Assembly: GCA_951406725.2 (NCBI GenBank)
Contig: OX597818.1
Coordinates: 117,118,001 to 117,182,000, forward strand
Reading direction: 5' to 3'
From: Octopus vulgaris
Lineage: Eukaryota
Length of the DNA stretch: 64,000 nucleotides
Positions 1-64,000 of this stretch are shown piece after piece. The position numbers and the translations under genes were made by a program. The notes beneath the pieces were generated by a model. It was not told the DNA's origin. It did no database searches and saw only the letters and a list, made by a program, of their open reading frames with translations. Every line of letters begins with the position of its first letter. The first letter of the stretch is position 1.

Positions 1-81
1 ACACATGTTTCAACTGCACTGATTAGTAAACATTGCATTTGAAATCCTACTATAATACCGGTGCAGCTTCTTCAGGGATTT
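1..81 (-). ncRNA. Type I hammerhead ribozyme motif in PLE 3' UTR (runs off window edge)
   Basis: Minus strand reads AAATCC-CTGAAGA(75-69)-AGCTGCAC...GTGCAGTT (8-bp stem II, 68-61/19-12)-GAAAC(11-7)-ATGT-GT, then the window ends. It lies about 140 nt downstream of the GIY-YIG stop. Confidence 0.8.
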
Positions 82-222
82 TATTTAATATCCTTCGACT
101 TCACTATATGATGTAGAGTTGTTCGTTGCGTTAGACGCCAACAATCTTCAATTCAAGTTTTCATTGGATAATTACTTATAGCTCACTATTTGAAAAGTTT
201 CTGCTTTTTAAATGCTTGTTTT

Positions 223-1085
223 TCATTTATACTGAGCAAATGTGAATTTCCTCATGTGCAAGCATCTCAAATCTTGCTCCTGTCTAGAATTTATTACATT
301 ACACACAGATGTAAAAATTTGGTAAAACATTTCTAAGCATGAGTCACATTCTTTGTTTCTCCCTTTAATAGACCAAATTAATTTACTAAGACATGATTGG
401 AATGTTTTATCTTTATCTCTAAATAAACTCAAATGATTTGTCTGTCTCCTCTTGAAAAGTAATGGTATCCCATCGTTGTAGACGTATTCCTTACTCTCAG
501 ATACAATTTTACATCTATATATTACATTTTTGTCTTACATCTATTTTTCACGTAACAAGATTCCCGTTTAGAACAATTGCAAAGATAAGTTTATATGTTT
601 ATCTCAGATTTAGTTTTAATTTGATCATTCATGGCAGAATCAATTTCCTTTCCAACAAGTTGTTTAATATTATTTACTCTTTTAGATAATGTTATCTTTG
701 TCCTGTTTCGAGCTGAACTCTTATTCGATTCAACGTTATTAACGATGTTACATTAGGTTGTTTCCCTTTCAGTAACTTTTAAATTCTTAGCATTTTCTTC
801 TATTTCACTTCTTTTGTCTTTTTATTACGTTTAACATTATTATGCTTAATATTTTCTACGCTACCCTGATTATAATAACTTTTTTCTAATTTTGATATTA
901 TTTTTACATTATGTGTTGCTATAATTTGTGCAATATTTTTGTTAAGGCAATAAGCAATGCGGATTTTATGTGTATTAAAATTTCTATAATATTTATGATT
1001 GATTGGAAAATATTTTTCAATTGGTATATTGAACAATTAGGAAACATTATATTTTACTGGCTTACCAAATGGAATAATTAACCGT
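223..1085 (-). mobile_element. Decayed Penelope-like retroelement, RT C-terminal linker plus GIY-YIG endonuclease
   Basis: Frameshifted translation: IIPFGKPVK; EKYFPINHKYYRNFNTHKIRIAYCLNKNIAQIIATHNVKI; CNCSKRESCYVKNRCK; KNVIYRCKIV..EYVYNDG..FKRRQTNHLSLFR..SCLSKLIWSIK..CDSCLE..INSRQE..CLHMRKF. This matches the PLE CxC/GIY-YIG pattern. Confidence 0.85.
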
Positions 1086-1212
1086 GAAAGCTTCGTGAAG
1101 CTTTTAGGTGTTTTCGCTCAATAAACACACACAACGCGCGGTCTGGGAATCGAAACCGCGATCCTCCGACCGCGAGTCCACTGCCCTAACCACTAGGCCA
1201 TTGCGTCTCCAC
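1086..1212 (-). mobile_element. tRNA-derived SINE head (family A), truncated
   Basis: Reverse complement of GTGGAGACGCAATGGCCTAGTGGTTAGGGCAG...GGTTTCGATTCCCAGACC; same head as 21739. Confidence 0.85.
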
Positions 1213-1613
1213 AGACGATGAAATACCAATCCATAAACAATAAAATAGCATATTACGGAAAAATCACCGCCAAAACAATTGCCATCAGAGCTCTAATTTA
1301 TTATGGTTAATAAAGCACTAAATAATTTTCTGTCTTAACGATCACAGTTCAAATTCTGCCGAGGTTGACTTTGCTTTTCATACTTTCAGGAGCACTGGGG
1401 TTGATGTAATCGAAGTATATCCTCCCCGAACTTGCTGGGTTTGTGTCAAAATCTGAAACCATTATAGGGTAAAACGATAATTGTACAATAACGATTATAT
1501 GTGAGTTGTTTTCTTTTCAGTTTTCCCAAACATACTGGTGTTCCATATATTCATCCCATTAATTTAATGGATACAATTTCTATTGTTTTGCTATGCATAT
1601 ATCTCCAATGAAG

Positions 1614-1918
1614 GGCGTGTGGCTTAACTCTTAGGATATTCGGTTTGCGATCATAGGGACGCGAGTTCAATTCTCGGCGATGCATTGTGTCCTTGAGCAA
1701 GAAGCTTTATTTCACATTGCTCCAGTTTACACAGTTGGCAAAATGAACAGTACTTGTATTCCAAAGGGCCGGCCTTGTCACAATCTGTGTCATACTGAAT
1801 CTCCCTAAGGGTACGCGTGTCTGTGAAGTGCTCAGCCACCCACACGTTAGTTTTACCAGCAGGCTGATTCGTTGTTGGAATCAACTGGAACCCTCGTCAT
1901 CGTAAACGACGGAGTACC
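1614..1918 (+). mobile_element. Older tRNA-derived SINE with CORE-like middle
   Basis: A box GTGGCTTAACTC, B box GAGTTCAATTC, GTGTCCTTGAGCAAG...TTGCTCCAGT; the 3' part matches the tail of the 21739 SINE. Confidence 0.75.
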
Positions 1919-2825
1919 CCTGAATATCGACAATAGATAATTTTACATACTGATGATATTAAAACGTTTCATTGCTTAAAAAGGCGCAAAATCTATCTAA
2001 ATTGATGCAATTTTGAATATACTGCTAACTTAGAATATTTCGTGAGATTATCAACATATATCGGTTGGAAAAAGCCAATTATTCCATAAAACGAATCTTT
2101 ATAATGGAAATTAATCTGTAAGCAGTCGGTTATTTGAGAAACATGCATGGCAATATTCAGGGTGAAACAACATGGCATAACGTAGAAAAATGTATCTTTG
2201 AGTCACAGGTACAACCCTGAAAGATAATACGGAAATAATATCGAATTTTGTATAGGATTATCATGTTTATCGACCTTGAAAAGACGTTGATCAGGGTCGC
2301 ATTTGACCTGAGAGCGCAGTTTCATGGAAAGGATGAGTCGTTCTATTCGACGCTTTAACGGTTCTGCTGTGTCCTTGCCAATACTGCCTCCCATCCCCAA
2401 AAAATAAATTTTCACCATTCGTTGTCCCATACTTTTTATAAATCATTAAAACAACATGCTTCAATAGTAATGACAAGAATGAAAATAAAAAAAAACAGGA
2501 CAAAAAATGAAAATAAAAAAAAAAGTATTTAACCAATCTATAATTAAAATTCCGTTTTCCATCAGGCAGGTATTTTTTAATGATTTCAAACTGAAATGAG
2601 TTTAGTCTCACGTACTGGAATTTTAAAGAAAGCTTTTGTATTGTATTTCATTAACGATAATTAAACAAAGGAAGAAGAAAACCTCTTTTAACCATATCAT
2701 TGTGCTTTATTTTCATTTTTATATTGTGTTTTCTGCAAATTTTTGAAAGCTCGATTTATTGTAGTGTATCTCTCCTGTAGAAATGTTTTGCGTAGGAGCG
2801 AAATTTTGCGAGGAATCTTTTATAT

Positions 2826-3002
2826 TTCGTTTGTTTCAGTCATTAGACTGTAAACATGGTGGGTCACCGTCTTGACGAAGATTTTAGTGGAATGAATCGA
2901 CTCTAGTACTTTTTTCCTAAGGCTGATATTTATTCTATCGGTCAATTTTGCAGAACCGCTAGCTTATGTAGACGTAAATACACAAAACGGTTGTGGAAAC
3001 AA
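2826..3002 (-). mobile_element. SINE family C, decayed 3' half
   Basis: TTGTTTCAGTCATTAGACTG...TTATTCTATCGGTC...GAACCGCTA matches the reverse complement of 60110-60290. Confidence 0.7.
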
Positions 3003-3065
3003 ACAGAGATACACAGATAGACAGACAGGCACACACACACACACATACACATATATTTATATATA

Positions 3066-3480
3066 AAAGGAAAATAAGAAAAATGTGGAAAACGCTAAAA
3101 TAATTTTATCATGAAATGCATTTTGTAATAGTCAGTTCCGGTTCTTGCCTTTTTGACTTTTTCAAATAAGAGTAAAAAAAAAAGGTGGATATTAATTAAA
3201 AAGAAGAACAATTAAATTGAAGAAAAACATAGATGAAATGCTTTGTAAATATTATAGTCTTCAAATAGGTGGGATACTTTTTTCTATCTTTCTTTTTCTT
3301 TGGGAAGGTTTGTAAGGTAAGTAGTAGCAAATCTGAAAAATTGCGTTTATGGATGCAGAGATACATTTGTTTCTGAAGTTTTATGGTTTAAGCGGCAGCA
3401 GCCGAAGAAGGAGAGGAGCAAAGAAGAAGGGGAGAAGGAGGAGGAGAAGAAAAAGAAGAAGAAGAAACCTATTCTCCCTT
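3066..3480 (-). mobile_element. Decayed relative of the 31886 PLE-type element, next to (TA)n
   Basis: Shares GAAAA(C/T)GCTAAAATAATTTTAT, CAGT(T/A)CCGGTT, a TTGAAAA core and a CCAC..TATTTGAA.ACTA segment with 31886-32428. Confidence 0.55.
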
Positions 3481-3708
3481 TATATAGAAAATAACTGGAA
3501 GAGATATCTAAATGACAGTCACACACACACACAGAGTCACATACACACAAACATTTTAATTAGAGCTCTACCTAGAACGGATGACTGGTAAATTAAACCG
3601 CATCAGAATTTTAACTCAGAAAGTCAAGAGCCGGAAAAAATGCTGTCCTTCACTCTCTGTGGCGTGGTAACAGATTTGATTGCTCGCAACCTCTAGAGTG
3701 TGTTGTAA

Positions 3709-4128
3709 TATTGGTTTCAAATTATGGCACAAGATCAGCAAATCTTGGGGAGAGGTTAAGTCAATTGCATCGAAACCCAATGCTCAGATGTTACTTATAT
3801 TATCGACCCCGAAAGGATAAAATTTAAATTCGACTTCGACGGAATTTGAACTTAGAACATAAAGCCAGACGAAAGGCCGCTAAACTTTTTGTCCGTCGTG
3901 CTAAAGATTCTGCCAACTTGTCGACTTAGATGTATTCCAATATTGCTTTCTACAATGGGTACAAGGCCTCTATTTTGGGTGGGAGCTAGTCGATTATAAC
4001 GATTCCAGTTCTTGACCAGCACTTATTTTGTAGACTTCGAGGATATTTCAAATCCAGAACGTAAAGAGGAACGAAACGTCTCAAATCCGTATATCCGGCA
4101 GGCTATAATCTCTGCCAGATCGCCATCT
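3709..4128 (-). mobile_element. Two decayed family B (Nin-like) SINE copies
   Basis: TATCGACCCCGAAAGGAT..GGAATTTGAACTTAGAAC..GACGAAA motif occurs twice. Confidence 0.7.
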
Positions 4129-4962
4129 AAGATGTTTTGAAATATTGATTTGAAATTTCGGCACAGAATCTTTAGCAAGGCTGGTAAAATACTTTGCGAT
4201 GTTTCGTGTTTGTGTACGTTCTCAGTTCAAATTACTTTTCTTCTTTTCAGTGTCGACGCATAAGTATCCTCCCTTCTTTCCTGACCATTAGATATTCTTG
4301 TGTATTAAGATTTATGAAAGGATAATTATTTATATGCTTATATCCAATTCCATCCAGGTGATTTTTAACAAGCTGTTTCTTGCAAGTATGTGTCATTTAT
4401 CATTATTTTCTGTAAGGTCAGTCGGAATTTACGAAGATTAATCATCGACCAAGGAAGATGTGCTGAAATTGTACTCAGCTAAACCTATCTACTGAATATT
4501 CTGTAACCTTTTCTGTTGATAGGTATCTTAGAGCGGAACGAGAATTGATTTATCGGTGGAAAGAATAAATTCTTAGTTTAAGATTTTATAACATTTTCTC
4601 CCTAGAAGAACCACATTTAAGAACACAAAAGTTGTGGAATCAATTTTTCATTTAATATTTTCCATATCAAAATATTTAGTTGCACCCCTGGGATTCGATG
4701 TTTACGATATTACTGCATTAGTTTCAATGCACCTTCCTATATTAAGTAATTTCGAAACGATAACAGCAAGAACCTTTACATTTCGTTCGTTTCAAACTTA
4801 GTCTGAAATACAAAGATATAGATGTATGTACGTAAAACCAAAAATTGCTTCTAGATCTAATCTAGTTGTTTGAGATTCCACAACGAAAACCACTACGATT
4901 AAAGAAAGATAATCATAAATACTATTCAGCCTACATATTTACCCAGTGATATATCTATATGC

Positions 4963-5252
4963 GTGGTGGCGCAATGGCCCAGTGGTTAGGGCGGTGCACT
5001 CGCAGTTTCGATTCTCAGATCGGGCGTTGTGTGTGTTTATTGAGCGAAAACACTTAAAGCTCCACGAGTTCCGGCAGGGGATGTTGGCGACCCCTGTTGC
5101 ACTCTTTCGCCCCAACTTTCTCTCACTCTTTCTTCCTGTTTCTTCAGTATCGCTGCAATGGACTGGCGTCCCGTCCAGCTGGGGGGAACACATACACCAC
5201 AGAAACTGGGCCCATGAGCCTGGCTAGGCTTGAAAAGGGCGCATGAAAAAAA
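4963..5252 (+). mobile_element. tRNA-derived SINE family A head with GGGCGCAT-A tail
   Basis: Head GTGGTGGCGCAATGGCCCAGTGGTTAGGG; the tail GGACTGGCGTCCCGTCCAGCTGGGG...AAAAGGGCGCAT is shared with 26204. Confidence 0.9.
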
Positions 5253-5276
5253 TCTATACGTACAGAAATTGTTTTA

Positions 5277-5660
5277 ATTGTTTTAGACATTACTCTACGG
5301 TCATGCTGTTGCACCGCATTGAATAGTTTTTAGTCGATCGAATAATCGACCCCAGTACATGTTTTGTTTGTTTTTAAGCGTTGTGCTTATTCTGTCGGTT
5401 TATTTGGCTGAACAACCGCTATTTTACGGGTACATCAATACACCAACACCGGTTATCGCTTGTGGGAGAAATACAAACACACACATGCTACATATACATA
5501 TGAGAAGGGCTTTTTTCCATTCCCGTCCACTAAGTCCACCCACAGGGCTTTGGTCGACCTGAGGGTATAATGTGAGACACGTTTCCAAGGTTCCACGTTA
5601 TGGGGCTGTACCCGGAACCATATGTTGGGGATGCAAACTTCTTATAACACAGCCACATCG
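5277..5660 (-). mobile_element. SINE family C, decayed full copy
   Basis: Colinear with the reverse complement of 59886-60298 (CCCGGAACCAT, ACACAGCCAC, TCGACCCCAG). Confidence 0.75.
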
Positions 5661-5693
5661 GCAGTTCTATCAGGTATAGAATACCAAATAATA

Positions 5694-6090
5694 TTCTTTT
5701 CTACTCTAGACACAAGGTCCGAAATTTTGGGGGAGGGGCCTAGTCGATAACATCGACCCCAGTACGCAACTGGTACTTAATTTATCGACTCCGAAAAGAT
5801 GAACGGTAAAGTCGACCTCGGCGGAATTTGAACCTAGAACGTAACAGCAGACGAAATACCTATTTCTTTACTGCCCACAAAGGGATAAACACAGAGAGGA
5901 CAAACAAGGACAGACAAACGGAATAAGTCGATTATATCGACCCCAGTGCGTAACTGGTACTTATTTAATTGACCCCGAAAGGATGAAAGGCAAAGTCGAC
6001 CTCGGTGGAATTTGAACTCAGAGCGTAACGGCAGACGAAATACGGCTACGCATTTCACCCGGCGTGCTAACGTTTCTGCCAGCTCTCCAC
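5694..6090 (-). mobile_element. SINE family B (Nin-domain-like) dimer
   Basis: Two units of about 178 bp with TTTATCGACCCCGAAAGGATGAAAGGCAAAGTCGACCTCGGCGGAATTTGAACTC; one head and one tail. Confidence 0.9.
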
Positions 6091-6988
6091 TTTCGATCAA
6101 ATGATAAAGATATATTTTAGTGAAAATGTTGACAGATGTTCCTCGTACCATATGTATATACACAATATTTGACTTTAAAATATAGGGGATAACATTACAA
6201 CGTAACCTGCTTCGTTATTGAAAAAAAAATTATTTTGAAGGCTGGTAAAATAAAGCAAGTATGCAGATAAATAATTCTATTTTTTTTATTCTTATTCTTT
6301 ACTTGAAATCGTCGAAAAACTCATTTACATGAAAATATGCTTTCTCTCGTTTACAAAGGAAAATTGCATTTTACACGTATGCAACATCACAGAATGCTAA
6401 GAGAAACAATCTGTTATAACATCTCTAGAATAAATAAACATAGTCTTTACAAAGGTTTCTGTTTAAAAGACAAAGCCTTGTGAAAATGCATGCTTTCGAC
6501 ATGTAAAACATAACCATCCAATATGACAAGGAAAAAAGAGAGCTTGCATATATTACACAGGCATCAAAATACAGCAGAAAGCACAAGTATTAATTATATA
6601 AAGATTTCCTTGCTTAAAAATATAACAGAACAACGTTCGGAGTGACAAAAATTGTTAAAACAGTATATTTGCAGATATATAAAAACATAAGTTGTATGGT
6701 TGTAAACAATGTTGATATTTTAATTATTATTAATAGAATGCAAGGATATTTGCAGAAACGTGACACGAATCAAAAGGACAAGAGATGCAGTAAAATTCGC
6801 CTTTAGAATAGATCAAAACACAACCAGACTCGTGCACACTCATATTAACGCACACTAGTCCGCATATATATATATATATATATTCACACACACATATATA
6901 CGCGCGCGCACGGACACAAGTTCACACAAACACACACATATATATTTAAACATATATATATATAAGAGAACAAAGTGTACGTACGTCG

Positions 6989-7038
<50 letters not shown>

Positions 7039-7177
7039 CAAATTTCGGCTGATTATTCTTGAGATTGCTCCAATCTGGCCAGCCCCAAGGAAAAACTAAG
7101 CTAAGAGCATTAGATCGCTTGGAAGAAAGCAGTGAATGTACACAAAAACAAGCACGGAAAAAAACGGACAATGTTAC

Positions 7178-7245
<68 letters not shown>

Positions 7246-8565
7246 TAAAATCTATAATGAAATATGCGGGTGCAGAATCCTCAAATAGTCTAAATCGTAG
7301 CACATGGAAAAGTGCAGAACAAGCAGCAATTAAATCTGGAGAAGTATAGGACAAGAAAAAAAACTTAAAATTTTAAAAAATTCTAAAGTTTGAAATTTGT
7401 TTTAAATTTTACGTTTTTAAGTTATAACTATTAAAAAACTTAAATATTAATAAATGCCCGTTTATACTTTTACTTCAAAATGAAATTAGAATACTCAAGA
7501 GGCTATTTATTTTCAATTTTAGTGAAAAGACTAATTGCCTGAAAGTTTACACATTAAAAATTTGATGTTACACATTTATATATTTAAAAGATCGCATAAT
7601 AGCAATTTAAGGAAAATTGACAATTATAACCCCAAAGTTTTTTTCAAAAAAGCTATCGCCAACTTTACGATTTGCACTCAATTTGTTCTAGCTTTTATTA
7701 AAAAAAACATTTTACTAAATGTAAAAAGAAAATACTTTGCTATCTGATTATGCAAACTTTAAAGAAATTAATTCTTTTGTTTCTTAAAAAAATGTTTCAT
7801 TTTAATATTATTTTTTATTGTTTTGAATTACATACGTTCTACATGAGTTTCATTTTGTAACTCAATATCTGTAATTTAAATTTTTTGGATAATGAGTTTT
7901 GTTCAGAAAATATAATTAAAATATAATATAATGAATAAATGAGACAGAAATGTTAAAAAAATTAAATAAATATTAACTTCAATTTTTTAAAAATGCAATA
8001 AGTATAAACAAATATTAAAAATAAAATAAAACTAAATAATTAATAATTAGCTTTTTTAATGAGTGAATATTTTCTATTTTATCTTTTTAATATGTACATA
8101 TTTCAATCCATAAACAGAATAATAAAAATCAGTACGAAATCTCAAAAATCATAGCTATTTTTATGCCTAAAATTCTTAGGCGGGGCTTTATCCAAAAATT
8201 CGTCTCCGTGAAATCTTTCATCTGATTTCAAATATTATTATTGTCTGAAAGAGGAATAATTTGATTTCCTTAAATTATCAATATTTTTTTCACTTAAACA
8301 ACAACAATTTTTGTTACTAATATTTGTTTATAAGGTTTCTCACGCATAATTCGATTAATAGAGCTCTTTAATCTGATCACTCAAATGCATAATAACTGCG
8401 AAGATATCTCAGAAGAGGGTGTAAATACTCTTAGAAAATGGAGCAAAATATGGACATCAAACCGCTACTAAGGATAATTATATTTGGTTTATTATTCTTT
8501 ACGCACGACAAATAAAAACGAATTTGGTGAAGCTTTTTTACGGATCTATATCTATGCCCTTTAAT

Positions 8566-8867
8566 CACATGATCACGTGACCGACCAGACCATCAGATGT
8601 TACTACACATCGCTGGTCACAATGCGTTCGCAATGTTTTAGCCTTCGAACGACGCCACCCCGCTGGCTAAGCAAGCATGCCAACAGAAGAAAGAGAGAAA
8701 GAATGGTGAAAGAGTACAGCAGGGATCAACCCGCCCCTGCCGGAGCCTCGCGGAACTTTTAGGTGTTTTTACTCAATAAACACACACAACGCTCGGTCTA
8801 GGAATCGAAACCGCGATCCTACGACTGCGAGTCCTCTGCCCTAACCTCTGGGCCATTGCGCCTCCAC
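8566..8867 (-). mobile_element. tRNA-derived SINE family A with a distinct tail
   Basis: Family A head; 12-bp TSD ATGCCCTTTAAT at 8554-8565 and 8868-8879. Confidence 0.95.
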
Positions 8868-8998
8868 ATGCCCTTTAATAAAGAACATAAATATAATAAA
8901 ATAATTAATAATAAATGAATTTACTAATAAAATATTAGACAATTTTTTACAATAATAGGAATAATAATCCTGTTACAGACAATCATAGGTAAATTTTG

Positions 8999-11308
8999 AT
9001 CCTTTCACCTGTACGATTTTCACTAAGAAAAAAAAGAAAAGAAAAATTGGATGTTTTGTATGAAATCAAGTATCCTGACCTCCTAATATGTTGCAAACCC
9101 CTTGTTTTTGTTCGAAAAAGGGACGGGGAATCAAATCCCGAAATCATTGAAAATGTTTGTTTTTTTTCTATCAATGAATTCCGGTGCCCTCCTAATATGC
9201 AGCAAAACCCTTATTTTTTTTCGGAAACAAAGGGGGTTGGAAAACCGCTCACCCCCATATCTCGGAATCATTAAGATCTTTTTGTTTTGTTAACTGAATT
9301 CCGGTGATCTCCTTATATGCTACAAAACCCTTTTTGGGGTCCGGAAAACAGGCTGGGGTGGGGTGGAACCTTCGGCAATTTCACCCCCATTTTGAAATAT
9401 TCTTTGCTATTTCTTTCTTTACACGTAATTTTAGTCAATATTTTGCAGAAATACGTTTTCGATAGAGTGTAGGTTACATTAGATTGAAAATTCAAAGACG
9501 TTTGAAATGAATATGTGAAAATGCAGAGGTTACAGAAGTTAGAGTAGTACCGAAGTCAGAGGAGAGATAAAGAATAATAAATAATTAATCTTAAAAAAAC
9601 ACGTTAGTTTGTGTATGAAACAAGTAAGAGTATATTTAAGCAAAAATATCTTTTTTATACCTTTTAAAATCACTGGAAATAACAGATATAATAATCCCAA
9701 ATATAGATTTCTCTCTTTACAATTTTTGGCGCCAAAATGTGCTTCACTTTTGTGTGGGGACAGAGAGAATCAGGAAGAGAGAAAGAGTGAGTGAGTAAGA
9801 GAAAAAGAGAATAAGAAAGAGTGAGTGGTGGCGAAGTTTACCTAAACATTGAATAAGTAACAATCTATCATAATTGTATATATCATGCTCTTCCTAACGC
9901 CTACAACTACGAGAGGGAAGTGATTGCTTTTCAAGTGTGACTGGCACGGGGTCCTGTCAGATAGCACTGGAATCGATCACGGTCAATTGGTATTTTTACG
10001 TTCCGTCGTCATTGGCATCAGTCGCGCCAGTGCTGGTGGCATGTAAAACGTACCATTCGAACATGATAGATGCCAGTGCCATTTTGAGTGGCCCCCGTGC
10101 CAGTCACATTTGAAAAGCAACCACTACACTCTCGGAGTGGTTGGCGTTAGGAAGGTCATCCAGCTATAGAAACCTTGCCAGAACAGACTGCAGTTTCATT
10201 GCAGCCTCTTGGCTTGTCACTCCTCAGTCAAACCCTCCAACTCATGCCAGCATGTAAAGCTGACGTTAAACGATGATGATGATGATGATGATGATGCTGA
10301 TGATGCTGATGATAATTATGTATAATGATACATATAATTATGATAGACTGTTACCCATTCAATGTTTAGGTAAACTTTGTCACCTGCTCAATATCTCTTT
10401 CTCTCTCTTTCTCTCATCAACTCTTTTTCTCTCTCTCTCACTCTCTCTCACTCTCTCTCTCTCCTCACACAAAAATGAAACACATTTTGGCGCCAAAAAT
10501 TGCAATGAGAAAAGTCTATATTCGGGATTATTATATCTATTATATCCAGTGGTTTTAAAAGGTATGAAAAAGATTTCTGTTTTAATATACTTTTACTTAT
10601 TTCTTACACATACACGAACTAACGTGTTTTTTTAGATTGATTATTTATCATTCTTTATCTCTCCACTGATTCTAACTTCTATATCCTCTGCATTTTCACT
10701 TATTCGTTTCAAACTTCTTTGAATTTTCAATCTAATGTAATCTACACTCTCCTAAAATATGTATTTCTGCAAAATGTTATCTAAAATTATGGGTAAAGAA
10801 AAAATGGCCAAAAATATTTGAAAATGGGGAGAGGGGTGAAATTGCGGAGAGTTCTAACCCACCCACCTCGTTTCCGGACCCAAAAAAGTGCTTTATAGTA
10901 TATTAGATGGTCAACGGAATACAGTCAACGAAATAAAAAAATTCCAATAATTCCGGGATTTGGGGTCCCGTTTTTTCCAAACAAAATAAGGGGTTTGCTG
11001 CATATTAGTAGGTGAAATTATCAATGGGGGTGGGGTGAAATTTCCAAGTCTTCCACCTCACCCAACCCCACCTCGTTTTCCGGCTCTAAAAAAGGGTTTT
11101 GAAGCATATTAATAGGTCACCAGAATTCATTCAACGAGGAAAAAAAACAGAAATTCCAATGATCCCGAGATATTGGGTGTGGGGTCCAATCTCACCCTCT
11201 TTTCCGAACTAAAATAAGGAGTTTGCAGCATATTAGGAAGTCAGGGCACTTGATTGCACGCAAAAATCTGAGTTTTTTCTTAGTGAAAATCGTGCGAGCT
11301 GAAAGAAT
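8999..11308. mobile_element. Giant fold-back (palindromic) element, possibly a piggyBac-type non-autonomous transposon
   Basis: ATCCTTTCACCTGTACGATTTTCACTAAGAAAAAA pairs with TTTTTTCTTAGTGAAAATCGTGCGAGCTGAAAGAAT. Complementarity continues inward to a 9-nt loop at 10017-10025. The arms contain subrepeats of about 100-120 bp. Confidence 0.85.
10026..10312 (+). mobile_element. Retroposon 3' end with (GAT)n tail at the palindrome core
   Basis: GGTTGGCGTTAGGAAGG...ATGCCAGCATG..GACGTTAAACGATGATGAT; the same tail occurs reversed at about 16000-16047. Confidence 0.7.
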
Positions 11309-11937
11309 AAAATAATTCCGAATCATCTTGCTAGAAATTATAATTGTAGATATAAGGATAAACTTTATTTTAATGATTTTGTTTACAGAACAATATTGCA
11401 TATAGATGTACGGTTGATTTCAAACGGAAAAATACTTTTACATAGGATCAACGGAAGCTTTTATTAAAAAACGAATCGCAAATCATGAGTACACCTTTAG
11501 GAATAGAGAAAGGCTTAGCAATACTAGTGTGAATGAATTAATTTGGAAACTAAAGCATATTAAGAAATTATACGACAGAAATTGGAACATGTTTAGTCAT
11601 GCTAGATAGTACAAAAATTAATGATGCTAGATGCAACCTTTTGTAGTTGAATTATATCAGATATTAACATCTACGACTAAATTATTTCATGAAAGATGTG
11701 CAAGTGTTCACATTATTCACATTATATGTTGTTTGTATCTATATTTGATGCTATATATATATGTCGTTATGCATATGTATGTGTTTGTGTATGTAGGTTT
11801 GTTGGTTTGTATATCTATGTATATATATGGGTTGTATACTTCTATATATTTTTCTTGTATGTATATATCTGTGTATCTCTATATGTACGTATATATGCGT
11901 ATATATATTTATATATATGAATATGTGAATATATATC

Positions 11938-11984
<47 letters not shown>

Positions 11985-12300
11985 CTGAGGATGTGTGTAT
12001 GTATAGGTATATATTTATATGTATGTGTATATGTAAGTTTGTATATCCATGTGCATATATTGGTTCATCTTAATCTATATAATAATGTAGAATTTGGAAA
12101 ATTCCTTTTTTCGTTAATTAAGAACATTTTGAATCTTTCTAGTGCTAATTCTTGTAGTTACTGCAAAACATTATTATATTAGTAATTTCATATTAATTAC
12201 ATATTACAAATATGATGTTTTCATTATACAAAGTAATTATATCTATCTATACGTTCATTTAATTTATCAATTAATTGATGCAGCTGCTGATAATAATACT

Positions 12301-12301
<1 letters not shown>

Positions 12302-12358
<57 letters not shown>
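12302..12358. repeat. (AAT)n microsatellite
   Basis: Direct reading. Confidence 0.95.
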
Positions 12359-12361
<3 letters not shown>

Positions 12362-13796
12362 GAATGTTTATTACTTCACTTACTAACTAATTCTAAAAAC
12401 CAAAATATTAATCATTATAGTATTTTATAGTATATAAATTGTATTCTTATTACAACAATATAATTTTGTTACTTGTGAAAGATTTAATTAAATTTTGATA
12501 TATACTATTTATAGTCATTTATCTAAAATATAATATTAGTTAAATTTATCGAGGGTCGGTACTCAATCCTTGCTTTTGTCTATCTTACTGTATTTTGTTT
12601 ACTGAGTTCTTCTTTCCATGATATACGAATATAGGGACATTTACTTGTTACTTACTGCAAATAATCATTATTTAAGTAGCTTCAAATATGGTTACTTCTG
12701 AAAAACTAGTAATATTTTGATATCCATTAGTATAGCTAAACCCAATATCTATGGCGAAATTTAAGTCGTAATTATTGTAGCTCTAAGTTTATTTTCATAT
12801 TTATAACGGAATTTGTTAGACTTCTCTTCATATTTATTACAGAATTATCCCTCCGATGAATTAAATAAAGAACATGTTTTTGTTAGTTACTTTAAGCAAT
12901 TTTTTTATATCGTTAACTTTAAATATAAAAGAAGAGTTGTTATATATTACCAATAAAATAGTAGTATATTGTCATTTATATTTATTTACACATTTTATTA
13001 CAATCTCTGGATTAATTAAGATCCGGATATTTAATTTATATACCTATATATTGAAGTTGTGTTTTATTATAATAGCCAAGGACTGTCCTCGACCTAAACG
13101 AATTCGGGTTAATATTATTTGAGATATATCGAAATATATTTCGATAGTTGTAGATTCTATTTACTTAATTATTTTGTCCGTTATAATTTTGTTGCTTTTT
13201 AATTCTAATTGTTATGTAGTTGAAAAAAACTAACGCTCACGCTCATAATACATATATATGTGAGAGAAGTATTTATATCCAGAAGACCCAAAGTCATATT
13301 GAACTCCAATATTTCCATCTATTTAACCGTCTCACATCATCTCTGATGAAGGGATCTCCCTACTGTATAAATGGACGTGTCGTAAGAACTTTGCATCACA
13401 ACCACAAGATTCCGGATTTATTCTTACTGATCCCATTCACGCCGATCATGACATTCCTTTTAACTAAATACATGCTTCTATGGCATTAAGGTTACTGTGG
13501 TTTACATGATTTCGTGCTCAGGGTCAGTATAAACCATGTCCACTAATTTCGGGATATGGTCTGTAATTTTGTCCTTACAGAAATTACGATGAGTATTAAA
13601 ATTTTAAGCTTCACGGCACTTTCACTAACATCAAAGTGTAGCTGTCAATTTGAAATACTATAATCATGGTACGTACATATGCGTGTGGATACAATTGTTT
13701 AGATTTAGGTCATTATAATCACTTATACAAGTGTATGCTGGATCTTTCAAAGAATGCGTTTGTGTGAAATTTTGTTTGTTGTTGTATCACAATGAT

Positions 13797-13802
13797 TATC
13801 TA

Positions 13803-13833
<31 letters not shown>

Positions 13834-13847
13834 GTCTGCCTGCCTGC

Positions 13848-13900
<53 letters not shown>

Positions 13901-13981
13901 CATCCATCCATCCATCCATCCATCCATCCATCCATCCATCCATCCATCCATCCATCCATCCATCCATCCATCCATCCATCC

Positions 13982-14030
<49 letters not shown>

Positions 14031-14043
14031 CCTACCTACCTAC

Positions 14044-14094
<51 letters not shown>

Positions 14095-14103
14095 ACTATC
14101 TAT
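13797..14103. repeat. Compound tetranucleotide repeat (TCTG)(CCTG)(TCTA)(TCCA)(TCTA)(CCTA)(TCTA)
   Basis: Direct reading; it explains ORFs 13731 and 13792. Confidence 0.95.
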
Positions 14104-14110
14104 CCAGCTT

Positions 14111-14370
14111 TTGGGTTGGTGCATAATTATTGCGGCTTCTTTTTTTCAACAAATTTTATTTAAGAAAAACGAAACAATAACAATATTTAACAAAAGCATA
14201 TTTAAATAACGGTCTAACCGTCCGCCAAGGAAATACGAAGCAGGAATTGAAGTAGATGGTGAATATGCTCCGGAATAATCATTTAATGATGTTTTTGTTA
14301 CATGTTGTTATTGTTTTTGTTGAATAAAATTTGTTGACAAAAAAGCCGCAATAATTATGCACCAACATAA
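14111..14370 (+). mobile_element. mariner-derived MITE
   Basis: TIRs TTGGGTTGGTGCATAATTATTGCGGCTT / AAGCCGCAATAATTATGCACCAACATAA followed by TA; internal transposase C-terminal remnant PRKYEAGIEVDGEYAPE*. Confidence 0.85.
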
Positions 14371-15374
14371 TATATCAATATGTGTGTGTGTGTGAGTATT
14401 TCTGTGTGCGTGTGTGTGTGTGTGTGGATGTGTAAATCAATATTCACCATCACCATCTATCTTATACCACCGCTGCCATTACTGCCAAACGATCTCTCTA
14501 ATGCGTAACAACTATAAAAGTAGCGATACTGCATACAAGATAATGTGGTACCCTATTGTCTTTTAAAAGTTGAATAAAATGTCTTTCATCTAAACTGAAT
14601 GAAAATTAACAAGAAAATAAAAAGCAACATATTAAAGAACAACACCATCATGACCACCAGCGTTATCAACAATATCCACACCATCATGATCGCCATCATA
14701 ACCAACGCCAAGACATTACCTCCCAAACCACCATCGCTGCCAACATGCCGACATTTGAATAACTAAATGGCTGTAACAATAATAGAATCAGCATGATGCT
14801 TTTACTAATATTATTGCCATTTAATTATTGCTGCATGTCAACACAACGGTGTGTGGTTGTGCGTGTGTGGGTGTGTGTGAGAGAGCGAGAGAGAGAGAGA
14901 AAGCGAGCGAGAGAGAGAGAGGAGTATTTGTGTGTGTAGCGTGTAAAACCTTTGTAGCTCAATTAAGTGTTTCAAGTAGTGGAGTTAATGGGTACTTCAC
15001 TACCTAATAATCCTTCTACTAGCTGTAATCAAAGTGTACTCTCTGCTACGTCATTCTCGCCACCTCACCTTTATTAAGGATAAAACGTTTGTCTCACACA
15101 AAACGCTTTTTTGATGGTGCTGTCTCGTCTCGAGCCCGTCTCGTTTTGTTATGTTTAGGTTCCATTCCCGGCAAGTTTCTTGATGGTGTTTCCTAGTTGG
15201 AAGCATTTGACCTCTCTGGCCGATACCTGACGAAGAATTGGTGACCTTCTGTGTTTTCCGTCAGCCTGTGCATTTAGTATATGTTAGTTTGTTTATCTAC
15301 TATACATTTAAAAAAAATTTATTTATATAAACAGGTCGTATTTTGTTTGTTGTCTTTTATTTAAAAACTATATG

Positions 15375-15423
<49 letters not shown>

Positions 15424-15433
15424 ATATATATAT

Positions 15434-15619
15434 AATTGCTGCGTGGAAGGTGTTTGTAAGCCATTTAAGAAACACACAAAAGCCGTTACATGTTGAAGTG
15501 AATCGAATGGCTTTTGTGTGTTTCTTAAATGGCTTACAAACACCCTCCACGCAGCAATTGTTTTCGTTCCAGCACACGATCTCAGATCAAATCACTTGCT
15601 ATGCAAGTACATCTCCGTA

Positions 15620-15622
<3 letters not shown>
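15434..15622. mobile_element. Fold-back PLE-type insertion in (TA)n; same family as 49691
   Basis: Inverted arms 15434-15487 and 15506-15559, then a unique tail of about 63 nt to 15622; (TA)n on both sides. Confidence 0.8.
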
Positions 15623-15706
<84 letters not shown>

Positions 15707-16988
15707 CATATATATCATATATAAAATTAGTATACATTTAAGTACAAAGGGGCAAACCTTAACAGGTTGCTTAACATAATAGAAAGAATAGTCAAAAAGT
15801 CCAAGCCACAGTTAAGACCAAATTCGAAGGAAATGAAAAATAAAAACATTTACCATGTTTGACTTTTTATACATACAAGGCCACTGGTAGAAAAAAAATT
15901 CTATAATTTTTCCTATCCTATATTAATTTTAAGAAAGGATTTTAGCAACTGGTAGAAAAAATAATATATATATAATGTATATATAGTGCTAGATATTTCA
16001 TCATCATCATTGTCATCATTGTTTAACGTCCGCCATCCATGCTAGCATCACTACTACAGTTGGATTTACCTACAATCCACGACGTTTGCAAGACGATCAC
16101 CAAGTGATACATAAGTCAAGATTTTCAGAAACGCGTTACTTCCTTAAAGAAGGATATTCCCGCATATAGAATCAGCTCTATGCATATTGAAACTCCGACC
16201 CCGCAGTATTTAAGCATAATACTCCTCATTTGACTGGAGGAATATATAGAACTACACGCATTCTGTGGTGAATGTATTACAGGCATCTATTTCTTAATAA
16301 TATTAGAAATTTAATAATTGTAAAGCAACAAATCACATTCAGATGTTTGATAAAGGAATAAATTGTCAGCATTTGTAATTAGAAAATGTTAATTGTGTTT
16401 CGTGTGTTTATTGGAAATTACGTACTGAGTTTTTGTCTTATTTCAGATTGATCGTGATATAGCAATAAGTCAATATAGTGTGAATATCTCATATGCTTTC
16501 AGACAAATATTTAATGAAGATGTATAAATTTCTGGTCAATAACCTCTCTCACAAAAAAGAATTTCTGTCTTGTTTCGAAATGCATTATTGAAATGGTGAG
16601 CCATCGGCGCAAGCAGGTTTGTCGAGTTATGAAGTTCGTATTACGACGCCATGTCTCAGATTTCGCTCTCACACTACGGTAGCTACTGGGAACGGAGTTT
16701 CATAGCATGACATGTATTATGCTATTGGAATTTAATAAAAGGCGGAGAAACTGACTTTGTTCGAGCAGACACACACACACACATACACTGACAAACACAC
16801 ACTCATACGTATGAATATATCTACCTATATAAACACATGCGTAGACATCTGTGTGTGTAGCTGGACCGAAATGGACACTCATATTAACAATGGTTCGGTG
16901 TTTCAGCATCAGACTTTACGTACCTAGGTATCTTTATAGCATTTAGCACTTCTTTTCACCCATGAAACATGTGATGTAGTGACATATA

Positions 16989-17546
16989 TTTTCTACTTCA
17001 GGCACAAGGCCCAAATCGATTAGATCGACCCCAGTACGCAACTGATTCTTAATTAATCGACCCCGAAAGTATGAAAGGAAAAGTCGACCTCGGCGGAATT
17101 TGAACTCAGAACGTACAGACAGATGAAATACCTATTTCTTTACTATCCACAAGGGGCTAAACACAGAGGGGACAAACAAGGACAGACAAAATGATTAAAT
17201 CGATTACATCGACCCCAGTACGTAACTGGTACTTAATTTATCGACCCCGAAAGGATAAAAGACAAAGTCGACCGCGTCGGAATTTGAACTCAGAACGTAG
17301 CGGCAGACGAAATATCTATTTTTTTACTATCTACAAGGGGCTAAACACAGAGGGGACAAACAAGGACAGACAAACGGATTAAGTCGATTACATCGACCCC
17401 AGTGCGTAATTGGTACTTATTTAATCAACCTCGAAAGGATGAAAGGCAAAGTCGAACTCGGCGGAATTTGAACTCAGAACGTAGCGGCAGACGAAACATC
17501 GCTAAGCATTTCGCCCGGCGTGCTAACGTTTCTGCCAGGTCGCCGC
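16989..17546 (-). mobile_element. SINE family B trimer
   Basis: Three units of about 178 bp, one head, one tail. Confidence 0.9.
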
Positions 17547-17960
17547 ACAGACAGAAAATTATGTGCACAAGTTCGCATTTCTATCCCCTATTGTCTCCTC
17601 CTTTGTCCATCATAATCCGGCCACTTCAATTTTTAGCGATACTGAATCAGGTATGCAGGGTTATAATCCAAACTGTATCCTCTTGAAGCACATCTGATTA
17701 TCCCAGTACTCCATACTTGTATGTAAATGTTAGATTTGTGTCAGGTATGCATAAGAGTTGAAAAATACCGAGGAATATTGTTTTCCTGAGTATTCACATA
17801 TTAGAACAAGAAACTAGTTAAAGATTTTTCTTCGTATTATGTATTATGTATTATGTATTATGTATTCACTATTACACGTGTTTCATTCGCTACGAGATGT
17901 TACAAAATCGTGCAAATACGAAAAGAAGCCTGTAAGATATCTCCTACTAGTAATCATACA

Positions 17961-18010
<50 letters not shown>

Positions 18011-18429
18011 TACATTCATATATACATACATACATGCACACTCACACACAACACATGATAATTCTGCTGCTTTTTAATAAAGTATATTGCTATACCTCTG
18101 GACATCGAGTACAATTTTTTCCCACCTTGTCTCGCATTTATGTGCTTACTCTGGTACTCTGGTATATATATATATATATATATATATACATAAATAAAAA
18201 ATTAATTAATTAATTAATTAATTAATTAAGAAATAAAATAATATATAAATATAAAAATATACATACATACATACATATATATATATATATTTGTATATAT
18301 ATATAAAATTTATAAGTTTAAATTATTCAAATAATTTTTTATTTTTAACTTTTAGATTTTTAAATTAATTTTATGTATTGGCTTATGTTTTTCACTGTTT
18401 GATTTGCCTAATAGTGGTTTTATCTCTAA

Positions 18430-18473
<44 letters not shown>

Positions 18474-18624
18474 TACCCCATTGTTTTATTGATGAAATAA
18501 TTTCATCCATCGGATCATCAAGATTTCAGCTACATGGACATTCTACATTATATTTCCTGTAGTCGATTACTATGTTGATTGTTAGTCCAATTCATAAGAG
18601 GAGCTCTTAAGAGTTTTGTGATAC

Positions 18625-18669
<45 letters not shown>

Positions 18670-21078
18670 TGGGTATCTAGGTAGTAGATCTGCACACTTA
18701 ATGTGTGAATATGCCCTTTCTTATGTGTGAGTGTATTCATGTTTACATACCTTCCTTCAATGAGAAGAACGATGACAAATATCTACTAGAAAGGAAATCG
18801 GAATAGAAAGTATCTACAATGTAAAGATAGAAAAAGATTGCGTATACCTGTGTAGATGTAAGCATATATATATATATATATGCATACTTAAAAATCAATG
18901 TATGTATACACACGCATAGACATTTTTTTAATACGCTTTTCATCTGTCGAAGTATATCGAAGCAGGTACCACCATATACGGAAATCTTCGAACCCACCAA
19001 CAAAGGCAGTATTAGCTTCACGCCAACGCGTATATTGCTAATCTTGAGAACTACAGTTGCAAATATAATGGCAGCAGGAAACTGCAATCTCCATGCCAGC
19101 AGCTTCAGGAATTTTGAGTATTTCATTAATAGTTAGTAGAACATATCAAGACATATTTATCATATTTCTCGCATGTTGCCCAACTTTTGAATATCTTTCT
19201 CACAGAAAAAAAAATGCTTGTAATTATTCAAAGCTAAATATAAAATTAACTCCGATTGAAAATCACTACTAATTAGCATCGGGATTTGTTTTCAAAAGAT
19301 TGTAATTGAGGAGATATGACAAAGCATAATATAATATTTGTGTCTGACCTGAGGATCAAGGATGGTAAATATTATAAAGGGTAATGTTGAATACATAATT
19401 GATCGATGCCAAGTAGTAAGTTGTCCATTGTATAGTACATCAATGCCGACAGGGGTTGACTTCAGACCTTGAAAAGCAGTAAATTATTGCTGCTAGACAT
19501 TTCGTATAGCGTTCCACCCATTATGCCAATAGGCCGTTTAAGACCAATATTGAAATCATTACATTTAAGCATCACGACCACAATATTAACAAACATGCTA
19601 CACCACAATCATAATATTATACACGCTACGAAAACTGAAATGACACATTATATCCGTTTAATTATTTCCCTTTATTTTCTGTTATGTTACCAATTAAGTA
19701 TACCAAAATATCATCGAAAATATTTCCTCCTGTTAAATACCATTGTACAATAATGAACTGAGTATCAAAGGTATTAATTTAAAAACTGCATGTTTCTGCC
19801 CTATGTCTTTAAGAATCGCTAACAGTAGACGCAACCTTTGTTTCTTTTCTCCCAACAAAAAGTAAATTAAAATTCATTTAGAAAATATTTAATATCATTA
19901 AAAAGACGAGTTGAAAATAATCAATCCTACACGCTAAAGAAATGATCAAGGTGAGTTTTAATTCTATTAACTTTTTGTAGCGCTAATTCTATCCTTATAT
20001 TTGCTGATTAACATCAGGATTGATTGAAAAATGCTTTGAAAAAACTAATACACCATATAAAACCAATAACGGTGATTTAAACCATTTACAAATGGCACTC
20101 AGCTGGCAAAAAAAGGAGTAGCACCTGTATTTGAAAGGGTCAGCCTTATCACATTAGCATGCGATCTCTGTTAAGTACAGCTGCATTATATTAAATTGAA
20201 AGTTAAGAAATAGAATGCCTTCTTAATTTGAAACACAAGAATACCAAATGTTGCGATTCTGGTCTTCATACAAATAATGAATTATAAAGTAATAAATTGT
20301 TCAGAATTCGGTTAGAATTGTGCATGAGGAATTGAGTGATTTATGACAAGAAAACGAATAAATCAAAGGCAGAATTTTATTATTTGACAATTAAAACACC
20401 CATTGCTAAAACCCGATCGCATTTCTCAAAAATGGACAACTATTTGGAAAATCAAGTCTAACCAGAGACCTTAAGATTAGCTCTTTTATGCCGTGCTCTT
20501 TTATGCCTGTATTAAAACTAAGACGCTGGGAAGACAACTATATGGAAGATACACATGTCGGTATAGAGAACAACTTAACATAAAATACAAAAATGTAGTA
20601 ATTCACATGCTGATATGAGAAACAACATACAGAAAGCGAAGGAGTCGCTCTGCCCTATCATGACTTCTATCGACCAAATGGCTGAAGATTCTCGTGTATT
20701 AAATATCGAACTATCAAGAGTAATGCAGAAGGAGTTCTAGGCACAAATGGTTGATGGAGTTCCTCGCCACACGACGGTTATAATTTTGGTCATTAGATGA
20801 AAATATATTTGTCGAAATGCGTATTTTCAGACAAATACTTTTGTAAAAGAAAAATTCTAATGAAAACGTATTGGTCGAAGCAAAAATTAGAATATTCGAT
20901 GAAATCTTAATAATCTGTTCATAAATCTACCAAACCAATTCCACATAATTACACAAATGATAATATTTAACAGTTCTGATCTAAAGAAATTATTATCTAC
21001 ATGTAATAGTAAATATTGCTATTATCCTTGGTTGAAGGTTGGGTTATAATTGACACCCTTGTCTAAAATAAGATTAAT

Positions 21079-21161
21079 ACGGGCATACGGCGTAGTGGTT
21101 AAGAGCGCGAGCTACTAACTCCAAGATTCCGAGTTCGATTCCAGGCAGTGACCTGAATAAT
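21079..21161 (+). mobile_element. Head-only tRNA-like SINE / retropseudogene
   Basis: A box CGGCGTAGTGG, B box GAGTTCGATTCC, (AAT) tail; 12-bp TSD AATAAGATTAAT at 21067-21078 and 21162-21173. Confidence 0.85.
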
Positions 21162-21384
21162 AATAAGATTAATTTAGTTTCGTGTATATGTGGGCAAGAA
21201 TTGTGTTCATGAGTGCATTCATTTGTTTGTACTGAGATATAACAATTATGTACGATATTTATTACATCACATAGGAAATTGGCGGTTCCAAAAGCTATTC
21301 TAGGAACAACAAAACAAGCGTAAAATAGCAAAAAAGCACATACAGGGGTATTTGAACTTAAGACGGGCTGTGATTTGGTGCAAT

Positions 21385-21660
21385 GGAGAGAGACGACGAA
21401 TCACAGCTTTCTATTTTGTAATCTGGCCTGTGTAACAGTAACAACCTTTATTTTTTTAAATCTAAAGTGCTATTGCTTAACAGTTGTCCTTGTTATTAAC
21501 AGAGTACTGTAGTGGGTGGGTTGTTAACAGTACAGGGAGGGTTTTAAAAGTCCAAATACTCAAATAAGTACTGTAAATATGGCGTCCCTACTTCGCGGAA
21601 ATTCAGTTATCGCGGCCGGTCTCGGAACAAATCTACCGCGATAAACGAGGGATCACTGTA
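21385..21660. mobile_element. Tigger/pogo-like transposon end
   Basis: Ends in CCGCGATAAACGAGGGATCACTG-TA, a CAGT-type TIR with a TA target. The left limit is uncertain. Confidence 0.55.
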
Positions 21661-21738
21661 CACAATCATATTGAAGCCTAGTGTAGATACTTCCATTCCG
21701 TTACAATGTCATATCTAAATTACAGTAATGGACGTTAT

Positions 21739-22126
21739 GTGGAGGCGCAATGGCCCAGTGGTTAGGGCAGCGGACTCGCGATCGTAGGATCGCGGTTTCG
21801 ATTCCCAGACCGGGCGTTGTGAGTGTTTATTGAGCGAAAACACCTAAAAGTTCCACGAGGCTCCGGCAGGGGATGGTGGTGATCCCTGCTGTACTCTTTC
21901 ACCACAACTTTCTCTCACTCTTACTTCCTGTTTCTGTTGTACCTGTATTTCAAAAGGGCCGGCCTTGTCACTCCCTGTGTCACGCTGAATATCCCCGAGA
22001 GCTACGTTAAGGGTACACGTATCTGTGGAGTGCTCAGCCACTTACACGTTAATTTCACGAGCAGGCTGTTCCGTTGATTCGGATCAACCGGAACCCTCGT
22101 CGTCGTAACCGACGGAGTGCTTCCAA
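21739..22126 (+). mobile_element. Full-length young tRNA-derived SINE, family A
   Basis: A and B boxes; 12-bp TSD AATGGACGTTAT at 21727-21738 and 22127-22138; nearly identical to 52127-52513. Confidence 0.95.
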
Positions 22127-22127
22127 A

Positions 22128-22199
22128 ATGGACGTTATATTTGACGATATGTTTGACGTTATGTTTGACGTTAAGCTGGACGTTATGCTTGACAATCAG
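22128..22199. repeat. 12-bp minisatellite (TTTGACGTTATG), about 6 units
   Basis: ATGGACGTTATA TTTGACGATATG TTTGACGTTATG TTTGACGTTAAG CTGGACGTTATG CTTGAC. Confidence 0.85.
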
Positions 22200-22694
22200 T
22201 ATTATACTGAAGCCCGGATAAGTCTTCTAGACAGTGCCTGTAGCCAAGAATGTTTAAATATGTTATTTCAACAATAAAACTTTGAACCGTCTCTAATATA
22301 TTGCTTATAAAATTTAATACAATCGCCTCAACTTTCTGAATGATTATTTTCTTAAAATTACATGCAATTTGTCATAAGCAAATGTCATGTTATAATTTAT
22401 TAAAAATATGTGGTGACAGTTATACGCATGAAGAGGGTGATATCTGGTGAATTCTGTGTCGCCGGAGAATAAATTCTCCGTTAGTTTCCTTTTTGATTAT
22501 GATTGTTCGACAGGTATCTCTCTTTTAGATGCTTTTTACGACAATTTTACTTTCGCTGAAAATGTTTTCCACCTATACCTATCTCGATGTAAACAGTTAT
22601 TACCAATGTACATAAGCACATAACATCCAACTACTTCTATCGAAACAAGAGACGTCGCTACATTAATATCTTCTACATTAATAATATCTTTATA

Positions 22695-22868
22695 AGCGTA
22701 GGAGTGGTTGTTTGGTAAGTAGCTTGCTTGCCAACCACATGGTTCCGGGTTCAGTCCCACTGCGTGTCACCTTGGACAAGTATCTTCTACTATAGCTTCG
22801 GGCCGTCCAAAGCCTTGTGAGTGGATTTGGTAGACGGAAACTGAAAGAAGCACGTCGTATATATGTAA

Positions 22869-22912
<44 letters not shown>

Positions 22913-23134
22913 ATGTGTGTGTGTGTGTGCGTGTGTCTCTGTGTGTGTGTGTGTGTGTATGTTTGTGTGTCTGTGTTTGACCCCCCCCCCCCAAAATCAC
23001 TTGACAATAGAGACCGATAGAATAAGTACTAGGCTTACAAAGAGTAAGTCCTGGGTTCGATTTGCTCGACTAAAGGCGGTGCTCCAGCATGGCCACAGTC
23101 AAAATGAATGAAACAAGTATAAGAGTAAAAGAGT
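22695..23134 (+). mobile_element. SINE family C with internal (TA)n(TG)n
   Basis: Head GTAGGAGTGG..TGGTAAGTAGCTTGCTT..GGGTTCAGTCCC, CORE-like CCTTGGACAAGT, tail GAAACAAGT..AGAGTAAAAGAG. Confidence 0.9.
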
Positions 23135-23430
23135 ATATCTTTGTTGGATCACAACTAGATATACTTATTTATAGTGTAGCTCATATTATTATCTATATAA
23201 TAGTTTTCTGCGGCAATAAATTAAAATTTTATTACTTTTCAGATATCTCTTCATTGTGCTTTATTCAGCATTCCTTGGATAATCTCATTGGCTTTACTTT
23301 CAGGTAATCGAGTTTCTTTGGATCGCCTTTCATAGGTTATTGTTGTTATATAGTCAAGTCAAAATTTTTGTGTTCTGCCAAACATAGTTGACTACGACAC
23401 ATTTTAATACTCCACATGTTGATACTTAAT

Positions 23431-24328
23431 TTTCTTTTCTCCTCCAGGCACAAGGTCTGAAATTTTGGGGAAGGGTGGTACTCTATTAGATTGACCACAG
23501 TACGCAACTGATACTTAATTTATCGATCCCGAAAGGATGAAAGGGAAAGTCGACCACAGCGGAATTTGAACTCAGAACGTAAAGACAGACGAAATACCGC
23601 TATGCATTTCGCCCGACGTGCTAACGTTTGTTATTTCTTTGTTGCCCACAAGGGGCTAAACATAGAGGGGACAAACAAGGACAGACAAACGGATTAAGTC
23701 GATTAGATCGACCCCAGTGCGTAACTGGTACTTAATTTATCGACCCCGAAAGGATAAAAGGCAAAGTCGACCCCAGCGGAATTTGAACTCAGAACGTAAA
23801 GTCAGAAGAAATACCTATTTCTTTACTACCCACAAGGGTAGACGAAATACCGCTAAGCACTTCGCAGACGAAATACCGCTAATAACTTCGCCCGGCGTGC
23901 TAACGTTTCTTATTTCTTTATTGTCCACAAGGGTCTAAACATAGAGGGGACAAACAAGGATAGACAAAGGGATTAAGTCGATTATATCGACCCCAGTGCG
24001 TAACTGATACTTAATTTATCGACTCCGAAAGGATAAAAGGCAAAGTCGAGCTCAGCAGAATTTGAACTCAGAACGTAGCAGCAGACGATATACCTATTTC
24101 TTTACTACCCACAAGGGGCTAAACTCAGAGGGGACAAAGAAGGACAGACACACGGATTAAGTCGATTACATCGATCCCAGTGCGTAACTGGTACTTATTT
24201 AATCGACCCCGAAAGGATGAAAGGCAAAGTCAAACTCGGCGGAATTTGAACTCAGAACGTAGCGGCAGACGAAATGCTGCTAAGCATTTCGCCCGGCGTG
24301 CTAACGTTTCTACCGAGTCGCCGCCTTA
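23431..24328 (-). mobile_element. SINE family B tandem array (4 core units plus internal partial heads)
   Basis: Repeated unit of about 178 bp; flanked by TTGATACTTAAT (23419-23430) and TTAATACTTAAT (24331-24342). Confidence 0.9.
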
Positions 24329-24759
24329 TCTTAATACTTAATATGCAAATTTTAGGAAACATGCCCTAAAAATATGCTTCATATGTTATGCTTATTACAA
24401 TATCAGAGCATCACGTTTCTAAGTTGACTCTAATGTAATGACATGGTTCCAGCGTCCTTCAAATGATTAGATGGAATGGCGGTGCTATAAATCATTCGCA
24501 CGATTCATGATTGCACCATACTATTGGCGGAGGTCATCCAAGTGCATTGTTTGATGTTACCGTTGATTTTATTGTGTCTTCGTGTCCGTTCATTTGCCAA
24601 TGTGTATTTCAAAGCTACATAAAGTTTTCAAATAACAGCCAGAACGCGGATATTTTATCTGCATTTGTGTACAGCTTGAATAGACTAGGACTTCGATGTT
24701 TCACTCCTGCCATATATTTTCTACTAGCTTAAAAACCACCGGATAGAGCGGCTTTTAAG

Positions 24760-25019
24760 CTAGCTCTTGTGGACGGCTATTCATTGGGCGTTGGACCCAA
24801 CAGTAACATTTCATGCGTTCAGTACATGTTAAATTTTGTTAAACTTGAACAATATTTTTCAAGCAATGAACAATATTTTTCAAGCAATGAACAATTTTCA
24901 TCAAAAAAATGATATAATTTGTCGACTTGAACTTATTGCAAAGCTGCATGATATTAACATTTCTTCCGTCTTCCTATTCGGAGGTCAGTACAATTGTTTT
25001 TTCTGTCTAACCTCTTTCT

Positions 25020-25062
<43 letters not shown>

Positions 25063-25532
25063 GATTACTTTCAACCATCACCATCACCAGTACCTCACCA
25101 TCGCCACCACAACTGCCATACAACACCATTCAGACTTCTGACTCCACCATCATCAATGCCTTTGACCTTCCCTTCCCTTCCACCATCATCACCACTGTCT
25201 TCCACATCGCTTACTATCACCATCATCTCTAACCGCCTCAGCTACCAGCACCAGCACCAGCAGTAGCAGCAGCAGCAGCACCACCACCACCACCACCACC
25301 ATCATCATCATCACCGTCACCTACACCTCTATCACAACTACAGTTCATACTGTTGCTATCACCCCATTACCACCAAAATCGTCAATCTACTACCACCCTG
25401 ACCAACTCTATGCCTACGATTACTCTCACCCCAGCATGAGGAATAGCAGAAGAGTCATTGAATAGTGAGTGAGGAAGTCAAATTGTGACATATTTTCACA
25501 CAGAAATTCTTTTTTGCATTTATTACTATAGA
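24760..25532 (-). mobile_element. Candidate non-autonomous Helitron carrying microsatellites
   Basis: Minus strand starts A|TCTATAGTAATAAATGC and ends with the imperfect hairpin ACGCCCAATGAATAGCCGT, a spacer and CTAG. The base after CTAG is not the expected T. Confidence 0.45.
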
Positions 25533-26203
25533 TGCATTGGAAAACGCATCCATGGAAAACTGATATTTCTGTGAAGTTTTAAACCGACAAATAGTGTGTT
25601 CCCATATGCATTCTTGAATTTACATCCAAATATCAGGATGATTTCCTTTTTTTTTTACCTGGTCATCGGCGTCGTTGCAGAGATATGCAGTTAAATGGAA
25701 GCGTATAAATACAGCATTTTCAGGATTTTATCTTCCATGTTGCATCAATAAATACTGTATTTTCAATATTGTCCCAATGCAGATAGTATCATTGATGGCA
25801 AAGCACACCATTACCTTTTAGGTTAAATATTTTTGTGTCGTCTCCTACAATATTGCTTCTCTTCAACACTCCAGTATAATAGGCTGTGTATTAATGAGAA
25901 ATTTCTCAAGTGAAGCACATTTGCTCGTTTATTAAGGAGATTTTTGAACGCTTATATAAATATCGTTTCCATTTATTCCACGTCATCATGTACACTTTCC
26001 AAGTAGTCTTCGGTGACACAATAGTTTCACCATCATGCCACCCTGTTTCTTCTTCTGACATTATATTTGGGCTATGTGGATAGTGAGACCATCTGAAATA
26101 TTTTTCTTGTCCATGATGTGATATTAAACCTCGATTTGCAAACGTCTTCTCAAGGTATCAACTTTTCTAAGCGTAACCAATTTTCAAAGTATAATCAGCC
26201 CCT

Positions 26204-26467
26204 CGGTGGAGGCTCGTGGTGTAGTGGTTTGGGTGTCAGAATCATGATCGTAAGATTGTGGTTTCGATTCCTGGACCGGGCGACGCGTTGTGTTCTTGAG
26301 CAAAACACTTCATTTCACGTTGCTCCAGTCCACTCAGCAGGCAAAAATAAGTAACACTGCGATGGACTGGCGTCCCGTCCAGCTGGGGAACACATACGCC
26401 ATAGAAACCGGGAAACTGAGCCCATGAGCCTGGCTAGGCTTTAAAAGGGCGCATTTATTTATTATTT
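26204..26467 (+). mobile_element. tRNA-derived SINE with CORE-like middle and the 4963-type tail
   Basis: 12-bp TSD TAATCAGCCCCT at 26192-26203 and 26468-26479. Confidence 0.95.
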
Positions 26468-27689
26468 TAATCAGCCCCTTTAATTACAGCATTTAGTTAT
26501 AACATTTCGACTTCCTTTAACCCATCACAATAAGCCATTATGATGTAACCAAATCTACAGAGGAAACACTTTTCTATATGTTTGCTTTTGACTGCTCTAT
26601 GCATAGAACTGTTTTATGCAGAAAAAGAATAATACTTTATATAATTATATAGAAGGTATCGACGCATACATCATTACGCATAGCTGCATAGATGTCATTT
26701 TGATAAGCTCTGTATTTATATTTTATATTTTGTGGTGACAATATTTCTATTTAAGATAGCTGATAATTTTCATATTTTACAGCTGGCTAAGTTTAAATGA
26801 CATTATGTGTGTATTTTCACAAATAAATTGCTTAGCTGTCAGCTAGAGATGACATATCTTTAATCACATTACATTCTTATACTTTCGAAATGACATATCA
26901 AGATTCTTCAAATTTTCGCTCTTTCTCTTTTTATATGTTCAATATTAGGTTTTTCTCATAATCGACATAGAAATCCACTTTCTTTGCACAATCACGAATA
27001 CATACACTCTGTTAATATAGCTAATTGGTGAGATTAACTTAACAACTAACTGAAATTTCTATCACAAGCCAATTAAACATAAACACACTTCTCAGAATCG
27101 CAACATCAGTCATTAAGTTTTTAAGAATTTAATTTTGTGTCCCTCACCGAATGCATATTTCAATGTACTTAATTAGTGGTGTCTTCACTAGTAAATTGAG
27201 AAGAAGTCAAAAAGACACAAAGAGGACATTTTCTCTCCTCTGTTGGCGTGGTAACTTTAAATAAGATAAGAATATTTCCAAGTACGCAAGTTGCAAATTT
27301 TAATATTCAAACTCATGAAACTCTTCGGTTCTCTATAGCCCCTTCAAGCGAATGAACTGCTCTTATCTCATCTCCTCTGATTTGGCGAATTCCTCTTTAA
27401 AGAAGCATGAACTAAAATCTTTTCATATATTAAACTTTTCAGATTTGAAGTCGGAGGTGAGAGGGACAAAATATGCCGATGTGACAAAACTGACTCCAAA
27501 GTGCATCAAAAGCTGCCACACGGTTTTCCAAAATATACAGTCACTTAATTTAGATCTAAAATTATTTTTAATTTCTCGACATTATATCATCTTCACACGT
27601 CCTTCTCTTTTAGATAAAGGGTTTTAATAGATTAAGAATACGCTTTTGAATATAATACAAGTTCACATTTTATTCACACTCACACACAC

Positions 27690-28500
27690 TTCTGTCTTTT
27701 AAATAATCATGCAACCACTCTCCTAGTTTTCCAGTGATAGCAAGACGTTGTAGTTTGTGACATATCGTCCCATGATCAACGTTGTCAAAGGTCTTGGCAT
27801 AGTCGAGATATATGACATCGGCATTTGAGTGGTTGAGTGGCTGAGCTGCTGTTTCAGTACGCGATCATAATGTTGTAGTAGCTGTGTGACAGATCCTCCC
27901 CGGGTGGAAACAATATGTGATTGTGAGCAAGTTATTCTCTTCCAGGAAATTGATAATGCTCTCCGTGATCTTGCTAACATATGAAATTAGAGAGATAGAC
28001 CTGTAAATGTTAGTATCTGCTCTGTTTCGTCTTTTACTGACAGGATATGCGATACCTTCCTATAACAGTCTGGGAAGTTTACCGCATGCAAAGAAACCCC
28101 GAAATTATCTGCAGTGGTTTTGCAAGAACTTGCTAGCATGTTTGTAGGAGAACAACTGGAAATCAATCTGGGTTTGTTTTCTGAGTTCATCTCATCAATG
28201 GCCGATATTACAACTTCCTCTTTTATGTCGATGTAATCGATGGTTGTCTCTTTCCCATGTAGATTTGCACTGTTAAGTTCTTTAGGCTCGCTTATTGGCA
28301 TGTTTCCCAGAGGAAAAGTGAAGACACTCTGGAATTATTTGCTTTAGCACTTCTCTTATCCTTTTGGGATGTGTAGTTAGGGAGCTGTCTTCTTGAAATA
28401 GTGTAGAGCACCGAGATAGATTCTTTTGCAAAATTGTAGATTTTTCTATTCATCTTTATACTTTTCGCCACCCTGGTTTCATTTTTACCTTTCCTTTTCC
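27690..28500 (-). mobile_element. Decayed CR1/L2/Jockey-group LINE reverse transcriptase
   Basis: IDIKEEVVISAIDEM; IYRSISLISYVSKITES; FLEENNLL; TQLLQHYD; NADVIYLDYAKTFDNVDHGTICHKLQRLAITGKLGEWLHDYLKDR, with frameshifts. Confidence 0.85.
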
Positions 28501-28584
28501 TGGGAGAGTTTGAATTTATTTTCGATTTCAAGATGCGCACCTTTGAGTAAAAAAAATTCTGCCTGGATTTGAATTCGGAATCAT

Positions 28585-30012
28585 GATCTATTTCAGCAAT
28601 ACCTGGCTGATGTGTATGCTAGAGTTGAGAGTGAACGTCTCCTCTATATTCGTAACGAACAAAAAAGTTAAGGGATAAAAATTACGTTCATCTCCAAGAT
28701 GCTCTGAGGACGGATGGTGATATTCAAACCATAGAGCAATCCTCTCATCATCATTTACAGGTGGTCCTTGATATATGCAAGAGCGAACATAAGATGCTAT
28801 GACATGTTAGGACATATGAAAAACCAGATCTTCTTGTCACTTTCGCCTGCAATCCTAAATGGGAAGAAATATAATCTAACATTCTTTCAATGTTGCATCT
28901 TTTGGTATTGTAGCTACCCTCCTTAGTGGGGGATGAACTGCTCATTTCATGTCCAAGATCTCTGTAAACCTTGCAATGAAAGATTTTCAAATGTGCAACA
29001 TTTCCAAAAGCACTGCAATGACAACAGTTCTCCAAGAAACTTGCCTCATTGCTTAGGATGAGTACACTATGTTACATCGTGGAACCCAATATGTACTTGA
29101 GAGTACCCTCCGAGACATCAAAAATAATAGCACGCTCATGGCAAGAGTAAAAGTCCGTCTTGCATGAGATTTTCGTAAAATTTTGCATGAGATTTTCGTA
29201 AAAGCTGATGAGGTCAATATATGCTTACAAAATCGTATCTTTGGAGATATATGAAAATACTTCATCTTACAAGTAACAAGGTGATCATACGAGCTTCTTA
29301 AGATTGGTAATGAGATATTATCCTTCAAATCAAAACTTTAGCTACTTGAAATTACACGCGAACAAATGATACTTTCTCTCAGGGATATTATGGAGAAAGT
29401 ATTGCCTAATTTATCTGACAATTACACTGATGTAAACTGACTATATGAAAGAGTTATACAGGCTCCAACTAATGAAATGTTGGTAAACACAATAAAAAAT
29501 TAACAGATACCTCAGAAATGATTTTTCGATCAATTGACTACAGGCGTTGAATTTCAAAACACACGTAACCCCGCTGGGATGCCACCGCATAGGTTGACAC
29601 TAAAACTGGGTGTTCCCATTATGTTGCTTTGGAATCTTGCCACATTTCACCTATGTAACAGAATTCGTTTAATTATTACTTCCATGAAGCCCTATGTCAT
29701 GCAGGCAACAATCATAACAGGTTGTCATCAAGGAGGGAGAAAATGTCTCACGGCCACTCTTATGTTGCTTGCTCGCAACTTGGAAGCAGCACCAATTTAT
29801 TCATTTCGACATCAACAAAAAAATTACACGATGAATATTGTTTCCTCTGACGTGCTTCAGCATTGACAGATTTTCAGTTCAAAATATTGTTATCTTTAAA
29901 ATTTGGATATTTTTCAATAAAATGTAGATATTTTGAAATAATAATGAGAATATATATTTATTGAATAAGAAAAGCAGTCAGTAACCTGGGCAACGCTGAG
30001 TCATTCAGATTG
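28585..30012 (+). mobile_element. Internally deleted Helitron (Rep plus Pif1-like helicase remnants)
   Basis: FQQYLADVYARVESERLLYIRNEQK; SSFTGGP*YMQERT*DAM; KPDLLVTFACNPKWEEI; TLRDIKNN..LA*DFRKIL; GMPPHRLTLKLGVPIMLLWNL..LCN; 3' hairpin ACCTGGGCAACGCTGAGT at 29984-30001. Confidence 0.9.
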
Positions 30013-30018
30013 TATATA

Positions 30019-30049
<31 letters not shown>

Positions 30050-30072
30050 GTATATGCATATATATACACGCA

Positions 30073-30124
<52 letters not shown>

Positions 30125-30204
30125 TAATATATATATATATATAAGGAGAGATGCATGCATACATACATACATACATACATACAGATGCACACACACACAT
30201 ATAG

Positions 30205-30267
<63 letters not shown>

Positions 30268-31842
30268 TAAATAGATACATAGATACATAGATACATACAT
30301 ACACACATACATGTATACATACATACATACATACATACATACATACATACATACATACATACATACTATACATACATATAAATATAGGACTCGCTGGTTT
30401 TATCTCATACCATCTGTTTCTTCACCTTGTTCCTTTATCTTTTGTGAGCATCGATGCGTTATTTCTCTTGGTTGCTTCGCAGCTTTGATTTCGTCCAAAC
30501 ATGACGTAAGTATAAAATTTTCAAATTTTACAGAAGTGATAAAAAAATATATATATATAGTGTTAACAAAACTTTGCTTTTCCTATCGAAAAAGTTTGAA
30601 AAGCTATTGAAAAGTTTTACATCTGTTTACCTTTGTTTTATTTGGAGCTTAGGTGGAACGAAAAAAATAAAATGTTAATTACAAGATATTTGTAAAAGTG
30701 CAATAAAGATCATGTTAGATAAGAAGGTGCTTCAATGCATTTCTTGCCCATTAAAGTAAAAGAGGAGATAAATGTGATATTCTAAATAAATCAATGAAGT
30801 GTTTTCTTAGAAAAAGAAATTATGAGAGCACGAAAGTAATCAAGAAACATGATAAGGTAATCACTGAACACGGTCGACTCCCGACCAGATATTCTAAAGC
30901 ATTTGACTTAATTTAGTGTGTTGTGGATTTCATTAGATACTAATAAACAAGTCAATAGTAATCTTCCCACACAGATGCTTATTTAGTTGATTAATTCAGC
31001 GATATATGTTCCCTAATAAGAGATTTAAACAATTATTGAAAGATTTTAGATCCGATTATCGTTACTAATAACTAATGGATAGATTTGGACGAATATTTAA
31101 GTCGTATATATCTATTTAACTTTTGTCTTAAAAATTAAATAAAATTCTCCATCTTCGTCCAGGAAGACACCTTCATGTTTTTTCGTAAAGAAAATGCCTT
31201 CACTTGTTGCCCTGGGAAACACACTTTGTAAATGAAAATAATTTTTTCTCTTCCTTCGAACAGTTATAATTTGATTCCTTTTGAATCGTATCGTCCAAAT
31301 GCCTTCCGATACGAGCAAAACATAAATATAGATAATGGTGGTTGTATAGTTATAAATATAAATGTATGTGTGTTGTGTGTGCCTGCGTGTGCATATATAA
31401 TAGGCATAGCGACGGAAAAGAAAGATAAAGTGAATATGACTGTGAGAAAACACTCAAAAATAACAGCCATATTTGAAACTTAGAAGTCTAAAGTCATACA
31501 AATAATGTAGCTTTATTCATATACAAAGCAACTCATGAACGTATAAAACAATAACTTATTAAATTCATACATAGAACGTAAAAGTAACTATGAAAAAATC
31601 TGGATAGATAAATAATTGTATAAAAAATGAAATAACACAAAAATAACATAAAATAACATAAAATGAAATGAAATATAGGCGAAGGAGAGACTGTGAGGTA
31701 AGTAGCTTGCTTACCAACCACATGGTTCCGGGTTCAGTCCCATTGCGTGGCACCTTGGGCAAGTGTCTTCTTCTCTAGCCTCGGGCCGACCAAAGCCTTG
31801 TGAGTGGATTTGGTAGACGTAAACTGAAAGAAACAAGTCGTA

Positions 31843-31885
<43 letters not shown>

Positions 31886-31889
<4 letters not shown>

Positions 31890-32424
31890 AAACAAGTCAA
31901 AATAGAAAATGCTAAAATAATTTTATAAAGAACATTTCAGTACCGGTTTCCTTCTACCTCTTAACTTTATCACTAATGCTTTTTAGTAAAACACCTACGC
32001 AAATTCCATAAACAAACCTCTCAATAGAAATATTCTCCTGAATTGAACTGCAACTGCTAGCCGTCACTGACCATTCAAAATACAACAATCAAGGCACTCC
32101 CAAATTTTTCCACCCCCTCTCCTCTTCAGCCTTCTTCTTCTTCTACCCTACCAAGAATTCACAACGACCTCGAACACACAAGTGCAAACAAGGGAGTCAG
32201 AGAAAGGCAGAATGCCACTTATATTTGAACACTACTATACAAATATTCCTTTAAAAAAACTTTTCTTCTAATTTTTCTAAATTTAATTATTTAATCGTTA
32301 CAGTTGAAAAGGTCTCAAAATGACCGAAACCGGTACTGAAATGTTCTTTATAAAATTATTTTAGCATTTTCTATTTTGACTTGTTTTTTCATATATATCA
32401 ACTCGTGTGTTCCTTTTCACCCTT

Positions 32425-32428
<4 letters not shown>
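31886..32428 (+). mobile_element. Fold-back PLE-type insertion in (TA)n
   Basis: Perfect 65-bp inverted repeat 31886-31950 / 32326-32390 and a 38-nt tail; possible GIY-YIG C-terminal remnant (RKFH..KYSPELNCNC*) at about 31998-32060. Confidence 0.85.
32296..32343 (+). ncRNA. Minimal type I hammerhead motif, U3-A8 core variant
   Basis: CGTTACAG-TTGAAAA-GGTC-tcaaaat-GACC-GAA-ACCGGT-A-CTGAAATG. Stems I and II pair, stem III is the palindrome ACCGGT, and the triplet is GUA. Confidence 0.75.
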
Positions 32429-32488
<60 letters not shown>

Positions 32489-33117
32489 GTGTGTATATGT
32501 TTGTGTGTCTGTGTTTGTTCCCCCAACATTGCTTGACAACCGATGCTGGTGTGTTTACGTCCCCGTAAATTACCGGTTCGGCGCAAGAGACCGATATAAT
32601 ATGTACTAGGATTACAAAGAATAAGTCCTGGGGTCGATTTACTCGACTAAAGGCGATGCTCTAGCATGGCCACAGTCAAATGACTGAAACAAGTAAAAGA
32701 GTAAAAGAGTAATACATATAGCGTAAAATAAAATAGCCGAACAGAAAGATAACCACAATCACTAGGAGACTACTCGTTAGTATCTATTATTCAACTGATG
32801 CGGGGGAAATATTTCAGGGAATGCCCACAAAGAAGCGACGAATATTAACATTTTATAACTGACCGTAGTCAGTGACCTGATGTGTTCTTAAATGTCTAAG
32901 CTTTCTATATCATGAAATATCTTTTATCTTTTACTGTTTTGAGCCAAAAGCTTTAGTGGCTGACAGTATGGCTAAGGTCATGTGTGAAAGAGTCACCATA
33001 AACAGTAATGGCCTCATTCCAGTTTCTTAATGGCTTCTGCTGAGAATTGATGTCTTCTCAGAAAGAGCGTCGTTGGATGACACAGACATCTACTGTTCAA
33101 AAATCAGGGAGCCACTC

Positions 33118-33165
<48 letters not shown>

Positions 33166-33518
33166 TGAGAATTATGCGGACAAACAAATCAGAAAAATTT
33201 ATTATATTTTATATATTTAATGAGTATGATGTGTATAATTGTCTCTATACACGTTCAGCTTGATCCTTCTTACAGCCTACCTTTACCTTGTGGAATCGAT
33301 CCCCTGTAGACAGATCGGATTCTAAGTTTGAATCTTTTGAACACTGAGTATTGTCTATATGAAGAATCTCTGGATCTCACCTGTCGATTATACATCTGTG
33401 TGTGTGTGTATGTATATCTATCTATATCTATATCTATCTATCTATCTATATATATGTGTGTGTGTGTGTGCATATATATGTTTGTGTTTGTGTATGTGTG
33501 TATATATATATATATGTG

Positions 33519-33852
33519 TGAAGTCCTGTTAAAGGCCTTTGATATGCAGGACGCTGACTGGGAGAAGAATGCCTGTCATCGCCACAGATGGAGGAAGCAG
33601 GTTAAGGAGGGGGATCGACACTTTTGAGAGAGCACGTATCCAGCATGAAGAACTTAGGCGAGCTGTGCGAAAGCGCACGGCTCGTATAGTGAATGGGGAA
33701 AGCTTGGTCTGCAATGTTTGCAGTCGTGTGTGCTGGTTAAGAGCAGGGCTCATTAGCCACCAACAGAGCCGCAAATGCAAAATAGTCCTAGAGCGCACAA
33801 TGTTCCTGAAGGTCGGCAATGGTCTTTCTCGGTCACGTGTGGACGGCCATCA
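33519..33852 (+). mobile_element. RTE-clade LINE 3' end with C2H2-like finger
   Basis: LKAFDMQDADWEKNACHRHRWRKQVKEG / IDTFERAR..LVCNVCSRVCWLRAGLISHQQS; one frameshift; microsatellite tail. Confidence 0.85.
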
Positions 33853-33858
33853 TATATA

Positions 33859-33918
<60 letters not shown>

Positions 33919-34200
33919 TAAAACAGCAGCGCACCAGGAAGTTACAATCAATTGTATTAGTTGTGTAATAGTGTTGGTTGTCGCATGAATTTTGTTTATT
34001 TGTATTTTACTCATATTTGATATTTGTGCATATTCAAGGGCCAGAGGATAGAGGACTTGTTGGGGTCTTGCATCAGAAGAAGATGCGTTAAGTAATGCAA
34101 ATGCTACGCCAAATGAGTTAATATTTGTAGCACAAGTAGACGCAGATATTTATTTGATGGATAAATTTGGTAGAAGTAGTGGGCTTGAAATGTCTTCATC

Positions 34201-34231
<31 letters not shown>

Positions 34232-34953
34232 CGATGAGAAACTATGACTCTGAGAGGAGCTTACAGTTCTACTTTGTGTCACTAAACTAGATCCAGAATG
34301 ATATGCCACAAAAATAAACAAACCAAAGTGAGAGAATATTGGCAACGATGTAAAAAGATATGAGTTTGGAAGAAGGCGAGTTTAGATTTGAAATAGATTT
34401 GAGAAGTCTGATGATCCAAATGACAGCGAAAATAAAAAATGTCCAGAAAGACCACAGTGATGATAATGATGATGGCACCATCATCCTTCTCGCCTTCTTC
34501 ATCCTCCTCCACCTTCTCCTCCTCATCTTCATCATCATTATCACGGCAGTAGCGGAATCAATAACATGATCATCCTTTATCGTCGTTATCGCCCTGGAGA
34601 TAGTAACCACAAATACGATCCCGACAGTGATGAGGAAGATAACAACTATGTCAACATTTGTTAGCTTTAGAATCTCACAAAGATAACTGTTAGGAGAAAG
34701 AATATGAGAAAATGAAATTAACCAGAAGCTACATGAGACGATACATCCACACGAACACACTCACGCACGCACGCACGCACGCAGTGATACATATTAAAGT
34801 TTTGGTTAGGCATAAAGATACTAATAACCTGGTGTTAGAACAGAATTTACCAATGCTTCAGAATAAAGCATTAGCCGAGTATGGAGTGTAATATGAACTT
34901 TAAAGAAATGACAAGAGAACAAGACGTACGTAATCAATTTCATATACATGAAC

Positions 34954-35008
<55 letters not shown>

Positions 35009-35017
<9 letters not shown>

Positions 35018-35368
35018 TGAGGGAGATAAATTAATATTAATTTTAATATCAATTTAAAACCAGTAGTCTAGCATACAAAAAATCTGAGAAATCAGAGAAA
35101 ATTCTAATATATGTGTATATTGGCAGAGCAAGACTGCTAGGTAGTCGGCCGTATGCTAGAAATAGATCATCAACGATCAAACTACAAAGAAAGTTCTCTA
35201 GAGGAAAAATTCAGCGAACACCAGAACCAAATTTGGCGGGCAGGACAGATGAAAATTTATATAAAAAACAAAATGAATAGCATACCTCGGTTTCGGCCTT
35301 TAACAAAATCGTTGATGATCTATTTCTAGCATACGGCCGACTACCAAGCAGTCTTGCCCTGCCAATAT

Positions 35369-35373
<5 letters not shown>
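35009..35373 (-). mobile_element. Fold-back PLE-type insertion in (TA)n with a half hammerhead
   Basis: Arms at about 35112-35177 and 35308-35373, tail of about 100 nt on the left; minus strand GGCC-GAAAC-CGAG-GTA-TGCTA at 35298-35278. Confidence 0.8.
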
Positions 35374-35425
<52 letters not shown>

Positions 35426-36461
35426 ATAAATAATATATATATAAGCATATATACACGCATACATGGGCATGCCTACATATACATGGATATATGGGTCCAG
35501 GACGTCAAAAATACGTGAACAAAATGAGAAACGAGATAGGCAACATAAAGAACATTCTCTTCATCAGTTGTCTCCTGTTTTATCTACTCCGCGTTCGATG
35601 GTAAGGACAAGACGCGACTTCGTTGAAACAGTTATTCCCACAAAGTAAATTATATAAAATTTGAGATTTTTTGCGGAGGGTTAAAGTGGTAACAAAAAAC
35701 AGAACTGTAAGAAGTAAACAGTAAAAACAAACGGTGAGGGTTGTTAAGCGATAACGAGGTGAAGTCGTGAACGCTGGAAAAACGAGCTTACGATTGTAAA
35801 ATCAATGATAAGCAGTGTCTTTATGGGAAAAAATATCAGTTACTACTATGATATTGTTGATGAAACTCGTTCTTTGTCTACCTACTTACTCCCTTTGTGA
35901 TTTTGGTTAATGGAATAATTATAAAAATGAATCTTTTAAATTTAACTAAATTCTATATTTTTTATGCAGCTGAAGATTGCTCTACATTTTAAAACTGATG
36001 TAATACTTGCATTGTTCAATTAAATGGGGTTGCATGAAACGATCGTACTGCATTACTTCTGGATATCCTTGTTGCTTATTCTGATTATAATCACCACATT
36101 TTGAATTATATGGATAATGCCATACCAAATGAACACAAGCGTCTGCTTGTGTTCATCAATTTCGTCCTTCACCTTGGCCAAAATCAACTGATTAAAACGA
36201 ACGAAATAAGAACAAGGAACTCTTAGCCATCCATCATAACAATAAAAAGTCCTCGAAATCGTCGTTCTTCTGCAATTTGTCTTTTCTTTCAAACTTTACT
36301 TCATACTTCTTATAATCTCTCTCTCTCTGTTTCCTTTATTATTTTCATCTTTCTCTCTCTCCGTCCCCTTTAACTTTTTCACTCGTCCTAATACATCTCA
36401 TTATTCCATCTATGCAGGAAAACTTTCATGCATTTATTGACACAGCAATATAAGCCATCTA

Positions 36462-36462
<1 letters not shown>

Positions 36463-36492
<30 letters not shown>

Positions 36493-36990
36493 TACCTCCT
36501 CACCCTAACTTCTCTTCCGCTACTTCTACTGCTCCTTCTTCTTCTTCTTCTTCTTCTTCTTCCTTCTACCTCTTCTTTTCTTGTTCTTGTTCTTGTTCTT
36601 CCTCCTCCTCCTCCTCATTTTCCTCTTCTCTTCCTCCACTCATTCTGCTTCCTTTTCTTCCTTTTCTTCATTTGCTTTTTCAAATTTCTTCAAGTTCTTC
36701 GTACTCTTACTCTCCTTCCTCATCTTCTTTTACTTCTTCAATTTCTTCTACTGCTCTTTTTTCAATTTCTTCAATTTCTTCTTCATCTTATCCCCTTCTT
36801 CCTCATCTTATTTTTCCATTTCTTCTTCTTCTAGTTCTCCTCCTCCTCCTCCTCCTCCTCCTCTACCGCTTCTGTTTCTTTTTATCCTCCTCTTCCTCTC
36901 CTTTCTCTTCTTCTTCTCCTCCTTCTACTGCTTCCTCTTCTTCTGCTTCTTCTTCTGCTTCTTCTTCTTCTTCTTCTTCTTCTTCTCCTT
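36463..36990. repeat. Pyrimidine-rich (CAT)/(CTT)/(CCT) low-complexity tract
   Basis: Direct reading; it explains ORFs 36581 and 36672. Confidence 0.9.
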
Positions 36991-37417
36991 CACAACCCCC
37001 CCCTCTAGAATCATGTGTATCGTACTCATTCGCCACCAGAACATTTCTCTTCTCTTAACTGACTCACATCACCCCCACCCCCATCATCCCCCCGCCTCCA
37101 CCATCACTGCTTTTTCTTTACTCCCCCTCAGTACTGCTTACCTGCTAAGTCGATATCATTGACCCCAGTGTTCAGGTGATAACTTTTTTAAACGTCCCAC
37201 CCCCACCCCCACCGAAAGGATGTAAGGCAACGTCGACCTCGGCAGACTTTGAACTCAAGAGCACAAAGACGGACGAAATGCCACAACGTATTCTGCCCGT
37301 CGCCGTAACGATTCTACCAGCTCACTGAAGCAGCAGCAGCAGCCGCAGTAGTAGTATTGCAGGATGTTATGTGTGTAGTATTTACTTGTTATACTACTAT
37401 TGCTCCTGGTGATGCAG

Positions 37418-37470
<53 letters not shown>

Positions 37471-37486
37471 GCTGCTACTACTACTG

Positions 37487-37539
<53 letters not shown>

Positions 37540-37950
37540 GCTACTGCTACTACTACTCTCAATACTACTTTTACCACCACCAACACCACCGCTGCAACCA
37601 CCATACCACCATCACTACTACTACAGCTACTACTAGTACGACGACGACCACCACTGCTACTACAACCACCACTACAACCACTACCACCACCACCATCTAC
37701 ACCTCTAATACTACTACTACTAGTACTACTACCAACAACAACAACACCACTACTCTCTCCTTACTACTATTTATACCCACCACCGCTACTACAACCACCA
37801 CCACCACCACCACAACTACCACTACTACTTACTACTGCTATTACTACAACCTCGTTTGCCTTAATACTACTTTTACCACCACCACCACCACCATCACCAT
37901 CATCACCGCCGCCATTACTACTACTACTACTACTACTGCTACTACTACTA
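37418..37950. repeat. (CTA)n / (CCA)n compound trinucleotide repeat
   Basis: Direct reading; it explains ORFs 37357, 37389 and 37400. Confidence 0.95.
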
Positions 37951-38499
37951 CAACGAGGACGATGGCGGCGAATTCAACAACGCTGACGATGATGACGTCC
38001 ATGACACCCACGCAGGAAGGGACACCTATGATTTATTTCTTTATTTTTTTGTTTGTTTTTATCTCGCGGCCTAGGTGACAAGTTGCTTTTGAGAGACAAT
38101 AAACGAAAGATAGAATGGCGATGACGACGACGGCGACGGCAGCGGCAACGAGCACAACCAGTGCGGAAACGAGGGAGGCGGCGCCGATCGCAAAAATCCA
38201 CGATGATGACGGTGATTATAAAACAATGCTGAGAGCAATGATGTGCTGACGGCGGCGGCGGCGGCGGTGGTGGTGGTGGTGGTGGTGGTGGCGGTGTTGA
38301 GAAAATTGATGATGATGTGAGAGCGATAGAGAAAAATGAGGAGCTGGAGCTGGTGGGGGTGGGGTGGAAGACGTGAAAGTTTTCCTTTTTATATATATAT
38401 ATAAATATATATATATATTTTCTTTTATATCTTTACTTTTGCAAATGAAAGAAAAATCAGTCAAAATCAGATCGAGGCTAAAGCTGTTCCAGCAATTGT

Positions 38500-38830
38500 T
38501 TTCTACCCCCCTATTCATCCATGTGACGCAACGAAATTCTGTTGCGGTCCGGTAGGAATCACCATTTTAAGCAAAATATCAACATCGCCAACGATATTAC
38601 TGCTCCCCATAATTACAACACAAACTACAACAATACAAAAAAACCATGCATTCTACACTTTCATTAGCCACACAGCAACAGTAATACAACCGACAGCAGT
38701 AATTTCTAACAAAAAGCAATCACAATACGAAATGCTTGTTACTATCCAGCTACGCACCTAGTCGCCATTCAGTAAAAAATTGACCAATGAAATTACTGCG
38801 TGAATTAACCAATGAAACGATAGGAAATGT
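38500..38830. promoter_or_regulatory. Candidate Pol II promoter (twin CCAAT boxes, CRE-like site)
   Basis: GACCAATGA and AACCAATGA with CCAAT at 38784 and 38809; TGACGCAA at 38524; CpG-containing, TE-free surroundings. Confidence 0.4.
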
Positions 38831-39027
38831 CTAGCAACCACTACCACAAAAATGAAGACTACTACCGCTAAAACCGCCACTATCACCACATGTATTACTA
38901 TTACTGTGTACCACAACTACCGCTACTATCTTTGATAAATTGATTTTTTTTCCTCTCAGCCTGTTCCCCCTTTACTCGCGCGTCCCATCCATTTTCGGTG
39001 AGAAATACGTAAAACCACCGCCACCGT

Positions 39028-39077
<50 letters not shown>

Positions 39078-39566
39078 TTACTACTACTACTACTACTATG
39101 ATGACGGCGACGGCGACGAGCTAAAGGAGAAGCAAGACACCGACAACTGTTGCGATAAAAACGCATCATGGTTCGTCCTGTTTCACTTACTCCCTCCGTA
39201 TACTCCGTAACTCCTACTGGCCTGCCTGTTCGGTTTTACTGCTAATCGTGAATCAGTGAAATAATATCACAATCTCCACCACTGTAGAATGGTTAGCAGA
39301 ACACATTAACTATACACTCGCATTATTTTTGCAGACAACCACCCACACGTTTGAACAGGGAAAAGAAAAAAAACAAAAAAACACAACACACACAAATGCA
39401 TGTGCATCCTAACACATTTATCAACGCTTGTAGCAAACAAACGATTCTGCATGCATGCGCCTCCATGTATGAGTACAGAGAAGCACAGACAGACAGACAC
39501 ACATAAATATAAGTTCATATATCTGTGTGTGTATAAATATATATGTATGTATATGTGTATACACAA

Positions 39567-39617
<51 letters not shown>

Positions 39618-39709
39618 TACGTATATTTATATATATATAGGGAAATTTCACAAAAAAATGAAAGACGAAGTCAGGTGTTGTAGACAGCAAATAGAGTTAT
39701 GTATGTATG

Positions 39710-39744
<35 letters not shown>

Positions 39745-39749
<5 letters not shown>

Positions 39750-39960
39750 ATAGAAATGGTAAGAAAGCAAAGGAATGAAAGATATTATGTAAATAGAGGA
39801 ACTTATCTGTAAAAATAATATGTGACAATTATTCGGTAGCCATGATAAAACTCCGAGTTTCGGATGTCGGGGCGGAAATCCACGCCGGCATGAAGAGATG
39901 CCGGCGTGGGTTTCTGCCCTGACATCCGAAACTCGAAAAATTGTCACATATTATTTTTCC
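39745..39960 (-). mobile_element. Fold-back PLE-type insertion in (TA)n with a split hammerhead
   Basis: Arms 39811-39891 and 39898-39958, 6-nt loop, tail of about 66 nt on the left; TGAAGA-GATG..CATCC-GAAAC on + and CATCC-GAA-ACTCGGAGT-T on -. Confidence 0.75.
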
Positions 39961-40427
39961 ATATATATATATACGTATGTATATATGTATACATACATAT
40001 ATATAAATATATAATATATAAACATATATATATAATATATGCGTGTGCAGGTGTGTGTGTATAAAGTTATATGTATGTATGCATACATGCATATATATAT
40101 ATGTGTGTGTATGTGTGTATGTATACATGTATATATATAAATATATATTTGTATATGTAAATATTATATATAAAGAAAACATACTTATATACACATAAAT
40201 ATATATATGTGTGCGTGTGTGTATGTGTGTGTGGGATATGTATGTGTAGACGGGCATGCGTGTATATTACACGTTAAATACACTATTTCCAATTACCTCT
40301 TGTACCACTAGCATCAAAGATGTTCCTAACATGACTAACTAGACTTTTATCTTATCAGTCATAATTCTCATAAAATTACTTCAATAAATTTTTCTAATTC
40401 TTAAGAGTCTCTTTATTTTTATACATA

Positions 40428-40469
<42 letters not shown>

Positions 40470-40872
40470 TGTGTGTGTGTGTGTGTTTGTGTGTACAAAG
40501 GTGTGTATATACACGATCATACACGTAGATGCTTCGGAAAAGTATCTCAAGAATGCAACGAGCAGTATCTAAGTTCAAGTAAAAGTTAAGAAAGTGCTCA
40601 ACGAAAACTGATACGGGCCACGATATCCTGAACTAGATTTCAGTAAACTCATTACAGAAACTACTCTCCCCCTCTCTCTTAAAATCACTATTTTTCTGGC
40701 TTCGATTGTATATATGTATATATATATACATGTGTGTGTGTGTGTAAATATATACGGACATTCATACAGACGCACGGTCGGGTGCCCGCGTACACAAGAA
40801 TATAAAATAATATATTTTGAAATATATATCTCCTGTGTTTCATCCACCTACCACACGCACACGAACACACGC

Positions 40873-40952
<80 letters not shown>

Positions 40953-40968
40953 TTATATATATATGTGT

Positions 40969-41192
40969 GTGTGTGTATGTTTCTGTGTTTGTGCTTGTCC
41001 CCCCAACATCACTTGACAACCGATGCTGGTGTGTTTATGCCCCCATAATATAGCGGTTCGGCAAAAAAGACCGATAGAATAAGTACTAGGCTTACAAAGA
41101 ATAAGTCTTGGGTCGATTTGCTCGACTAAAGGTGGTACTCCAGCATGGCCACAGTCAAATGCCTGAAACAAGTAAAAGAGTAAGAGTAAAGA

Positions 41193-41193
<1 letters not shown>
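40969..41193 (+). mobile_element. SINE family C 3' half
   Basis: Matches 60090-60293. Confidence 0.9.
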
Positions 41194-41249
<56 letters not shown>

Positions 41250-41808
41250 TTGATGCATGTATATATATATATATGTATATGCATTTATGCATGTATATAT
41301 ATACACACTCACACACATATACCTATATGCATATATATATATATATATATATATCATATACATACGCACACACACACACATATATATGATACACAGACAA
41401 GCGCATATATGTACACACACACACATACAGTGCCATAGTAAGAGATTTCTCGTCCTTTCCTCAATTCATTCTTTCGTTCCACTATATGCTCCGGAATACA
41501 CGAAATACACCAGTATATACACATGTCCATATATGGAAATAATGGGATAGTCTCTCTTTCATTTAATAGCAAAAGCGTTTCTCTCTGTATGAATTTACAA
41601 CAACAAAATCAGTAAGAACATCCCACAAGCGTATGTAGCAAAAACGAAAGTAAATATGCAGAGTAATATACACGTGTTGTGTGCATGAGGTTTGGTTTGT
41701 ATGTGTGTGTGAGTGTCTGTGTATTTATCGCTATGAATTCATGCATGTATATACAAGTATGCATATATGCAAGTTTGTATATACTCGCAAATCTGTAGAT
41801 ATACATTA

Positions 41809-41844
<36 letters not shown>

Positions 41845-41984
41845 GATGGAAAGAAAATAATATATGCCGCTAGTAGATTTTATTAGTATAAGTGTTACTA
41901 GTAAACACACGTAAGCATTGAACGACGTCGTGCCTCTCTGTAACTATTATAGATGTTTACCTGATACATAGATATACATGTGTG

Positions 41985-42015
<31 letters not shown>

Positions 42016-42204
42016 ATTGGGTGGTTGTGTGTGAATGTGTGCGCGTGTGTATACGGATCCTGCTTTAATATACGCATATATTCCGAGATCAATTATTAGC
42101 AAACAAACTGGTGCTTGCTTTATGTTCATGTATTTTTCACTTATGAATTCTTTGTCAGATATAAGTACATGTGTGCGTACGTGCGTACGTATTGATGTAT
42201 GTAC

Positions 42205-42266
<62 letters not shown>

Positions 42267-42508
42267 TGTATGAATATATGTATGTACATGCGTTTGTGTA
42301 TATGTAGCTTCAAGTGTGCATATCAGTATTAACGTATATTATTGTATTCGAGTAAAACGATAGCTATGTCTCTCAGAAAGACAACGAACGTTATCACCAA
42401 CCGCAAAACCACATAAAAACACCCACGCCTTCTGACTGCACACACAACAACGCGTGTGAACATACGAACACATACGCCCACGCACACACACAGACACATA
42501 CACACACG

Positions 42509-42554
<46 letters not shown>

Positions 42555-43530
42555 AATACATATATATATATAAATGTATATACATACACTTATACACATG
42601 AATATACTAGTGCGTAGGCGTGTGTGTATGCGTGTGTACATAGAGACAACCTATCTTCTCTATATCGGAAAATGTAAGCAAACATAGATTGAAAGAATAT
42701 ACAACTAGAAAAATCACAATTGTAGCTTTCTAACGAACGACCAAGATCAATAAGTAACATCTATAATCTTATAAGGAAGAAGAAATGTCCAGGTTTCGTG
42801 CCCCACCATATCCTCTCATATTAATCACCATTCGTAATATCACTGTGGCGTACTGGCCGAACCGTTATCACGTCGGACAAAACGTATAGAAGCGTTTCGT
42901 TAAGTCTTCACGTTCTGCGTTCAAATGCCACTGCGGCCGACTTTGTTCTTCATGCTTCGGGTTCGACAGAATAAAAATAAGTATTAATTAAAACCATACG
43001 GCTGAGGAAATCGACTTCTCCCCACCCACTCGATATTGTGGCCTTGCGCCAAAATTTGAAACCATCATTTGAATATAGGTGCAGTATGATTGAATGGTTG
43101 CCAATCATGATGTTTCTGGATCAAATCCTACTATGGAACATATTAGGATATTGAAAAATCTTCCTTAGCCTCTGGTGAAGCGTTCCAAGTGAGTGAAGTA
43201 GGTTCGAGGAAATATGTAGAAATGTAAATGGTATAGATTGTACCTGTTATTCGAAAGCTACACCCTTGCCACACATTGTGAGTTGCGAATTCCACAAGAA
43301 TGTTAGGGATATTCTTATCTCTGGATAAACCCAGTAACCTGGAATTAAATCAGGAGCAGGAGAGTTGGCTCAAGTATTTGAACGCTCACCTTCAATCGAG
43401 GGTAATACGCCACCACCACCACCACCAGTAACAACAACACCATCTCCACCGCCATCGACTCATTGTTATTTGCATTATCAGTAACCTTACTAATATTAAT
43501 ATCATTATGGCCAAGAAGAAGCCGACGTGC

Positions 43531-43937
43531 TTGGCAGAACCGTTAGCACGCCGGGCGAAATGCTTAGCGGTATTTCGTCTGCCGTCACGTTCAGAGTTCA
43601 AATTCCGCCGAGGTCAACTTTGCCTTTCATCCTTTCGAGGTCAACTTTGCCTTTCATCCTTTCGAGGTAGATAAATTAAGTACCAGTACGCACTGGGGTC
43701 GATATAGTCGACTTAATCCGTTTGTCTCTCCTTGTTTGTCCTCTCTGTGTTTAGCCCCTTGTGGGTAGTAAAGAAATAGGTATTTCGACCGTCCTTATGT
43801 TCGGATTTCAAATTCCTTCGAGGTTGACTTTGCCTTTCGGGGTAGATAAAATAAATACCAGTTGTGCACTTTGGTCAATGTAATCGACTTACCCTCCCCA
43901 CATATTTCTGGCCTTGTGCCTATGGTAGAAAGGAATA
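43531..43937 (+). mobile_element. SINE family B dimer
   Basis: Two units; internal 27-bp duplication CGAGGTCAACTTTGCCTTTCATCCTTT. Confidence 0.9.
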
Positions 43938-44433
43938 TTTCTGCTTCTATTTCCTACAACATAGTCAAATATATTTCACTGGTTTTGGTCTTACAATAGA
44001 TACCTCGCTTCTTTGAAATGTTTCCTATTCTTTCTTCGAATTGAAGTATCGATTAGGTGTTTATTTTCCCCTGGAGAAAATTACTGCATGTAAGAATCCT
44101 AACTATCCAAAATTTTGCCCCAGTTGTTTGTAACAGTATATTCTGAAAGACTTAGTCGAATGTTCGACTATTTTCTGTAAATATTATACACTAATGGCTC
44201 TCTTCTCGGCATACGAAATAAACATTATGTGAATGCATAATCTCTCATCGCATTTCTCTAGTCGAGGGCTAGAGTTCGAATGAACGACGCTGTCTTTTAT
44301 TTTTTCTTTCAATATTGCCTTATCTTCAAGTCACACACCTAGCTGTACCCATATTTAGATAAGATGAGGCATCAACATATAATATGTTGCTTTATTTATT
44401 TACGCTTACCGTGTGCCCTGCAGTACCATCTTC

Positions 44434-45748
44434 TTCGTGAAGGTACCCAAATGTAACCGGAAACGTTCTCTATAGAACAAACTCGTTGTAGCTCAGGCTT
44501 CGGCCCCTAGAAGCCACTGATGCGACCTTCAGGCACCAGTCTGCCGACTGGCGTCGTCCTTTGCGGTCGTATTGCCACGTGGTGCGTCTTTGTTTTTCAG
44601 TGCTTCTCTCCTGTTTCTCAATTTTTGCGATGGCTGAAACGAAGGAGCAGCGTGCTTCCGTGAAATTTTGTTTTCTGCTGGGTAAAACGGCGGCCAAAAC
44701 AGTTGTCATGCTTCAGACAGCTTAGAAGGACGCTGCCATGAATAAAAAACCCAAGTTTGCAAGAGAAATACTTTAGAAATGGTAACTTGTCGCTTGAAGG
44801 TGGTGAGCTGGCAGAAACGTTAGCACGCCGGGCGAAATGCGTAGCCGTATTTCGTCTGCCGTTACGTTGTGAGTTCAAATTCCGCCGAGGTCGACTTTGC
44901 CTTTCATCCTTTCAAGATCGATTAAATAAGGACCAGTTACGCACTGGGGTCGATGTAATCGACTGAATCCGTTTGTCTGTCCTTGTTTGTCCTCTCTGTG
45001 TTTAGCCCCTTGTGGGTAGTAAAGAAATAGGTATTTCGCCTGCCGCTACATTCTGAGTTCAAATTCCGCCGAGGTCGACTTTGCTTTTCATCCTTTCGGA
45101 GCCGATTAAATAAGTACCAGTTACGCACTGGAGTCGATGTAATCAACTAAATCCGTTTGTCTGTCCGTGTTTGTCCCCTCTGTGTGTAGCCCCTTGTGAC
45201 TAGTAAAGAAATAAACTTGTCGCTTGACGACCACTCCCGTTCAGTGCGACCATCGATCTATGAACTGATCATAGAAGACCGTCACCGAACAATTAACAAA
45301 CTTGATATAACTAGGTGCCTTGGAGTTTCTGCTAACTAATTTTGGACGAGGAATTGTAAATGAAAAGAGTTTCAGGAAAATTTGTGCCTCGCGTGCACAT
45401 GGAAGATCAAAAGCAATCACGACTGAATGTGTGTCGTGAGCTAAAAGAAGAGTTGGAAGTTGACCCGGACCCTTTTTCGAAGGTCATCTCTGGTTAGGAA
45501 AGCTGATGCTACGGAACCTAGAAATGTCGAAGAGGTGAAAAAAAAAGAAAAGTGAAGGGCGTTAAAAGGCATCACTTTGCAAGAGTTCCAGGACTGCTTC
45601 GAACAGTGGAGAACGCGTCTGGACCGATGCATTGCTTCAAAAAGAGAATACTTCGAATACTTTGAAGGCGATAAAAGTGTAAACGTCTAAAACTCAGTGA
45701 ATAAAATAATGCTGAAAAATACTGGTCTCTTTTGGGTATTCCCTCTTA
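44434..45748 (+). mobile_element. Decayed, internally deleted mariner transposon
   Basis: ATG at 44630: MAETKEQRASVKFCFLLGKTAAKTVVMLQTA; MKRVSGKFVPRV..DQKQSRLNVCREL..SKVISG*ES*CYG; ITLQEFQDCFEQWRTRLDRCIAS..YFEGD; imperfect TIRs around GTACCCAAA / TTTGGGTAT. Confidence 0.9.
44798..45213 (+). mobile_element. SINE family B dimer inserted in the mariner
   Basis: 14-bp TSD AACTTGTCGCTTGA at 44784-44797 and 45214-45227. Confidence 0.95.
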
Positions 45749-47049
45749 ATTCCACTTCAGTGAGTGATGTTGTAGCGTCAGCTGAAAAACCCTGTTGCTG
45801 TATAGCAATCAAACACAACCTGCTCACGGCTTTCAATCGTGATCTTTTTAGCCACTGTTGATTACAATCCTTATCTACAATAGATTTGGGCGAACTTACA
45901 TTATTATAACAATCAATATGGCAGCGAGTTGCCAGATTCTTGTGCACGCCGGACAAAAGGCTTAACATTTCTCCCAGCTTCACGTTCGCGGTTCAAATTC
46001 CTCTGAGGTCAGGCTTGAGATTCTTCCTTTCAGGGTCGGTGAAATACAGTACAATGTCTGCGTGTCTCTTCTCTCCAAATTTCAGGGCCTGTATTGTTTC
46101 TTCTGGGCCATTACCTTCTGAGTTCAGTTCCTGCTGGTGGCAGTCTTACCTTCCATTGTTTCGAAAGGCGAAAATGCCAGTTAAGAATTTTATTTTATTT
46201 TCTCCTTTCGAAGATATCGACGACATCTCATCGTCAAGATCTATGACTTTGTACTTCAAGTATACGCTATTATTTAAGGCAGCGAAATCACAGAACCTTC
46301 AGAGTTCGGAAAGGGTGCTTTGTTATACATTCTCCGGCCCGTTATGTTCTGAGTTAAAACCCAACTAGCACCAAGTCTGCTCTACGTCCAGTCAACTACT
46401 AAAGAGGTCAATATATTTATTCTCAATTCCGAGAAGTGTCGAGAAAATAATTGATAGTTGAGCGCTACGTTCGATCTAGTCGACCTAACTCCACCTTCTC
46501 CAACTGTTGATTTCGTGCCAAAATCTGAAACCGTTATTATTTGTAATTATTTATTATATTTTAGATTATAAATTGGCGATCTAATTATAAGCTATTGTTT
46601 GCAGAGAGTGTTAGATGGATCCTCTACTTCTGTTTGGGCGGCTGTATTACTGTTATCATCTCTGTGTATCACCGCCTAAACGCTTGTTTGTTAGTTTTCA
46701 TCAGATTTGGAAAGAGCAAATTGTTTCGCAGTTCAATATATAATATGAAAACTACTACACGTTCCGATTAATTGGTCTTTTCCAGTTTCTGATTCTTGTT
46801 GAAGCAACACTTTTATAGTCAGATATTGATTTTGGTATATATAATTTCTTTTCCTAAAATTGTTTTCTAAAAATTTCTGCTATATTCGGACAGTATCGTA
46901 TCTAATCATTAGTTTTTGCCACATGAAATTTTCGAATGTTCCCAACTGTGCATTCTTGGGATCAAGATTTCTCTCCCGGTCCGTCGCAGATTACTCATTT
47001 TTGTCAGCTGAGTGGACTGGAGCAACGTGAAAATGAAGTGCTTTGCTGA

Positions 47050-47097
<48 letters not shown>

Positions 47098-47258
47098 CGA
47101 TGGGCTTCTTTCAATTTCCGTCTACCAAATCCACTCACAAAGCTTTGGTTGGCCCGAGCTATTTTAGAAGACACTTGCCCAAGCTGCCACGCAGTAGTAC
47201 TGAACCCGGAACCATGTGGTTGGTAAGCAAGCTACTTACCACACAGCCACTCCTACGT
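47098..47258 (-). mobile_element. SINE family C 5' half
   Basis: Reverse complement of the GTAGGAGTGGCTGTGTGGTAAGTAGC head. Confidence 0.9.
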
Positions 47259-48556
47259 ATTAACCATACTGTTGTTCCTTCCTTATTTATGTTGTGCTTA
47301 ATCTCCATACTGTGTGTATCATTGTAATATTTCCTAGAATCATTGAGCGCCATGCGAGTCATTTTACTTCCATCACTGTGCAGGACATCTACCGCGTATT
47401 CAAATTCACGCTTCTATAGGTCTGAATTAGGTTGTGGAATCCTATCTTCTCTACCGTTTTATTGCATATTTAATATAGTTTATTCAATTGTTAACACGTA
47501 AGCGTAAATATAATAGAGCTAAACTCTGTTACATCACGGGGTATCAACTGAGCATTATTTGTTCAATCCAACTGTATACTGCCTATAGGATCTTTTAACT
47601 TACATTGTTCTCCAAGAGAAAACTTTCTAAAGCGCTCTCGGCTAATCATCTATGCTAACTCACCTTTCGTATGCTTTTATTTAAGAAGTTGAGATATTGA
47701 TATATGTACCATTGACATCATGTTCAGCCAGCATGGAATATGGTTGAATTCTAAGAGTAATATAAATCACAATGCTAGACATAGATGAAATCTGACTACA
47801 CTGGCTTTCAAAATGGCTGGAACTGAAAGTATTTGAATATTAACAGTTTTATTGTTAAGTTGATTGGCAGCGTTTATATTACTATTATTATATATTACAA
47901 TTATTATAAATAGTATCTTCCTCTCTATTATTAAAATGTCTGCTATCTTTTACGGCATTACTAAAATTGCAACTCTCATTCTTTCCATATTCGATTTATA
48001 GCTTCGTCAACAAATGCACTTGTTGTTCTGTTTTTGTTCGCATCGTTGAATATAACTTTAGCATATATAATTATAGTTAAATGTATAAATGGAAAGTGGA
48101 GGCTGCTAGGAACGTTAGTCTATCCTCTGTCTAATTGTTATATAGTTTGTCATTACACAACACGTTACTTACACCCTGTCCGTCTGTCTGTCCCTCTCTC
48201 TCTCTCTTTCTCTCTGTGTATCTGTTTGTCTCTCTCTTTCTCTCTCTCGTATGCCTAACTTTCTCTGCGAAAGGCTTTTTGAACGACGCTGGTGACAGTG
48301 GTTTTACTAAGATTTAATATTTACAGAAAATAAATGCTCTTCTGAGAGTCGTTTTGAGAAAATCCTCAACGTAGCTCAGAACAATTATTTATTTTCAGAA
48401 AAGAAAAATATATTTCAGGTGCTGAGTGATGTCTACAACCGAGCAGTGCAAGTACATACTGGACGGCATTAAGTGAAGGACAGCAACTCACTTGCCTTAT
48501 CTCACGAACAGACACGCTCCATGACAACTCTGAGTGTGCGATATATAAATGCACTT

Positions 48557-48786
48557 AAGGCGGCGAGCTGGCACAAACGTTAGCACGCCGGGCGAAATGC
48601 GTAGCCGTATTTCGTCTGCCGTTACGTTCTGAGTTCAAATTCCGCCGAGGTCGACTCTGCCTTTCATCCTTTCGGGGTCGATAAATTAAGTACCAGTTAC
48701 GCACTGGGGTCAATATTATCGACTTAATCCGTTTGTCTGTCCTTGTTTGTCCTCTCTGTGTTTAGCCCCTTGTGGGCAGTAAAGAT
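48557..48786 (+). mobile_element. SINE family B monomer
   Basis: AAGGCGGCGAGCTGGCA..GAGTTCAAATTCC..GCCCCTTGTGGGCAGTAAAGA. Confidence 0.9.
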
Positions 48787-49297
48787 TTAGACATTCAAAT
48801 GTACTTGGCCTTGAGTCACTCCGAAAGCAGGGTCGCCTGCTTATTCGCCTCAATACATCTGACATATACGCCGTAGCACACAATTTTGGCGACTTCGAAA
48901 TTTTCGCATCACTTACTCCGCACAGAATGAAGGTTTGATAACGGTGCTGTTTCAGAATGGCCTGAGCTTCGAGATTCAATCGATCTTCCTAGACACGGAC
49001 GTTAAAAGGTGGTGGTGCACAAAATCACAATTGAATTATATGAGCCTACTGACAAAAATATTGGTTTTCTAATAAAAATTAATAAAATGGTACTTAAATA
49101 TAGAACAGCTTCAATGAACTTGATGAGGGCTAATTGTAGGATGTCTAGACAAAGTAAAATCCCTGTCAGCATAAAAAACATTTTTATTTTTAAAATAACT
49201 TTTGTGGTAGATAAGAGTATAATAAAAAAATTAACAATTCTTAAAAGAAAAAAATAACATAACTGCACACACAAACACACACACACACATATATATA

Positions 49298-49450
49298 TTC
49301 TTTTATTTGTTTCAGCCATTTGACTGCGACCATACTGGAGTACCGTCTTTAGTTGAACAAATCGACCCCCAGGATTTATTTTTGTAAGCCTAGTACTTAT
49401 TCTATCGGTCACTTTTTTCGAACCACTATGTTTCGTGGACGCAAACACAG
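49298..49450 (-). mobile_element. SINE family C 3' half
   Basis: TTGTTTCAGCCATTTGACTGCG..AAATCGACCCCCAGGA..TTATTCTATCGGTC. Confidence 0.8.
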
Positions 49451-49690
49451 ACACGCAAGCATACACCCACACACACACATATATAAAGACGTTTATCGTG
49501 CATAGCATTATGTGAAGTAAATGAAATGTATTTGCCGTTATCGCTATTTCATTTGTTGTTGACAAACTTCAAATAAAATAAGCAATGCTAAAAATATCAA
49601 ATAATAGTTTCACATCGTGAGAGGTCTGTGAAGTAACGTACAAATAAAATAACGAAAACATACAGAATTTTAAGAGACAGTGTCTGAAAT

Positions 49691-49961
49691 CAACAATTGC
49701 AGCCTGGAAGGTATTTCTAAGCCATTTAAGAAACAAACAAAATCCGTTAGATTCACTTCAGCATTTAAATTTAATTTGTCAAAATATTTTCCTCACTTTG
49801 AGACTACGACCTGTTCACTGGCAAAATTGCGTGATTGAATCTAACGGATTTTGTTTGTTTCTTAAATGGCTTCTTATAAACACCTTCCACGCTGCAATTG
49901 TTTTCGTTCCAGCACACGATCTCAGATCAGGTCACTTGCTATGCAAGTACATCTACGTAAT
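49691..49961. mobile_element. Fold-back PLE-type insertion with an 11-bp TSD
   Basis: Arms at about 49692-49754 and 49836-49901, tail of about 60 nt; TSD GTGTCTGAAAT at 49680-49690 and 49962-49972; same family as 15434. Confidence 0.85.
49775..49825 (-). ncRNA. Hammerhead-like motif, G3-C8 core variant, partly decayed
   Basis: TTTGCCA-GTGAACA-GGTCGT-agtctcaaa-GTGAG-GAA-AATATT-T-TGACAAA. Stem I pairs 6 of 7, stem III is palindromic, stem II is imperfect and the triplet is UUU. Confidence 0.5.
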
Positions 49962-50944
49962 GTGTCTGAAATATTCCTCCAGATAACATACTTCTAACGT
50001 AGAAAACATTCTCTAAGTATTACACTGGCCATAACAAATTCTGTTACCATTCCATATGGTAACAATTATTTATGTATGCAAAGAACCCTGAGTTAGGATA
50101 TTATTTTGTTATAATAAGTAACTTTGGGAGATAAAGAATCACAGTCAACCACTCATGAATTTAAGCAGCAAAAATTATTTACGATTTAAACATCGCTACA
50201 TGTCCAGGTTAAGTCACATGATAACATTTTGCGTTGTTTTAGAATTTTCTTAGAATTCTTAGAAAGGAGAATTTACATCCTAAGTCAGTTACCCCAGCGA
50301 AGATTTTTCCACATGTAAGTGAAAACGAACCTGTTAAATACAAACGAACACAGATTTATTATAATCGTCGCTGCTTCGTGTAGGCCTCAATAAATTCTTT
50401 AAGACAATATGATGAACTGATAATTTTTGCTATACATTTCAATAATCCTCTGCAATAAATGTGAAATAAATAAGGAAATATAGACCAAATGAAGAACGGG
50501 AATGATGAGAGGAAGAAATAATGAATTAATAAAAGAAATAGAATTCAGAAAAACGATAGTTTAACGCTCACAGAAATGTAGAAGGTGTTGCGTATTTCAT
50601 ACGCATTCATCTTTCTGCTTTTGGCGATAAAGTATAATATAATATCAGATATTCTGCAATGTCTGGCCATAAAATGTACACCAGACACTATTCACTGTGT
50701 CTAACATTACAAATTATTTTCTGGAGGTATAAAATATGTCTGGCAATACGTCTGAGCATATAAACATGCCGGCTGATATAAATTATATATAGCTGCGTTA
50801 TATAAAGCTGGCAATATATATTGCAAGCTAAACTGGGCGAAACATCCAAGTGACTATCGATAATATTCTTGTTTAAGGATGATTCATTTATGCTCGACAA
50901 AAGTGTAGAGCAACCTATCAGATTGTCTTATTATAACTGAACAC

Positions 50945-51050
50945 GGAGGCACAATGGCCCAGTGGTTAGGGCAGCGGACTCGCGGTCGGAGGATCGCATT
51001 TTCGATTCCCAGACCGGGCATTGTGTGTGTTTATTGAGCGAAACACCTAA
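50945..51050 (+). mobile_element. SINE family A head, truncated at the fold-back
   Basis: GGAGGCACAATGGCCCAGTGGTTAGGG..AAACACCTAAAA. Confidence 0.9.
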
Positions 51051-51361
51051 AATGATAGAGGCTACTGAACAGCACCAGATATTGCTAGAAACAAGAGTTA
51101 GAATAACTCACAAGCATTGTTCTTTACGACTGACAAAGGGAGGTAAGTCCCCACTTTATATAGCCGGATCGACTGACAGAGGTAATTGAATTTAACCCTA
51201 GGTGCTATGCATCAAAATGCAAAATCGTTCGATCCGACTACATACGCTGAGGACTTACCTCCCACTATCAGTCATTAAGTACAAATCTTTGTGGCTTGAG
51301 TTATTTTAACTATAGTGCTTGTCAGCACCCTCCATTTTGTGACCTGTATTAATTTTACCTA
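51049..51361. mobile_element. Imperfect fold-back element with a short tail ending in (TG)n
   Basis: GTTAGAATAACTCA..GACTGA..GGGAGGTAAGTCC..TAGCCGGATCGA pairs with TCGATCCGACTA..GGACTTACCTCCC..TCAGTC..TGAGTTATTTTAAC; tail ...TTAATTTTACCT. Confidence 0.75.
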
Positions 51362-52126
51362 TGTGTGTGTGTGTGTGTGTGTAAAACGTACCCCTGGCAA
51401 TATAAATTATTTTGTCGTTTTAAATTGTGGATGTCCATCCAAAGTATATTGATGGCAATATGCACACTGTTTGACATTGTATAATCCTAGAAGAATAAGT
51501 GACAAACTTAGATTCTTTGGGATTTTAAATGACTACGTAACGACCAGGAACAGATATTGAAGGTTGATTTGCGAAACGCTATACGTGTTCAGCCAACGAA
51601 AAACCCTTTCGATAATAATTGTTCGCATATAAGCTGAAGGCCAGAATCTTTCTGCGGCAGATTTGGTCGCGTAAGCCGACTCCATTATGTCACTGTATTT
51701 CTTTAATCGTTAAATTTTGAAAGACAAAATAAACTTCAGCTTAGTTTGGCATGAGGCTGTAAAGATCTGGAACAAAGAGATAAAATCACACAATTGTCTG
51801 CTATTAATGATGTATGTTACAAACTATAAATATATTCCTGCTATAAAGTATATTTTTGCATGATATTACAGTTTTTTGTAGAATTGTTTAATTGAAACCA
51901 AATCCTAGCAACAACATTAATCTATGCGGAAGGATAAATAGGTGCATTGTTAACAATCATATTTCAATTATTAATATTTAATTTACGTCACTGAGAAGTG
52001 TGAGGTTTGTCAGTGAGGGTGATATAAATCTGCCAGTGTGATGTTTGTCGTGAAGCACCATAAGTAAAAAGAGATTTTAATCAATAATAATGTGGCAAGC
52101 GAGAAGATGAAGATCTAAACGGTAAT

Positions 52127-52513
52127 GGATGGAAGCACTCCGTCGGTTACGACGACGAGGGTTCCGGTTGATCCGAATCAACGGAATAGCCTGCTCGTGA
52201 AATTAACGTGTGAGTGGCTGAGCACTCCACAGACACGTGTACCCTTAACGTAGTTCTCGGGGATATTCAGCGTGACACAGAGAGTGACAAGGCGGGCCCT
52301 TTGAAATACAGGTACAACAGAAACAGGAAGAAAGAGTGAGAGAAAGTTGTGGTGAAAGAGTACAGCAGGGATCAGCACCATCCCTGCCGGAGCCTCGTGG
52401 AGCTTTAGGTGTTTTCGCTCAATAAACACTCGCAACGCCCGGTCTGGGAATCGAAACCGCGATCCTACGACCGCGAGTCCGCTGCCCTAACCACTGGGCC
52501 ATTGCGCCTCCAC
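52127..52513 (-). mobile_element. Full-length young SINE family A
   Basis: 11-bp TSD TAAACGGTAAT at 52116-52126 and 52514-52524. Confidence 0.95.
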
Positions 52514-53546
52514 TAAACGGTAATAATTTAACATTGATTTGATGCATGAACCCTGTTAGAGGTAGCAAACACACCACAGTTCATGAGCCAGTAGTCTAGT
52601 TGTCTCAATACAAAACTCGACACTCGTTAAGATTAACTATTTACATATTAGCTCAATCATAATTAAATGAGGTATGGTAGCGTATTAATTTTCCTTTAAA
52701 GGTGATGTGTATTTGTTTCTTCATTCTGAAACTCACAACATACTCTTCAACGACACTTCGTGTATTTGTTATTACCTAGTATCTCAAATTCCCTATTTTT
52801 CCCAACAATATTTCTCCCAAAGAAATGATTTTAAAAAATCATGAAGAAGCATCGAAGTAAGTTGATGAGAACTGTACAAATTTTCAAACAAAATATTGTG
52901 AAGAATGAAATTATGGCCTATAATACTTTTATAATTATTTTTTTTTATTATAGTTTTCATTATTATTAAAGACTGTTAAGCCTTTATTTAACTATTGCAA
53001 TCTCTTCGTCTTAAGACTACGGGCTAATCAACATTGCATTAACTGCATACCTCATTAATACGAAATAAAATTCTATAAAGAATTAGTTGGCATAACTCCC
53101 ACAAACCGGGGCAGTAATTCCAGTTTAAATAACGTATCTACGCAAGGATTTATTATAAGAGCATACATAAAACAATGATGTTTATCCCAGAGAGAAATGA
53201 AACTAATTGATGTTTCATAAACTGAACAAATTTCATTAACGTTACAAATTTTTATGCACGCTTTTGCTAATAACTATTGCATTCTAAGTAGTTGCATCGT
53301 TTTTGAAATATAATCGGAATGTAAACGCTGAATTTTAAACGCAATGAAATGTAAATCACCGCATACACTGGAAGTGAAATCGCCGTTTAGTACCGAAATT
53401 TGATGATTAAATTCAAATTTAAATTTATCTTTCAGAGAGTTAATTTATATAAAACACAATGGCGATAAACTGTTGGACTCTGTCACTGGTTGAATAGCAA
53501 CCGATTGAAGGTAGACAGGATGTAGAATAAATGTAGAATAATAATT

Positions 53547-54148
53547 TAAGGCGGCGAGCTGGCAGAAACGTTAGCACGCCGGGCGAACTGCTTAGCGGTA
53601 TTTCGTCTGCGTTACGTTGTGAGTTCAAATTCCGCCGAGGTCGACTTTGCCTTTCATCCTTTCGGGGCCGATAAAATAAGTACCAGTTACGCACTGGGAT
53701 CGATGTAATCGACTTAATACCTATGTCTGTCCTTGTTTGTCCCCTCTGTGTTTAGCCCCTTGTGGGTAATAAAGAAATAAGTATTTCGTCTGCATTTACA
53801 TTCTGAGTTCAAATTCCGCCGAGGTCGACTTTGCCTTTCAACCTTTCGGGGTCAATTAAATAAGCACCAGCTACGCACTGGGGTCGATCTAATCGACTTA
53901 ATCCGTTTGTCTGTCCTTGTTTGTCTTCTCTGTGTTTAGCCCCTTGTGGGTAGTAAAGAAATAGGTATTTCCTCTGCCGCTACGTTCTGTGTTCAAATTC
54001 CGCCGAAGTCGGCTTTGCCTTTCAACCTCTTGAGGTCGATAAATTAAGTACTAGTTACGCACTGGGGGTCGATGTAATCGACTTCATCCGTTTGTCTGTC
54101 CTTGTTTGTTCCCTCTATGTTTCGCCCCTTGTGGGCAATAAAGAAATA
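53547..54148 (+). mobile_element. SINE family B trimer
   Basis: Head plus three units of about 178 bp. Confidence 0.9.
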
Positions 54149-55151
54149 ACAATAATTGTAGTGATTTTCGAACAAGTGGTGTTGTCTCTGCAATAATTTT
54201 ACATATAGTGAAATATCTGGCTTATATGTTTTATATGCATCTTTTAGTAACAGAGTGTCGTAAGCACCATCCTGGCCATTTTCGGGGTTAGTGAATCATT
54301 TTCGTTGTCTCGACGTCTGGAATCCGAAAAAGTTGGGAGGAAGGACCAGTGAGGCTTGCAAAAAGGGCGAAAATCCGGCTAAACATTATTGTACCTCGAC
54401 GGAGGCTATTGACACGACGCTCGCGCACCCAAACGTGGACCAGACAGTATAGTAACACATAATCGTAAGCACACCCGGTCAATGAATAACTTTGGTATGG
54501 TCCCTGTATCGTTTTACGAGGTGTAATGGATTATTTTCTAATATTCCTCGTCACTATCAGACACACACCAGTCTGCAATGCACAGGAATGGTCTATACTA
54601 TGTCTGTACTTTCTTCCACTTCAAACATTATAACTTCTCCGACCAGACACATTTAACTGAATACTTTCACCTCCAACTATCATATGTATTTTATCCAGCC
54701 CCACCGTACCCTCCACCAACTATTCATCGCAATGTTTGCTCCTCACGGCCAGATTGGCTTTGAGATTCTCCTAGAATGATCTTGATGTTTTTTATCTTTA
54801 TCGCAAATATTGACGCCAACTGTTGAACAATTTTATTAACACGAATCTCATTGATGTCGGAGTGTCTACAAAGGCTATAAGCAACGACATTCCCTCCACA
54901 TACAGCTTAGCAAAAAACAAAAAGCAAAAATATGTTAGCTTATATTTTAAGTCGTTATGCAGTTGATTAAAGAGAGATTTGTATGCTATTTCTCCCATCA
55001 GATCAGTAACAAGGAGACTTGCTCTTTTGCTCCATTTCCTCTCTTATTTATATAGGTCAAACATGTTCTTCATACACACACACATACATACATATACACA
55101 CATATCATATATAAATTATATCATATTATATTATATTATATTTTAATATAT

Positions 55152-55485
<334 letters not shown>

Positions 55486-56309
55486 GTCTATGCATATATA
55501 TGTACACACATTTACACATGTGTACATATGTATGAACACAGAGACACACATGAATATGTACATATTTATATGTATTGATTTTTTTTCCAGTTTTCTGCGC
55601 GTAGATGTGAACCATAAATATGCATGGATGTATTTAGGTACTTATGTATGCCTATGCATACATATATACAGACACACACATGCACATATATATATATATA
55701 TATATATATATACTCACAGACGCACTCACAGACACACGCATATATTAATTCGCATACAAAAGTGTAATCCGATTATGTTTATTAAATCAGAAACGCATTT
55801 TGTTACTAAAGAAAATCACATCACATTCATTTCTTAAATTACATTGCCCTTAACAAATTTTATTTCCATTCTAATAAAATTTAATTATTATTTATTTTAT
55901 CAGCTCATAAATCGTAATTAAATTTCTAGAAGAAAAAAATTCAGATGCATTACATTAGGAGAAACAAGAATCATATTGGAGCTAAAATTACAACAATACT
56001 TTTCAAATAGACGTACATTTTCCTTTTTACAAATCAAGAAGCCTTTAGATATTTTTGATTGTGTAATTTAAGCTGAAGATTGATATTGCGTATATTGTTC
56101 GGTCTTCGGAATCTCTAATAGTGAGGGAATATCATGTGATTTATTTTCGGGAGAAAAGTATGCTTTCCATTTTATTGCGCTTTTAATTTGTATAGTGTCG
56201 ACGTAAACGCTGAAGGTATGCGGCATAGAAAAGAGGGGAACGTTATCGAGATTAACGTTTATCTTGAATAACTAAAAGCTAACGGTTTAAGAAAGAATAC
56301 AGAGGGGAT

Positions 56310-56549
56310 AGAAATACCTATTTCTTTACTACCCGCAAGGGGCTAAACACAGAGGGGACGACAAATAAGGACAGACAAACGGATTAAGTCGATGACATCG
56401 AGCCCAGTGCGTAACTGGTACTTATTTAATCGACCCCGAAAGGATGAAAGGCAAAGTCGACCTCGGCGGAATTTGAACTCAGAACGTAGCGGCAGACGAA
56501 ATACTGCTACAGCATTTCGTCCGGCGTGCTAACGTTTCTGCCAGCTCGC
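56310..56549 (-). mobile_element. SINE family B monomer
   Basis: One full unit plus head. Confidence 0.9.
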
Positions 56550-56581
56550 TACCTGAAGATAGTCTCTTCTACTCTGGGCAC

Positions 56582-56616
<35 letters not shown>

Positions 56617-58245
56617 CACACGCACGCACGCACGCACGCGCACACACACATACAAACATTTCGCAGAGATACAGACATATATATAATCAAAATCAAAATC
56701 AAAACAAAATGCTATATTATTTGCTATGGACAAAAGAAATAAGATATTTACATTCTTATGAACATCCTGGTTTCAATCGTTTTCAAGACGAATTAATCAT
56801 GACGTAAGAGAAGGGGAATATATTGAGTGAAATGAAATTTACGTTTTATTTTAACAGTTCTGGAAGTTGATATACTTTTCTTATAAAATTCCTAAACACG
56901 TACGAACACAGGCGCACGAACACAAACACACAAGCATACAAACGCGTACACACAACACACACACACACCTATTGGTGGAAAACAGAGGCAAAGGGGGAAA
57001 ATCATTTTTTGGCAGGATGGTGGTTTAACGTATGACTTATTTATTGAATTCAGTTTAGGAAATGTTCCACCCTGCATATTTGTTGTACAGATATTCTATT
57101 ATTCAGTACATAGAGTTGTTTCATTAAAGAACGAATTTTGAGAGTTGAAATATTTCATATGATTTCTGACGTCTAAATGATGAAAATAAAAGTCTTTATT
57201 CTGCAGACAAGGGATGGGTCCGCTCCATCTCAGTTCAATATTTAAAAAAACTAGCTGCTAGATCTCCAGCAGATTGAAACAGATCGAAAGTAAAACAAAA
57301 GACCACTGTCGCCAATGAATTCATAACTTAAAAACGTAGAAAAATGTTTGAATAATATGAGAAATATATGGTCATATCTAAATACATTTTAAGTCCACAT
57401 GATTCAAAACTTTTTCTGCATAGTTACAAAAAACGAACAAACGAACAAAAAATACAATTATTATATATTTAAAGAAAAATATTTATGGATCATTTTAAAA
57501 TTAAAATACCTTAATCAATTCTAGTTCTTCTTATCACCTGTCAAATAGTAATGCTTTTTTTGTTATATCGAAATATAAATATTCAACTTAATGTGACAAA
57601 ACATTTTATAGAGTTTTCTAATAAAGATGAAAAGTAGATATGTCATGTAATCAATCATTTCGTATTTATTTAGTCAGCTAAGGTGTTATTTTTGTTCAGC
57701 ACTAATTCTGCTCTCATGCAGAGAACCTAACATGATGTGTGGTCATGCAGTGTTTATTATATTTTCCCAAATATGTGAGACTACATTGTGATGATGACAA
57801 GAATAACGATGATGATGAAGATGATGATAACGCTGATAGGAAGAGCAACAATAATAATTATCATAATAAACTGTTACAGTTATTGTGATGGCGGCATTTT
57901 CATTTAGGAATGCATATCTATTAAATAATCTGTAAATAAGGAGGAATCCAGCTGTTTGTAAAGGCATCGTTCGCTGCAGTAACTTCGATTTAGTACGCAA
58001 CATACAAGAAGACAGATAAATATGTGTGATACAGAACGATATGCTGTGAGGGTGAAGTGTATGTGATATGGAATCACACGTTACAAGAGCAGGATTTCAA
58101 TTGTCAATCCATCTGCCAGCAGGGAATCATTGTCGCAATTAAGCCAACAGAGACATTATGTACGTGTAATCAATATTTCTGAAGTGTAATTTTCTGAAGC
58201 TACACACACATATATACAGACATAATATATACTCATATGCATGCA

Positions 58246-58246
<1 letters not shown>

Positions 58247-58296
<50 letters not shown>

Positions 58297-58400
58297 GTAA
58301 TTTGTTCTATCTGTGTGCAGCCCTGTGTGGCTAATAAAGAAACATATCTATCTATCCATCCATCCATCCATCCATCCATCCACCCACCCAAAACCCATCC

Positions 58401-58457
<57 letters not shown>

Positions 58458-58526
58458 CCTACTTACATACCTACCGACCTATCTATCTATCTATCTATCT
58501 ACCTACCTACTTACATACCTACGGAC

Positions 58527-58574
<48 letters not shown>

Positions 58575-58576
58575 AT
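58247..58576. repeat. Compound (TCTA)/(TCCA)/(CCTA) repeat
   Basis: Direct reading; includes a duplicated higher-order block of about 48 bp. Confidence 0.9.
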
Positions 58577-58869
58577 CTTACATAAGGGAATTTGTGAAGA
58601 ATCACATAGAAGAAACGACGACACCTGTCTACATATTAAATTCTGTGCAGTAATTACTTCAAACTGTGTTCGAACTAAGAATGGACAATATTAGCTGTCG
58701 GTCAAATAAGATTAAAAATATACGTGTTGATTTTTCTTTTATATATTTCTTACCCGTCGACTTGGGCAAACCAAAGATTCATGAATAGAACTAGTAGACC
58801 CGAACTGCAGATGCTCATCTATTATTATGTCTTATGAAACTAAATTGGCCACCCTTTTTGTTCCTGCTT

Positions 58870-59790
58870 CGTTTGTAGAACAAGCATCGATCCTGGCTTT
58901 GCAGATGCATTGAGACTGGTAAGATTAAGGAAGTTAGGGTTATATTTAATCTGTTTGAAGTCAACACACACAAAAAGAGCATGAGTTGGAAGAATATTAG
59001 ATAGGAATGATGCTCTTGGAAGGAAGGACTGGGTGGGTGGTTAGGCGGTGGATTTGGCTAGATAAAAGAATGAGAGAAACAAGTGAGCAAGTGCGGTTGG
59101 GTGAAGATGACAAACCACCTGACATCTAAGAAGGTATCACTTAGAATATCGGCAGATATGATAGAATGGAGACAGCACAATTTGAGCTAGAGTGTGTATG
59201 TATGATATTTTTATTTCTCACGCCGGATGCGGTTCGAAATATTAGTTGTAATCCTCCTGCACCATTTTGGACATGATAGAGATATTTCATTATAGATCGC
59301 ATCTGAGCTTATTAGAATATTATTCATGTTGTAGGCTGTTTCTAACCTTGAAGTAAAGTTCCAGTGTCAGAGATGCACTCCCAGTGATATTAATGATGTA
59401 ATTTTTTTGAGGACGTCCATCGGTTTTACTGAGGGCCACATTCTGGAGCGACCGAATGCGGTATTTGAGTGCTATCCAAGTGAAAGAAGTATATGACGCA
59501 ATCGGTGTGCCTCGATGACACGAATCCATAGGGTACTTTTGAGGTTTCTTTTCATGAAATTAAGACAATTTTTTTAAATAGTATCTCAGATGTGTTAGGG
59601 ATCCTCCAAGAATTGATAAAATTTAGAGAGCAATGAAGCTCTATCTTTTGCGTTAGAATAGTTGTTGGAGGTGAGGTAAGTAGGTCATAGGTCAGTAAAA
59701 TTAAAGCGTAAAGGAGGAGGAGGAGTAGGGAACTGAGGCAGACAAGAATTCTCAGAGACTGGAGCAAATGGAGCATTCTTCGTATAATTC
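58870..59790 (-). mobile_element. Highly decayed CR1/L2-group LINE, RT C-terminal part
   Basis: AQMRSIMKYL..HVQNGAG and SFLPRASFLSNILP resemble the IRPxLEY..VW and SFxPRTxxxWNxLP LINE motifs. Confidence 0.55.
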
Positions 59791-59885
59791 CTCATCTTCT
59801 TTAACCATATGCATATATATTAGCATAAAGGACAATGTTAGAAATAAGTTATGTAAAGATAGGTGTAGGAGTAGCTGAGTGGCAA

Positions 59886-60298
59886 GTATAGGAGTAAGAG
59901 TGGCTGTGTGGCAAGTAGCTTGCTTACGAACCGCATGGTTCTGGGTTCAGTCCCACTACGTGGCACGTTGGGAAAGTGTCTTCTACTGTAGCCTCGGGCC
60001 GACCAAAGCCTTTTGAGTGGATTTGGTAGTCGGAAACTGAAAGAAGCCCGTTGTATTTATGTATATATATTTGTATGCGTGTGTATATGTTTGTATGTCT
60101 GAGTTTGTCCCCCCAACATCGCTTGACAACCGATGCTGCTGTGTTTACGTCCCCGTAACTTAGCGGTTCGGCAAAAGAGACCGATAGAATGAGTACTAGG
60201 TTTACAAAGAATAAGTCCTGGGGTCAATTTGCTCGACTAAAGGCGGTGCTCCAGCATGGCCACAGTCACGTGACTAAAACAAGTAAAAGAGTAAACAG
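59886..60298 (+). mobile_element. Full SINE family C
   Basis: Complete head, CORE-like box and tail; a partial duplicated head lies at about 59863-59888. Confidence 0.92.
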
Positions 60299-60785
60299 AA
60301 ACTCAAACAGAATTAAAGAGAAAATATGATAAATAAAACACAAAAAACTTCCGTTTCCGAATTCTTTAAAATAATCTACTTATCTTTTTCTTCTGTTTTT
60401 GCAAATACAGTTGTAAAACATTATTGTTTGAAAAGCGCAGTTGAAATGTAAAATTTGAGAATCTTAGATTTAAATGGGAATGAAAATTGTCTTGGCAGGA
60501 ACACGCTTTTATTCTTTTAAAATTAGTTTGTCTTTTCTATTGATGAAGCCTCTTACTGGTTATATATAATCGTTATTAGTGGATGAGTGACGTATTAAAA
60601 TATACTATACATTGATTATAAATAATTATCTAGGACAACATTGTGATGTAGAATACTATCCATTTAACCATTAAAAACATTAACGATTAATATCGACTCG
60701 TTCTATTTTTAAGTTTTCCTATAAGCAGGGCTATTATAACTGAGTTAACGGCTCATCTAATGAATGCTATACGTAGTCGTAGTAT

Positions 60786-60865
<80 letters not shown>

Positions 60866-61140
60866 ACAAAGGGTAAAATTAATTAATTAAGAAGTAATCA
60901 ATAATTTCACCAAGTAGAATTCGGCATGAAAAAAGGACCATTTCATGGTAGACTTAAGTAATACTAAATAATTAGGGTTCAGCAAAGATTTGCTTTACCA
61001 CATACCGAAGTTTAGAAATAGCAGCCAAAAAACGTTAGCTATTTCTTCTACTTTAAAAAGGGACTCCCAGAAAAACCAAAATACTTGAAAGCAATCCACA
61101 CAGGCAGAGAGGAAGAAGTAACGAAAATCAATAAATATCT

Positions 61141-61231
61141 GGTCACCTATGGACGCACGTTTCGGAATTAGGTTGGAAGGAAGAATATAGAATTATACTC
61201 TACCAACCGTTTTCCTCTTCAGCATAGGACC
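61141..61231 (-). ncRNA. Type I hammerhead ribozyme
   Basis: CCTATG-CTGAAGA-GGAA..GGTTGG..CCAACC..TTCC-GAAAC-GTGC-GTC-CATAGG; all core residues present; predicted cut at 61152/61151. Confidence 0.9.
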
Positions 61232-61584
61232 CCATCAATAATTAGATATTGAAATATTAAATTCGAAGGTACTGGAATAATTGAACATATCTCTCCACCT
61301 AGCGGTATCAAACAGATAATATTCAGTGTTAGTACCGCCGGATACCCTTTGTTATTATTGGTAATAGAATGTTCTCCCTGATAACAAGCTACAGATTTTT
61401 TTCTGTAGTAGTTTACTTGTAGACACACGAGGACGGGCAGGGGAGGGTAATTGAACCTCATTCATGTTTTGAATCCGGCGGTACTAACACTGAATATTAT
61501 CTGTCTGATACCGTTAGGTGGAGAGATATGTTCAATTATTCCAGTACCTTCGAATTTAATATTTCAATATTTAATTATTGATGG

Positions 61585-61675
61585 GGTCCTATGCTGAAGA
61601 GGAAAACGGTTGGTAAAGTATAATTCTATATCCTTCCTTCCAACCTAATTCTGAAACGCGCGTCCATAGGTGACC
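61585..61675 (+). ncRNA. Type I hammerhead ribozyme
   Basis: CCTATG(61588)-CTGAAGA(61594-61600)-GGAA..TTCT-GAAAC(61653)-GCGC-GTC(61662-61664)-CATAGG; stem III ACGCGCGT is a perfect palindrome. Confidence 0.88.
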
Positions 61676-61847
61676 AGATATTGATTGATTTTCGTTACTG
61701 CTTCCTCTCTGCCTGTGTGGATTGTTTTCAAGTATTTTGGTTTTTCTGGGAGTCCCTTTTTAAAGTAAAAGAAATAGCTAACGTCTTTTGGCTGCTATTT
61801 CTAAACTTCGGTATGTGGTAAAGCAAATCTTTGCTGAACCCTAATTA

Positions 61848-61878
<31 letters not shown>

Positions 61879-62199
61879 ATAAGGCAAGGAACAAAATGGA
61901 AAAGAGATTCAATTGACAAACATCAGTAAGATATATATTTATTATAATTATAGGAATAAATAAATAAATGTCAACTTTGTAGCATACTGGAACCCCAAAG
62001 TAGAAACAGCCATGAGGATTTTTGTATTGAAGTACGAGATGAATTCCGCAGTACGACCACACAAATATATCTTTAAGGTAATTCAGTTAATAAAACCAGC
62101 TTGCATATTTCTTTTGCATTCTCTTTTTCATAATTGACATTTTACCTGTAACTAGAACTTTTCTGTTTTAAATACCACAAAACATTATTTTTGAGTGTT

Positions 62200-62339
62200 T
62201 TTTGGGGGTGGGGTGGGGGCTGGAACGGATTAATTAATTTTATTTAATTTCAATGGGGAAAATTGATTTGTAAACCGAGTAGATCGTAAGACGAACTCGG
62301 TCATGGAACAAATTTAACTTGTACTGCGAAGTATCACTG
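62200..62339. mobile_element. Tigger-like transposon end, decayed
   Basis: GGAACGGATTAATT..CAATGGGGAAAATTGATT..GGTCATGGAACAAATT..GAAGTATCACTG. Confidence 0.5.
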
Positions 62340-62635
62340 AATTTGCAATGTTCAAGTTGTCTCCCTTCGCTAAGTTTTTTTATTTTTATTTTAACTATTA
62401 TGATACATCTTTCTTAGCCAGTTGTTATTTTGGTGAGCCCGCTGAGTATTGATAATATCTCTTCATTTTTTCATTCATACCAGGGTTTCTCTGAACGAAG
62501 ACGATATACCTGTTTTCTAAATTCTACGGAGTATATTGTCATGACGCAGAAAAACACCATCAGTGAAATTTATTCGTTTGATTTCAGTATGTTTTTCTAA
62601 CTTATATGCTGTGATAAAAATATTGAGTGACTCTA

Positions 62636-62822
62636 GGGCAAGCAGGTTCGTAGCTTTTCATCAGCCTTTCCGTTCTGAGCTCAAATTCTGCTGAGGTCAA
62701 CTTTAGCTTTCATCCTTTAAGGGTCGATGAAATAATAAGTACTAGTTGAACACTGAGGCCGATATAATCGACTTATACCATTTTTCGAACTTGCTGGCCT
62801 TGTGCCAAAAGTTAAACCAATA
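62636..62822 (+). mobile_element. Decayed SINE family B
   Basis: TTCTGAGCTCAAATTCTGCTGAGGTCAACTTT..GGCCTTGTGCCAAAA. Similar decayed copies lie at about 1340, 37147, 42846, 45943 and 46277. Confidence 0.75.
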
Positions 62823-62867
62823 TTAAGGGACGCTAAATCTTAGTAGTAAATTGTCCAGTAAAAATAT

Positions 62868-63172
62868 TGTTGTTGTTTGTTCCTTCTCAAGCCTTGCCTA
62901 GCTTATAGGGCCGGTTTCCCGGTTTCCTTGGCCTATAGATTCCCCACCTGGACGGGACGCCGGTTAGACGCTGGTGAGCTGCAAGATGCAGGAGGAAAGA
63001 GTGAGAGAAAGTTGTGGCGAAAGAGTCAGCAGAAGTCTGCCATTACCTTCTGCCGGAGCCGCGTGAAGCTTAGGTGTTTTGCTTATAAACACATACATCG
63101 TCCCGTTTGAGATTCGAACCCGCGATCCCTCGACCGCGAGTCCGCTACTCTAGCCACTAGGCCAAGTGCCTC
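62868..63172 (-). mobile_element. Family A-related SINE with (AAC)n tail
   Basis: Head GAGGCACTTGGCCTAGTGGCTAGAGTAGCGGACTCGCGG; tail GGCGTCCCGTCCAGGTGGGG..GAGAAGGAACAAACAACAAC. Confidence 0.85.
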
Positions 63173-64000
63173 AAGTAAAAATAAATTAAGATGTCTAATT
63201 TAGTGTCAACATAAACAGATCTGTAATAGAAAAATGTTTTAAAATTCAGCATTTTTGTGAACTGTCTTCCAAAAAAGTATATGCTAGAAAATTTATTTGA
63301 AGAGAAAAGATGCATCACCCGATATTCTAAGCATGTTTCTCAAACTAATTCCCATATTAAAACTGAGATATCTTTGGAAGTACTATAAAGTATCGTACAG
63401 ACAGTTTTCGTTTCGGTACATCAAAAACTTATTAGAAGTCGTTCTACACACATTTCTCTGCATGTTACTATTTTGTTTTAGTGTTCATTTTATTGTCTCC
63501 TGTCGTTATGTATTTTCATAAATATAGACTGAGTTTTAAATATGGCTCTATATGCAATTATGTTCAGAAATAAAAAAAAAGTTATATATGACATGATGCG
63601 ACTTTAATATTCGACAAATCGATACCTTTATATATAATTGAACTCGTAGACAGCTGAAAATAGTTATGCAGATCAAAATTGCATATATATATATCTAGAC
63701 ACGTCTTCTCCAACGTTTTTAAGTGTCTATTTGAACCAAAAGCTGTTTATTTTATTCATATATTCTTTGAGAAAAGTTCATAAAACATCCAATACTGGCC
63801 GTTGCTAATATTTACTAGTTGCCTTTTCATATCGCTCTTGTCACTTGCGGGTTGGACAGGTTGCTTTCTAATCTGATCTTTGGATTCAGTGCCCAAGGGA
63901 AGTCAAAAACAAAGCTTAGATATGAGCAACAGTCTAGTGTTACATCATTTTTTTACTCCGATGCATTACATCGATGACATATATTTATCGCTGAGGCGGT

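What the first reader, a model, noticed from the sequence alone, without database searches (positions are those of the whole stretch)
32296..49825. Three different 3:8 core base pairs among hammerheads in one window
Seen: cores read CUGAAGA (75-69, 61594, 61222), UUGAAAA (32304-32310, repeated in the decayed relative at 3165-3159) and GUGAACA (49818-49812). Established: C3-G8 is a tertiary Watson-Crick pair in the active hammerhead and compensatory swaps partly rescue activity. Inference: U3-A8 and G3-C8 are double compensatory changes implying selection for the active fold. Searches for CUGANGA would miss these families.
Basis: partly seen in the sequence, partly recalled or inferred. Interest (0 to 1): 0.75.

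Follow-up and report, generated by a model that had tools for sequence, protein, structure and literature searches.

The report
Flipped core pair in Penelope hammerheads
Several jumping-gene families in this animal genome carry small hammerhead-shaped RNAs, predicted to cut themselves, whose central base pair differs from family to family yet nearly always still pairs, including a flipped G-C form in over 5,000 copies that I found described only as a lab-made mutant, which suggests the cutting fold is likely under selection.

Summary
Observation confirmed; interpretation partly supported. The six cores belong to five repeat families, three of them tied here to the 3' ends of Penelope-like elements (PLEs); meeting in one window reflects copy number. 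With positions 3 and 8 left free, genome-wide patterns show family fixation. Family A (32304): 1,843 matches, 99 of the first 100 U3-A8. Family B (49818): 5,106 G3-C8 against 428 single changes; its stem II pairs perfectly in the consensus and has decayed in the window copy. B has a young subfamily with an RT/GIY-YIG frame, an old G3-C8 relative, and a sister family E (55% protein identity) with U3-A8. Between B and E, 4 of 11 pairs, 3:8 included, changed on both sides and none on one side. Against: a U3·G8 wobble subfamily also spread, and cleavage is untested. U3-A8 in PLE hammerheads is published. G3-C8 I found only as an engineered partial rescue, but six key papers were unavailable, and one earlier scan note flagged G3-C8 in a phage (unchecked). 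Verdict: new variant of a known kind, interest 0.5.

The parts
32296..32343 (+). Family A minimal type I hammerhead. U3=32304, A8=32309; stem II 32311-14/32322-25; GAAA 32326-29; palindromic stem III 32329-32334; A17=32335; predicted cut 32335/32336
   Evidence: 1,843 genome matches, 99 of first 100 U3-A8
31950..32423 (+). 5'-truncated 3' end of the family A Penelope-like element, ending in a (TA)n run, with an inverted piece at 31841-31950
   Evidence: 99.4% over 533 nt to the long element in L202; L202 ORF hits RVT_1 and GIY-YIG
49775..49825 (-). Family B (subfamily B1) minimal hammerhead, decayed copy. G3=49818, C8=49813, extra G=49811; stem II 49810-06/49796-92 (broken here, paired in consensus); GAAA 49791-88; palindrome 49788-49783; U17=49782
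   Evidence: 5,106 G3-C8 genome matches
49689..49969 (.). Family B 3'-end fragment (49836-49689, minus) with an inverted truncated piece (49836-49969, plus)
   Evidence: nhmmer; 85% to the 3' end of the B2 element in L204
3132..3169 (-). Family A2 (older sister of A) U3-A8 hammerhead, decayed copy. U3=3165, A8=3160; GAAA and U16.1 lost here, present in consensus
   Evidence: endonuclease remnant in L257 75% identical to A
61588..61670 (+). Family C type I hammerhead, C3-G8 (61594, 61599), long stem II, C17=61664; G10.1·U11.1 in this copy
61146..61228 (-). Family C type I hammerhead, inverted partner of the 61594 copy (arms 60959-61343 and 61473-61857, 97% complementary); C3=61222
1..81 (-). 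Family D type I hammerhead, C3-G8 (75, 70), long stem II (68-59 / 21-12), GAAA 11-8; residue 17 and the 3' strand of stem I lie just beyond the window edge; stem I damaged in this copy
   Evidence: L209
223..534 (-). Decayed reading frame upstream of the family D hammerhead that resembles the end of a PLE endonuclease (resemblance recalled; no Pfam hit)

Best explanation
These are hammerhead motifs at the 3' ends of Penelope-like retroelements (shown for families A, B and E), each family carrying its own base pair at core positions 3 and 8, and they likely cut the element's RNA as dimers, with the pair likely kept by selection on the few master copies that transpose. Steps: (1, shown) the motif lies about 0.6-1 kb after the RT/GIY-YIG frame and, in tandem insertions, also in front of it. 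(2, predicted) Stems I and II fold in the monomer; stem III is only a 4- or 6-nt palindrome, so two motifs would have to pair through it. (3, inferred from PMC4209133 and PMC11167929) The dimer would close the 3:8 pair and cut after residue 17, probably slowly and with protein help, releasing a unit-length RNA from a tandem or read-through transcript. (4, inferred) Because the general acid is the 2'-OH of residue 8 (PMC8495972), any paired 3:8 can serve, so lineages have moved between C-G, U·G, U-A and G-C. Inserted copies then decay neutrally, as the window copies at 49818, 3165 and 75 have.
For: Family fixation with 3 and 8 left free: B context 5,106 G3-C8, 298 G3 with another base at 8, 130 C8 with another base at 3. 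A context 1,843 matches, 99 of the first 100 U3-A8. Shared B/E pattern 9,494 matches, first 100 by hand count 61 G-C, 33 U-A, 6 other. B against E: proteins 55% identical; 3' UTRs align only through simple repeats and the motif; 4 of 11 pairs changed on both sides (3:8, one in stem II, two in stem I), 0 on one side, rough chance 1e-5 (register set by the structure, so optimistic). The stem III palindrome is kept at different lengths. G3-C8 is also the majority state of an old relative G (G3 10 of 14, C8 10 of 14, both 7 of 14), which has changed N7, stem II length, palindrome length and about 25% of its 3' end. A against A2: two double changes and one single change in the A2 copy used. PLE link: A ORF hits RVT_1 and GIY-YIG; B2 hits GIY-YIG above the cutoff and has RT-type neighbours in the Atlas; the E motif lies downstream of the E frame in 22 of 30 loci. 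Contigs of 4 of 4 runs (four organism codes) show no other letter at 5% or more at positions 3 or 8 of B or A.
Against: No cleavage was measured. Subfamily F (frame about 65% identical to E) amplified with a U3·G8 wobble: of 79 G8 matches in the E context, 68 are U·G, 10 C-G and 1 A·G by hand count, so a Watson-Crick pair is not strictly required. In monomer folds residue 3 pairs with residue 17 and extends stem I (U3-A17 in A, G3·U17 in B), a likely inactive state. B, E, F and G have U17 in a UUU triplet, recalled as a slow site. The one E copy folded did not give the hammerhead stem I as its minimum-energy structure. In PMC11167929, catalytic mutants of a PLE hammerhead did not affect insertion in vitro, and no RNA-seq ends were seen at its cut site. 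PMC4209133 reports low activity for such motifs. N7, normally free, is A in 100 of 100 listed B copies, so part of the conservation within B is just shared descent. The whole B2 frame had no Pfam hit at E<=0.01 and no PDB hit. No ORF link was found for family C.
Confidence: 0.7

Rival explanations
1. The hammerhead fold, 3:8 pair included, is kept for a non-catalytic job such as recognition by the element's RT/endonuclease or RNA dimerisation, and cleavage is negligible in vivo.
For: Low in vitro activity of minimal PLE hammerheads (PMC4209133); cleavage dispensable for insertion in vitro (PMC11167929); competing 3-17 pairing in A and B; success of the U·G subfamily F.
Against: The 3:8 pair forms in the active conformation (PMC3884650, passages), so a purely structural role gives a weaker reason to keep it through two double changes. 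U4, G5, A6, A9 and GAAA are unchanged between B and E. Protein-assisted cleavage with C3G/G8C rescue was shown for another PLE (PMC11167929).
Confidence: 0.2
2. Founder effect: the 3:8 letters of each family are neutral passengers of whichever master copy amplified, and they pair by luck.
For: Copies within a family are not independent. Only about three independent changes of state are seen (A, E, B/G), and a fourth (F) is not Watson-Crick.
Against: Neutral drift should fix single, unpaired changes more often than double ones, and none was seen as a family state. G·G, G·U and G·A copies of B do not cluster on a tree (8 changes for 9 G·G rows, as low in 133 of 500 shuffles). B against E shows 4 double and 0 single changes in 11 pairs.
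Confidence: 0.08
3. The variant sites are ordinary hairpins in an AT-rich repeat that happen to resemble a hammerhead.
For: Core words are frequent in the window; Rfam gives no hit at gathering level; 2 A3-U8 and 4 unpaired descriptor hits in 800 kb look like chance.
Against: Both core boxes, stems I and II, an extra base after A9 and a palindromic stem III match the published minimal PLE hammerhead consensus (PMC4209133 text and supplement), at the expected place in PLEs, with covariation.
Confidence: 0.02

Closest known systems
Minimal type I hammerheads (min-HHR) of metazoan Penelope-like elements, Cervera and de la Pena 2014 (PMC4209133; read parts 1-2 of 4 of the text, searched supplementary file 2)
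   Same: Short stem I, palindromic stem III for dimer formation, extra base between A9 and 10.1, G10.1-C11.1, location in PLE terminal repeats. U3-A8 is reported there (about 1,300 hits in Schistosoma mansoni), and a U3·G8 core appears in its supplementary alignment (Saccoglossus row).
   Different: No G3-C8 core in the parts read or among the 9 GUGA hits of the supplement. The extra base is G in B, E, F and G, where their consensus has H. Here G-C, U-A, U·G and scattered C-G occur within one PLE lineage.
Natural U3-A8 hammerheads, Perreault et al. 2011 (PMC3088659; passages)
   Same: Natural covariation at 3:8, described there as the first seen in nature.
   Different: The passages name U3-A8 only; not PLE families and not a purine-pyrimidine flip.
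Engineered C3G/G8C double mutant (Poseidon PLE of Anolis, PMC11167929, passages; review PMC8495972, passage; PMC3884650, passages)
   Same: Same flipped pair; single changes abolish cleavage and the double change partly restores it, also in a PLE hammerhead.
   Different: Laboratory mutants. Family B carries the pair naturally, in an element with very many near-identical copies and a 755-aa open frame.
C-terminal-endonuclease PLEs with a CX2-5CxxC linker (Neptune and Nematis clades; PMC8557442, passages)
   Same: RT followed by CX2-5CxxC and GIY-YIG, tandem and inverted insertions, (TA)n neighbours, hammerhead near the 3' end.
   Different: Clade not assigned here; A is only 24% identical to B2, so U3-A8 in A and in E is probably independent (inference).

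Membership tests
Minimal type I hammerhead of PLEs | Core residues U4, G5, A6, A9, G12, A13, A14, A15.1, U16.1, H17 | tested here: met
   Present in consensus or intact copies of A, A2, B1, B2, E, F, G, C, D; lost in the window copy at 3165
Minimal type I hammerhead of PLEs | Watson-Crick pair between positions 3 and 8 | tested here: met
   B 5,106 of 5,534 counted; A 99 of first 100; E majority. Subfamily F is a U·G wobble
Minimal type I hammerhead of PLEs | Stems I and II, with G10.1-C11.1 | tested here: met
   Minimum-energy folds of A, B1 and B2 show both stems; G-C at 10.1-11.1 in A, B, E, F, G; A-U in D and part of A2; the single E and A2 copies folded otherwise
Minimal type I hammerhead of PLEs | Short palindromic stem III allowing a dimer | tested here: met
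   Self-complementary 6-mers in A, A2, B; 4-mer in E, F, G. Dimer folds pair through it for A, A2 and B2, not for B1, E or F
Minimal type I hammerhead of PLEs | Location in the terminal repeat or 3' end of a PLE | tested here: met
   A (L201, L202), B2 (L203-L206, L208), E (22 of 30 loci); weak for A2 and D; not shown for C or G
Minimal type I hammerhead of PLEs | Site-specific self-cleavage after residue 17 | not testable with these tools
   Only contigs were available for laying; they cannot show RNA ends
Rfam hammerhead families (CL00010) | Covariance-model score above gathering threshold | tested here: not met
   32304: HH9 20.9 bits against 52; B2 and C: no hammerhead hit
Penelope-like element (EN+) | [quoted passage not shown] | tested here: met
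   A: RVT_1 33.5 bits, GIY-YIG 22.5. B2: GIY-YIG 24.5 bits on the C-terminal part, RT motifs aligned to A, Atlas neighbours with RVT_1 and GIY-YIG; whole frame no Pfam hit. E: weak RVT_1 and GIY_YIG_2 below cutoff
Penelope-like element (EN+) | Partial tandem and inverted, 5'-truncated insertions with a short 3' tail | tested here: met
   L202 motif-ORF-motif plus inverted piece; inverted pairs in L203-L206; two 3' ends about 60 nt apart in B
Neptune or Nematis clade | CX2-5CxxC linker and placement in the RT tree | tested here: inconclusive
   Linker present in A, B2 and E; no reference proteins on hand for a tree

The most novel reading that the evidence does not exclude
Family B is a natural, active hammerhead with the catalytic-core pair flipped to G3-C8, not yet described in nature. 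It has been kept through at least two diverged PLE families and spread to over 5,000 copies. One PLE lineage in one genome has passed through G-C, U-A, U·G and C-G, a natural compensatory series showing that PLE hammerheads are selected for catalysis and that a purine-pyrimidine flip with no paired one-step intermediate can be crossed.
Probability: 0.4. Interest if true: 0.65.

Novelty: new variant of a known kind. Interest (0 to 1): 0.5.

Why it matters
Whether the minimal hammerheads of Penelope-like elements really work as ribozymes is open: activity in vitro is low (PMC4209133), their role is called unclear (PMC8557442) and cleavage was dispensable for insertion in vitro (PMC11167929). Covariation of a tertiary pair of the active site between sister elements is comparative evidence on that question, and the B, E and F motifs form a ready natural series for kinetics. 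A natural G3-C8 core would also widen the descriptors used to find hammerheads: CUGANGA searches and Rfam miss more than 9,000 exact-pattern motifs of this one lineage in this genome.

Tried and rejected
Window-level meaning: rejected; the sites belong to five separate high-copy families. G3·G8 as an amplified intermediate between C-G and G-C: prompted by 7 A·G hits and by G at position 8 in 36 of the first 100 G3/non-C8 matches (hand count); rejected for now because 9 G·G copies did not cluster on a tree of 77 rows (few columns, weak test); the excess of C-to-G remains unexplained. C3-G8 sister in the B context: 0 of 24 hits. Direction of change among C-G, U·G and U-A: tree of 61 rows unresolved. 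A3-U8 family: 2 descriptor hits in 800 kb look like chance; 6 of 24 pattern hits were A-U and the B-type ones looked like double-mutated copies. Search anchored downstream of the B motif: no match, the tool skips very common words. Expression: no RNA holder listed; only contigs could be laid, so no RNA ends. Whole-window Rfam scan: microsatellite miRNA noise, no hammerhead among the 150 of 193 rows shown. PDB search with the B2 frame: 0 hits. ORF link for family C: none found in 20 loci; for G none in 14 loci. Look-alike search of earlier findings by sequence: nothing. Literature for a natural G3-C8: searches and octopus search 61 found none. Not held, so not seen: Lunse 2017, Przybilski and Hammann 2007, Seehafer 2011, Hammann 2012, Martick and Scott 2006, a Nelson and Uhlenbeck 2008 paper and Weinberg 2015 (ids partly recalled); supplement file 1 of PMC4209133 was not searchable. 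Any of these may report G3-C8. PMC11014351, PMC10085705, PMC6765202 (passages) and bioRxiv 2026.07.22.740005 (part 1 of 5) added nothing on 3:8.
Full report
Observation. The window is G000:C5:117118001-117182000 of a 2.8-Gb, microsatellite-rich animal genome (earlier scan notes call it octopus-like, not tested here). All six cited cores are present. The bare words are common (9, 43 and 4 in the window), so I tested whole motifs. A strict descriptor with positions 3 and 8 free gave 24 hits in 80 position-picked 10-kb stretches (13 C-G, 4 U-A, 1 G-C, 2 A-U, 4 unpaired) against about 1.9 in shuffles. A looser version found 32304, 61222, 61594 and one unrelated hit in the window, and missed the three decayed or cut-off copies at 49818, 3165 and 75. 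Rfam calls none of them at gathering level.

Family A (32304, U3-A8). It is a young family: the 40 best hits are identical over 121 nt. A pattern with 3, 7 and 8 free has 1,843 matches, control 0, and 99 of the first 100 are U3-A8. The window copy is the last 470 nt of an element whose long copy (L202) has motif, frames, motif and an inverted piece; its second frame hits RVT_1 and GIY-YIG. The site at 3165 belongs to an older sister, A2, with U3 and A8 in at least 90% of 24 aligned copies (chosen by likeness to the window copy). A and A2 differ by compensatory changes in stem I and at 10.1-11.1.

Family B (49818, G3-C8). The consensus has a 9-pair stem I with one bulge, the core GUGAACA, one extra G, a perfect 5-pair stem II, GAAA, a 6-nt palindrome and U17. 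The window copy has lost stem II, largely by CpG-type changes. Genome-wide there are 5,106 G3-C8 matches, 298 with G3 and another base at 8, and 130 with C8 and another base at 3 (double changes not counted). Subfamilies differ in loop II, not in the core. A young subfamily B2 (40 of 40 scored hits identical over 63 nt) lies about 1 kb after a 755-aa frame with RT motifs, a CX3CxxC linker and GIY-YIG (the whole frame had no Pfam or PDB hit). An old relative G (14 matches: G3 in 10, C8 in 10, both in 7) has C at position 7, a 6-pair stem II and a 4-nt palindrome, and is 75% identical to B2 over 142 nt. So G3-C8 predates that split.

The homologous test. The blind sample turned up family E, with the same layout as B but U3-A8. 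Its motif follows its own frame in 22 of 30 loci, and that frame is 55% identical to B2 and far from A (A is 24% identical to B2). The B and E 3' UTRs align only through simple repeats and the motif. Of 11 comparable pairs, 4 changed on both sides (3:8, one in stem II, two in stem I) and none on one side; a rough chance figure is 1e-5, optimistic because I set the register by structure. The fourth stem I pair is broken in E. One pattern covering B and E has 9,494 matches, control 0; by hand count the first 100 are 61 G-C, 33 U-A, 3 C·A, 1 G·G, 1 U·C and 1 U·G.

Results against strict pairing. Subfamily F, with its own flank markers and a frame about 65% identical to E, is mostly U3·G8: 30 U·G and 6 C-G among 73 matches with its loop, 31 being U-A and 6 other; 68 U·G, 10 C-G and 1 A·G among 79 G8 matches in the E context; tree; frames. 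It spread, though far less than B or E. The order of C-G, U·G and U-A was not resolved. A suspected G·G intermediate in B did not cluster. Monomer folds put residue 3 in a pair with residue 17 in A and B, probably an off state. B avoids the G3-C17 pair that PMC3884650 implies is inhibitory, by having U17, which E shares.

The C3-G8 sites. 61222 and 61594 are inverted copies of a type I motif with a long stem II; no frame was found next to them. The site at 75-69 is a type I motif with a long stem II whose cut site lies just outside the window; the consensus stem I pairs, this copy's does not. A decayed frame upstream resembles a PLE endonuclease end (recalled, no Pfam hit).

Other samples. Contigs from 4 of 4 runs, with four organism codes, show no alternative letter at 5% or more at positions 3 or 8 of B2 or A. 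Contigs cannot show RNA ends.

Mechanism. Shown: position in PLEs, family fixation, covariation. Predicted: stems I and II in the monomer, stem III only through a second motif. Inferred from PMC4209133 (text parts 1-2 of 4; supplement file 2 searched) and PMC11167929 (passages): slow, possibly protein-assisted cleavage after residue 17 that frees unit-length element RNA from tandem transcripts. I put 0.7 on selected cleavage, 0.2 on a non-catalytic role, 0.08 on founder luck and 0.02 on chance resemblance.

Comparison with what is known. Natural U3-A8 was reported in PMC3088659 (passages) and in PLE minimal hammerheads in PMC4209133, which also notes that the standard descriptor missed it; a U3·G8 row is in its supplement. 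G3-C8 appears in what I read only as an engineered partial rescue (PMC11167929, PMC8495972, PMC3884650; passages). Searches found no natural case, but several central papers were not held, so absence from print is not established. One earlier scan note mentions G3-C8 in a phage array, unchecked.

Verdict. A real feature and a new variant of a known kind. The U3-A8 half is known; the G3-C8 lineage and the B/E/F/G series are the part worth following. Interest 0.5.

Noticed in passing
window 5677-6160, 16949-17616, 23427-24394, 44797-45343, 48557-48919, 53597-54148, 56334-56555: A 184-nt repeat in 2-3 tandem units, on both strands, about 87-90% alike. It may be the repeat with the rearranged hammerhead that earlier notes on this genome describe; not checked.
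   Followed up: no
L204:5992-6165 and window 32270-32390, runs X1 and X6: A-to-G differences are listed at 5 places in each of the two runs guessed to be RNA against 0-1 in the two large runs, and some X6 contigs read runs of G across the family A core. This looks like A-to-I editing of inverted copies, which could disable cores or seed U·G; the RNA label is a guess and no matched DNA was available.
   Followed up: partly
G000 B-family copies: Position 8 changes from C to G in 36 of the first 100 G3/non-C8 matches, almost all in older subfamilies, more than a transversion usually does; the copies do not cluster. Unexplained.
   Followed up: partly
L202:5874-7184 (minus): Family A has a separate 437-aa frame upstream of its RT/endonuclease frame, also seen in L017; function not examined.
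   Followed up: no
L124, L098, L106, L111; L066, L092; L080, L115; L100, L140; L062; L120: At least five further C3-G8 hammerhead families and another U3-A8 candidate (L120) in 800 kb of position-picked sequence; this genome is dense in such motifs.
   Followed up: no
L207:3982-7288: A different PLE-like frameshifted frame (28% identical to A) inserted among B2 copies.
   Followed up: no
window 15369-15675: Family B remnant as an inverted pair lacking the hammerhead; it gives spurious miRNA hits in Rfam.
   Followed up: partly
window 21953-22125 and 52130-52302: 173-nt inverted copies, 97% alike, 30 kb apart; probably a young repeat.
   Followed up: no

Follow-up and report, generated by a model that had tools for sequence, protein, structure and literature searches.

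Locus architecture

We analysed a 64,000-nucleotide stretch of the Octopus vulgaris genome (hereafter the window; OX597818.1, positions 117,118,001–117,182,000), in which a palindrome spans 60863–61857. Its inverted repeat consists of arms at 60959–61343 and 61473–61857, each 385 nt long, with 12 mismatches and a spacing of 129 nt. Within the element and the TA runs that border it we distinguish the following features, with unit positions (+) counted from the predicted ribozyme cut.

60812–60862: (TA)n target run, left side
60863–61343, minus strand: left arm, 481 nt, read leftwards; covers the unit from about +408, past the cut site, as far as end B (about +290)
60863–60958, minus strand: tail between end A and end B, 96 nt, left arm only
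61146–61228, minus strand: type I hammerhead of the left arm; C3 at 61222, predicted cut 61152/61151, stem III ACGUGCGU
61343–61857, plus strand: right arm, 515 nt; spans the unit junction and the cut site, from about +278 to end A (+193)
61344–61472, plus strand: 129-nt "loop", ordinary unit sequence, right arm only
61588–61670, plus strand: type I hammerhead of the right arm; predicted cut 61664/61665, stem III ACGCGCGU
61764–61857, plus strand: 5' part of a structured and conserved 3' module, with its mirror image in the left arm
61856–61881: (TA)n target run, right side

The two arms do not mirror each other fully: at its 3' end the left one extends 96 nt beyond the right, and the apparent loop is the start of the right arm. 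The inversion junction lies at 61343, with an overlap of 1 nt. The left-arm tail (60863–60958) carries a terminal hairpin and the 3' half of a predicted long-range stem (60920–60928), while 61764–61857 contains a hairpin, the 5' strand of that stem (61807–61818) and an AU-rich stretch ending at site A. A target site duplication is unreadable within (TA)n. Each of the 12 arm differences is confined to one arm and so arose after insertion; two further private variants are present in both arms. The element contains no open reading frame of at least 150 aa, and tblastn of the window with three local Penelope-type proteins gave no reverse transcriptase (RT) match. Lacking an RT + GIY-YIG frame, it is not filed as an autonomous Penelope-like element.

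Long palindromes can be artefacts of assembly or of fold-back during library preparation. Such an origin is almost inconceivable here, given that the arms differ at 12 private positions and stop at the two fixed sites of a repeat family, each with sequence absent from the other. The window locus is an ordinary, decaying copy of that family.

Two hammerheads, one per strand

The original prediction described 385-bp arms with one complete hammerhead core (CUGAAGA, GAAA, GUC) per strand, a 6-bp stem I, a long stem II and a stem III of ACG(C/U)GCGU. All of these are present in each arm, the stem II region measuring 52 nt, and both cuts had been placed correctly. In the right arm, CUGAAGA lies at 61594–61600, the stem II region at 61601–61652 and GAAA at 61653–61656. 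Core positions C3 U4 G5 A6 G8 A9, G12 A13 A14 A15.1 and U16.1 H17 are complete in both arms. The predicted GGAA/UUCC pairing of stem II holds in the left arm and fails in the right, which has UUCU: a T at 61652 yields G10.1-U11.1 instead of the G-C pair closing stem II. In the left arm, a C>T change in loop III relative to the commonest form weakens the predicted self-duplex from -13.3 to -8.8 kcal/mol. Both hammerheads thus bear private CpG-type changes, one each; the unchanged form accounts for 19 of 32 pattern matches in the genome.

A strict hammerhead descriptor gave three matches in the window and one in 60 Markov-model controls of 64 kb (mean 0.017), so the window motifs are not due to chance. 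Rfam searches of the whole window and of local sequence returned no hammerhead at the gathering threshold or at E ≤ 10, only hairpin-like chance matches, a miss that we think likely to reflect the long stem II. With one ribozyme per strand, the window copy cannot release a monomer or a circle; since each ribozyme also carries a post-insertion change, the copy is likely a dead product of insertion.

A repeat family with two fixed ends

An exact 23-mer from the element occurs 808 times in the genome (control, 0), and a copy search yielded 2005 candidates, of which 40 were scored. Following nested copies led to sister families, and a motif in the 3' part that they share has 10,034 exact matches (control, 4). 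Measured from cut to cut in real copies, the units of the four families are 599, 592, 562 and 601 nt long and are 54–81% identical. Direct tandem arrays hold up to about 6 units in each arm; other arrays are arranged head-to-head. One locus (L008) has two hammerhead sites 599 nt apart, the tandem arrangement by which non-LTR retrozymes are recognized; the window copy itself contains no such tandem unit. At 34–36%, unit GC content falls within the range of non-LTR retrozymes (<50%, non-coding), and predicted unit circles are 62–67% paired (z = -3.3 to -7.6 against 25 shuffles). Unit length, at 562–601 nt, lies outside the 150–450 bp reported for them.

Contigs from three sequencing runs that we guessed to be RNA, and from one run of unknown type, cover parts of the element; no start, end or strand is visible in them. 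Words of the element occur in sequence runs of four organisms; those of two (A and B) contain diverged relatives, mostly of the 3' module.

Across all families, 3' ends cluster at two points about 100 nt apart: site A, at about +192 from the cut, and site B, at +283 to +306. We collected 70 distinct head-to-head pairs, of which 58 had both ends classifiable and 12 had a truncated or divergent end. Among the classifiable pairs, 55 combine A with B, one is A+A and two are B+B; independent ends would predict A+B in about half. In the sets whose query carried no end-B requirement, A+B was found in 29 of 31 pairs. One pair (L184/L185) looks like a single duplicate counted twice. The window copy conforms to this A+B rule, its left arm ending at B and its right arm at A. 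Orientation is equally one-sided: among the first 100 exact matches, an unselected list, 15 had a head-to-head neighbour and none a tail-to-tail one.

Copies with a single arm stop at the same places. Of 88, 47 end at A, 35 at B and 6 elsewhere, which identifies both as primary ends. Re-examination of 85 single-arm copies uncovered a short opposite arm in four, in every case of the other end type. TA-like repeats abut 195 of 228 ends, a raw count that carries no genome background rate.

Outside the ribozyme core, the best conserved part of the unit is the region from +100 to +300, whose shared predicted fold comprises a hairpin, a long-range stem around an unpaired AU-rich stretch and a terminal hairpin. 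Site A falls within the unpaired stretch, and the terminal hairpin stands just before site B. Covariation for this fold is modest, with two-sided changes in 4 of 44 pairs. A telomere-like sequence just before site A, AACCCTAA, was dropped as a candidate feature on proving absent from the other families. In many short palindromes the start of both arms falls between about +90 and +100, immediately 5' of the first conserved hairpin. The centres of L184–L186 contain a G+C-rich palindromic insert of 27–55 nt.

Long inverted arms in a TA target also recall a MITE-type or fold-back DNA transposon with hammerheads in its terminal inverted repeats by chance. We regard this as extremely improbable: the ends differ by about 100 nt instead of forming identical inverted termini, the centres vary, single-arm insertions outnumber inverted ones in our sample (88 against 70), and direct tandem arrays and 5'-truncated copies are common.

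The family also bears on a reading built on the original prediction, in which the palindrome is a selected device: read-through RNA, transcribing the antisense arm first, silences its ribozyme while RNA started in the loop cleaves. Read-through RNA is indeed predicted to fold back on itself, into a hairpin of -700 kcal/mol in which the core is paired and sequestered. As a purpose, antisense-first silencing is highly unlikely. Head-to-head pairs arise anew at many loci with arbitrary, variable centres, mostly without two ribozymes (two divergent matches at 3 loci, among 32 matches); the arm differences are private decay, including the CpG-type changes in both ribozymes; and the loop is ordinary unit sequence. 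A bacterial-type promoter scan of the 129-nt loop gave no match, which says little for an animal genome. Fold-back of read-through RNA is a by-product, not a purpose.

One template, probably circular

The two arms of an insertion resemble each other more than they resemble copies elsewhere. In F2, the youngest family, arms within an insertion are 0.27% apart and loci 2.3% apart (13 of 14 loci measured); the corresponding figures are 2.9% and 5.8% in F1, 1.1% and 3.3% in F3, and 1.2% and 2.4% in F4. Locus-private variants are common to both arms, and no pair mixes families. These sequence relationships indicate that both arms of an insertion derive from one template sequence. They do not support co-packaging of two different RNAs through the stem III palindrome, since none of the 70 pairs is of mixed family and arms share private variants.

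What form did this template take? The cut site is crossed by 113 of 213 arms, and only 4 of the 213 start within 5 nt of it, so that 5' ends do not pile up there. This pattern points to a template that was either a re-ligated circle or an uncut multimer. Tandem arrays help to separate the two: differences between units are all singletons in 6 of 8 arrays, and 7 of 8 carry locus-wide variants, which together favour a circle. Variants common to only some units occur in two arrays (L100 and L094); these fit a multimeric template or later duplication. Overall, the template was probably a circular RNA.

Ribozyme conservation and the dimer question

Comparison across families bears on whether the ribozyme is under selection. 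All four families, two of which (F3 and F4) were discovered through their 3' ends and not through ribozymes, have the same majority base at all 12 core positions, against 29% invariant columns overall; position 7 varies, in line with expectation. The stems change in compensating ways. Stem I occurs as CUAUG/CAUAG, CUACG/CGUAG and CUGAG/CUCGG, stem II as GGAA/UUCC and GAAA/UUUC, and the stem III palindrome covaries as ACGCGCGU, ACGUACGU and ACAGGCUGU. In F3 (the L107 family), A stands opposite A at 10.1/11.1 in 20 of 20 copies counted, and the stem III palindrome has 9 nt with a central mismatch. A fixed core with covarying stems makes it likely that source copies self-cleave.

Within families the signal is slight. 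Excluding loci chosen by core pattern, core positions have changed at 14 of 1230 sites (1.1%) and flanks at 561 of 27,388 (2.0%; p = 0.02, pooled); F1 alone gives p = 0.085, F3 shows no difference and F4 alone is not significant. Between families the core is fixed; within them it changes only slightly more slowly than the flanks. Such a small advantage would be expected of dead copies of selected sources.

Stem III is self-complementary in all four families. For the hammerhead monomer, the predicted pairing probability of stem III is at most 0.004 and the active fold lies 3–4 kcal/mol above the minimum, so that help from a dimer or a protein is likely on these models. Palindromic helix III supplies a logic for hammerhead dimers (PMC4209133). 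The original reading that a 2-bp palindromic stem III points to cleavage as a dimer is plausible. Yet a 2-bp stem with a tetraloop is reported to be the usual form in invertebrate hammerheads, and many of these cleave as monomers; one with a 2-bp stem III reached 22% monomer cleavage in an hour (PMC7229834).

Marks of Penelope-type insertion and the search for a partner

Autonomous RT + GIY-YIG elements are present in the genome; a GIY-YIG search gave 148 matches in 150 scored of 6136 candidates. They insert in a recognizably similar form. An autonomous family (family B, L088) is inverted, TA-flanked and carries a tail of about 32 nt on one arm. In another, family D, the 25 loci found with a query that required the long end include six inverted copies of which both ends are visible; in all six the second arm ends 32–39 nt short, and three further cases lie outside those loci. 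One-sided tails thus measure 32–39 nt in autonomous families and about 100 nt in the retrozyme repeat. Like these elements, the repeat has a head-to-head 5'-truncated copy, a one-sided tail and an AT-rich or microsatellite target, the marks of Penelope-type insertion. By its sequence, the family can be described as a long-unit retrozyme-type repeat with Penelope-type inverted insertion, unlike known ones in unit length; that it combines a retrozyme-type repeat with Penelope-type insertion is very likely.

Among 48 Penelope-type loci (32 + 16, of the 6136 candidates) we found no autonomous element sharing unit sequence, only nested insertions. Three candidate partners were rejected. Family D adjoins the retrozyme at three loci (L242, L147 and L234), always across a TA run, and at none of 25 other D loci, which speaks for shared targets and is not evidence of partnership. 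L253 is a broken fragment, and L252 belongs to what we take to be a host nuclease-like gene.

Different retrozyme and Penelope-type families have inserted independently in the same (TA)n runs at L013, at L242, L147 and L234, and at L091. A young Penelope-type family (L081–L086, for example G000:C16:20834500-20841500) has RT + GIY-YIG frames of 781 aa, a distinct frame upstream of these, up to 479 aa long and with no Pfam hit, CCAAT-rich tandem repeats in its 3' region and a hammerhead-like motif with a U3-A8 core variant.

Proposed priming from both ends of a break

That the two arms of an insertion almost invariably end at two distinct fixed sites makes copying by a Penelope-type enzyme from both ends of a break likely. 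Our best explanation, to which we give a probability of roughly three in four, is a head-to-head insertion of a retrozyme in (TA)n, with a Penelope-type enzyme priming both break ends at two fixed sites on a probably circular RNA. Source arrays would be transcribed and would self-cleave, probably aided by stem III dimers, and the monomers would be ligated into circles. A borrowed Penelope-type enzyme would bind the structured 3' module; DNA synthesis would begin at A from one end of a break and at B from the other, and the far ends of the resulting cDNAs would then be joined.

The second arm could instead arise by fold-back. The same element and a Penelope-type enzyme would be at work; a long cDNA would prime itself and be copied back to A, and the arms would later be trimmed as the unstable centre underwent unequal deletion. 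Such self-priming has been proposed for head-to-head Penelope copies (PMC3846280). One template sequence per insertion fits this route equally well. Of 53 A+B pairs, 41 have nested arms or a common centre, several of them with palindromic junctions; the 15 with matching centres, some with such junctions, are as fold-back predicts. Two observations make us think it the less likely route. First, in 12 of the 53 pairs, the window copy included, neither arm is contained in the other, and fold-back needs an extra deletion for each; in the window copy, at least 130 nt would have had to disappear from the B arm. Second, single-arm copies end more often at site A (47 of 88) than at site B, which marks A as a start site in its own right.

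Priming from both ends explains the A+B rule, the occurrence of both A and B in single-arm copies and the 12 of 53 non-nested pairs. Against it stand the 3 of 58 pairs outside A+B, with 12 of 70 unclassifiable, and in vitro the two strands did not differ in start site (PMC11167929). On balance, we lean towards two-ended priming rather than fold-back.

More tentatively, a dimeric Penelope-type enzyme on one RNA circle might assign one of the module's two priming sites to each break end and roll round from both, and the inverted-repeat-plus-tail form of Penelope elements generally might reflect two-ended priming on a single RNA. If so, the roughly 10,000 module copies would be a genomic record of two-ended priming, and the module would lend itself directly to a search for the enzyme behind retrozyme mobility.

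Relation to known elements

Metazoan non-LTR retrozymes (PMC7229834, PMC7761336, bioRxiv 10.64898/2026.07.22.740005) are likewise described as tandem repeats that encode no protein and carry a single type I hammerhead in each unit, with low GC content (34–36% here), predicted self-paired circles and Penelope-like elements in the same genome. The octopus repeat differs in its units of 560–600 nt (150–450 reported), its long stem II with an internal loop, its conserved structured 3' module with two fixed ends and the frequency with which it inserts in inverted, head-to-head form; the word "inverted" is absent from the main text of PMC7229834. PMC7761336 presents animal retrozymes as having no conserved motif that indicates their enzyme, and the phylogeny in bioRxiv 10.64898/2026.07.22.740005 links retrozymes to pLTRs. 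Elsewhere among cephalopods, 235 Rfam hammerheads were reported in a squid (PMC6962438).

Penelope-like insertions (PMC3846280, PMC8557442, PMC11167929) resemble the octopus ones in their head-to-head inverted arm, tail at one end, partial tandems, two cDNA start sites downstream of the hammerhead and AT-rich or (TA)n targets. An inverted 5'-truncated copy, a head-to-head bias and a one-sided tail of 30–40 bp are described (PMC8557442, PMC3846280). In vitro, a Penelope-like protein, a predicted dimer, cuts and extends both strands; cDNA starts at two internal RNA sites that bound the tail, with no difference in start site between strands, and ribozyme cleavage is unnecessary (PMC11167929). Unlike Penelope-like elements, the octopus repeat has no open reading frame, its tail is about 100 nt instead of 30–40, its arms can hold several whole units and its unit shares no sequence with the autonomous families sampled.

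Schistosoma Penelope-like elements have opposite-strand hammerheads 100–700 bp apart, with a palindromic helix III that suggests dimers; those hammerheads are minimal motifs lacking helix III (PMC4209133), unlike the octopus ones, in which stem III consists of 2 bp and a loop, stem II measures 52 nt and the whole lies within a retrozyme-type unit. Opposite-strand hammerhead pairs and one-sided tails are thus already published for Penelope elements.

In L1 twin priming, cDNA is primed on one RNA from both ends of the target, which leaves an inverted 5' piece; those pieces have no overlap, and the second site lacks a fixed position. In the octopus insertions, by contrast, both arms usually cover a common region and start from fixed sites. 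Dimeric Penelope hammerheads were reportedly described in a 2017 paper.

Which enzyme moves animal retrozymes has been posed as a question (PMC7229834, PMC7761336), as has the way in which the tandem and inverted structures and tails of Penelope elements form (PMC8557442). The family described here puts the Penelope insertion signature on a retrozyme and supplies a countable rule, in which A pairs with B and each insertion has one template, while its defined module of about 200 nt offers an object for tests in vitro. The weight lies in this family-wide rule, not in the window locus. In the literature that we searched, with most subscription papers, Repbase and supplements outside its scope, there was no description of this repeat family or of the A+B rule; the supplements of retrozyme papers could list cephalopod families.

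Other hammerheads and repeats nearby

A third, unrelated type I hammerhead lies in the window at 35964–36053 on the plus strand, with stem I AUGCAG/CUGCAU, a 59-nt stem II region, a palindromic stem III, ACGAUCGU, and a cut after GUA. It sits in another repeat, and about 550 nt upstream of that repeat is a (TA)n run. The genome contains at least six further hammerhead families (L072/L082, L138, L139, L117, L151, L068 and others), in which stem III is nearly always self-complementary and the stem II region is long in many; one of them, L139, presents another head-to-head pair. On either side of the palindrome, at 59880–60300 and 62560–62800, are copies of very abundant short interspersed repeats, presumably SINE-like, which also flank many of the loci that we fetched.
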